IMG/VR virus record: IMGVR_UViG_3300031801_000004
Location: 1 to 38,395 of that record
Source of the DNA: a virus
Taxonomy: Duplodnaviria > Caudoviricetes
Direction: 5' to 3' (one strand)
DNA: 38,395 nucleotides
Shown here: positions 1-38,395 of the stretch, one piece after another
Layout: each line of letters starts with the position of its first letter
Position numbering within the stretch: position 1 is the first letter of the stretch
Program-made: the position numbers and the translations under genes
Notes under the pieces: model-generated
The model's input: only the letters and a program-made list of their open reading frames with translations
Told to the model about the DNA's origin: nothing
Database searches by the model: none

Positions 1-4
1 TACG

Positions 5-766
5 ATGCTGGATAATACAGCTCCTCTGGGCGGACTGACTTTTATGCGTAGTCGGCGGCAAGCACTAGGGGATATCTTCCATACAGAGACGGCGATTAGA
101 TCAGGGGTCCTGAAAAAGAAGGAGTCACTTCTCCGTATTGAGCTGTTTCGTGAGAAGGCCAGATTGAAAAGAGAAGCAGACGCAAATGGACAGTCTACTG
201 TTTTTGAGTTAGAGGCTCGACTACTAGACACCAAAGCAATCAAGCTCGAATCAGAAATCTATGATGGAGACATCTATCTTGCAGGAGCAGTCAAGAAACT
301 GACCAAGCGATACGAGGACTTGCAAGGGTTAGAAACTAAGATCAGAGAGAAGCTTGGCAAAGGTCCGGATTACCAAGTCACCGAACAAGACGAAGAAGAG
401 GAAGAACCGGAGTTCCACATCATTCAAGCATTCTCCCAAGCATTGTGTGCTGCAAGGTCACGAGGCAATGTGGTTGACAACGGCAACTTCATTTACTTCC
501 AGAATCTCGGCATCCCATCCAATATGGCACAGTTGGACATTGAAGCATTCTTAGCAGAGAGTGAGCAAAAGCTAAGAGCTCATGGCCAGCTTGGACAGGA
601 AGTTGTTCCAAGCGCATTTAATGCATGGGAGTGTGTCTTTCTTCGTAATATGTACAAGAAATACAAAGACTGCCCGGCTGCGTTCGCGAAGCAACGGGGC
701 TTGTCGGCGGAGATGTCGAAACTGACGACTCTCGGATATGAGGAACGATCAAATGACGATGTTTAA
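5..766 (+). CDS. Hypothetical phage protein, coiled-coil rich; probably 5'-truncated
   Basis: 253-aa ORF, frame open to the window edge. No catalytic motif recognised. Confidence 0.6.
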   Translation: MLDNTAPLGGLTFMRSRRQALGDIFHTETAIRSGVLKKKESLLRIELFREKARLKREADANGQSTVFELEARLLDTKAIKLESEIYDGDIYLAGAVKKLTKRYEDLQGLETKIREKLGKGPDYQVTEQDEEEEEPEFHIIQAFSQALCAARSRGNVVDNGNFIYFQNLGIPSNMAQLDIEAFLAESEQKLRAHGQLGQEVVPSAFNAWECVFLRNMYKKYKDCPAAFAKQRGLSAEMSKLTTLGYEERSNDDV

Positions 767-1160
767 GTTTAAGTTGAAGCCAGGGCAACAAGCACCTCCT
801 GGAAATACCGGTAGGAGATTGAGTGACGGTTACATCATCTGCGACACACCATCTTGGCCTACCGGCAAGAAGGTCGTCCATCCAGGTCCGCCTGAAGTTA
901 GCTTCCAGTGGGAAGATGTCGAGCACGTCGAGATGACGGTTGCTGAGATTGCAGCTGATGATCCAGATGAGCGAATCAAAGCTGCTTCTCTATTGGAGAT
1001 CGACAGCAACGAACCCCTTCGGCGTATCCTGATTGGGATGGCGATAATCACACAAGAGAGGATGAAGAAGCTGAAGAGGAACGAGACGTTCCCGGACAGC
1101 ACAGTGGCAGAGTTGATTTCGGAAGTTAAGGGGTTGATTACAAGCGGAGTTGCTAAGTAA
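753..1160 (+). CDS. Hypothetical protein
   Basis: ORF overlaps the upstream stop; ATG at 753 or 759 (MTMFKFKLKPG). Coupled to the next gene by TAATG. Confidence 0.55.
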   Translation: MTMFKFKLKPGQQAPPGNTGRRLSDGYIICDTPSWPTGKKVVHPGPPEVSFQWEDVEHVEMTVAEIAADDPDERIKAASLLEIDSNEPLRRILIGMAIITQERMKKLKRNETFPDSTVAELISEVKGLITSGVAK

Positions 1161-1513
1161 TGATGACCTTTCTCCTGCAGGACCTGGACACGGTACTTCG
1201 TGATTTCCGCGGCGACGTCATCACCGATGGTGATCGTGAATTCACTCTCGGCGATGCCTTCTTGAAGATGCTCGGGCAGACTAAGAAAGACGGCAAGGAC
1301 GGTTTTGACCTCTACGACGTAGGACAACAAATCTTCCGATCGGAGGGTGCTCCGGTTCGCCTGCAGCAGCGCAGCTTCGAGTTGATGGAGGAGATTTGCA
1401 AGGATTCTCCGTTCACTATTCCAGTGTCCGTTCCAATGCTGCGGTGCCTGGAATTTGCCAGAAGCGAGGCGGAACGGATCGCCAAAGACGAGCCTGTCGC
1501 CGCTGAGGAATAA
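1160..1513 (+). CDS. Hypothetical protein
   Basis: 117-aa ORF, TAATG overlap with the upstream gene, GGAG upstream. Confidence 0.6.
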   Translation: MMTFLLQDLDTVLRDFRGDVITDGDREFTLGDAFLKMLGQTKKDGKDGFDLYDVGQQIFRSEGAPVRLQQRSFELMEEICKDSPFTIPVSVPMLRCLEFARSEAERIAKDEPVAAEE

Positions 1514-1519
1514 TCCCGC

Positions 1520-2524
1520 ATGCCAGTTTTAGACATCGGCGCTGTGACGTTCTCGGTTGACGGTTCGTCCGAAGTCGCAATCGGCGCGGAGCACTTCGAC
1601 GGCCGTGTGTCGCGGTTCGCGATCGGCAAGCCTAGTGACGCGGCGGCATCTGCTGCGGAGTTCGTGTCGTCGACATACAACTCTGGGTCTGGAATCGTCT
1701 ACGGCCAGGTGACAGCAACACAGATAACGAATTGGGGTCTAGCTACTTGGTCCAACCTGGGCGAGGCGTCCGGGACTGCTGCCGAGTCACACGCATCAAA
1801 AACCCTTGTTGATGTGAACACGGTCACCTCCGCGGATGGACCTGAGGCCGCGGCGCAAGGTCCTGCCGTAGACCTGGACCCGGTCATTCAGTTGTTGTCG
1901 AAAGAGGGTGGTGCGCTCGTATTCGCGCAGCCTACAACCGCAAAGCGGCCAATACAGAGAACTGGCGCAAACGGAATCAACAGCCAGCACGCCCTGCAGT
2001 TCAACGGGTCCAACAGCTTGCTCGTTTTGGGTTCCGCGCCGCTGCAAGGAGAGGCGTCGATTACTCTGTTTCTGCCATTCCAGACAGGCGCTTCGGCGTT
2101 TGCTGCTGATCAGGTAATCTTCTCGTCATCGGACGAGGCGACAGCGACCACATACTGGTGCGCCGCGATCGATTCTGCCGGCAAGTTCTACGTTGAGGTA
2201 AACAACGCTGGCACGGTCTATCGCGCCACCGGCGGAACGGTACTGAGCGTGTCGACGGATTACCTGGTGACGATTCGCGACACAGGGTCCGCGATCGAGA
2301 TCGAAATCGGCGGAATCTCGGAGACCATCGCCGAGACGGGGACCTACGAAGGAATCAGCAACTTGACGGGGCTCGACAACACGGTCATCGGAGCGCTCAA
2401 GCACACCAGCGAGGTTGACCACTTTGAAGGTTTGATTCCCGAGCAGATTTTGTTCAGTCCAAAAGTTAGCGCATCCGGCGAGGCGGCGACCGAACGATCC
2501 ACCAATTCGCGATACGGAACGTAG
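1520..2524 (+). CDS. LamG/concanavalin A-like domain protein (probable virion/tail protein)
   Basis: C-terminal half has a LamG-like pattern (ALQFNGSNSLL...QVIFSS...IGA...HFEGLIPEQILF). Ala/Gly/Ser/Thr-rich. Confidence 0.6.
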   Translation: MPVLDIGAVTFSVDGSSEVAIGAEHFDGRVSRFAIGKPSDAAASAAEFVSSTYNSGSGIVYGQVTATQITNWGLATWSNLGEASGTAAESHASKTLVDVNTVTSADGPEAAAQGPAVDLDPVIQLLSKEGGALVFAQPTTAKRPIQRTGANGINSQHALQFNGSNSLLVLGSAPLQGEASITLFLPFQTGASAFAADQVIFSSSDEATATTYWCAAIDSAGKFYVEVNNAGTVYRATGGTVLSVSTDYLVTIRDTGSAIEIEIGGISETIAETGTYEGISNLTGLDNTVIGALKHTSEVDHFEGLIPEQILFSPKVSASGEAATERSTNSRYGT

Positions 2525-2526
2525 AC

Positions 2527-2844
2527 ATGACTTGTGATCACAGAATGACGGCATCGGTCCCAGCAAACCAGCGGGACTCAGTGAATGCCGAGCTTCACAG
2601 GCTTCTTGACTGCGGTCCAGACACGTTCAGTATTCCGATGGAAAACAACAGTGGTCGCATTGTCCGATACGCCACCATCTGGCAAATGACGGCAACCGAA
2701 AAGGCCATATTCAAGCAGTCTATCCAAGCCGCTGGGAGAGGCGGTGACTTAAAGGAAGACGAATCGATCGCGAGTCACGGGAACCGGAATGGTCGTTTAG
2801 ATACCGTGCGCAACTTAGCCAAACGACGACAGCGACAGCTGTAA
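2527..2844 (+). CDS. Hypothetical protein
   Basis: 105-aa ORF starting 2 nt after the upstream stop. Confidence 0.5.
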   Translation: MTCDHRMTASVPANQRDSVNAELHRLLDCGPDTFSIPMENNSGRIVRYATIWQMTATEKAIFKQSIQAAGRGGDLKEDESIASHGNRNGRLDTVRNLAKRRQRQL

Positions 2845-2883
2845 TTTTCAACAAGCGGTGAACCACCCACAAGGAAATCAAGG

Positions 2884-3888
2884 ATGACCAGAAGCGAAGA
2901 CCTGTTCGCGGGCGTTACGCAATTCAACGACTACCACAACAGGTGGGCAGACCCGAAAGCCAACTCCCCGGAGAATCCAACACTGGAATACTGGGACCGG
3001 CTGGCCACAATGGTTCGCATGTTCGAATCGGGGGACCTGACATCAGATTGCCGAAAGCTGGCGATGTCGGTGTTTGAACTTGGCACCCAGTACCTCGCGC
3101 ACGACCAAACCGATAACATCGATCCGCCAGAGTCATTCTGGAGCGCACGACAAGAGCTTGAGAAGGCATTGACGGAGTTCGGCGCTCCAGGCATGAAACC
3201 CTACCGGGAAACCGTCAAGCAGCTTAAAGAACAGGAAGTCACGCTCGATCAGATCGGGAGAATGGTCGGCCTTCGGAATCCTGACGGAACCGGGAACCAG
3301 AGGCTCGTGCAGCAAGAGCTCGACAGTCCCGGGTCCGTTATAGGTCCCGACTTCGTGCACCCCGACGACGTTGAAGAGGATGCGGCGACGGAACTGGCGC
3401 GGCAGCTGTACGTGTCCCGGAGGAGCGCGTTCACCAAGGAAAAGGAAAACAATCCCACCGAATCGCCAGTGTGCCCGGAAACATCCCTGGAGCTGTGGTC
3501 TCTGAACGGGATGACTGTCAAACAGGCGGCAAAAATGCTCAAGCGGCCGGAATCCGATGTCGCCGCCGAGTGGGATCAGTTCGAAAAGGACGCCGCGGAT
3601 CCAGGAGGCACGTCTTCTCCATTCACTCCACTTACAGCCGAACCGCTCCCGGAAACGACAGAGTTGCCTGTCACGGCTCCTCTATCGTCCTCTGGCGCCG
3701 ATGGTGCCGATGATGACGGGGACGAGTTCTCAGAATGGACGTACGCCCAAGTCAAGGACCACGCCAAAGAGTGTGGGGTGGAATTCACCAAGAAGCCATC
3801 AAAGGCGTGGCTGTGCGAGCAGATTCGCGCCCACGAGACGTCCGATACTCCGCAGGAGCTGCCCCAGGAGGCGTCCGTCAATGCCTGA
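2884..3888 (+). CDS. Hypothetical protein (acidic; possible small C-terminal HeH/Rho-N-like helical domain)
   Basis: 334-aa ORF, AAGG RBS. C-terminal WTYAQVKDHAKECGV...SKAWLCEQI. Confidence 0.65.
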   Translation: MTRSEDLFAGVTQFNDYHNRWADPKANSPENPTLEYWDRLATMVRMFESGDLTSDCRKLAMSVFELGTQYLAHDQTDNIDPPESFWSARQELEKALTEFGAPGMKPYRETVKQLKEQEVTLDQIGRMVGLRNPDGTGNQRLVQQELDSPGSVIGPDFVHPDDVEEDAATELARQLYVSRRSAFTKEKENNPTESPVCPETSLELWSLNGMTVKQAAKMLKRPESDVAAEWDQFEKDAADPGGTSSPFTPLTAEPLPETTELPVTAPLSSSGADGADDDGDEFSEWTYAQVKDHAKECGVEFTKKPSKAWLCEQIRAHETSDTPQELPQEASVNA

Positions 3889-4168
3889 CACACAATACAG
3901 CCAAGAGCTGCAGGAAAAGATTTCCGCGCTCGTCAAGGAACACGAGCAGCAGCCCGAGGTGCCGCCGGCAGTAAGTGAACGTCCGCGGTTTATTTTCCAT
4001 CCAGATTTGCCACCCGTCGTCGGTGAAATGACCCAGGTCTACAACGGACTGTCCCCAATTCACAAGGGTGGAATGGTCCTGGAGAAGGTCGGGCGCGCCT
4101 GGAGAGTCCAAGTCGAGGGCTCCGTGCTTATCGTCCACGATCCAGAAGACTCATGGTGGGACCCGTAA
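3881..4168 (+). CDS. Hypothetical protein (95 aa)
   Basis: Internal ATG (MPDTQYSQ) of ORF 3557..4168, GGAGG upstream, overlaps the upstream stop. Confidence 0.55.
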   Translation: MPDTQYSQELQEKISALVKEHEQQPEVPPAVSERPRFIFHPDLPPVVGEMTQVYNGLSPIHKGGMVLEKVGRAWRVQVEGSVLIVHDPEDSWWDP

Positions 4169-4169
4169 G

Positions 4170-4904
4170 ATGAAAAAGAAGAGGAGACCACCGCCAGCAG
4201 CCAAGGACAGCGGTGCGCCAAAAAAGAAGGCCGCGCCCAAAAAGAAGGCCGCGACAAAGAAAACGTCCGCGCCAAAGAAGCGACGCAATTTCCACCGGGA
4301 AGAGCCGGACACCGAAGGCGAAAAACTCTTTACGGGATGCACTGATAAGCAGCGAATGTTTCTGCAGGTGATCTCGGTCACCGGTCAGCTCGCTAAGGCG
4401 AGGGACACGACTCAATGCGGGAAATGGAGTCATCACCGCTGGCTTCACCACGACGACAATTACCGTCGTCTGTACAAAATTGCCATGGCGATGGCGGCCG
4501 ACCACCTAGAGAGCGAAGCGACGCGGCGCGCCAAGGACGGCATATCGCGCCTCAAATTCTGGCAAGGTGCCCTGATTACTGTCCCGCTCCGAGACGACAC
4601 TGGAAGCCTTGTTTTCCAGAACGGCGAGGTGGTCATGGTGCCCTACGTCGAAACGGAATATTCAGACTCTCTAATGACCACGCTCCTGAAAGGGTGGAAA
4701 CCCAAGAGATACCGCGAGCGTCAGGACATTAAGATGAACCTGAACACGTCCGACCGGGTCGCCGGCAAAACGCCAGAGGAAGCGGTCGAGGCAACGAAAG
4801 AGCGACTGGTTAAGCTGTTCGAGACGCGGATGCGACAAAAGACTCCCATCGGCTCAAATGGAACCGGCAAGCCGCACGGGAACGGCAGCAATGGCAAAAA
4901 ATGA
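4170..4904 (+). CDS. terS: Terminase small subunit with Lys/Ala-rich N-terminal tail
   Basis: KQRMFL...HRW...DDNY...ADHLESEATRRAKDG...EYSDSLMTTLLKGWKPKRYRER is typical of TerS. Directly upstream of TerL with ATGA overlap. PKKKAA repeats at the N-terminus. Confidence 0.8.
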   Translation: MKKKRRPPPAAKDSGAPKKKAAPKKKAATKKTSAPKKRRNFHREEPDTEGEKLFTGCTDKQRMFLQVISVTGQLAKARDTTQCGKWSHHRWLHHDDNYRRLYKIAMAMAADHLESEATRRAKDGISRLKFWQGALITVPLRDDTGSLVFQNGEVVMVPYVETEYSDSLMTTLLKGWKPKRYRERQDIKMNLNTSDRVAGKTPEEAVEATKERLVKLFETRMRQKTPIGSNGTGKPHGNGSNGKK

Positions 4905-6412
4905 CGGCTACTATCGCGGAGATGGCGGAGGCTCTGGCCGACTGCCCGGAAGCGCAGGACCTGCTCGCCAAGCTTGAAGACAGCTTTTTCTACACCTTCC
5001 GTCCTCGGCCAGACAACCCCGCCAGGTACGACGAGCAACAGAGTTTTGTTGAAGACAGAATTCCTGGTGTGGCTGGGCTAATTGGTGGAAATGCGAGCGG
5101 CACCTCAGAATCCGCCGCGTATAAATTGTCGCAGTTCGTCCTGAACCGCCAGCTGCCTCCACGGCAAGACACTCCGTTCTGGATCGTCGGTCCCAAGATA
5201 GACCAGACGATCAAAACCTTCTGGAAGGAAAAACTCTTCGGCCACGGTCACATCCCGCACAGCGAAATCGACTGGAAGCGCATCAGGTGGCACTCGGAAA
5301 AGCAGGCGCTCCCGTTCTCCGTCCCCCTGCTACCGTGGCCTGAGTCTAAAGGCGGAGATCCTCACAGGAACTGGTGCATCGAATTCAGATCATTTGCTGA
5401 AGGCACGGCCGTAATGACCGCCGAGTCGATCGGTGGCTTCTGCTGCACCGAACCGTTCCCTCGCGAACTGCTCACGGAGATCATGCGAGCCACGCGAGAA
5501 TACAACTATCCCGGGTCCATGTTTTTCGAGCTCACACCGGTCGATCCAAGTTTGACGTATTGGATCGAAGAGATGATTGTCGACGACAAGGTGCCGGATA
5601 CCTGGAAATTCTACCGCTGCAACCTGGAGTGCAACGCAGAGGATCCGAATAGCGTTGTCGGAAAGAAGTGGGCTACCGATTTCCTGGAGTCGGTCAGCGA
5701 CGAGATGGTCGAGACGCGCAAGACCGGCGCTTTCGCGTCTTACGAAGGCCTGATTTACCAGTCGTTCAACCGCGCGATCCACGTTGTGGACGACATGGAA
5801 ATACCAACCACTGGAGTAATCCACAAACGGTCGATCGACTGGGGAGCGAGCGAGGAGCATCCGTTCGTTTGTGTTTTTGCATACAAGGACGCCGTCGGAG
5901 TCTGGAACGTGTACGGCGAATATCACTCCACCGATCAAACGATGCTTTGGGCGGACCACTGCGAAGTCATTAAGGGAATGTATCCCTGGATGAACAATCA
6001 CCCAACGTATCGCGAGACCTACGGTGACCCGTCGCGTCCAGACTTGTTTCGGGAGTTCTCCAACAACGGGATCCCCGTGACTCCAGCGAAGAACGACGTC
6101 GACCAGGGGATTGAGGCCGTTCGCAGATTCCTCAAGGTTCACCCACTGATTGGTCCAAAACTTCGGGTGGCCAGCTGGTGCAAGCAAGTCATCAAGGAGT
6201 TCTTCACCTACCGCTGGGAGCAGTCGTCGGGAAGGGGCATTAACCCACGGGTCGCGAAGCCGAAGCCACTCAAGAAATATGACGACGCGATGGACGCCTT
6301 GCGATACCTAATCTTCACCGACTATCGGTCGAACATTGGGGGCGCCTCAAGTCACCGTACCGAACAACGGCGACGTCCCCAGGTCCGACACAAGCGGCAT
6401 CACGATCGGTGA
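4901..6412 (+). CDS. terL: Terminase large subunit (Terminase_6-like ATPase + RNase H-like nuclease)
   Basis: Walker-A-like GGNASGTS, coupling motif LTP, GAF...GLIY linker, nuclease SIDWG and DDAMDALRY. Confidence 0.9.
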   Translation: MTATIAEMAEALADCPEAQDLLAKLEDSFFYTFRPRPDNPARYDEQQSFVEDRIPGVAGLIGGNASGTSESAAYKLSQFVLNRQLPPRQDTPFWIVGPKIDQTIKTFWKEKLFGHGHIPHSEIDWKRIRWHSEKQALPFSVPLLPWPESKGGDPHRNWCIEFRSFAEGTAVMTAESIGGFCCTEPFPRELLTEIMRATREYNYPGSMFFELTPVDPSLTYWIEEMIVDDKVPDTWKFYRCNLECNAEDPNSVVGKKWATDFLESVSDEMVETRKTGAFASYEGLIYQSFNRAIHVVDDMEIPTTGVIHKRSIDWGASEEHPFVCVFAYKDAVGVWNVYGEYHSTDQTMLWADHCEVIKGMYPWMNNHPTYRETYGDPSRPDLFREFSNNGIPVTPAKNDVDQGIEAVRRFLKVHPLIGPKLRVASWCKQVIKEFFTYRWEQSSGRGINPRVAKPKPLKKYDDAMDALRYLIFTDYRSNIGGASSHRTEQRRRPQVRHKRHHDR

Positions 6413-6936
6413 GTTGTTCCATTTACCATGTCCTGTTCGTCAGAGAGCCAGGATAAGCTTACCGCGTCAATGCCAGCGGATATCGCTTCAAGTGCCTTAA
6501 GCTCCTCCTCGTCTCCACTGATAGCAGCCCGCTTCACTCTTTCACTGTGCTCCTGCATCGCCGCAAGTAACACGACACCCAGCTTGTTAGTCGGAAGATG
6601 GCCATACTGGAACTCTGTCGGAACCTCACCGCTCTTCGCAAACGCGTACCTCCCGTCTTCCTGTCTCACCAAGATAACGTTTCGGGTGCCTTCGGCGTTA
6701 ACTCGCGGTGGTTCCTCGCCAAGCGGGACGTCGTCAAAACTTTCATGCTCTAGCAGCACGTCCACGCAGTCACGCAATGCGTTCACTGCGGTGGATATCA
6801 CCCGCGCCCCGTCTGGCGGTCCCTCAATGTGAGAGAATGCAATCCCGTGCGGCCACTCGTCCATTCTCTGGAAGTAAATGGCCAGGCATTGAAGGTTCAC
6901 CATGTAAATCCGTACGCGGCGATCTTTACGTTCCAT
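6400..6936 (-). CDS. Hypothetical protein
   Basis: 178-aa ORF with AAGGAG RBS; last gene of the minus-strand cassette. Confidence 0.65.
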   Translation of the reverse strand: MERKDRRVRIYMVNLQCLAIYFQRMDEWPHGIAFSHIEGPPDGARVISTAVNALRDCVDVLLEHESFDDVPLGEEPPRVNAEGTRNVILVRQEDGRYAFAKSGEVPTEFQYGHLPTNKLGVVLLAAMQEHSERVKRAAISGDEEELKALEAISAGIDAVSLSWLSDEQDMVNGTTHRS

Positions 6937-6948
6937 TGAAGTCTCCTT

Positions 6949-7809
6949 TTAGGAAAAAATTAGATTGCTGACCTGCGGTGCGTTACTGTTTTGGATTGAT
7001 ATTTGCATGTCCGAGTACGACTCGAATAAGAAGAGGTTTTCAAGGCGATTGTCTCCCATGTCACCATTGATGTGCCAAATCGGCTCATCAGACCATACCA
7101 AGGCGCGCCCGATAACAGACTCCACGATCACCCTGTGTTCAAGTCTGTATTTCTGTGCATCGTCACACCAGACATGAACACCTGACTCGTTTTGCCATGT
7201 GCCACCACGGTAAGACGGAGAGTGTTCCCCTACAGTCCACTGGTACTTACATGAGTTACTGCAGAACCTAGGAGGATTGTTGACAAACCTTAGACGCCGT
7301 TCAAAGCCACTTCCGCACTGCTCGCATTTGAACACGCACTTTTTAATTCGCGAGTCATTCGCGCACTTCGGAGAGCAGAAGGGTCGGGCAGAACCTTTTG
7401 TGAGGTATGCTTCAAACTCGCTCCCACACCAATTGCACTCGCTGACGACTTTTGTCCCGCGAACGGCCGCCCAACATACACGAGAGCAATACTTAGGCCA
7501 TACACCATGATCCGCTTTACCTTCAAATGACTTGCCGCAGTTAGCGCATTCCAGCGTCCTTCTCTCTGCTCGTCGAACCCCTCCCGAACATGCGAGGCTA
7601 CACCATTTAGCGGTTGCCACTCTCCCCCGACATCCTACACGAAACTCTTTTCCGCACTTTATGCACGTTGCCGTGAGGACGCCGTATGGATACCTGCAGG
7701 AATGCGAACAGTACCTGGGTGGCTTGGTGCGACCTTTGCGATTCCGCACAGTAACACCGCATGTTTCGCAACGTGAGTCTGTGGTGGATGATGTCACTTT
7801 GCTTATCAT
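6949..7809 (-). CDS. HNH endonuclease with ~5 tandem CxxC...YCSxxC zinc-ribbon repeats
   Basis: Repeated CxxCG..F.....(Y/F/W)CSxxC units. C-terminal EHR..E..IGR.L...HINGD..DNRLENL (HNH_3-like). ATG 7809 overlaps the cas12m-like stop (ATGA). Confidence 0.8.
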   Translation of the reverse strand: MISKVTSSTTDSRCETCGVTVRNRKGRTKPPRYCSHSCRYPYGVLTATCIKCGKEFRVGCRGRVATAKWCSLACSGGVRRAERRTLECANCGKSFEGKADHGVWPKYCSRVCWAAVRGTKVVSECNWCGSEFEAYLTKGSARPFCSPKCANDSRIKKCVFKCEQCGSGFERRLRFVNNPPRFCSNSCKYQWTVGEHSPSYRGGTWQNESGVHVWCDDAQKYRLEHRVIVESVIGRALVWSDEPIWHINGDMGDNRLENLFLFESYSDMQISIQNSNAPQVSNLIFS

Positions 7810-9521
7810 GTCAACACACACTCGTTCTTGTCGGATGCCCGCATTAAATTGATGCACGCGTTGCGGTCCTGGTCGAAGGTACTGCCACAGTTTACGCAGG
7901 TATGGATAAGCTCTTGCGGATTCACCTCGCCGCTGATCTTGTCGCACACATGGCACGTGCGGGTAATGTTTTTCGCGGACATCTCCTCCACGTCGGAAAA
8001 CGCATTCCGAAGCTTACCCTCAAGAATCGACGGTGACGCCATCCCTTTACGCGCTCTCGCGAGTTTCTTTTCGTCGCTCTCCTCAACCCGCGGCTTTTTC
8101 TGGAACACTCGCCAGTCGATCTTCCCAAGCACCAGGGTTTTGTATTTCCGGCGAAGGTCCCTGGCGAAGTTTCGGTATAGATCAAGTCGCCACGCCTGGT
8201 ACTTGCGGCGGTTGTTTTCCTGCCACTCGTAAAGGTGCTTGTCCTGCTTTCTCCACGATTCTACGGCGCAGAATATGGCCTCGTCGCCCCCAAAGCGTAA
8301 GTCGCGCCACAACAGAGACACTAACGCCAGTTTCGCCTGGGCTCGCCAGTGCGACAGATTATCCAGCCGGCTGCGGAGCCACTCGTAGCCGTCGGCCGAG
8401 GCGGCAGGAAGGCCGTTGCCTGGTTTGTGTTCCTTCATCCACCTCGACAGTTCCTTTTTCATGGTGTCGAAGTCCTTGTCGCGGGTCGACTTCAACGCGT
8501 CACACTTCGGTAAACGCCTGAGGTATGCCGGTGGGATGACCAGCTCGCCCTCCTCTCCGTCAGAGCCAAGCCAATAGGCTGTGCGCATCTCGCCGTCCTT
8601 GGTTCTCCACCCAAGATTCACAGCCACATTGCCTTCGGTCGCATCGTCGGTGCGCGGGAAGCCGTTGGCGGAAGACACGACAAACTGCACGGTCCAGTTC
8701 GTTTTCGTTGCCACGCGGCGAGCAATCAGATAGACCCATTTAATTTGCGACCCGGGGGGAATCTCCCGGTGCACCTCGGAGAGCACTGTTGCCCAGATTG
8801 GCCGTCGACCATCCGAACCAACCCGAATCCATATCCGATGCTTGCGCCCGTCCCGGCGACCGCCAGTCTTCCGCCCAGGTGTCTCGACGGGCTCGATCCT
8901 TATCCTGTTGTCCTCGCAACTCATGGACTGCTCTGGAGAGATGCCCTTTTGTAGCTGCACGGCAATTCGGCCGTCACCACGGAAACGCTTGAACCGAGGA
9001 GGGGCGCCGCTCTTCCGTTTCGACATCGCCTGCTCAACCGCCAGGTACGTTCCCCAGTACAGATTACAGTCCTTGCGTGCCTGAAGCATCAACTTCTTGT
9101 CGGACTCGTCTATCGCGATCTGACTGGATTTGAACTTGGGATTCTCGAACGTGGCCTGTCGCAGCTCTTTCCGGCGCGCACGCAGGACCTTGAGGTCTTT
9201 CCGGGCTTGCGTTAGCTCTTCTCGTAATTCCTTCGGCGCGGCCGATCTCTTGCGAGACGCTTGGCGGAACTTCTTCACTTTCACCTCAAGCTCGTCAAAT
9301 TCCAACTCCCTTGCTTCAATTGCTTCCTCGGTTTTCTTTAAGTCGGGACATACCTCACAGGTCAATTCGTCGACCTGCGCCCGACGCTTTAGCTCGATCT
9401 CAACTATCTGGTTGCGGTAGCGGTTCGCATACCGTAGCTGCCTCTGAAGTTCGACGAGATTAGTGTCAACTCGGCAACCGTACACCATGACTTTACTGGG
9501 CAGAGAGTCGTTTCCAAACAC
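7806..9521 (-). CDS. cas12m: Cas12m-like (type V-M, former V-U1) effector with inactivated RuvC
   Basis: 571 aa. Motifs I recognise from Cas12m, in order: QLRYANRYRNQIVEI, long coiled coil, LYWGTY, RFRGDGRIAVQLQ, VHREIP, VAVNLGWR (RuvC-I, D to N), WQENNRRK..RLDLYRNFA, TRTCHVC, CVNCGSTFDQDRNA. GGAG RBS before GTG 9521. Confidence 0.8.
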   Translation of the reverse strand: MFGNDSLPSKVMVYGCRVDTNLVELQRQLRYANRYRNQIVEIELKRRAQVDELTCEVCPDLKKTEEAIEARELEFDELEVKVKKFRQASRKRSAAPKELREELTQARKDLKVLRARRKELRQATFENPKFKSSQIAIDESDKKLMLQARKDCNLYWGTYLAVEQAMSKRKSGAPPRFKRFRGDGRIAVQLQKGISPEQSMSCEDNRIRIEPVETPGRKTGGRRDGRKHRIWIRVGSDGRRPIWATVLSEVHREIPPGSQIKWVYLIARRVATKTNWTVQFVVSSANGFPRTDDATEGNVAVNLGWRTKDGEMRTAYWLGSDGEEGELVIPPAYLRRLPKCDALKSTRDKDFDTMKKELSRWMKEHKPGNGLPAASADGYEWLRSRLDNLSHWRAQAKLALVSLLWRDLRFGGDEAIFCAVESWRKQDKHLYEWQENNRRKYQAWRLDLYRNFARDLRRKYKTLVLGKIDWRVFQKKPRVEESDEKKLARARKGMASPSILEGKLRNAFSDVEEMSAKNITRTCHVCDKISGEVNPQELIHTCVNCGSTFDQDRNACINLMRASDKNECVLT

Positions 9522-9592
9522 TGTATTTCTCCGTTAAAGCTAGATACACACCGCGTCCGCGATACGACGCCTCGCGGCAGGCAACACTATTC

Positions 9593-10283
9593 ACGACTGA
9601 CCGGACACGGCTCGACATGACGTGACTCGACTTGTCTGACCTGACAGAGCATGGCCGGACACGACCGGACAGAACATGACGGGACCCGACTGGACCTGAC
9701 TGCCATGACGCGACTGGACCGAACCCAACAGGACCTGAGACTGACTCGACTGACCTGACGCGACATAACCGGACCTGACGCGATCAGAACTGGACTAGAC
9801 TGACTTGACGGGACCAGACCCAACTGGACCGGGCACAACTTGACTCGACTGACTTGACTCGACTCAACTCGACACGACGCGACACGACTGTCCAGGACTA
9901 GACTGACCTGACGCGACTCTACCGAAACCTGACGACACAGGGCACGACTTGTCTGACCTGCCTCGACTTAACGTGAACACGACGTAACTCGACGAGACTC
10001 GCCTGACCTGACTCGACTCGACCCGACTGACACGGCTCAACACGACCCGACGCGACAGGACTGGACTTGACAAGACCGAACTCAACAGGGGCACGTCTCG
10101 ACTGACAGGACAAAACCTGACCTGACAAAACTCGACTCGACGCGACTCAACTAGACTGACACGACACGACATGACGGAACCAGCCTCGACGAAACCCGAC
10201 TGACTTGACTCAACTTGACTTTACTCGACTTGACTTGACTTGACTTGTCTGACTCGACACGACCAGGCTTGGCACGCCCCGAC
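9593..10283 (-). repeat. Non-coding GTY-NN pentamer array (~126 pentamers in 14 units separated by 4-nt GTCA); candidate guide-RNA array
   Basis: Minus strand reads gtcGG ggcGT gccAA gccTG gtcGT gtcGA [gtca] gacAA gtcAA... Constant triplet is mostly GTC/GTT and the dinucleotide varies. Separators (plus-strand tgac) at 10250, 10201, 10157, 10103, 10028, 10004, 9954, 9904, 9850, 9801, 9751, 9701 (tgcc), 9637, 9598. Confidence 0.9.
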
Positions 10284-10286
10284 ATG

Positions 10287-10787
10287 TCACACAAGCTCAA
10301 TGTCGTCGATTTCGTTAAACACCAGGCCAAAAATATCAGCATATTCCCTGTACCGGTTCCGCCATCGATTGGCTTCGGAAAGTGCCTTTTTGGCAACCTG
10401 ATCCGATAGCCCCTTGTCTTTCATAATTGTCTGCACAGAGACGTAGCCCGTTTCCACATCGTCCTCTCCGACCTGCACGGTAACACTGTGGAACGCGCGT
10501 GTAGTTTGGGACTTTCCGTTGACGCGGACCACTACCTTTACGTAGGCCAGATATTTACGTGCCTGAAGAACCCTATACGCTCCAGCCGCGGCAGCATCGT
10601 TCCAGACAAACATGTCGTGTATGGGGCTGCCCTTTGGTTTCGCGTATGCAGCCAGTTGCTCGGCTTTCACATGCGTCTGACCGGTCTTCTGCTTAATGTC
10701 CTCGATCACATCTCCCAGCACTTGCGCCTGGTCGTCAGTGATCGGGGCGTGGTTAGACGCCTTGTATCGTTTGCGTCGTTTTGCCAT
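10287..10787 (-). CDS. Conserved-looking phage protein, partner of the RAMP-like gene (166 aa)
   Basis: ATG 10787 with GGGAG RBS. Motif SPIHDMFVWNDAAAAGAYRVLQAR resembles a recurrent phage hypothetical family. Stop lies 3 nt before the array. Confidence 0.75.
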   Translation of the reverse strand: MAKRRKRYKASNHAPITDDQAQVLGDVIEDIKQKTGQTHVKAEQLAAYAKPKGSPIHDMFVWNDAAAAGAYRVLQARKYLAYVKVVVRVNGKSQTTRAFHSVTVQVGEDDVETGYVSVQTIMKDKGLSDQVAKKALSEANRWRNRYREYADIFGLVFNEIDDIELV

Positions 10788-10803
10788 TTTGAACGCTCCC
10801 ATG

Positions 10804-10845
10804 ACAAAAAAGGCCGGACCTGCCGCGAGAACGACAGGTTCGGCA
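10804..10845 (-). terminator. Intrinsic terminator-like hairpin between the RAMP-like gene and the partner gene
   Basis: GCCGAACCTGTCG-ttctcg-CGGCAGGTCCGGC (one mismatch, one G-U) followed by CTTTTTT. Confidence 0.6.
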
Positions 10846-10851
10846 GTTGCG

Positions 10852-11598
10852 CTAAGCGGACATCTCGATCTTCTTGAGATCGACGTCAAAGCGACCGTGA
10901 TTGTTACCCTGCCGCTCAGGGCGATCGTCGCCCACGCCAACAGAGAATCCAGCGTGAGTCATCAGGTTGATTATCGCTCCTGGAGTAATCACGTTCGTGT
11001 TGTACTGGACGGTAACTACCGCGCTCCACTTGTCGAATCCCGGTCGGTACCGCAAGTCGGTGCTTCCATTCGGCAACCGAACCGTGTCCGTCCGCATGTG
11101 CGGAACCTTGGACGTTTTAATGGTGACCAATTCCGTGCCATCGCGACTCTCTCGCGCATCGCTGATCACGAACAGCGCACCGCGGCACAGCACCATCGTG
11201 AGCCCATCGACGAATCGGCACGCACTGACGATGCACTTCTTGAAGGCCGCGGCGGGCATTCCGTACACGCATCCCTTTTCCCCCGGATTCCCGCTCGCGA
11301 CATACATCGCTTCCAGGAATTCTGATTTCGGGTCACGCTTCTCCTTTTTGTTCCGCGCCTTACCGGCCTGGATATCCTCCATCATTTTCCGCGCCTTCGG
11401 ACCAAATCGGTGCATGATCAGGTCGTCACTGGCCGCCATGCCGGTGACGGGGACCTGGATCTCCATTCGCTGTACCTCTGGGATTTCTAGCACCACCGAT
11501 TTTCCCTTACCCTTCGCGGTCGACTCCGCGTGGGTGATGTCTCCGTTGCCGTTTTGTGACGCTGACTTGGCTGACTTGACTGCTGCTCTGGCCTGCAT
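10852..11598 (-). CDS. Stand-alone Cas7/RAMP-superfamily-like protein (Vipr-like)
   Basis: RAMP-like motif order: IQVPVTG....LIMH, YGMPAAAFKKCIVSA (compare P.IPgsslKG), RYRPGFDKWSAVVTVQY, and a C-terminal Gly-rich loop AGFSVGVGDDRPERQGNNHGRFDV. Start is ATG 11598 (AAAGG) or GTG 11613. Confidence 0.7.
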   Translation of the reverse strand: MQARAAVKSAKSASQNGNGDITHAESTAKGKGKSVVLEIPEVQRMEIQVPVTGMAASDDLIMHRFGPKARKMMEDIQAGKARNKKEKRDPKSEFLEAMYVASGNPGEKGCVYGMPAAAFKKCIVSACRFVDGLTMVLCRGALFVISDARESRDGTELVTIKTSKVPHMRTDTVRLPNGSTDLRYRPGFDKWSAVVTVQYNTNVITPGAIINLMTHAGFSVGVGDDRPERQGNNHGRFDVDLKKIEMSA

Positions 11599-11643
11599 GG
11601 GTGTACCTTTCACATAGGAGTTAAATGAAGCAAGACAGGAGTA

Positions 11644-11671
11644 ATATTATCAGCACGTGATAATCCGTCAA
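11644..11671 (-). promoter_or_regulatory. Sigma70-like promoter with overlapping palindromic operator
   Basis: TTGACG-16 nt-TAATAT. Inverted repeat ATTATCA-N5-TGATAAT at 11646-11664. Confidence 0.55.
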
Positions 11672-11790
11672 TACCAGAAGGTGGGAAAAAGTCCACTTCC
11701 CATCGATGCGGCAGACCCTGCGGGGGGACGAGAATCGCGAAACCACAGTACAATGGTCGTGTACCAAACACACGGACGAAAGGCAACGCC

Positions 11791-12708
11791 ATGCCACTAA
11801 GCAACGAGCAGCAGCGGAAAATCATCGAAAATGTGATCGGCGGAAAGAATCAGTTCCAGCAACAAGGCGGGATGTTCCAGCAGCTGGGTCAGAAATTCGG
11901 CGCATTCGGCGAGATGATCGGCATGGTAGCTGACGTTTTGACCGGAGGTCGTCCGCCAAGGCGGAAAGACGTTGAAGACGCCGTTCAGATACTCACCGAG
12001 CAGGGAGCTAACGAAACACCACGGGGACCACCGCCCGCGCCAGAGTCCGGGATTCCTCCTGTTCGCATGCCGCCGGTCCAGCGACCCAGGAGGCCGGTGC
12101 CGTCCCAGCCGCCAGCTATTAGCACTCGCCGCGCTGCTGATCCGCCGAGGGTTAGAGGCGCCGAGCCGTGGCCTGAAGAGGGGATGATCACAACGCTGCC
12201 CACGAGAATCAGGGGCGCGTATGAGTTCATTCCGGCGGACATTACGGGAATGAGTCCGATGATACTCACCCCCGAAAGTTCAAATATCTATGGAGTGTCT
12301 TACGATTACCATTCGCAGGTTTTGATGGTGCAATTTAACGCGCCGTCTCCGGTGATCGGTTACAAGGAAATGACCTCCGTGTGTTCTGGTGAGAGATACC
12401 AGTGCGGAATTCGACCCCACTCCCCGGGACCGATCTACTCCTACGGAGGTGCTGGCAGAGGGGTCCCTCCAGCGACATTCGAGGCGATGGTAAATGCGGC
12501 GTCCAAAGGCCAGTTTTTATGGGAAAATATCAGGATTTGCGGAACGCAGCACGGACATCGGTTCAGCTACACATTGACTGACGTTCCAGAGGGTCAGACA
12601 ATTCCAAGAAAAGCCACGCGACGCGGTTTGCGTGTACGTGTAGTTCCTAACGTTGGCCAAGGCCGTCGAGGCGGACGAAAGTCAACTCTTCCAGAATCAA
12701 TTCGCTGA
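11791..12708 (+). CDS. KTSC domain-containing protein with Pro-rich linker
   Basis: SSNIYGVSYD...LMVQF...YSY....V....FEAMVNAASKGQFLWENIR matches the KTSC pattern, with an insertion. Confidence 0.7.
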   Translation: MPLSNEQQRKIIENVIGGKNQFQQQGGMFQQLGQKFGAFGEMIGMVADVLTGGRPPRRKDVEDAVQILTEQGANETPRGPPPAPESGIPPVRMPPVQRPRRPVPSQPPAISTRRAADPPRVRGAEPWPEEGMITTLPTRIRGAYEFIPADITGMSPMILTPESSNIYGVSYDYHSQVLMVQFNAPSPVIGYKEMTSVCSGERYQCGIRPHSPGPIYSYGGAGRGVPPATFEAMVNAASKGQFLWENIRICGTQHGHRFSYTLTDVPEGQTIPRKATRRGLRVRVVPNVGQGRRGGRKSTLPESIR

Positions 12709-12909
12709 ACTGATTTTAGGCTGTGACCCTGATATGACTCCGTGGCATTGCCTGCATAACGGGACGACATCAAGCCACTGTTCTACGGCATACCCTTCGT
12801 GGTGATGGTATTCAGCGGCCGGTATGCCGCATTGAATACACAGTCTAGTGGTAATGTGTTCAAGCACTCCCGTCTTTACCGCGAAGTAGACAGCTATTTT
12901 CGGCCTCGC
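12697..12909 (-). pseudogene. 5'-truncated HNH endonuclease remnant (not in ORF track)
   Basis: Manual translation: ARPKIAVYFAVKTGVLEHITTRLCIQCGIPAAEYHHHEGYAVEQWLDVVPLCRQCH. In-frame TAA immediately upstream; no start ahead of the N-terminal part. Confidence 0.55.
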
Positions 12910-12928
12910 TTATTTTACCACAAGCAGA

Positions 12929-13714
12929 TCAAAACAGTACGTTCTGTCGCAACCGGTTATTCGCTATCTGAACGTATTCTGGATTGATCTCTATCCCGAT
13001 CCACCGGCGCCCGTTGTGCTTTGCCATCTTGGCTGTCGTTCCTGAACCACTGAACGGGTCCAACACAACATCGCCCTCGTTGCTCCAGCTTAGGATGTGG
13101 TCGCGTGCGAGAACTTCGGGGAACGCCGCTGGGTGTGAATAGATTCCCGTGTGCCCTTTCCCTGCTGAATATCTCCACACGTTCATTCGCTGACCAAGTT
13201 CCCGTCGTTTCCCTCTATCTAAGGAATTCTGCCTAACAATAGACTTGCCGTTTTTGTCTCTCCTATAGTCTCCACCCAAGGCGTTGCCGCCTGTTGCGTT
13301 TACGCGATCGCAAATAGGGTTGAATGTTTCTGCGTTTCCCTTCGCGAATACAAACATAAACTCAGCGGTCTGATGGTATTTGTCTGCCGACGGAAACGAA
13401 AACCCAGCCGTCTCGTAAATCATTGTGTCCCAGATCTTGAACCCGATTTCCTTGAACCGCAACGCCTGCATGAACGACGCGCCCGACTCGCTTCCGTCAA
13501 CGGTCTGATCGGACACCACCCAGACGACAACCCCGCCCGGCTTCGTGATTCGCCAGAGCTGTTGCGCGACACCTTCAAAGTTCCAAGAGTGCCCGCCATA
13601 AGTCCGCAACTCGCCGTATGGGGGCGAAGTCACGGTCAGGTCGATGCAGTCATCAGGGAAGCCACTGAGCACTTCCACGTTGTCGCCGCACACAATCTGA
13701 TCCAATGGAAGCAT
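12929..13714 (-). CDS. DNA methyltransferase, N4-C/N6-A, beta class
   Basis: TSPPY catalytic motif precedes HPAAFP and VLDPFSGSGTT (SAM binding). Confidence 0.92.
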   Translation of the reverse strand: MLPLDQIVCGDNVEVLSGFPDDCIDLTVTSPPYGELRTYGGHSWNFEGVAQQLWRITKPGGVVVWVVSDQTVDGSESGASFMQALRFKEIGFKIWDTMIYETAGFSFPSADKYHQTAEFMFVFAKGNAETFNPICDRVNATGGNALGGDYRRDKNGKSIVRQNSLDRGKRRELGQRMNVWRYSAGKGHTGIYSHPAAFPEVLARDHILSWSNEGDVVLDPFSGSGTTAKMAKHNGRRWIGIEINPEYVQIANNRLRQNVLF

Positions 13715-13930
13715 TCAGCTTTTCCCAGCTAATCGTTCGGCCGGTTTGCACTGGCGATTGCACTTGTTGCATCGAAAGCGATCACTCTCAACATCCCACC
13801 ATCCGAGCCACTGCACGTACTGGCAGGCGTCCGGTCTGAAATATACGATTGCTCTACGGCAACAATCAGACACTGGAGGAACAGCGTAGCCGTTGTCGTC
13901 TTTGTACATGTAGGTGTTGCCGTATTCCAT
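13715..13930 (-). CDS. Small Cys-rich hypothetical protein
   Basis: SDCC...CNKCNRQC; ends 1 nt before the MTase start. Confidence 0.5.
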   Translation of the reverse strand: MEYGNTYMYKDDNGYAVPPVSDCCRRAIVYFRPDACQYVQWLGWWDVESDRFRCNKCNRQCKPAERLAGKS

Positions 13931-13951
13931 AGTTTCAACTCTCAAATCTCA

Positions 13952-14107
13952 AGCCCCGTGGACAGACTCGAACTGCAGGGTCGCCCTCGTTCAGTGGCTG
14001 AACTCTCCGCAGCAGTCTTCATGCCTGCCATTTCGGGATAACCCCCTGCCTCTCTCAAGAGAGACTCCACTCAGGGCAGGTACGCCACCTCCTGCTACTC
14101 ACGGGTC
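13952..14107 (-). ncRNA. Putative structured RNA with a tRNA-like acceptor/T-arm end
   Basis: 5' CCCGTG pairs with 3' CACGGG. GCAG-TTCGAGT-CTGT T-arm-like element. Several internal hairpins. ~155 nt, not a canonical tRNA. Confidence 0.35.
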
Positions 14108-14281
14108 GCCACGGATATCAGCTTCGTCTAGACATGCGGAGTGCAGGTCGAGTCTGCTCGCGATCACCTTAAGGAGGGCAGACATCAAGTGAACCGGAAT
14201 GTCCTTCTCATTTCCTAGCTCCATTATGAAATGGTCAATCAACTTGAGTATTTCAATGCAGTCATCTTGATTCCTCGTCAT
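14099..14281 (-). CDS. Hypothetical protein (60 aa)
   Basis: ATG 14281 with GAGG RBS. Confidence 0.5.
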   Translation of the reverse strand: MTRNQDDCIEILKLIDHFIMELGNEKDIPVHLMSALLKVIASRLDLHSACLDEADIRGDP

Positions 14282-14320
14282 CGGTACACCTCTATTTTGC
14301 GGTGCGATCATCGTATTCCC

Positions 14321-14722
14321 CTATCTACGTATGGTTGGCATGTTCGCATTAACAGCTCGTAAGAAATTCAACCGGTATCGGTTAACATTTTCCGGCATTA
14401 GAAAGTACGCCGTCGATCGATAGAACACCTTGTTGTGGGAATAGTGCGGCCGACTATTGTACCGCGCGAGCCGTATTTGCCGTGCTCGTTCTTTCCTGGG
14501 GGCTTGCAGGAGATTCCTGTAATACCTGACGTCGTCTCTTATCAGTTCATTTGGATGCACGGCGATGGCGCCGATGATCGTCTTTATGAAGACGTGGTTA
14601 TTCTCGAACCCCAAGAACTCTCCGCCTATGGTTCCCCCGTCGCCTTTAAGCGTCCAAGTCTTTTGGTTTTCCTCAGTCTCGATCAGACCCAGCAGGGCTG
14701 TGAGTAAGACGAAATCTATCAT
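14321..14722 (-). CDS. SHD1-like domain protein with hydrophobic N-terminus
   Basis: KTWTLKGDGGTIGGEFLGFENNHVFIK...V..NEL..DD..Y resembles SHD1 (RTWT..G...A.fv...v.l....L...D..Y). Confidence 0.5.
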   Translation of the reverse strand: MIDFVLLTALLGLIETEENQKTWTLKGDGGTIGGEFLGFENNHVFIKTIIGAIAVHPNELIRDDVRYYRNLLQAPRKERARQIRLARYNSRPHYSHNKVFYRSTAYFLMPENVNRYRLNFLRAVNANMPTIRR

Positions 14723-15198
14723 GTCGGCATTCCCACTGTACGATACACAAGGCCAGCTTCGCTCAATAAGGATTCTGCCAGGAGCAAGTCCTCATGCCAT
14801 TTCGATGGAACAGCACGCTTGGGGTAAGACACGACTTCTGCTATTCCGGCCTGGATCACTTCAACGGTGCATCGAACGCACGGTGGACCGCCCCACACTT
14901 CACCTGACGAATCAGTAGCGGAGATGTACAACGTGCATCCTTTGACAGGAATTCCAACGCGAGCGGCAGCCAAAACCGCATTCATTTCTGCGTGAACAAC
15001 CAACTTGAGTTTCGTTTCGCGATCGTTGAGTCGCTCCCGACTGTCAACAATTCCACGCGGGAAGCCATTGAAACCGGCCGACCGTATTTCACGATCAGGA
15101 CCGACGATTACAGCGCCAACATGCGTGCTCGGATCTTTTGACATCCTGGCGTGGTCCTGGCATAAACGCAGAAAGTGATGATCCCAGCGCTCGCTCAT
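14719..15198 (-). CDS. dCMP (deoxycytidylate) deaminase
   Basis: SKDPSTHVGAVIV, GFNGFPRG, HAEMNA, PCVRC zinc motif. Confidence 0.92.
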   Translation of the reverse strand: MSERWDHHFLRLCQDHARMSKDPSTHVGAVIVGPDREIRSAGFNGFPRGIVDSRERLNDRETKLKLVVHAEMNAVLAAARVGIPVKGCTLYISATDSSGEVWGGPPCVRCTVEVIQAGIAEVVSYPKRAVPSKWHEDLLLAESLLSEAGLVYRTVGMPT

Positions 15199-15238
15199 TG
15201 TGTCCCCTTTCATTTGGTGAACATGTCCGCGCGCCCGA

Positions 15239-15871
15239 CTAATAAAGAACGCTCGTCTCTGTGGTGGCCACTAGTCCCGTAGATGCCAAGCGGTTCATTA
15301 ACCTTAAGTGACGCGCGAGTTCGATTACCGCCAGCACTTCGGATTTTGCGCCAGTGTCCGGAAGATCGATTGAAAAGTATTCCGCCAGCGTTCCAATCAT
15401 GTAATCTTTCGGCGTCGTTACCGCGGGATTCATGGCAAATTCCCACCGCGCCCACTGGCAGGTGTCCATAGCAATGAAATCGGCAGGGAAGAACCTGTGG
15501 CTTCTGTCGAACCAGGATTTCAGGAACGGGGCGTCAAACCACGACGCGTTGTGCCCTACGAGCTGGGCAACCCAAAACGGTTCGCCTTTCCTGTTTACGC
15601 GTCTGATGTGCCGGTGGCGACTCAAGAAGTCGTCGACCGTTTGCATCGCGTCGGCCGGGGATAGGGCTGTACGCGCCCACAGATCCATGTCGTAACAGGC
15701 GGCTTCCAGATAATGCGGAAGTGCTTTTGTGTCGTCAAACTTGACGGCGACATCAAGTACCGCCTTGGGTTTGAGTTCATTAAGGTCCGCTACGGCCGCG
15801 GCGACTCCGATTATCTGGTCCCCATGCTTGCGTGGTCCCGTGGTCCGCACATCGATAACGACAACTTCCAT
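15239..15871 (-). CDS. DEDDh/DnaQ-like 3'-5' exonuclease, degenerate active site
   Basis: IDVRTTG (ExoI), VGHNASWFDAPFL (ExoII), DT. ExoIII H..D is not conserved. GGAG RBS at ATG 15871. Confidence 0.75.
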   Translation of the reverse strand: MEVVVIDVRTTGPRKHGDQIIGVAAAVADLNELKPKAVLDVAVKFDDTKALPHYLEAACYDMDLWARTALSPADAMQTVDDFLSRHRHIRRVNRKGEPFWVAQLVGHNASWFDAPFLKSWFDRSHRFFPADFIAMDTCQWARWEFAMNPAVTTPKDYMIGTLAEYFSIDLPDTGAKSEVLAVIELARHLRLMNRLASTGLVATTETSVLY

Positions 15872-16024
15872 TACGACACTCCGTTTGAAGGATTCGGAAT
15901 CAAAAACCAACAGGACCTTATCGCTTACTGCGAAACACAGCAACCCCGAGTCAGCCTTCGATTGTTCTAAGTCTTGGCGGTAGGCTACAATTTGGTCTTA
16001 AGGATGCACGGAAACAAGGGGATT

Positions 16025-19000
16025 ATGATGATCCGATCGCCAAAGGGTGGGATACGAATTGGGGGGCGCAGCTTTCCTTCTGGGATGCAGATCCCGGAGA
16101 AATACCGCCGGCAATTACAATCCTCTCGTCCCGCCGATCCCGGCCAGGGGTCCACTGCGGGAGTCCCGAACCTCGGACGACCTCCAGTCCCTCACGTGGT
16201 CACGTTCAGCGGGATGGTCACGAGCCTGTCGAAGGCCTACCGAAACAGCGATGAGGCTCTGAGGCATAGCGAAGAAAACGCCCACGCTATGTTAAACGAC
16301 CCGGTGGTTTCGGGTCCTCTATTCGGCCGGCAGATGATGACCGCCTTGCTCAACTGGTCCATCGAGACAGAAGACGATAAAGACCCGAAGCTAAAGGCTT
16401 TAGCGGCTGACCTGACCGACATTATGAAGCGCATTCCGGACTTCACGGAGTACCGCCGGTCGCTTATGGAAGCCGTTTGGTACGGTCGCTGCGCCATCCA
16501 GCACGCTTACGGATTCCACACCAACAGGCACGGGACGAAACGGCGAATCATCCGAAAGTGGACGCCGGTCAGCGGGGATAAGCTGCTGTTTCGGTACGAC
16601 GACGGGACCGGAGATTTTGACCCGGACCAAATCGGCGTGCGGATGTCCGCCGCGCATTCAAAACACGACATTGTCGCAGGCGACCGCCACCTAGAGGCCA
16701 CCGGGGAGGGTCTGGGGTACTTTCTGCAGCCGTGGGAACGCAAGATGTGGGTCTTGCACAAGCACATGATCCGGGACGGCGAGTTCGAGGACCCGATTTC
16801 CGGCGGCCAAATCCACGGTGTTGGCCTGCGACACTTCCTTTACTGGGTCTGGTACCAGAAACAGGAAACTCTCGCCCAGATTGCCGAGCTGATCGACCGC
16901 ACGGGCATGGGGTTCACGATCTACTTCTACCCCAGCGGGAACGAGTCAGCCCGTCAGGAAGTCGAGAAGATTTCCAAGGAGCAAGCTCACACGAACGTGA
17001 TCTTGATGCCGTCCGAGGAGAATGACCAATATCGGGTCGAGCAGATTCCCCCCAATACGCAGGGGCTGGAAGTCCTTCGAAGCGTAGTCGAAGACTTCTT
17101 CGGGGACATGATTACCAGGTTCATCCTTGGCCAAACTCTCAGTTCAAAGTCGTCCTCGACCGGCATGAATTCGGGAGTCGCGGACCTGCAGAAGGACACC
17201 CTGAATCACATCATTCGGTACGACGCGATCAAGCTCGAAGAGACGATCACCAGGGATGTTCTCCACCACCTGAGAGACATAAACTTCCCCAAATATCGCA
17301 ACGTCGACATGTGGTTCCGCATTTCGACGAAGTCCTCGGCTCCCCAGGAAGAGCTGTCGGCGATGATGCAACTGTGGCAAATGGGTGCGCGCATCAAGAC
17401 CGCTGACATCTTCGACCGGCTCGACCTGTCAATGCCGGATCCCGACGACCAGCAGCTGTTCAACCCGCAAATCGTCATGCAGATCGACCAGATGGAGCAA
17501 CAGGAAGGAGCACCCCAGGATCCAATGGGCGGCGCGCCGATGGGAATGCCGCAGGACGGGGACAACGACGGGATGGTCGGCGAAGGCACCGAGGAGTTCG
17601 GGGAAGCTGGAGTCCCCGAGCAGATGGACAAGGAGGCCGAGGAGGAGCGAGAGAAAGAGCGTGTATTCGGTCCGATCATGCACAAAAAGACGGACTTACG
17701 CAAGGACATCTCAGACGCCGCGGCCTACACGGACAGAAATCCCAGCGACAGCCAGCGGGAGGCCGGCAACTACAAGAAGGGACGGTTTTGGTGGAACGGA
17801 CTGGAAATCGCCATCGAGACGCCGCGGGGAGCAAGCAGGCGTCCGGAATGGCCGAAGCTGTCGGCACACTACGGATACATAAAGCTCCACGAGAGCGAGG
17901 CGGACGGGGACCACCTGGACGTGTTTATCGGTCCCTCGCCAGAAAGCGACCTGGTCGTCGTAATTGACCAGGTGACCAAAGGAGGCCGCTTTGACGAGCA
18001 CAAGATAGTCCTGGCCTGCACTTCGACAAAAGAGGCCGTCGAACTCTACAAAGACTCATACTCGTCAGGGTTTAAGGTCGGTCCAGTTACGACAATGACG
18101 GTCGAACAGTTCAAATTCTGGCTGACCGACGGTTCGACTAAGAAACCAATCAACGCGCAGGTATCGAGGTACCGCAAGTACGCGAAACAGCTTAGCCTGT
18201 GGGACGACGATGCGCACCCACGCGCGACCGAGCACGTCAACATTGATGGGCGTACCTACGAGTCCGGCCAGTGGGTTCCGAAGGACAAGGCGGCCGAGGC
18301 TACCCCTAAGGAGCAAGAGTCGATCGAGATGGTTGACGAAGAGACCGGTGAGACCGAGCCTTTTGAAGACACGGAACAAGTTGAAACTGACTCAACACCC
18401 ATGGATCCCGGGACAAAGCTTAAGTCCGGCCAGGCCGTTCATGGTTACTACAGCAACGGCATAGACGAGGTTAAGTTTTCTGGGAAGGTCGGAAGCATCC
18501 ATACGGATACGGCTGGTGGTAATTTCAAAACAGCCAGGATTACTCTCGATAATCCTGTCACGATGTCTTCCACGGGCGAGCGAACTGTATTCACGGCCAC
18601 GCTAAGCGACACCAGCGAGCTACACGACAGTAAATTCTCGTCGCAGTCGAAAATGGCAGAGGAAATTGAGGAGTCACCCGAGGAATCCATGCAACTGGAC
18701 AAGAAAGGTCCAGCGGGGCTAACCAAATCCGAGGCGATGGCCAAGGCAATGGAAGGCAGTAATCGTAATGTGGCCAGTTATGACCAGGCCGTTCATGCTA
18801 CCTATCTCTATACCGGAACCTCTTCATCTGATTGGAGTTCCGTTCCAATCAAGGACTTCAGAGATGTTGATGATGGCAATGGTGGACAGGTATCAATGCC
18901 GGAGTTTGATTTCCCTAGCGGCTACAAGCAGGCGGACGTGATTTTCGGTAATGAAGGTGGCAATGTTGGCTCTGGTTCCTGTGAGTTGTGCGGACATTCC

Positions 19001-20056
19001 ATCAAGAACAATTACCACATTCAAAATGATAAAGACAAACTCACGATGCAGGTAGGAAGTGAGTGCGTAACTAACTTTGCTGAGGGAGAGAGTGGAGCCA
19101 AATTGGCGAAAAAGGCCAAGGCTGAAATGAATCGCGACATGCTCCGCCAAGTGTGGACAGCTCGCGATGATCTAGCAAAAGTCTGGGGCGACCAGAACCA
19201 AAAAACTGGCAAGTGGGAAATCAGAAAAGGACAGGTGTACTACAAGATTGCCGCCAGGGATTACCAAAACGAACCCAAGGACAAGCGTTTTGGAGGATTT
19301 GAAAATAAGGATCTGGAACGCCAAGTCAGGCAGCGGTCACATGAAATCGAAAAGTTGTACCAGAGAATCGACAAAGTGGCCAGCAACTCAAAGGGAGATC
19401 CCATCCCGGCTGATGACTACGAGAATGTTACCCAGCGCTGGCATGACAATCGTTCTTATGGTGGAGGACAGGGAGGGTGGCGGACGCAGACGCACAAGAT
19501 GGAAGCTACTGCGGATGGGGTAATTACCCGATGGGCAAAGGCTCGCAAAGATGATGTCCGGGAAGTTTTGGAGCAGGTGGATGAGATTTTAGGACGATCC
19601 GGAACTGACGAAAGGGCGGCCGGTGACGGCGAACAGGATAACACTCCAGAGATTCCCCAAAAGAGCGCCAAGCAGTACGCCAAGGACCTGGACACAGAAC
19701 GGCTCTCGCCGTTGTTCGACGACGGCCACCTCGACCAGGAGACGATCGAGCACCTGCGACAGATAGCCGGCGACTTCATCAGTGGCACGGAGATTCCCCG
19801 GGACGCCGTTGTCGACGTTCAGTTGACGGGGTCGATGTCCGGCTACAACTGGAACAACGGGAGCGACATCGACCTGCATATTATTGTTGACCCCGAGCTC
19901 TTGCTAGCACCCCCCGAACTCCTCTCGGACTATTTTTACAACGTATCGGCCAACTGGAACGCCCGCCATTCGGTGACCATCGGAGGCCACGAGGTTGAAG
20001 TATTCGTTGAGCCCATGAAAGAAACGATCGGAGACCTCTTGGTAGTGGCGACATGA
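16025..20056 (+). CDS. Portal protein (DUF935/Mu gp29-like) fused to inorganic-pyrophosphatase-like, Zn-ribbon and N-terminal nucleotidyltransferase domains
   Basis: Portal: AVWYG, G.GL...YW.W..K, ILGQTLSS. PPase-like: AGNYKKG...IETPRG...HYGYI...DGDHLDVFIGP...FDEHK. CELCG...VGSEC. NTase: LTGSMSGYNWNNGSDIDLHI...EVEVFVE. Confidence 0.85.
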   Translation: MMIRSPKGGIRIGGRSFPSGMQIPEKYRRQLQSSRPADPGQGSTAGVPNLGRPPVPHVVTFSGMVTSLSKAYRNSDEALRHSEENAHAMLNDPVVSGPLFGRQMMTALLNWSIETEDDKDPKLKALAADLTDIMKRIPDFTEYRRSLMEAVWYGRCAIQHAYGFHTNRHGTKRRIIRKWTPVSGDKLLFRYDDGTGDFDPDQIGVRMSAAHSKHDIVAGDRHLEATGEGLGYFLQPWERKMWVLHKHMIRDGEFEDPISGGQIHGVGLRHFLYWVWYQKQETLAQIAELIDRTGMGFTIYFYPSGNESARQEVEKISKEQAHTNVILMPSEENDQYRVEQIPPNTQGLEVLRSVVEDFFGDMITRFILGQTLSSKSSSTGMNSGVADLQKDTLNHIIRYDAIKLEETITRDVLHHLRDINFPKYRNVDMWFRISTKSSAPQEELSAMMQLWQMGARIKTADIFDRLDLSMPDPDDQQLFNPQIVMQIDQMEQQEGAPQDPMGGAPMGMPQDGDNDGMVGEGTEEFGEAGVPEQMDKEAEEEREKERVFGPIMHKKTDLRKDISDAAAYTDRNPSDSQREAGNYKKGRFWWNGLEIAIETPRGASRRPEWPKLSAHYGYIKLHESEADGDHLDVFIGPSPESDLVVVIDQVTKGGRFDEHKIVLACTSTKEAVELYKDSYSSGFKVGPVTTMTVEQFKFWLTDGSTKKPINAQVSRYRKYAKQLSLWDDDAHPRATEHVNIDGRTYESGQWVPKDKAAEATPKEQESIEMVDEETGETEPFEDTEQVETDSTPMDPGTKLKSGQAVHGYYSNGIDEVKFSGKVGSIHTDTAGGNFKTARITLDNPVTMSSTGERTVFTATLSDTSELHDSKFSSQSKMAEEIEESPEESMQLDKKGPAGLTKSEAMAKAMEGSNRNVASYDQAVHATYLYTGTSSSDWSSVPIKDFRDVDDGNGGQVSMPEFDFPSGYKQADVIFGNEGGNVGSGSCELCGHSIKNNYHIQNDKDKLTMQVGSECVTNFAEGESGAKLAKKAKAEMNRDMLRQVWTARDDLAKVWGDQNQKTGKWEIRKGQVYYKIAARDYQNEPKDKRFGGFENKDLERQVRQRSHEIEKLYQRIDKVASNSKGDPIPADDYENVTQRWHDNRSYGGGQGGWRTQTHKMEATADGVITRWAKARKDDVREVLEQVDEILGRSGTDERAAGDGEQDNTPEIPQKSAKQYAKDLDTERLSPLFDDGHLDQETIEHLRQIAGDFISGTEIPRDAVVDVQLTGSMSGYNWNNGSDIDLHIIVDPELLLAPPELLSDYFYNVSANWNARHSVTIGGHEVEVFVEPMKETIGDLLVVAT

Positions 20057-20232
20057 CGTGGAACGTCTACATCACGGCGGGCGGGAAGGAATACCCAGCG
20101 CCCCGAAGCCCGTTCGGTAGCATCCTGTCTGTCCTGGAAGGCCTGGCAGATAACCTCGAAACGATGGTACCAGTGCTGGACGTGACTGCCATTCGAATCG
20201 AAGCCGCCGATGACGAGGAGGATTACATCTAA
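20053..20232 (+). CDS. Small hypothetical protein (59 aa, not in ORF track)
   Basis: MTWNVYITAGGKEY...DDEEDYI; ATGA overlap with the portal stop. Confidence 0.45.
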   Translation: MTWNVYITAGGKEYPAPRSPFGSILSVLEGLADNLETMVPVLDVTAIRIEAADDEEDYI

Positions 20233-20387
20233 TGGCAAATCCAACGAACACTGCCGCTGAAATCTTGAAACTGTTATTCCTTCTGTTCTGCCTCTGCTTG
20301 CTGGTTTCAGTGGTTAATCCTCGTGTATGGAATGCAATAACCCCAGAACTGCTGCACGTTCCGACGCGGGAGCATGACAATGGATGA
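20232..20387 (+). CDS. Small membrane protein (51 aa, not in ORF track)
   Basis: MANPTNTAAEILKLLFLLFCLCLLVSVV...; TAATG overlap; one hydrophobic helix. Confidence 0.45.
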   Translation: MANPTNTAAEILKLLFLLFCLCLLVSVVNPRVWNAITPELLHVPTREHDNG

Positions 20388-20610
20388 CGCGACGAATGTG
20401 ATAGTTCACCGGTCAGAATTTCAAAGCCAGCTGGCCGCGCTGATCAACGAATTCAGCAAGGACTCTGAGTGCAATACCCAGGATTTCGTTTTGGCTATGT
20501 ATCTCGACGACTGCCTCAGATCGTTCGGTCGCGCTACCGCCCGCCGCGAGCAGCTACTCCAGGATGACGTCAAGTCTGAATTCGACCTACGCGAACCGCT
20601 GAAGGGCTAA
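20374..20610 (+). CDS. Conserved small phage protein
   Basis: FQSQLAALINEFSKDSECNTQDFVLAMYL resembles a recurrent phage family (E..SNTPDFILA.YL). Confidence 0.6.
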   Translation: MTMDDATNVIVHRSEFQSQLAALINEFSKDSECNTQDFVLAMYLDDCLRSFGRATARREQLLQDDVKSEFDLREPLKG

Positions 20611-20612
20611 CA

Positions 20613-22013
20613 ATGGTTGCTGGCCAAGGACGATACTCGATAATTCGCAACGAGTGGGACACGCTTCCTGGTGACGCCCCGGAGAGCGACGAGGCTTGCG
20701 TGCAGCGCAAAGCCAGTTCACTTCGCGCCACGATCGAAGAGGCTCTGGATGTCGACGACCCGACTGTCCTCGCGAGACTCCTGGAGCGTATTCACGCCTT
20801 CCGGACACACGGCGTTGCGTCGGCACTGGGCGAGTTCTCGCTCGAAAACCTGGTCTACAAGCTACTTCGAAACGACGGCACCATCGAGAAGCTTAAGGAA
20901 GCCGCGATACGGAGCTACGACGAGTCCCTAAGCTACGCGCAAAAGTACGCCAAGTGGATGCCCTACACCGGACCCCGCGGAGGGCGCGGCTGGCAAAACA
21001 CGGAAACCGGGGAGAAGTTCTACGGGAGCGACCCGCCTGGTGAACGAAAGGCCGCGCAGCCGGATGATATCGGTGAACCTAATCACGCTGCTGATACGAT
21101 AAATCAGGTAACGGCTGATCTCAGGAAAAGTCTGGCTGGCAGGTCCGGGCGCGAAACCGGCACCCCGAAACCAAAGGCCGGCGGCAAGACTGGTCTGTCG
21201 CAAAAACTGGACAGTGCTGAGTTCGGGACTGAAATCGAGGGATGGACGAAAACCGACATCCCCGAAATGAACATGTCCGGATGGAGCAACGGCGAGACCA
21301 TGCTCACGGACGAGCAAATGCTCAAGTTCAATAATTCTGACGTGGCGAATCACTTCAAGGAGCAGGAACCTGAGCAGCCGCAAGCAGCGAGTCCACAAAA
21401 GCCCGCGAAGCCTGCAAGGCCAGCCAAACCGCCAGTACGATCAAAGACGAGCGCCGCGTCCAGGCCGTTCACGGACGACGAAAAGCAATCCATTCACAAC
21501 GTCGCCAAGGTGTTCGGTATAGCTCCGGGAGATATCAGAAACGACGCGCGACTGCAGCAGTTCCTGAAGCTCACGGCCAGGAACGTGGGGTTCGACCCAG
21601 AGACAGCGGGTCCAGACCTCACAGACCAAGCCCTGGCGTCTGCGGAGTACCTGAACACTCAATCAAAGTACCTCGAACACGTCGTTGAGATGGCAAAAGC
21701 CTACAAGTGGAAAGGAGGCACGGGGAGAGAATTAGCGGTGAAATCACGCAACGCCGCGCACCACCTTCTGAAAACAGCAACCGCCCAGGGCTACCAGCCT
21801 ACAGGCGACAGCCAGAAAGACATCGAAGGCGCAATCAACTTCTTGCAGGATCAGGAGACAGAGCAGCCGGGCGACAACAACGCCATAACGGACATTCTGA
21901 AAATGCTCTTGCAGAAGCCCGAGAAGATCAGCGCGGCGCACGTGGTTGGCGCGGTACTGGGATTTTGGTTAGCCTATAGAACGGTCAGGCGAAGAAAACG
22001 TAGTCGTCGATAA
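20613..22013 (+). CDS. C-terminal half of the phage nucleotidyltransferase fused to further cargo domains
   Basis: GRYSIIRNEW...P...FR..G....GEFSLENLVYKLLRNDG.IEKL continues the NTase family begun at the portal end. Then YAKWMPYTGPRGGRGW and a C-terminal hydrophobic plus basic tail. Confidence 0.75.
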   Translation: MVAGQGRYSIIRNEWDTLPGDAPESDEACVQRKASSLRATIEEALDVDDPTVLARLLERIHAFRTHGVASALGEFSLENLVYKLLRNDGTIEKLKEAAIRSYDESLSYAQKYAKWMPYTGPRGGRGWQNTETGEKFYGSDPPGERKAAQPDDIGEPNHAADTINQVTADLRKSLAGRSGRETGTPKPKAGGKTGLSQKLDSAEFGTEIEGWTKTDIPEMNMSGWSNGETMLTDEQMLKFNNSDVANHFKEQEPEQPQAASPQKPAKPARPAKPPVRSKTSAASRPFTDDEKQSIHNVAKVFGIAPGDIRNDARLQQFLKLTARNVGFDPETAGPDLTDQALASAEYLNTQSKYLEHVVEMAKAYKWKGGTGRELAVKSRNAAHHLLKTATAQGYQPTGDSQKDIEGAINFLQDQETEQPGDNNAITDILKMLLQKPEKISAAHVVGAVLGFWLAYRTVRRRKRSRR

Positions 22014-22046
22014 CGATCCACCGGGCGAATCCCACGCCCGGCCACC

Positions 22047-22087
22047 GGACGCCAGAGGTTCCTCCATCCCTCTGGCGTCCTTCTTTT
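22047..22087 (+). terminator. Rho-independent terminator
   Basis: Perfect 12-bp stem GGACGCCAGAGG/CCTCTGGCGTCC followed by TTCTTTT. A second hairpin lies at 22021-22041. Confidence 0.8.
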
Positions 22088-22147
22088 AGGGCGCAATCAA
22101 CTTCCTGCAGTCAGGGATACGATGCGTCCCCGCACGCATAAACGTAC

Positions 22148-22558
22148 CTAGTCGTCGTCGATAACCTCTCCGTCTACGACAGTTCTTCCGTCTCTCGTGG
22201 CCAGCTTCAGCTGACTTGGGTCCCCGTCGTCCCCACCGCTGCTGCGAACGATCAGCGTGTGCTTGCCGTCCTGGGTCAGGCCGCCCATCGCCGTACTTAC
22301 GGCTTTCGGAGGGTCTGGCAGGTTTGTCTTGATCTCGGAGCTGATCTCGTAAGCATCGTTTGTCGGATTATCCCCCTTGGTGTGCTTGACTTTGACCTTG
22401 AGGGTCATTTCCGCTGAGCACCCGATCGCTTTAAGGCCATACGTCAGCAGGTGCCGGCGCAACGCGTTGTTGATCTTCGCAAATGCCTTCTCCGCATTAT
22501 CCAGCAACTCACCCTCTTCTGCGTTTGCAAGCGTGGATGGGATCCATGGTGTCGCCAT
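22148..22558 (-). CDS. Hypothetical protein (YfdP-like partner of DUF2303)
   Basis: L.....G.L...AE...... MTLKVKV...I....K..LP pattern; adjacent to the DUF2303-like gene. Confidence 0.55.
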   Translation of the reverse strand: MATPWIPSTLANAEEGELLDNAEKAFAKINNALRRHLLTYGLKAIGCSAEMTLKVKVKHTKGDNPTNDAYEISSEIKTNLPDPPKAVSTAMGGLTQDGKHTLIVRSSGGDDGDPSQLKLATRDGRTVVDGEVIDDD

Positions 22559-22666
22559 TCTGTGCGTCCTTTCGTTGTTTACGATGTAAGCTGGGCGCGT
22601 GGTCCCGTTAAAGCCGCGATAAGCCAGCGTCGAGTAAAAAATGGCTCCTCGCGGCCATTAAAAACT

Positions 22667-23542
22667 TCAACCGGCCTCGTATTCCAAATACCTCCACTCG
22701 GAATGGCGAACGTAGCCCATCGCCACAACCGCGTCCAAGCTGGCCATCGCGCCGATCATTTCATGAAACACATCGCACTTGGACTGCAGCATAGTGGAAG
22801 ATGTCACGTGAACGACAATATCGTCTTTCCTCTTGGTCACGAGCAAGTCGAACTCAATTGGGACGGACGGCGTACCGATGAAGATTGGGCAGAGAACTGT
22901 AATGCTATCCGGGATGTCCACCGGTTCTGACCGCAGCTCTCCTTGGATTTTCGTCTCCACCACGATGCCGTTTATCGAGCGCGCTCCTTGGCCTCGATTC
23001 AGGGTCATCACGCTGTCGGCCGTGACTTGGCTGAGCATAAATGCCAGCTCCTTACCTGCCTGAGGATCGGCTCCACCAGCGCGACCCTCATAGGTCGATA
23101 TACATCGACGGTGCGTCATGCAGTGTGTCGCAAAATCAAGTACCGGCATGGTCTTACCGATCACCGTGTGCCACGGCTCCAGCACCGGGTGAATCAGCGG
23201 CACAAGAGTCACAATTTCAAAACCGTCGTCTGACGCTTCATTGAGTATCGCCTCGACCTCGCAAGACTCAGCGTTCGCCAGAACTAACGTGTCGTCGGTC
23301 CTGTACTTTTGGAGGTATGCCACAAAACCCTCCACATCGTGAAAGACGTGGCCTCTCCCGGGGCTCTCGATTCTCTGCCACTGCTGGGGCGGTTCCGGCT
23401 GCAGGACCCTCTGTTCAACCACGAGGGACACGCTGTCGGCTTTGTCACCATCCCCAAGGTCCAGAACCTCCTTTGCTACCGTCAATGCCGTCGCCTGACC
23501 CTCGACAACGTTCCGTAGAAGATCGTCTAATGTTTTGGTCAT
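22667..23542 (-). CDS. DUF2303 (YfdQ)-like phage protein
   Basis: FHDVEGFVAYL, A.LN, W......M...DFA, IPDSITV..PIF.G. ATG 23542 with AAGGAG RBS. Confidence 0.6.
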   Translation of the reverse strand: MTKTLDDLLRNVVEGQATALTVAKEVLDLGDGDKADSVSLVVEQRVLQPEPPQQWQRIESPGRGHVFHDVEGFVAYLQKYRTDDTLVLANAESCEVEAILNEASDDGFEIVTLVPLIHPVLEPWHTVIGKTMPVLDFATHCMTHRRCISTYEGRAGGADPQAGKELAFMLSQVTADSVMTLNRGQGARSINGIVVETKIQGELRSEPVDIPDSITVLCPIFIGTPSVPIEFDLLVTKRKDDIVVHVTSSTMLQSKCDVFHEMIGAMASLDAVVAMGYVRHSEWRYLEYEAG

Positions 23543-23588
23543 TGCCCTTTTACTCCTTCGCGGTAAGTGATAATATCTGACTGACGTG

Positions 23589-23617
23589 AGTATCGGATAG
23601 GTGTTTAGATGCGTCAA
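23589..23617 (-). promoter_or_regulatory. Sigma70-like promoter for the DUF2303-like operon
   Basis: TTGACG-17 nt-GATACT, ~45 nt upstream of ATG 23542. Confidence 0.55.
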
Positions 23618-23636
23618 CCTCATGGGAGGAAAAGTC

Positions 23637-23837
23637 ATGCAACGATCAGAAATTATTGAATCATTGACTGACCGTGGACAGGCGGCTGTTTGCAGGGGAT
23701 ACCGGCTGACCCCACAAGACCGGAGGCGAAAACGGTGGTCTGCGGAAGCGGACGGGTACGCGGAGCTGGTGCGCATGATGCGCGTGATTCACTTTCAAAA
23801 ACCAGCGGTTCGGCGCCGCCTGTCACGGACCAATTAA
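23637..23837 (+). CDS. Small Arg-rich hypothetical protein
   Basis: GGAGG RBS, ATG 23637, ends 3 nt before the next gene. Confidence 0.5.
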   Translation: MQRSEIIESLTDRGQAAVCRGYRLTPQDRRRKRWSAEADGYAELVRMMRVIHFQKPAVRRRLSRTN

Positions 23838-23840
23838 CCC

Positions 23841-24653
23841 ATGCCAATCACTGCACTTGCACCCTGGTTCGGATCCAATCGAATGCTAGGAGAACACGTT
23901 GGTGAGCTGTTATCTGGCTGCAGCTGGGTAGGCGTTCCGTTTGCCGGTGGGATGTCAGAGCTGCCTCACATCAGGGCTCGCACGATCGTTGCTAACGACC
24001 TGCACCGTCACGTCATCAATCTGGCGGACGTGGTGGCGTGCCCCGACCGCGGACCAAAACTGAAGGGTTACCTCGAATCCCTTCTGTTTCACGAAACGGT
24101 CCTGGAGAGGGCGCAACAGGCCTGTCTCTCGTCGGAGTCACGGGAGGGAGACGCGGTTGAATGGGCGGCGGCATACTTCGTGTGCTGCTGGCAGGGTCGC
24201 AGCTCGAAGGCCGGCACGAAAGGTGAATTCAACAACTCACTTTCTCTTCGCTGGGATGCGGGCGGGGGTGACTCGGCCAAGCGGTACTGTTCTGCGGTCG
24301 AATCGCTTGACCTGTGGATGAAAGAGTTTCGCCGCGTCACGTTCACGTGCATGGACGTGTTCGCGTTTCTCGACAAGTGCAAGGACCGCGAGAATCACGG
24401 CATCTACTGCGACGCGCCTTTCCCTGGATTCGGTGCCCAGTACCAACACACCATGAGCGAAAGCCAGCACATTGCTCTCGCTGAGCAACTATCGGACTAC
24501 AACGCGGCCGTTGTCGTGTGTCGGTTTTACGACGAACCGTTAATTCGTGAATTCTATCCGGAGAGTTTATGGAAGTGGGCACACCTCGACGGACGGTCCC
24601 AGTCGAACGCTAAGACTCCAGAAGTGCTATTGGTGCGGGGGGGAGACGCATAG
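23841..24653 (+). CDS. Dam/D12-class DNA adenine methyltransferase
   Basis: PWFGS, PFAGGMS (motif I), NDL, IYCDAPF (DPPY-like), EVLL. Confidence 0.8.
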   Translation: MPITALAPWFGSNRMLGEHVGELLSGCSWVGVPFAGGMSELPHIRARTIVANDLHRHVINLADVVACPDRGPKLKGYLESLLFHETVLERAQQACLSSESREGDAVEWAAAYFVCCWQGRSSKAGTKGEFNNSLSLRWDAGGGDSAKRYCSAVESLDLWMKEFRRVTFTCMDVFAFLDKCKDRENHGIYCDAPFPGFGAQYQHTMSESQHIALAEQLSDYNAAVVVCRFYDEPLIREFYPESLWKWAHLDGRSQSNAKTPEVLLVRGGDA

Positions 24654-25367
24654 ATGACATTAAGGCAATCCGGGATTCGGAAGAACCAAAAAACAAAACT
24701 CTTCGAAACATGGATTAGATTCCGCGGAGAAGTGCACGTAATTTCGCAGCATGAACACAGAGGCCTCATGGTGGCTGTCGAGAGCCTGTCAAGCACAATT
24801 GTTTCTTCTGTAGAATTCGGATTTGTTCCGTCGCATATGGAAATCTCCTGCCTGGAACAGTTAGGCCTGGATACCGTAACAGCTCTCGAACGAATACTCG
24901 CCGTCACTCTTGACGCCAGTGTCCTTTACGAACTAGAGGAATCAGAGAACCAGAGACGAACGGAACAACAAGTGACGTTCCTTCTCCGGCAAGCGGAGGA
25001 ACGCACGGCACTCAAGCTGTCACTGCCGCAAGGACGCGTCCGGATTCAGAGGGAATCAGTGGAGTACCCAACCGTACCGACATGCCGCGTACCTGCAACA
25101 TTGGAGGGCACTGACATTCCGGAGTCCCCGGGCGTTTATTTCGTCTGGAACGGAGAGTCGATTTCATATGTCGGTCAGTCCCGCGTACTGCGACGGCGTG
25201 CAACGATTTCGCATGATCGTATCGTTCTTGGGAATTGGCTGTCATTTCTAGAGTTTCCGGAGCTGGATCTCCTGTACGCTGAGTCCTACTACATAGGAAT
25301 ATGTCGTCCGGTGGATAACTTCACCTCGCACCGGACATCCAGTCTGGATCTTGTCACGAAAGGATAG
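24654..25367 (+). CDS. GIY-YIG domain-containing protein
   Basis: C-terminal PGVYFVW....ISYVGQS..LRRR...H...E..YI....P..N. Confidence 0.7.
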   Translation: MTLRQSGIRKNQKTKLFETWIRFRGEVHVISQHEHRGLMVAVESLSSTIVSSVEFGFVPSHMEISCLEQLGLDTVTALERILAVTLDASVLYELEESENQRRTEQQVTFLLRQAEERTALKLSLPQGRVRIQRESVEYPTVPTCRVPATLEGTDIPESPGVYFVWNGESISYVGQSRVLRRRATISHDRIVLGNWLSFLEFPELDLLYAESYYIGICRPVDNFTSHRTSSLDLVTKG

Positions 25368-25370
25368 TAT

Positions 25371-25589
25371 ATGTCTACCGACTGGCACGGTCCAAAACCG
25401 CCGCCAATAGTCATGTTCTTGATAGCATGTCTCTTCCTCGCGTACTTCGTTGTTGTGGTGTTTGTTTGGCCTGGAGTACGACATCGGAACATCGTCAAAC
25501 AGCGTCACCAATGGGCGGTCGACGCCGGGCAGGCGCACTGGGTCGCGGACGAACAGACAGGCAAACCGCAATTCGAGTGGAACAGGTAA
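25371..25589 (+). CDS. Small membrane protein
   Basis: One TM helix (IVMFLIACLFLAYFVVVVFVW); AAGGA RBS. Confidence 0.6.
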   Translation: MSTDWHGPKPPPIVMFLIACLFLAYFVVVVFVWPGVRHRNIVKQRHQWAVDAGQAHWVADEQTGKPQFEWNR

Positions 25590-25593
25590 ACAC

Positions 25594-25818
25594 ATGGCAA
25601 TCATTTCAGCCATCTGCGATTGTTGCGACACCCTCACGGTGGATTGCTCTGCAACCTATGAGGGAGTCCTCTGCCGGAAATGTTCCCTGGGGTATCAAGT
25701 ATCATTCTTGCGCAGCCAACAGGACTCGGCGTCGACAATGATGAAGTTGCACCAGGATAATTTTAATGAACTTCAGATCCAAATTGACGCCCACGAGAAA
25801 GAGCTAGAATCATTATGA
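25594..25818 (+). CDS. Small Zn-finger-like hypothetical protein
   Basis: CDCC...CRKC followed by a coiled coil. Confidence 0.5.
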   Translation: MAIISAICDCCDTLTVDCSATYEGVLCRKCSLGYQVSFLRSQQDSASTMMKLHQDNFNELQIQIDAHEKELESL

Positions 25819-26041
25819 GGCACTGTTAATGCTTCTCTCACATGGTGAATACACCGTTAGAATAAAGCTCTCCTGGTGCCTGTGTGTGCACAGCCTTCCA
25901 GGCGGAGATAGACTCTACGGAATCCCCCGGATCGTAATTGTCGGACTGATCCCTCCATGGGCAGCCGAACTAAACTGACGCCCGCGCAGGGGTCATCTGC
26001 GACTAGTCGGTCCACCCCGTCATGAGCGAAAGGACACTCGT

Positions 26042-26239
26042 ATGATTGCTATCACCCGATACTCCACTAGAGAGTTGAAGGACACCATCATCCCCGTGGG
26101 ACCGGTGACTGTGTCGTACAATGGCGTCACGATAGGGACTGCGCGCGACATCAAGATTACCCATGATCGCGTGACCTGTTCGGTGTTCTTAGATTCACCT
26201 GGAGACAGTGAGTGTGATGAACTTTCAGACCCGCAATAA
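26042..26239 (+). CDS. Hypothetical protein
   Basis: 65 aa, AAGGA RBS. Confidence 0.5.
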   Translation: MIAITRYSTRELKDTIIPVGPVTVSYNGVTIGTARDIKITHDRVTCSVFLDSPGDSECDELSDPQ

Positions 26240-26549
26240 TAAATACGGTGTCGCCGCCAAGGAGGACCGTACGGTTGACGGAATCGTTTTCGCATCGAAA
26301 AAGGAAGCGACCAGGTACGGCGAGCTGAAGCTACTCCAGGACGCGGGGAAGATTTTCAACCTGGCGTTGCAGCCAAAATGGAAAATCGTTATCAACGAAG
26401 TACACGTCTGCTCCTACATAGGCGATTTTCGGTACTTGGAAAACGGACAACTAATCATCGAAGATGCAAAGGGCGTTGCGACTCCCGTTTACCGCCTCAA
26501 GAAGAAGCTAATGAAAGCTGTCCATGGAATCCTAATCAAGGAGGTCTAG
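26208..26549 (+). CDS. DUF1064 family PD-(D/E)xK nuclease-like protein
   Basis: NKYG...VDGIVFASKKEA.RY.EL...LQP...YIGDFRY...IEDAKG..TPVYRLKKKL. Confidence 0.85.
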   Translation: MSVMNFQTRNNKYGVAAKEDRTVDGIVFASKKEATRYGELKLLQDAGKIFNLALQPKWKIVINEVHVCSYIGDFRYLENGQLIIEDAKGVATPVYRLKKKLMKAVHGILIKEV

Positions 26550-26576
26550 GATGACTGAACGCGGTCGAGATAAGGA

Positions 26577-26822
26577 TTGAAGCGGATGATTGATCCACTC
26601 AAGAATGAGAAGGACGGCTTTGATTGGCGGTGGCACCCATGCCCCGGTTGTGACGGTGGTGAACAATGTCCGTGCGAAGATGCGGTAATTGTGGCGTACG
26701 TGGGGAGTGTTGCAGACCAGGATTTGGTCAGTCGACTCCACCAGGTTTCTACTTGCATCCCAAATGGAAAATATCTATCAACGGAGTCAGGATTATCGAC
26801 TCACCACGACACGGAGGTCTAG
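26577..26822 (+). CDS. Hypothetical protein
   Basis: ~80 aa with CPGC...CPC; start uncertain. Confidence 0.4.
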   Translation: MKRMIDPLKNEKDGFDWRWHPCPGCDGGEQCPCEDAVIVAYVGSVADQDLVSRLHQVSTCIPNGKYLSTESGLSTHHDTEV

Positions 26823-26823
26823 G

Positions 26824-27045
26824 ATGCGTCTCTTAATTGCCATCGTTTTGCTGATAACCGCCTCAATGCTGACTGCTGGCACTGCCGAGGCGAGGGGACG
26901 GAAGTTGTTTCGTCGGTCCCGCGAGAAGGCGAATAATTCCCGAATCTACACACGGCAATCCTATGCCCCATACCGCCGGCAATACGCTCCAGTTCGGCGT
27001 GTGATGCGGTCGGTCAGATACGCTGCCGCGGCTTGCAGCACCTGA
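26824..27045 (+). CDS. Small secreted Arg-rich protein
   Basis: GGAGG RBS; signal peptide MRLLIAIVLLITASMLTAGTAEA. Confidence 0.55.
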   Translation: MRLLIAIVLLITASMLTAGTAEARGRKLFRRSREKANNSRIYTRQSYAPYRRQYAPVRRVMRSVRYAAAACST

Positions 27046-27263
27046 CGATAGCGGCACACGGGCAGTTGCCCGACGACGCGTGCGTGGACGCCTAAACTCC
27101 ACAACCTCACAGAGAACACCTAACCACCTCGCGATTCTAGAACGCGGGGGATGCAGATCGCGAATACTGCGGTCCCTTGGCGGGCGGGAGGTGGTCTTTT
27201 CATCCAACTGCGATAATCGGGTAGACTATCCAGGGATAAATCACTTTCCCAGGAGTCTGCCAG

Positions 27264-28844
27264 ATGGGCACAGTCCTTTCATACGCTGAGACATATTCTG
27301 ACTTATCCGATGAGGCGTCCAGGACCCTGCAGGATATGCGTCCCAGATGCCCCGGTTACCAGGGGTGGCTCCGAAAGGGAGATGTCGACGACGATGACGA
27401 AGCTCTAGAGGAATTTCTTGAATCTGAGCACGGCATCACGGTTCGCGACGATGGCCGGGTGGAATTCGACCACCTGACGGCGCGCAACCGGAAAATCATC
27501 GGCGACCACCCGGTAGTTCTGAACCATCACACCAGCGACGCGCTCGAAGAGTCCATTCTGGAACGAGGGCTGCTCCGCCGCAGCAAAGACGGCGTCCCGA
27601 GCACAAACCCCCATGTCAACAGTGGCGCCGGCGTCTATCTGACGACCGAGCACACGGGTCCCGTTGTCGATGGCTACCATTCCGTCGCCACCGGTATGCA
27701 CGGCGGTGGACCACGGACGTTCGAGGTTGAGGCTTACCTGGACGAACTCCAGCACGATCCGGACGACGAGGACCTGTCAGTTGGGAAACGGCAGTTCGTT
27801 GCTCCGTCCATCGCTCCGGACAAGATTCTCAATGCGCTGCGCAAAGAGGGGCGGCCAGAGCTTTATACGCCCATGTCGTACGCCAGGACTCCCGGCGAGA
27901 CGATGACGAAAAATGGGGTGACCTATGTCCTTAACGAAAACCACAGGTGGGCAAGCCAAGAACGTTCGCCAACGTTAGCTAACGTTAGCCCGCATGAAAC
28001 CGAACGTTCGGTTGGTAAAACCGCACGTGCGGTTCCTGCCGCGGCGGCATCACAAAAGACGCTTGAAGAATTGAGGCTGTCGCATTTACTGAAGCAAGCG
28101 TCCGATGCCGGCATAATGGAAGCCTGGGATTCTCTTAGCGATTATGCCGGTATAGAGCCCAATCCCCACGCCACCGAGGATTACCAGGCACTTAAAGGGT
28201 TTCTGGAATCTCACGATGGATACCAGAAATACGTTAACGACCAGAATATTCGCCGGGAAAACGCCAACCTGGCGAGAGATCGAATTAAGGACCGGATTGG
28301 TTATTTCATCGAGGAATCCGGGCTAGAGCCAGAGGCAGCCAGCCAATACCAAAAAGCCTCCGAATCAGTTCTCGACTACATGACCCATGACGCGTTGCGG
28401 CTGTTCGCCCGGAATGTCCAGGGAATCAACTACCACGGAAACCTCGCTTCCCTCCAGAAATCACACCATAAAATGAGCGGAAGAGACGCATCCAATGTTG
28501 GAGGATTTTGGTCCTGGCATCCCAGTGAAGACGGCGGAGATTTGCATTTAGACGGCGGACACGACACGGACGAACATACCCGATTTACCGTTCGGCACCT
28601 GTACGCACACGAGTTTGCACATGCCATTGACGGTCAGCAGAAGCTATCCACCCAGCCTGACTGGGTATCTGCCTGGGAATATGAAATTAAGACCTCAGTA
28701 CATCCGCCCAGCGAATACTCGCAGACAAACGCCGTAGAGGGATTTGCGGAGTTCGGTCGTCTGGTTCTGACGTCCCCCGCGGACGCACGCGAGAACTACC
28801 CGGACTGCTACGATTTCTGGAAGAAAAACGGTATCGCACAATGA
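27264..28844 (+). CDS. Polyvalent protein: ADP-ribosyltransferase-like domain + zincin metallopeptidase
   Basis: N-terminal LNHHTS...ILERGL...GVYLT (ART-like). C-terminal HEFAH...SEYSQTN..EGFAE (HExxH zincin). Confidence 0.75.
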   Translation: MGTVLSYAETYSDLSDEASRTLQDMRPRCPGYQGWLRKGDVDDDDEALEEFLESEHGITVRDDGRVEFDHLTARNRKIIGDHPVVLNHHTSDALEESILERGLLRRSKDGVPSTNPHVNSGAGVYLTTEHTGPVVDGYHSVATGMHGGGPRTFEVEAYLDELQHDPDDEDLSVGKRQFVAPSIAPDKILNALRKEGRPELYTPMSYARTPGETMTKNGVTYVLNENHRWASQERSPTLANVSPHETERSVGKTARAVPAAAASQKTLEELRLSHLLKQASDAGIMEAWDSLSDYAGIEPNPHATEDYQALKGFLESHDGYQKYVNDQNIRRENANLARDRIKDRIGYFIEESGLEPEAASQYQKASESVLDYMTHDALRLFARNVQGINYHGNLASLQKSHHKMSGRDASNVGGFWSWHPSEDGGDLHLDGGHDTDEHTRFTVRHLYAHEFAHAIDGQQKLSTQPDWVSAWEYEIKTSVHPPSEYSQTNAVEGFAEFGRLVLTSPADARENYPDCYDFWKKNGIAQ

Positions 28845-31800
28845 AAACCATGCTACCCGAGATTTTTTCTGGTTCAGTTGATACTGACGGAACGCATGCG
28901 GACATCCTGTTAACGGCGGGTGCCGCGAGCAAACCAGGCGAACCTCTGCGGTATGACGAGGAGTTCGAAGGGAAGCATCCGAGGGGTGGAGGCGGAAGAT
29001 TTCAGCCGGCAGACTTCGACCATTACATGGACGTCCGGAAACGCAACGAGTCCATGCGTCTGCCGCGAGCCACGGACAGCGACTTTGACCGCGCCGCGCA
29101 CGAACCGCGACCGTGGGACGAAAAGCGGACAAATCGGGCAAAGAAGTTTTTCAATCGGGATAATGTCCACCTGGTGGATATGCCATCGCACTGGATGGCC
29201 GTCTCAGAGCGAGACATCGCCGACGACCGACAGCAGCGACTGGATGATATCGGAGGAACCGATGACCCCATCATGGCTGCAATCGACCACAAAGGTGGCG
29301 ACCATATTTACACGGTCGACGACGGCAACAACCGTGTCCACTGGGCACAGAAGAACGGACAGGAATCTGTCCCGGCATTCATTCACGGCGACCAGGAGGA
29401 TATCGGTCAGCTAAAACAGAGGATTGCAGATTATCTCGCCGGAAATGACAGGATCCCGCCGACCACACACAGCGAAAAGGGAGAGCCCCTCCGCTACGAC
29501 GAGCAGGGCATGCAGCCGGGCGATACGAAAAGCGAAAACGGCGTCACCTACGTCTTGAACCAGAATCACCGCTGGACCCGCCAAGACGACGAACCATTCT
29601 CCTTGGCCGTCCAGCCGGCCGTACTCCCCAAGAAAGCCACATTCGACGACCAGGGCGGACAACAGGGCGGTCTATTCGAAACGGGCGGTCTTGCCGGGCA
29701 GATGGACCTGTTCAAGCGGCCAGGCACACCGGACGACTTGGTCCAGAAGGGCGCCGGCGGTGGAATTATCGCCGAGCCGAACGAACAACCGAACGCGACG
29801 AACGAACTGAACTCTCCAAGTCCTGATGATGAAAGTAGTTCCGATGCGCCGCGTGACGAACAACCGAACGAACAAAAGCTGCGCAGCCAGGTCCAGGATA
29901 ACACCCACACGATGGGGAGCGTCGTAAGCGGCCAATTCCCCGTTGGTGTTGGGTCGGCTCCTAAGGACTCGAATCGGGCTAAGCAGCACGGCCTGCAGGC
30001 GATAACGGTTAACAACCATGTCGTTTACGGAAAGGATGAAAACCAGGGCAAGATTATGGAGGTCGCCGGCCTCCTCGAAGACGGTAAGTACGGCACAACC
30101 GAATTCTCACGCGCGCTGGGCTATACGGACGAGGAGATCGATACCTACAAGGAGTTTCTGGCGGCCACCGGCAAGGAACACCTGATTAACGACGAAGCCC
30201 ATTATTCTCCTGGGTCGCAGATTAATCTTCCTAACAACGCGATCACCGCATACGGCGATAACGGCGTCGACCTGACCTACCTCGGAGAGAAGGACGGTCA
30301 CGCTTACCTGGAGTGGTCAAGCAAGACGTCACCGAAGGGGTTTCAGATAGTCAAGGGTGGATCGGCAAATGATGCAGTGGTTGGCAATCCAGAAACCTGG
30401 GGGCGCGCCATAAAGATGCCGGAAGAGTCCCTGAAAGGATTCGTCAACGACATGCAGGGGGTGATCGAGATTCAGCCCAGCAAGCACCCGGAAATCCAGG
30501 CAGTCAGCCGCGGCGACTCCGAATTGCTTGGGAAAGGCCACGAGGCCGTAGCATGGAAAGTTGGCGACAAGATCGTCAAAAAAGGGACTACCGCGCCTTT
30601 CGATGCTCTCGGCGGTGGGTCCACCGGCCAGGGGCACAGAACACCACAGGAGGCGATGGACTCGATCGGCAGCGATCTGGCGAACACCAGGCGGATGCTC
30701 AAGGAGGGTATCCCGGGCATTCAGACAATGACGACCTCGGTCGAGAAGGGCGCCAACGGCGCACCCGACGCAGCATTCTCAATAACAGACGCGCTCGACA
30801 TCGACACCAGAATGACCCGCGCGCAGCTAGACCAGGTGCGCGATTCCATTCGAGCCCTGCACAAAAACGGCTGGACGCTAAACGACAAGCTGCAGGTCGG
30901 TCTTGGGAAGGACGGAAAGCCTTATCACTTCGATATCGGGCTCGCCAGCAAGGAAGGCAGTGAGTACGACCGCGCCGACGATCTTACCTATCTGAGGATG
31001 GTTTACCAGGACCACGGGGAAGATTTACTGCCATGGGGAGAGCAGGCAGAGAACACGTTTAACGAGTTCCAGTTTGTCGTAAATGACTTCGGCGGGCACG
31101 TCGAAAGCGACAAGATGCTGGTGGACGATGCGAAATCCGCGAATCGAGCCCGCAAAGGGATCATCGACGACGACCCGTCCCGCGCAGCGGAGCTTAATAA
31201 GTCGTTCTCAGACGCGTTAATCAAATCTGGCCTGGACCCGCTCGATTACTTGGAAAAGAGCGAATTCAGCACGGGTCCCAAGGTCCAGAAGTCTCTCTTC
31301 CGTCGCTGCCGGATTGCCAAAATCAGGTACGAGAAGGAATCTGCCGGCGGCGGCTGGATGAGTCTCGGTGGCGCTCCCGTGTTCGTGGGAGAGAGTGGGA
31401 AGATTGAAATGGGCTGCCCGGGACTCCGCGGGGAGACACTCAGCAGCCTGGATGACGACCCCGGCGCGCGGGCGAAACGCCAGAAGGAGGCCGAGCAGGC
31501 CGGTTGGGAATCCCAGGAGACAAAGGACGCCAGAGACACCCACGAGGAGGCCAAGGAGAAGTTAAAGGATTTCGTGGTCCTCACCCGACTCGGAGACAAA
31601 ATCTATGTTTTTGGAGGAGATGCGGCGGTTCTAAACGACCTCACGCAAGTCGGCGACGGAGAAACGGCCAACTTCGACACCGAGGACCTGGACCACCATA
31701 TGGGTCGATTGGTCGATGCGGGGCATCGGGTCGCTATCGTCGACCGCACCGAGGAGGGAGACCCAGACCTCGATTCGGAGCTTGATGGTGAGGCCGAGGA

Positions 31801-34800
31801 GATAAAAGAGGAGTCCGATGAAAAAAAAGAGCCGGAAATTTTAACCGACCCGGATGGATTAAAGGAACTTTCACCGGACGCCCCATCAAATGAGCCGTGG
31901 GAAGGTTCCGCGGACGACCTAGCCGAAGAACCCGAGGAGTTAGAGCCAGATGAATTCGGAGAATTTATTGAAGTCGATCCGAAAGTCAACGGAGATAATA
32001 CGGGCGGCGGTCGTGCCGGGTCAGTCTCCGAAGGTCGTGTTTCTGCAGCAGGGTCCCCTGTCGCACCAGTCGCCGACCCCGCCACCGAAGGAATCGAAGC
32101 CAGCTCCTCCGCCGCCTCCCCCACCGAAGACCACCTGCTGCCCTCCACGGAGGTGACGACCGAACAAGTAGTCAGCCAGTTGGCCGACATCTTGAAAGAA
32201 GACCTTCCGCCCGAGGCACACGCACAGGTCGACCAGGCCGCCGCCGCGGCATTGAAGTCAGGCGAGCCATTCGACCTTTACCAAGCAATCACATCAGGTC
32301 CCCACCCGACAAGCCGCGCCGCGCGACACAAAATGGTGGGAATTCTTGCGGAGCACGACAATGCCGAAGGAACACTTGCACCTACTGTGGAGAGACCAGG
32401 ACAGCTTCCCGGTAATGGGTTGGATCGAGGAGGAACCGGTCTGGCTCAAGGAGGGACTTCTGCCGAGTCAGAGTCTCCTGGAGACGTGGGACCAAATGAA
32501 CAGCAGTCCTTGCAAGACAAACACACCCTCGCCGCCGGTCACATCGAGCACGCCCCCACCTCCGTTAAAGGAATCCTCCAGTCACTCCACGGACTCCGAT
32601 CCGCCAAAAACAAAGGAGTAGTCCAGACCACCCAGCTTGGCCACGAGTACGCGCGAGAAATCTACGACCACCTGAGGAGCGAGAAGGAGTCCGCGGACTT
32701 CGGGGACCTGCACGACCTGTCTCGCACGCTGGGACACGGAGCAATCGGCTACGAGTCGCCCGGCGGAAACATTGTGATGGTTCCCCCGAAATTCAAAACG
32801 GACGACTGGGACGTTCGATATTCGGTCCCGAGAAACGACGTCGAAGCGGCCGAACCGCCACCGCAAGAACAGGCTCCCGCGGCGCCCGTCGCCCCCAGCA
32901 AGCCCCGCGGAGTGAATCCCAAGAGCCATTTCGGAAAAGCAATTATCGAAGCACTTGGACCTAAATCCCCGGACATGTCCGAGGACGATTACCGCGAGAT
33001 GCAGGAGCAATTCAAGGAGACCGCGGAAAGCATTTTCAAACAAAAAGAGGCGGCGGCGACGCTCCGCGCGTCTGGAATCAATGATGTAATCGGGCAATAT
33101 TTCAGCAGCGAACCCGTCATAGGTGTAAATCCAGAGACTGGAAAGAAAACTCGTGGCGCGTCTCCACGGCAGAGATTCTTAGGTTCGCTCCACGCCTACC
33201 GCGGGAAAGATTACTCTGCGTTTCAACGCAACAGCAACTTCGGGAAAACCTTCGACGATATGGCGGATGCTGCGGCACTTCACTACCCAGATATTCTCGA
33301 TTGGGATATCGGAGCATCAGCAAAAAAAGGCGATGCCGCCGCCGCCCTGTGGGATACGCTCCAGAACAACGTCATGCAGGAGTTGAAGCCTTGGCACGAC
33401 GAGGTCATCGACGAAACCCTCAAGCAATTTTCCCATATGGAGCAGGAGCCGGACGAAAAAGCCCAGGAGCTAATCGAAGCCATGCAGAGCGAGGAGTTTG
33501 CCCGCCGCGGGGCGAAGATTCGCTATCGCAAATGGGCGCGCGGCAAGCTGAGTCGCTATCGAGCCGCATCCCACGACGGCGGCGCAATGGACGTGGCAAA
33601 CGCGACGTCCCGTTCCGGCGGCGCAGTCGGTCCAAACGCCAAGGTTCCGAAGATCGCCTCGAAGCTGGCCTCAAAGCTTGGTAAGCGAGCGACTGTCCTG
33701 GACTTTGGCGCCGGCAAGGAAGGCATTCACGCTAAAGGCATGGCCGCCAAGGGGATTAACGTCACGGCCTATGATTTTGGGGATAACCAGAATCGCGGCA
33801 TTCACGACCCGAAGGCGCTGGACCGCCAGTACTGCATCGTTTACGCGTCGAATGTTCTGAACGTCCAGGACTCGATCAGCGAATTACGCAAGACGATAAA
33901 GGAAATCGCGGATTCAACTGAGTCCAACGGGTTCGTTGTCGCCAATCTCCCGGCATCGCCCCGCAAGGGCGTGTTCGATGGGATGACCGCCGAGCAGGGC
34001 ACCAACATGGTCCGTAAGCTGTTGGAGAAAGCTGTGGGCAAGTGTGAGGTTTTGGAGGGTGGAAACACGTCACCTATTTTCCAGTGCCAGAAGTCCTCGC
34101 CCATCAAAAACCGCAAAGCCGGCCACGCCTTGTACTACTATATGAAGCGCAGCGGCCGATCACACGGCGACTCCCTCCGCATGCTGCGATACGCCAGGCA
34201 ACTCTCATTGTTTGGAGACGCGCCGACCGGACCACCTGCCGACTGGGAAGAAACGAAGCACCCGCGCGGAGGAGGTGGCCAATTCGCCACATCGTCATCC
34301 GCGACAGCACCACCGGCAGCCCCGCCAGTCGAGAAGACTCCAGCTGCCCCGGAAAAAGAACCTTCACCAGAGAAGGCGTCGAATGAAGACCTGGTGATGA
34401 GGATTAAATCCGGCGACCAATCGGCGCAGGACCAGCTCTTGCAGCAAAACGGCGGGCTACTCCGGAATATCGCGACACGGTTCTCCCGCAACGAGTCCGA
34501 TCGCCAGGACCTGCAGCAGGAAGCCGCCATTGCGATGCTGCGCGCCGTCGACAAGTTCGACCCGGAGAAGGGTAAGAAGTTCTCGACGTTCGCGGCCTAC
34601 CAGATCCAGGCGTACGTGCACCGCGCAGCCCAGAAGCTGCGCCGCGGGGGTATGGCGAATGTCCCAGAAGATGAAGACTTTTCCGGGATAGCCCAGGAAG
34701 CGGCCGAAGTTCCCATGAACCCGGTCGATGAAAGGATGCGCCCGGCGTCCGACTTGGCCGGCACCGATGAAATGGTGGACCGTCTGCAGGAACTGGTCAC

Positions 34801-37800
34801 CGAACTCCCAGACCGCGACCGAGACATTCTGTCGATGCGGTTCGAACAGGGGTTGAGCTTTAAGGAAATCGGGGAGAAGTACGGAATCAGCAAGCAGGCC
34901 GCGCAGAAGGCCGCCGCGAAGTCGATGAAGATTCTGCAGGCCAATATCGGAGGTGGACAGTACGCCAAAGACGGCGACCAGTTGATCCAGTATGCGAATC
35001 AGCTGATGTTCGACTTCCCGGAGCACAACCCTGGAGACACGAAAACCGAGAATGGAATCACGTATGTTCTGAATCAGAACCATCGCTGGGAGCGAAAGGA
35101 TAAGACCACTTCCGACCCAGACCTTGCGACCACACCGCAAAGCGACACCTCAAGCGTATCTGAGGCATTAGAGCCGAATCGTGCGACCACCTTGCAGCCA
35201 CCTGATAAGACCACCTCTGAGACAGGCCAGCCCACTCCCGAGATGGCCGCCCAAGACTGGCAAGAGAACGGCGTTCGCGCGAAAGCGTTCAAGTCTTGGT
35301 TCGGTGATTGGGAGACGGACCCCGAGAACTCATCCAAGGTGGTTGATCCGGAGACTGGCTCGCCGCAAGAGCAGCATGAGACGAGTGCGGTGATTAACGA
35401 AGACGGCCAGCCCGTCCGCGTCTACCACGGAACCGCCAAGGGAGGCTGGGGCACTTTCGACAAGTCCAAACTGGACAACGCCGAAAACCTACTCTATGGA
35501 GACGGCTTCTATTTCACCGAAGACCTAGAACTCGCCAAAACCTACAAAAACAAGGGCGCGAAACCTGTTTTTAACGGTGACACTGCAGGACTGGCGGAGG
35601 CCGTAGACACACATCTGGACTGGCTGCGCGCGCAGAGCGAAGCCCCCCGCATGATCCGCAATTTCGAGTATGCAGCGGAAAGGCTACAAGGCGGAGATTC
35701 GGCCTGGCTCGACGACGAGGATTCTGCCGCACGCAACCACCTGAAAATGTGGTTACCAGCCCACCTCACGGAGAAGTATTGGCAGCAGGACCAGAGCACC
35801 GCCGAAGTCAAGGACGTCTTTCTGAACATCCGAAACCCATACGACGCCGAGACCGGCGCCCAGGTTATGCACCTGCTGCCCGAGGACGCGCAGACCCGCA
35901 TCAAAGAGCAGCAAAAGACGCTGATCGAATCCAAACGAGGCCACCAAGTAAAGGCCGGAGAAACCGCCGCCTACAACCGCGACGAGGTGAAGAACTACGC
36001 CCGCATCGCAGCCGAGGGCGGCTTCAAGGTGCCCGACTGGAAGCAGTTCAAGGAGGCCGCCAGGCAGGCCGAGCACGAGGCCAATATCTCGCCCAGCAAT
36101 CTAGGACAACTCACGCCCGAGCAGCGCACCCAATACGCCGGACTAACCGGCAGCCAGAAGAGCGCGGTCAACGAGTGGGTAGAATCGAACGAGAAGGCCG
36201 CGGCCAGCCAAACACTCTCCAACGCCTTCGGCGCAGAGGTTGAAGGTCTACGCGCTGGCAACGTCCACTACGAGCAACTCAGGGGAGCACTCGGAGGCAA
36301 GGGGAACACGAACGCTTGGCTGGCGAAAAACGGATTTGACGGAATCACTCACATCGGCGGACAGGTGACTGGCGGAAAACACCACCGTGTTTGGATCGCC
36401 TTCGAGCCTAATCAGATCAAGTCGTCCGACAACCAAGGCACGTTCGACCCTGACGACGAGCGGATGACGTACGCCGCGGGCGGTCAGTCCCCAGAGCTTT
36501 ACCGCAAGTCCGTTCTGCGTTACATGCGTGACGAGTACCCTGAATACTACGCCAGAAAATACAAGCCGAGCCCAGGACAGCTTGGTCTATTCGACACGCC
36601 ACAGCATCAAGTAGGCGACACAAAAACCGAGAACGGAACGACATACAGGCTCAACCAGAATCATCGGTGGGAACTGGCTGATAAGGAGGAACCGCAAGCC
36701 GCGGGGGCTCAACAGCCAGGTGATGGGCAGGCGTCGCGTGAAACCGTATCGCAGCTGAGTCCAGAATCAGAGACACATGATTCCGCTGACCAGGTCGACC
36801 CATCTGCCGATTGGAAACAAAACGGCTTCCGCGCGCAGTCCTTCAAGTCTTGGTTCGGCGACTGGGAAATAGATCCGCCCAACGCGTCAAAGGTAATCGA
36901 TCCAGAGAGTGGCGAGCCGCAAGAAAACTACCACATGAGCCAGGTGAAGGGCGAAGATGGTAAGCCGGTGCAGGTTTACCATGGGACGCCTTCTGGCGGC
37001 TGGGATCGATTCGATAAGGCAAAGTTAAGCAAAGCAGATGATCTGTTGTACGGACCAGGATTTTACTTTACAGAAGACGAGACGATTGCGACGGAATACT
37101 CCGATAATCGGCCAACGGTCGATTATCACCCAAAGGACTGGGCACCGATTGAAAGCCAGATTCTCTCGTTACTTCCGCCAGACTACAAACTCCAAGAGAA
37201 GCCACGTACCGGTGATGGATTCAATGACGGCGCAGAACTCAACCTCATCTACAAGACAGGGCAGGCTGCTCATAAGAATGTGCGACTAGCGCATGAGTCC
37301 ACGGCGTCTCCTGGAAAATGGACTCTAAATCAGGTGACGATTGAAGATGACCTGCCGATGCGGGACGAGGCTGTGATGCAGCCGCTACATGACTACCTCA
37401 AGGGGTTAATGCCTCAGAAGGAAGTCAAGAACGTTTACCTTAACATTCGCAACCCGCTGGATATCGATGGGAAGTTGAGTGCAAGCGAAGCGTCGCGAAT
37501 CGCCGACGTCATGGAATCTGGAAAATGGGAAACAAAACAAGGGAGTTTCGGGACTGTCAGGGAGACGGTCGACTATCTGCGAGAAGACCACGGCGGACAT
37601 GCCGTATCGTTCGCCTACACCGAGCTGGTTCGGTTTTTTGGCGGCAAAGACAGGGCGGCAGAAATGCTACAAGCAGCTGGCTACGACGGCATTACCCACA
37701 TCGGCGGGAACATCATGGGCGGCGGACATGAGCACCGCGTCTGGATCGCCTTCGAGCCTAATCAAATTAAGAGTGCGGATAACTCCGGCACCTTCGATCC

Positions 37801-37909
37801 GGCCGACGACCGCATGAAGTACGCCGAGGGCATAGAGACCTCACACCAGCCAGGGGAAACCAAGTCGCGCAACGGCGTCACGTATGTCTTAAACCAAAAC
37901 CATCGCTGG
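27894..37909 (+). repeat. Dispersed 19-codon peptide repeat G(D/E)TKxxNGxTYxLNxNHRW, 5 copies
   Basis: Copies at 27894-27950, 29519-29575, 35033-35089, 36614-36670, 37853-37909. Much of the divergence is at synonymous positions. Confidence 0.9.
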
Positions 37910-38395
37910 GAACGACAACAGCAGGAAACGTCACCGGCCAGGCGAGCAGGCCAAACCGTCGCGAAGGGAACTATACGATTGCTCAACGCCGTCAACGCCG
38001 CGCCCGCGTTCGCCTCAGCTGTTGCCAAAGAAGCCGGCGCCAGCCCCAGCGTAGCGAAGATGGCCTACGCCGCGGCCACTATGATGGACTGGACAACGCC
38101 CGGCGTTCCAGCCGGTTCCACGGCCGTGATTGCCTTAAGCTCCCTTAAGAACCCGAAGGCTGCGTATAACGTGGCGCGTAAAGCCTACGATAAGTTGAAA
38201 TCCTCGGCAGTTCCGGCCAAGAGCGCAAAGACCGGGGTCGAGGAAACAATGCGGCTGGCTTTGAAAGGCGCGCACAGAACGCGACAGCCTGAAGCCTGGA
38301 TGATTGCCTACTTTGCGGCTCTCGACAAAGGCGCAACCCGTGAAAGTGCGATGCAATTTGCAACCGCCTACACAGGCGAGAACCTCCACAACGCC
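28841..38395 (+). CDS. Giant polyvalent protein, 3'-truncated (>=3185 aa): ParB-like, kinase-like, MutS-I, SAM methyltransferase, sigma70 r2+r4, two ADP-ribosyltransferase (ART-PolyVal-like) domains
   Basis: ATG 28841 overlaps the upstream stop. The same frame gave recognisable domains wherever I translated it (spot checks, not every codon). DDGNNR ~29320. LLGKG..VK..LHKNG....D...FDIGLA 30520-30950. VLTRLGD..FGGDA...LVDAGHRVAIVD 31565-31745. VLDFGAGK...SNVLNV 33690-33870. Sigma 34380-34940. FKSWFGDW..YHGT..GFYFT..AFEPNQIKS at 35280-36450 and 36840-37800. Confidence 0.85.
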   Translation, partial: MKTMLPEIFSGSVDTDGTHADILLTAGAASKPGEPLRYDEEFEGKHPRGGGGRFQPADFDHYMDVRKRNESMRLPRATDSDFDRAAHEPRPWDEKRTNRAKKFFNRDNVHLVDMPSHWMAVSERDIADDRQQRLDDIGGTDDPIMAAIDHKGGDHIYTVDDGNNRVHWAQKNGQESVPAFIHGDQEDIGQLKQRIADYLAGNDRIPPTTHSEKGEPLRYDEQGMQPGDTKSENGVTYVLNQNHRWTRQDDEPFSLAVQPAVLPKKATFDDQGGQQGGLFETGGLAGQMDLFKRPGTPDDLVQKGAGGGIIAEPNEQPNATNELNSPSPDDESSSDAPRDEQPNEQKLRSQVQDNTHTMGSVVSGQFPVGVGSAPKDSNRAKQHGLQAITVNNHVVYGKDENQGKIMEVAGLLEDGKYGTTEFSRALGYTDEEIDTYKEFLAATGKEHLINDEAHYSPGSQINLPNNAITAYGDNGVDLTYLGEKDGHAYLEWSSKTSPKGFQIVKGGSANDAVVGNPETWGRAIKMPEESLKGFVNDMQGVIEIQPSKHPEIQAVSRGDSELLGKGHEAVAWKVGDKIVKKGTTAPFDALGGGSTGQGHRTPQEAMDSIGSDLANTRRMLKEGIPGIQTMTTSVEKGANGAPDAAFSITDALDIDTRMTRAQLDQVRDSIRALHKNGWTLNDKLQVGLGKDGKPYHFDIGLASKEGSEYDRADDLTYLRMVYQDHGEDLLPWGEQAENTFNEFQFVVNDFGGHVESDKMLVDDAKSANRARKGIIDDDPSRAAELNKSFSDALIKSGLDPLDYLEKSEFSTGPKVQKSLFRRCRIAKIRYEKESAGGGWMSLGGAPVFVGESGKIEMGCPGLRGETLSSLDDDPGARAKRQKEAEQAGWESQETKDARDTHEEAKEKLKDFVVLTRLGDKIYVFGGDAAVLNDLTQVGDGETANFDTEDLDHHMGRLVDAGHRVAIVDRTEEGDPDLDSELDGEAEEIKEESDEKKEPEILTDPDGLKELSPDAPSNEPWEGSADDLAEEPEELEPDEFGEFIEVDPKVNGDNTGGGRAGSVSEGRVSAAGSPVAPVADPATEGIEASSSAASPTEDHLLPSTEVTTEQVVSQLADILKEDLPPEAHAQVDQAAAAALKSGEPFDLYQAITSGPHPTSRAARHKMVGILAEHDNAEGTLAPTVERPGQLPGNGLDRGGTGLAQGGTSAESESPGDVGPNEQQSLQDKHTLAAGHIEHAPTSVKGILQSLHGLRSAKNKGVVQTTQLGHEYAREIYDHLRSEKESADFGDLHDLSRTLGHGAIGYESPGGNIVMVPPKFKTDDWDVRYSVPRNDVEAAEPPPQEQAPAAPVAPSKPRGVNPKSHFGKAIIEALGPKSPDMSEDDYREMQEQFKETAESIFKQKEAAATLRASGINDVIGQYFSSEPVIGVNPETGKKTRGASPRQRFLGSLHAYRGKDYSAFQRNSNFGKTFDDMADAAALHYPDILDWDIGASAKKGDAAAALWDTLQNNVMQELKPWHDEVIDETLKQFSHMEQEPDEKAQELIEAMQSEEFARRGAKIRYRKWARGKLSRYRAASHDGGAMDVANATSRSGGAVGPNAKVPKIASKLASKLGKRATVLDFGAGKEGIHAKGMAAKGINVTAYDFGDNQNRGIHDPKALDRQYCIVYASNVLNVQDSISELRKTIKEIADSTESNGFVVANLPASPRKGVFDGMTAEQGTNMVRKLLEKAVGKCEVLEGGNTSPIFQCQKSSPIKNRKAGHALYYYMKRSGRSHGDSLRMLRYARQLSLFGDAPTGPPADWEETKHPRGGGGQFATSSSATAPPAAPPVEKTPAAPEKEPSPEKASNEDLVMRIKSGDQSAQDQLLQQNGGLLRNIATRFSRNESDRQDLQQEAAIAMLRAVDKFDPEKGKKFSTFAAYQIQAYVHRAAQKLRRGGMANVPEDEDFSGIAQEAAEVPMNPVDERMRPASDLAGTDEMVDRLQELVTELPDRDRDILSMRFEQGLSFKEIGEKYGISKQAAQKAAAKSMKILQANIGGGQYAKDGDQLIQYANQLMFDFPEHNPGDTKTENGITYVLNQNHRWERKDKTTSDPDLATTPQSDTSSVSEALEPNRATTLQPPDKTTSETGQPTPEMAAQDWQENGVRAKAFKSWFGDWETDPENSSKVVDPETGSPQEQHETSAVINEDGQPVRVYHGTAKGGWGTFDKSKLDNAENLLYGDGFYFTEDLELAKTYKNKGAKPVFNGDTAGLAEAVDTHLDWLRAQSEAPRMIRNFEYAAERLQGGDSAWLDDEDSAARNHLKMWLPAHLTEKYWQQDQSTAEVKDVFLNIRNPYDAETGAQVMHLLPEDAQTRIKEQQKTLIESKRGHQVKAGETAAYNRDEVKNYARIAAEGGFKVPDWKQFKEAARQAEHEANISPSNLGQLTPEQRTQYAGLTGSQKSAVNEWVESNEKAAASQTLSNAFGAEVEGLRAGNVHYEQLRGALGGKGNTNAWLAKNGFDGITHIGGQVTGGKHHRVWIAFEPNQIKSSDNQGTFDPDDERMTYAAGGQSPELYRKSVLRYMRDEYPEYYARKYKPSPGQLGLFDTPQHQVGDTKTENGTTYRLNQNHRWELADKEEPQAAGAQQPGDGQASRETVSQLSPESETHDSADQVDPSADWKQNGFRAQSFKSWFGDWEIDPPNASKVIDPESGEPQENYHMSQVKGEDGKPVQVYHGTPSGGWDRFDKAKLSKADDLLYGPGFYFTEDETIATEYSDNRPTVDYHPKDWAPIESQILSLLPPDYKLQEKPRTGDGFNDGAELNLIYKTGQAAHKNVRLAHESTASPGKWTLNQVTIEDDLPMRDEAVMQPLHDYLKGLMPQKEVKNVYLNIRNPLDIDGKLSASEASRIADVMESGKWETKQGSFGTVRETVDYLREDHGGHAVSFAYTELVRFFGGKDRAAEMLQAAGYDGITHIGGNIMGGGHEHRVWIAFEPNQIKSADNSGTFDPADDRMKYAEGIETSHQPGETKSRNGVTYVLNQNHRWERQQQETSPARRAGQTVAKGTIRLLNAVNAAPAFASAVAKEAGASPSVAKMAYAAATMMDWTTPGVPAGSTAVIALSSLKNPKAAYNVARKAYDKLKSSAVPAKSAKTGVEETMRLALKGAHRTRQPEAWMIAYFAALDKGATRESAMQFATAYTGENLHNA

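Follow-up and report, generated by a model that had tools for sequence, protein, structure and literature searches.

The closest described relatives of the locus analysed here are the type V-M effectors (Cas12m), the phage-borne VIPR systems, and CRISPR repeats that stand alone near effector genes or in viruses. Members of the Cas12m family bind DNA and leave it uncut. Those with the RuvC triads D-E-D, H-D-D and N-D-D fail to cleave dsDNA in all cases tested (PMC11013384). PmCas12m uses a 36-nt repeat with a 3-bp pseudoknot and a stem, and it cuts after repeat nucleotides 2–3 and guide nucleotides 17–18 (bioRxiv 10.64898/2026.03.26.714355). A phage Cas12m with an array has already been reported (bioRxiv 10.64898/2026.09.14.751636; PMC11656645); MvCas12m of myxophage MV-1, like the protein described below, comes without adaptation genes, but it has a D-E-D triad and an adjacent eight-spacer array, the targets of which were not found (bioRxiv 10.64898/2026.09.14.751636). 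VIPR systems with staggered vrRNA arrays have been described (bioRxiv 10.64898/2026.04.26.720920); Cas12, TnpB and RuvC are absent from the text and from one supplementary file of that study. Standalone repeats upstream of cas12a (type V-A; bioRxiv 10.1101/2023.03.03.530964) and viral mini-arrays and single repeat units, or Racr (PMC11656645), are described as acting with or against host systems, mostly of type I and V-A. Further related literature is available (PMC10442227, PMC10691335, bioRxiv 10.64898/2026.10.15.759431 and 10.64898/2026.04.20.719267). In the literature covered, which excludes most subscription journals, we found no array-free Cas12m with dispersed lone repeats and, from 2026 on, no paper that pairs VIPR with Cas12.

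The window (the whole stretch of DNA analysed) is a single virus record of 38,395 nt whose plus strand carries the genes for terminase, portal and other head proteins. The phage is a marine one; its DNA occurs in seawater metagenomes, and no RNA dataset is among the listed sources that contain it. Together with 10.6 kb of the same phage past the left end of the window, 49 kb was examined, about half of the genome (CheckV completeness of 36% for a 33.6-kb contig). Between the terminase gene, which ends at 6412, and the KTSC gene, which starts at 11791, lies a minus-strand cassette that reads, in order, vipr, vap, pentamer array, cas12m, HNH gene and an ORF of 178 codons:

11643–11671, minus strand: promoter-like site 5' of vipr; weak, a consensus match only (2 overlapping sites versus 2.5 expected by chance)
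10852–11613, minus strand: vipr, the solo RAMP gene of the VIPR system, start uncertain (phrog_4652)
10287–10787, minus strand: vap-like accessory gene, 166 aa (phrog_15946)
9591–10288, minus strand: VIPR pentamer array, GTC-NN scaffold, tracts staggered by 1 nt, period 34–54 nt
7806–9521, minus strand: cas12m, 571 aa, RuvC residues N302/G466/D552
6949–7809, minus strand: zinc-finger HNH endonuclease gene, ATGA overlap with the cas12m stop, at the position of the array in relatives
6400–6936, minus strand: ORF of 178 aa without a family match, last gene of the cassette

In a related phage (G002, ∼70% nucleotide identity) only ∼470 nt separate the terminase and KTSC genes, and neither a Vipr nor a Cas12m match was found in its 35 kb; the cassette is therefore an insert. 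Contigs of two runs span the cassette with zero differences; these runs are possibly the source of the DNA itself. When genomes were scanned for the Cas12m family, the sole match was in a Pirellulales assembly (32% identity).

A profile of 28 homologues of the RAMP protein matches SUSP1 Vipr (PDB 36PP, E 1.9e-13), and tblastn matches to the vap-like gene adjoin vipr in most Vipr loci. The GTC-NN tracts contain 6–13 units each and are offset from one another by 1 nt. Judged by sequence, the RAMP-plus-pentamer module upstream of cas12m is the published VIPR system (bioRxiv 10.64898/2026.04.26.720920), with which it shares the solo RAMP, the single accessory gene, the 1-nt stagger of the pentamer array and the phage setting. 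It differs in its scaffold (GTC instead of the GGY of the published systems) and in that the array ends in a Cas12m repeat followed by cas12m. Application of the 1-nt skip rule for vrRNA targets yielded no tract of at least 8 units with an 80% NN match in the phage or in the related phage.

The product of the gene at 7806–9521 is, by sequence and predicted fold, a true Cas12m (type V-M), as the preliminary description had proposed. In a phmmer search of the PDB the Cas12m chains came out best (E 3.5e-59 to 6e-12), far above TnpB (2e-3 or worse). The AlphaFold model (pLDDT 93) matched Cas12m structures in Foldseek with TM-scores of 0.80–0.81 (MmCas12m 8HHL, GoCas12m 8PM4 and PDB 23VW), the next family scoring ∼0.4. 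Translation is assigned to a GTG at 9521 that is preceded by GGAG, in line with the MFG N-terminus shared by homologues; this start lies ∼70 nt past the last pentamers of the array, and cas12m shares its strand with vipr, vap and the pentamers, as described before. In a FastTree phylogeny of 99 of the 110 clusters (shorter proteins omitted) the phage protein groups with the array-bearing L002 and L007, with a support of 92 that we regard as moderate. Of the PAM residues, Q189 and Q191 align with Q195 and Q197 of MmCas12m and the positions of Y141 and N156 differ, according to the sequence alignment. An identity as TnpB or TldR was considered and rejected: the protein has 571 aa versus ∼400 aa and carries the Cas12m insertions, an HNH gene rather than an omega RNA runs over its stop codon, and CRISPR repeats are present. 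No tracrRNA-like anti-repeat was noticed, and no cas1 or cas2 was seen.

The Asn in RuvC-I, the altered RuvC-II and the conserved Asp in RuvC-III that had been read from the sequence are borne out: two of the three acidic residues are replaced (N302 and G466) and D552 is kept. In 55 aligned homologues the three columns hold D in 43, E in 41 and D in 52 sequences, and the Asn is shared by 9. The N-G-D triad lies outside the D-E-D, H-D-D and N-D-D variants tested in PMC11013384. As all of those variants fail to cut, a nuclease-dead state is ordinary in the family; we infer that the phage Cas12m is nuclease-dead as well, and loss of RuvC residues is nothing exceptional for a Cas12m.

What sets the locus apart from described type V-M systems is the probable source of the guides: the 49 kb lack an array, the four single repeats are divergent and spread over 28 kb, and one guide has a match in the phage itself. 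Neither the window nor the 10.6 kb beyond its left end contains a CRISPR array, which extends the earlier remark that none was in view. Among the other Cas12m clusters with at least 500 nt of downstream DNA, an array follows cas12m within 1.2 kb in 71 of 80, as counted by a script that missed at least one array (L220) and may include false positives. Here, the HNH gene overlaps the cas12m stop codon where relatives carry the array. Repeats can also be remote from the gene; in one genome (G003) they lie 21 kb from its cas12m.

Single repeats were located with a model based on the repeats of 35 relatives only, from which the pseudoknot was left out. These repeats have in common a stem of 6 bp and a pseudoknot of 3 bp, and at each of the nine pairs both partners have changed among the relatives. 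The model ranks three sites of the window first, all on the minus strand (22629–22664, 9555–9590 and 22110–22145, with E-values of 0.0095, 0.01 and 0.05, respectively). The search of the rest of the genome that the preliminary description had called for gave lone repeats 2 and 3 in the window and a fourth beyond it:

9555–9590, minus strand: single Cas12m repeat 1, in the cas12m leader; pseudoknot 3/3, stem 6/6; 20.2 bits, E 0.01
22629–22664, minus strand: single Cas12m repeat 2; pseudoknot 3/3, stem 5/6; 2 nt past a stop codon
22110–22145, minus strand: single Cas12m repeat 3; pseudoknot 3/3 with swapped pairs, stem 6/6; 2 nt past a stop codon
5712–5748 of contig L124 (same phage, beyond the window), same orientation: single Cas12m repeat 4, 37 nt

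All four repeats fall between genes, on the strand of cas12m; their pairing positions are those of the PmCas12m repeat, and the pseudoknot is kept through three different sequences. Repeat 1 is identical to the array repeat of L002 at 22 of 36 positions. The repeats differ from one another (17–24 of 36 identical) and their individual scores are weak (E 0.01–0.29). Three of the four match a strict motif perfectly; against these three matches in 49 kb, 100 Markov shuffles gave 0.09 on average and never more than 1; the motif with one mismatch allowed has six matches (null mean 0.96), of which two are in coding DNA and were read as chance. The related phage without cas12m has no match to the motif in 35 kb. 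Another genome (G006, 49% covered) has three dispersed repeats and only a truncated cas12m, which indicates that repeats of this kind can persist beyond the gene itself. When genomes were searched with the repeat model, repeat 1 went undetected in G001, and the blanks obtained for G004 and G007 are weak for that reason.

The arms of the hairpin next to cas12m (9557–9562 and 9572–9577) are the stem of repeat 1. The preliminary description had suggested that Cas12m draws a guide from local RNA, for example from the hairpin at 9557–9577. The hairpin does belong to the effector, as its own repeat with a predicted guide on the 3' side, in the leader; the part of the suggestion in which a guide is borrowed from VIPR did not hold, since the pentamer array lies 5' of repeat 1 and cannot be its guide. 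The phage repeats resemble the standalone repeats and Racr in that one lies ahead of an effector gene and all occur in a virus. Those are described as partners or opponents of host systems, whereas this phage has a cognate effector of its own, of the non-cutting kind, and the lone repeats are the only source of guides seen.

The sequences 3' of the repeats were examined as guides:

9522–9554, minus strand: predicted guide 1 (9538–9554) plus the cas12m ribosome-binding site
22612–22628, minus strand: predicted guide 2
22090–22109, minus strand: predicted guide 3, 19/20 match to 21828–21847
21828–21847, minus strand: protospacer-like match of guide 3, inside the ORF 20613–22013 (plus strand), with TCC on the 5' side
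22047–22080, plus strand: terminator-like hairpin of the plus-strand gene, ancestral (kept in the related phage); read on the minus strand, it also forms the end of the guide-3 unit

The match of guide 3 starts at the boundary of repeat 3, and the probability of finding it by chance is ∼2e-5 for four guides and 49 kb. It lies in a gene for a 466-aa protein, 166 nt ahead of the stop codon and 260 nt from the repeat. The single mismatch, a G.T wobble, falls on guide position 5 and on the first base of a Leu codon; the related phage has the guide-matching base there, but its allele does not otherwise match guide 3. With PmCas12m a single mismatch within 12 nt abolishes activity (bioRxiv 10.64898/2026.03.26.714355). 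Reported Cas12m PAMs are TTN, YTN, YTTS and TTV, with T- and C-rich sequences in one paper (PMC11013384, PMC10442227, bioRxiv 10.64898/2026.03.26.714355); the TCC beside the match is not among the four motifs. The 648 guides that were extracted from relatives for PAM determination had too few true matches, with inconsistent flanks. Because the target is only 260 nt from repeat 3, a local duplication could explain the match. The sequence data fit silencing of the phage's own gene, or an action against sister phages in which the seed mismatch protects self, or local duplication; contigs of four runs contained no allele variants at the target. Self matches do occur in phage Cas12m, as two spacers of the L174 array are identical to its own gene.

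For guides 1, 2 and 4, nothing better than 3 mismatches in 16 nt was found in the window, the 10.6-kb extension and the related phage, and guides 1 and 2 have no match in the other loci collected either. An exact 17-nt scan of viral contigs with guide 3 returned 11 matches, one being the self match. The 10 others extend to at most 19 nt, four of them in one portal-gene family and none in a relative of this phage, and were taken to be chance. A C-Y-Y-T-A-A motif, noticed post hoc, is present after all four guides at positions 16–23 (1.1% of background windows); it is perhaps the stub of a second repeat.

Overall, we consider it somewhat better than even (probability of roughly 0.55) that Cas12m is fed by four dispersed lone-repeat guides, with no array at the usual place and with VIPR probably an independent co-passenger. 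Going by the cut sites of PmCas12m, a transcript with one repeat should suffice to make a crRNA. A lone repeat together with the 17 nt that follow it would be excised as a crRNA of ∼50 nt for which a second repeat is unneeded, and the Cas12m–crRNA complex would attach to matching DNA and stop transcription there, leaving the DNA intact. The target of guide 3 would then be the plus-strand gene of the phage itself, or sister phages with the perfect allele, the seed mismatch sparing self. Processing at repeat 1 would separate the cas12m mRNA from the VIPR precursor, leaving 16 nt with the ribosome-binding site, and would be feedback on cas12m in an arrangement common to relatives without VIPR. 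A cut at the 5' end of repeat 1 would set the end of the VIPR precursor; this inferred link between VIPR and Cas12m is the only one that can be supported. The lone repeats suggest that a non-cutting Cas12 can operate array-free and be directed against the genome that encodes it, a natural path, if so, by which immunity could turn into the regulation of genes; standard CRISPR finders would label this cas12m an orphan. The dispersed repeats and the self-matching guide are the main point, and the adjacency to VIPR, a one-off, is of lesser weight.

A more conventional explanation, to which we give a minor share of the probability, is that of an ordinary phage Cas12m whose array is in the unsequenced half of the genome, or of a relic in which the HNH gene has taken the place of the array, the lone repeats being leftovers. 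The incompleteness of the genome, the clustering of the protein with the array-bearing L002 and L007, the HNH gene in the array position and the repeats retained beside the truncated gene in G006 are all consistent with it. Against it, compensating changes preserve pseudoknot and stem in four copies that have diverged and lie as much as 28 kb from one another, the cas12m ORF is intact and its model confident, and guide 3 matches the present-day allele of its own lineage and not that of the relative.

It is unlikely that the whole arrangement is an array-free internal regulator. The repeats, placed in different operons, would double as mRNA cut sites and single guides, guide 3 would place a programmable roadblock in the phage's own late gene, and Cas12m would trim the 3' end of the VIPR precursor at the leader repeat. 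If true, such trimming would tie VIPR physically to a class 2 effector.

Also unlikely is that the repeats work at the RNA level only, as sites where Cas12m binds and cuts and thereby splits polycistronic mRNAs and tunes translation, the downstream 17 nt not being DNA guides. Repeats 1, 2 and 4 are 33, 70 and 14 nt ahead of start codons, two of the G006 repeats are 6 and 17 nt ahead of an ATG, three guides are without a target, and pre-crRNA processing is RuvC-independent (PMC11013384). Proximity to start codons is, however, expected from the short intergenic gaps of phages, and repeat 3 precedes a hairpin rather than a gene, with a guide whose 19/20 match is in exact spacer register. Improbable in our view is that the lone repeats are Racr decoys or mini-guides against the Cas12m of a host or competitor: viral single repeat units have been described as Racr (PMC11656645) and the repeats are mutually divergent, but the phage has its own intact Cas12m with a leader repeat, and its cas12m-free relative has no repeat in 35 kb. 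That Cas12m is a true VIPR accessory, guided by vrRNA or in one complex with Vipr, is very improbable: the two share a strand and operon-like spacing, the pentamer register extends into the first 14 nt of repeat 1, and both are absent from the related phage, but the pentamers lie on the 5' side of the repeat whereas Cas12m takes its guides from the 3' side, the 59 other Vipr loci are without Cas12m, and leader repeats are present at cas12m genes without VIPR.

The preliminary description had offered two modules stacked in one operon as one option, which is upheld in that a real VIPR and a real Cas12m stand side by side. It had also remarked that a RAMP module coupled to a class 2 effector would be unusual; a functional coupling of the two finds no support in the neighbourhoods of other loci. 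Profile searches found Cas12m at none of the 59 other Vipr loci, which form 40 clusters (36 of them with 2.5 kb or more of downstream DNA), and Vipr at 1 of 109 other Cas12m clusters (L174), counts that rest on flanks of 5–10 kb at most, with many short metagenome contigs and with 3 kb upstream in 71 of 110 clusters. The L174 Vipr is 5.4 kb upstream of cas12m, past an integrase-like gene, and has a GGC scaffold, and the L174 Cas12m has its own array. The adjacency reported here is thus a singleton, which, with the polarity of the array, led us to reject vrRNA as a Cas12m guide; VIPR and Cas12m are probably neighbours, independent silencers carried as co-passengers of one inserted cassette.

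The leader repeat is a trait of Cas12m that recurs in phage and metagenome loci without VIPR, and its presence in other loci offers a simple test of feedback by Cas12m. Of 96 other clusters, 11 have a same-strand repeat motif in the 300 nt that precede cas12m; for the opposite strand the count is 3 of 97, and for control windows 28 of 3000. Eight of the 11 are clear and three weak, and VIPR is at none of them. Two of the clear ones are from a locus without downstream DNA (L154) and a locus without an array match (L163); the other six resemble the arrays of their own loci, with 19–27 of 28 nt identical.

Single copies of the Cas12m CRISPR repeat lying outside arrays (lone repeats), and candidate repeat-like sequences within cas12m coding regions, were found at the following positions, in addition to repeats 1-3 of the window.

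L124 5712-5748, plus strand: fourth lone Cas12m repeat, 37 nt, in the DNA of the window's own phage (genome entry G001) to the left of the window
G006 1341, 9786 and 78763 (L245, L248), minus strand: three dispersed lone Cas12m repeats in another phage genome
L176 763-798: candidate repeat-like sequence within the cas12m coding region
L144 2005-2040: candidate repeat-like sequence within the cas12m coding region

The fourth repeat is preceded by a stop codon (14 nt before) and followed by an ATG (14 nt after), and two of the three G006 repeats lie immediately 5' of a ribosome-binding site and ATG; the only cas12m copy seen in G006 ends after ~170 codons. Lone repeats 2 and 3 are borne by a minus-strand block (window 22014-23840) of a DUF2303-like gene and a 136-aa gene, which is lineage-specific, the related phage having different genes at the same place. 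A leader repeat is present upstream of cas12m in L018, L028, L030, L037, L146, L154, L163 and L170, and is likely a feedback element of type V-M loci.

The Cas12m array of the phage locus L174 contains two spacers (8098-8138 and 8248-8284), on opposite strands, that are identical to a gene of its own element (4730-5302, matched at 5037-5107), which from its motif we take to be Uma2-like. A VIPR system with an unrelated scaffold is located 5.4 kb upstream in the same locus. The Cas12m arrays of L011 (6815-8100), L028, L054 and L215 have divergent repeats, a period of ~47 nt and very short spacers, and escape standard finders. The VIPR arrays of the window (9591-10288), L108 and L116 have a GTC or GTT scaffold, not GGY, and a stagger of 1 nt.

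Elsewhere in the window, a 1360-aa protein combines the portal with a pyrophosphatase-like domain, and a 466-aa gene comes after it (together 15974-22013); judged by motif, each appears to carry half of one nucleotidyltransferase-like domain, and the same split is present in the related phage G002. A 24-aa motif recurs across several late proteins (window 29510, 35024, 36605 and 37844). ORF 27264-28844 (526 aa) has an HExxH motif and a sub-threshold Pfam ATLF match (E 0.006), and probably contains a phage zinc-peptidase domain. The terminase of the related phage (L223 4740-5184) has an in-frame insertion of ~150 aa at the ATPase motif, which is likely an intein.

What the first reader, a model, noticed from the sequence alone, without database searches (positions are those of the whole stretch)
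9593..10283. The array has a second level of grammar: 4-nt GTCA separators every ~50 nt define 14 units
Seen: the 5-nt phase is broken by a 4-nt GTCA (once GGCA) at spacings 49, 44, 54, 75, 24, 50, 50, 54, 49, 50, 50, 64, 39 nt. Most units hold 8-10 pentamers, and the irregular pairs sum to ~100 (75+24, 64+39). Several units contain one 6-nt step. No two units share an NN string, which argues against slippage expansion. Inference: separators mark processing or filament-capping sites, yielding ~14 separate guides of ~18-20 informative nt, similar in information content to a CRISPR seed/spacer.
Basis: partly seen in the sequence, partly recalled or inferred. Interest (0 to 1): 0.85.

Follow-up and report, generated by a model that had tools for sequence, protein, structure and literature searches.

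The report
Staggered VIPR guide array, GTCA junctions
In this phage, a five-base repeat array behind a CRISPR-Cas7-like gene is divided by fixed four-base GTCA slips into guide-sized blocks; related phages have the same slips and gain or lose such blocks whole, so each block is likely a separate guide RNA of the known VIPR gene-silencing system, and one block is predicted to aim at a recombinase gene of rival mobile elements.

Summary
The array lies behind a vipr gene (same PHROG family as SUSP1 Vipr; Csm3/Cas7 fold) and a vap-like gene, so this is a VIPR locus. The 'second grammar' is the staggered, 1-nt-overlap vrRNA array drawn in fig. S18 of the VIPR preprint, whose staggered form was not among those confirmed by RNA sequencing. 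It is family-wide: 71 of 71 array-bearing Vipr clusters have G(G/T)CA junctions (median spacing 54 nt). Sister arrays gain and lose whole units, and four GGY units decode (1-nt skip) onto other phages' vipr genes, with the match stopping at the junction. Here the core is GTY, not GGY, and the tryptophan that stacks on G2 is replaced (0 of 6 GTY arrays keep it, 59 of 65 GGY arrays do). Unit 10 matches a Planctomycetota serine-recombinase family at 17 of 18 bases, a candidate target only; four other units scanned gave none. Cutting at the junction is inferred, not shown. Verdict: a new member of a known kind, with useful testable detail.

The parts
9593..10283 (-). Staggered vrRNA array: GTY/NN pentamers (cores GTC 95, GTT 21, GCC 8, GGC 5 of 140 steps) in 14 blocks
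9598..10253 (-). 14 four-base junctions; first base on the minus strand at 10253, 10204, 10160, 10106, 10031, 10007, 9957, 9907, 9853, 9804, 9754, 9704 (GGCA), 9640, 9601
9801..9849 (-). Unit 10: its 1-nt-skip decode matches a serine recombinase gene family at 17 of 18 bases, skip on the wobble position (candidate target)
10852..11613 (-). vipr gene (253 aa RAMP); Asp230 in place of SUSP1 Trp178
   Evidence: phrog_4652 E 5.5e-22, same family as SUSP1 Vipr; hhalign 98.4%; Csm3-like fold E 8e-7
10287..10787 (-). vap-like accessory gene (166 aa), ending where the array begins
   Evidence: phrog_15946; phmmer hits in 99 of 133 Vipr loci, window included; not alignable to SUSP1 vap1
11643..11671 (-). 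sigma-70-like promoter match upstream of vipr (a consensus match only; as many sites as in shuffles)
10806..10844 (-). GC hairpin plus U6 between vipr and vap (terminator-like; would have to be read through, or the array has its own promoter)
   Evidence: z -2.1, 5 of 200 shuffles as stable; not listed by the terminator scan
7806..9521 (-). Cas12m-like gene right behind the array, with no CRISPR array found in the window; probably not part of the VIPR module

Best explanation
This is the repeat array of a phage VIPR locus, and its fixed G-U-C-A|G register slips likely mark where one long transcript is divided into about 14 separate guide RNAs that would each steer a Vipr filament to a different DNA target. 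Shown: gene identity, the array grammar, its conservation across the family, whole-unit gain and loss in relatives, and unit-bounded decoded matches in GGY relatives. From the published type II mechanism: one Vipr protomer binds each pentamer, buries the three core bases and presents NN, which pairs with DNA while every third target base is skipped, and binding represses transcription. Inferred: a 4-nt step cannot seat a protomer in register, so the filament ends there and the exposed C-A step is cut (by Vipr, the vap protein or a host RNase), giving guides of mostly 40-65 nt with about 16-20 informative bases and no structured tail. Also inferred: loss of the G2-stacking tryptophan lets this Vipr read GUY cores. 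Odds: units are independent guides 0.9; RNA physically cut at or next to the junction 0.65; unit 10 really targets the recombinase family 0.45.
For: Vipr identity. 71 of 71 array-bearing clusters carry a GGCA/GTCA junction; 514 of 655 four-base steps are of this type. Position 4 is A in 556 of 668 four-base steps against 1973 of 6385 five-base steps, the next base is G in 532 of 536, and 63 of 78 four-base steps stay G(G/T)CA in the 10 arrays where T outnumbers C at position 3. 88% of 444 spacings are 39-75 nt. An exact junction-to-junction 79-nt indel separates L188 from L189, and 5 of 12 junction-containing gaps between L025 and L052 are exact. Shared NN segments between loci: 18 against 0.4 in shuffles, 12 of 18 inside one unit in both arrays, about 0.21 expected. 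Of 469 clean units against 855 kb, 4 reach E<0.001 with a 1-nt skip, 0 with skips of 0, 2 or 3 and 0 in three shuffles; all 4 lie in another locus's vipr gene, and the adjoining unit matches only 1-5 of 10-12 bases. Unit 10: 23 of 34 IMG/VR hits are one serine recombinase family; SUSP1 VIPR silences a satellite recombinase.
Against: No RNA ends are known for any staggered array; the preprint confirmed other architectures only. The four strong decoded matches are all in GGY arrays and each tests only one junction; the best of 31 GTY units reached only E 0.058. Four of five window units scanned gave no credible target. For unit 10: the ninth NN half-mismatches in all 23 hits and in 120 of 120 homologs; no other unit hits 8 carrier records, 272 kb; the phage's host is unknown and its closest named terminase comes from an Acidobacteria bin; unit 9 matches the upstream DNA at 5-5.9 of 12, above chance, so that boundary is not clean. 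NN similarity within units is no higher than across junctions. 9 of 21 L025/L052 gaps are pentamer-level and 7 junction-containing gaps are imprecise. No conserved hairpin or longer handle at the junction.
Confidence: 0.65

Rival explanations
1. The array stays one long RNA; each junction only breaks the Vipr filament into independent segments (beads on a string), each still reading its own target.
For: All modularity evidence fits equally; no structured processing signal found; no nuclease is common to the loci examined.
Against: The fixed C-A, kept even in GGT/GTT-dominated arrays (63 of 78), is more specific than a register slip needs; type II guides are discrete RNAs of about 100 nt.
Confidence: 0.22
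2. The junction is only a DNA-level scar or recombination site left when new units are inserted, with no role at RNA level.
For: Exact junction-to-junction indels; 6 of 9 junction-free gaps between L025 and L052 end right before a junction.
Against: A scar would decay, yet position 4 is A in 556 of 668 four-base steps across distant phages; a 4-nt step necessarily breaks the one-protomer-per-pentamer register. It can be true in addition to the best explanation.
Confidence: 0.08
3. The adjacent Cas12m-like protein cuts or uses this array.
For: The gene starts about 70 nt behind the array and no CRISPR array was found in the window.
Against: No Cas12m hit in the 132 other Vipr loci searched, most of which have the same grammar (flanks of 3-3.5 kb or less); the one phage homolog found has an ordinary CRISPR array and no Vipr; a near-copy record of this phage is rated only 36% complete.
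Confidence: 0.03
4. A decaying microsatellite whose 4-nt steps are random single-base deletions.
For: Unit 2 holds a GTCAA run; pentamer-level indels exist in relatives.
Against: 0 of 20,000 shuffles as regular; 655 four-base against 39 six-base steps; fixed C-A-G; tied to vipr genes on the same strand.
Confidence: 0.02

Closest known systems
VIPR systems with staggered vrRNA arrays (bioRxiv 10.64898/2026.04.26.720920, main text and legend of fig. S18)
   Same: vipr + vap + pentamer array in a phage; successive vrRNAs overlap by 1 nt, which is what a 4-nt step is; unit size close to the 9-16 repeats reported.
   Different: Core is GTY, not GGY (it may fall under their YNNNG class). The text and legends read do not name a junction sequence ('GGCA' and 'stagger' occur 0 times in the third preprint); the figures and data files could not be seen and may show it. 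Staggered arrays were not among the forms confirmed by sRNA-seq. Type number not assignable.
Type II VIPR of phage SUSP1 (10.64898/2026.04.26.720920, .720927, 10.64898/2026.10.15.759431)
   Same: Homologous Vipr; D177, R179 and R138 equivalents kept (D229, R231, R190); a recombinase as target class.
   Different: SUSP1 guides are separate cassettes with a structured 3' tail; here units are fused and tail-less; W178 is Asp; a different vap family.
Non-canonical VIPR-like arrays, e.g. GAC/NN (bioRxiv 10.64898/2026.10.21.760802)
   Same: GAC/NN is this array's motif read on the other strand, next to Vipr-like folds.
   Different: The passages seen give no higher-order units ('stagger' occurs 0 times), no strand and no protein determinant.
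Class 1 CRISPR arrays (Cas6-processed pre-crRNA, Cas7/Csm3 filament)
   Same: RAMP fold; one transcript, many guides; unit-wise gain and loss.
   Different: No long direct repeat, no spacer, no cas6, cas1 or cas2 seen; the information sits in alternate dinucleotides.

Membership tests
VIPR | Stand-alone RAMP (Vipr) gene | tested here: met
   phrog_4652 shared with SUSP1 Vipr; hhalign 98.4%, E 5e-15 over 68 columns; AF2 model pLDDT 90.7 matches Csm3/Cas7. Direct tblastn did not reach SUSP1.
VIPR | RNA-contact residues H17, R138, D177, W178, R179 | tested here: met
   R190, D229, R231 aligned; H68 by inspection only; W178 is Asp230, in step with the GTY core.
VIPR | Accessory vap gene | tested here: met
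   166-aa gene with hits in 99 of 133 Vipr loci; not SUSP1 vap1.
VIPR | Pentamer repeats: fixed triplet plus variable NN (GGY or a related consensus) | tested here: met
   GTY/NN, all 16 NN used; related consensus allowed by the preprints.
VIPR | vrRNA expressed and bound by Vipr | not testable with these tools
   No RNA run was available to lay.
VIPR | 1-nt-skip DNA targeting | tested here: inconclusive
   Met in GGY relatives (4 of 469 units); in the window one candidate of five units scanned.
VIPR, staggered architecture | Units overlapping by 1 nt at regular guide-length intervals | tested here: met
VIPR, staggered architecture | Processed RNA ends at the overlap | not testable with these tools
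   needs small-RNA sequencing
VIPR type II (SUSP1) | Each guide with its own conserved structured 3' tail | tested here: not met
   Units abut directly; the array's 3' flank folds no better than shuffles, z 0.34; contrast.
CRISPR array (for the Cas12m-like gene) | Direct repeats of about 36 nt with spacers | tested here: not met
   None among the repeats listed for the window; no Rfam match.

The most novel reading that the evidence does not exclude
The G(G/U)CA|G slip is a sequence-specific, hairpin-free processing signal read by the Vipr filament itself, a single RAMP acting as both Cas7 and Cas6, and it is also the site at which whole new guides are inserted. The Trp-to-Asp change makes this GUY system orthogonal to GGY systems, so that rivals' orphan GGY guides cannot hijack it, and unit 10 silences the integrase of a Planctomycetota mobile element.
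Probability: 0.2. Interest if true: 0.82.

Novelty: new member of a known kind. Interest (0 to 1): 0.45.

Why it matters
The architecture is in print as a drawing, but how staggered VIPR arrays are cut and how new guides arrive is open. This locus and its relatives give concrete handles: a fixed C-A-G junction that can be mutated, natural whole-unit indels, a one-residue candidate for G versus U core choice, and a candidate target. A self-dividing array of 14 guides read by one small protein would be a compact multiplex silencer and a model for how multi-guide arrays worked before Cas6.

Tried and rejected
Targets for window units (1-nt skip, exact 8-NN patterns in IMG/VR; 5 of 14 units). U9: 76 hits, 1 extends to 20/20 (0.3 expected), but its skip falls on codon position 1 of a Gly-rich gene, rejected. 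U4: 36 hits, none extends fully. U13: 3 hits, 2 of 8 further bases. U5 3' part: 11 hits, best 4 of 6. U13 in GTDB (9 NN): 11 hits, none extends. Other units on the recombinase gene or its carriers: none; U13 gave 20/24 with a 0-nt skip (E 0.015 before correction for 56 tests), treated as chance. No unit of any other array matches the recombinase at E<0.01. No window proteins are shared with those carriers. Units against Vipr or terminase proteins: no match. Array variants: four seawater runs hold the array unchanged and may be the source of this DNA. No RNA holder listed. Host: not established (a suspected SHD1 domain, recalled, got no Pfam hit). NN similarity within versus across units: no difference. 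Compensation between successive spacings: none. Junction hairpin or longer handle: none in GGY arrays; unit folds are mixed. Cas12m link: rejected. The longer metagenome copy of the contig could not be searched. A recalled likeness of U9's first eight NN to an IS481 transposase motif was not tested.

Full report
Observation. A dynamic-programming parse of the minus strand reproduces the finding exactly: 121 five-base, 14 four-base (13 GTCA, 1 GGCA) and 5 six-base steps, with spacings 49, 44, 54, 75, 24, 50, 50, 54, 49, 50, 50, 64, 39. Shuffling step order never gave spacing as even (CV 0.22 against 0.87; 0 of 20,000, a parse with 13 junctions). Units hold 4-14 pentamers, 9 of 14 hold 8-10, and share no more NN than shuffles. 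The last NN is biased to AG or AA (8 of 14, p 0.002).

Context. The window is a phage contig (terminase, portal) and is the whole record held. On the array's strand lie vipr (10852-11613), a vap-like gene (10287-10787), the array and a Cas12m-like gene (7806-9521). The first protein falls in phrog_4652, as does the SUSP1 protein whose residues match those named in the structure preprint. Profile comparison gives 98.4% over the C-terminal 68 columns, and its model (pLDDT 90.7) matches Csm3/Cas7 chains. The locus is VIPR.

What is in print. I read parts 1-5 of 6 of bioRxiv 10.64898/2026.04.26.720920 plus searched passages of its text and supplement PDF. [quoted passage not shown] S18 legend), and says that only the ribozyme and single-guide forms were confirmed by sRNA-seq. 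Of 10.64898/2026.04.26.720927 I read part 1 of 6 and passages: one protomer per pentamer, W178 stacks on G2. Of 10.64898/2026.10.15.759431 I read part 1 of 8 and passages: SUSP1 VIPR silences a satellite recombinase; orphan guides hit vipr genes in wobble phase. Of 10.64898/2026.10.21.760802 I saw passages: non-canonical GAC/NN arrays beside Vipr-like folds. Two searches listed these four papers only. Figures, data files and bioRxiv supplements were not visible and may already show the junction sequence. Eight of 15 listed earlier notes of this scan were shown and read staggered arrays in other genomes the same way; they are not evidence.

The grammar is family-wide. From 133 Vipr loci (IMG/VR, metagenomes, phages; five copies of the window or of L008 dropped) came 91 clusters at 90% identity. 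71 have an array, 20 show none (many are short contigs). All 71 have at least one GGCA/GTCA junction; outside the window 514 of 655 four-base steps are of this type, against 39 six-base steps. Position 4 is A in 556 of 668 four-base steps against 31% of five-base steps, and the next base is G in 532 of 536. In the 10 arrays where T outnumbers C at position 3, 63 of 78 four-base steps are still G(G/T)CA. Median spacing is 54 nt and 88% of 444 lie at 39-75 nt. The junction is therefore a sequence signal, not just a slip.

Units behave as modules. Sister arrays differ by whole units. L188 and L189 differ by one exact junction-to-junction 79-nt block (seen again in L192/L191). Between L025 and L052, 12 of 21 gaps hold a junction and 5 of these are exact; 9 are pentamer-level, 6 of them ending right before a junction; the L015/L012 gap is imprecise. 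Across 44 loci, 18 shared NN segments were found against 0.4 in 15 shuffles, 12 of them inside a single unit in both arrays (about 0.21 expected); several pairs are close kin, so these are not independent. Against this, NN similarity is no higher within units than across junctions.

Decoding. 469 clean, distinct units (of 882) were scanned against 855 kb of repeat-masked Vipr loci. With a 1-nt skip 4 reach E<0.001, against 0 for skips 0, 2 and 3 and 0 in three shuffles. All 4 lie in another locus's vipr gene and translate as Vipr segments when the skip is put on the third codon base. The adjoining unit matches 1-5 of 10-12 bases; each case tests one junction only (smaller first run). All four are GGY units; the best of 31 GTY units reached E 0.058.

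The window's own units. Five of 14 were scanned in IMG/VR. Four gave nothing credible. Unit 10 gave 34 hits, 23 of them (20 distinct) in one serine recombinase family (Resolvase, Recombinase and zinc-ribbon domains), on the sense strand, skip on the wobble base, 17 of 18 bases. The largest clusters for the other four units were 8, 7, 2 and 2. 109 of 120 homologs fit the first eight NN and none fits all nine; all 10 that carry an organism name are Planctomycetota. Contigs of this family at about 80-85% identity cover the site in the four seawater runs that hold the phage and bridge it in two; those runs may be the source of the window, and the letters at the site were not displayed. Against: five scans gave 92 clusters, so a chance family hit is not excluded; no other unit hits 8 carrier records; the host is unknown; unit 9 matches the upstream DNA at 5-5.9 of 12. 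I give it 0.45.

Core switch. The residue equivalent to W178 is Asp here. It is not Trp in any of 6 GTY arrays (D, D, H, H, M, Q) and is Trp in 59 of 65 GGY arrays; GTY needs 4 changes on a quick tree, at least 2 forced by strong branches (the careful tree did not finish, and two GTY loci were found by a GTC pattern). Six GGY arrays also lack the Trp, so its loss looks permissive, not sufficient. GTY arrays have more six-base steps (11 of 546 against 33 of 6552).

Mechanism. Most likely the array is transcribed on the minus strand, Vipr polymerises one protomer per pentamer, the 4-nt step ends each filament, and the exposed C-A step is cut, giving about 14 tail-less guides that silence rival elements by the 1-nt-skip code. 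Modularity is shown in relatives; cutting, the cutter and the GUY reading are inferred. The main rival is an uncut string of filament segments.

Cas12m. The downstream gene matches solved Cas12m structures (E 3.5e-59). No CRISPR array was found in the window, none of the 132 other Vipr loci has the gene, and the one phage homolog has its own array and no Vipr. A near-copy record is rated 36% complete, so the array may lie elsewhere.

Verdict. Real, well supported as a unit structure, and a new member of a known kind. Interest 0.45.

Noticed in passing
window 7806-9521 (-): Cas12m-like gene directly behind the VIPR array, without a CRISPR array in the contig; two RNA-guided DNA-binding systems side by side. 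RuvC-I and -II acidic residues look replaced (by inspection).
   Followed up: partly
L040 unit 11, L028 unit 4, L032 (second array) unit 2 against L313:15327-15330: A unit shared by three phages with different cores decodes antisense, in wobble phase, onto an HExxH motif (20 of 24, E 0.03), recalled as typical of ImmA/IrrE-type peptidases.
   Followed up: no
L025 4161-7575+, L052 4171-7571+: Very long staggered arrays of more than 60 units running off the fetched locus, with unit gains, losses and an order swap.
   Followed up: partly
L054-L057: Cultured phages (Mycobacterium phage Donkeykong, Gordonia phages UmaThurman and ODay, cyanophage Cy-LDV1) carry staggered GGCA arrays, several annotated as hypothetical genes; these are tractable models for mapping RNA ends.
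   Followed up: partly
L197; L230; window: L197 uses TGCA junctions (9 of 13). In L230 and the window the pentamer after a junction often begins GA.
   Followed up: no
window 29510-29581, 35024-35095, 36605-36676, 37844-37915: Four dispersed 72-nt coding repeats (67-71% alike) in a region with few long ORFs.
   Followed up: no
window 15974-20056 (+): Portal protein fused to an InPase-family domain and further domains, 1360 aa.
   Followed up: no
window 27264-28844 (+): Weak Pfam ATLF-like match below the cut-off (E 0.006), probably a generic zinc-peptidase-like domain.
   Followed up: no
window 10806-10844 (-): Terminator-like hairpin with U6 between vipr and vap.
   Followed up: partly
L326 4289-5860: Phage Rctr197k has a Cas12m homolog, annotated as a transposase, followed by a CRISPR array of about 22 repeats.
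   Followed up: partly
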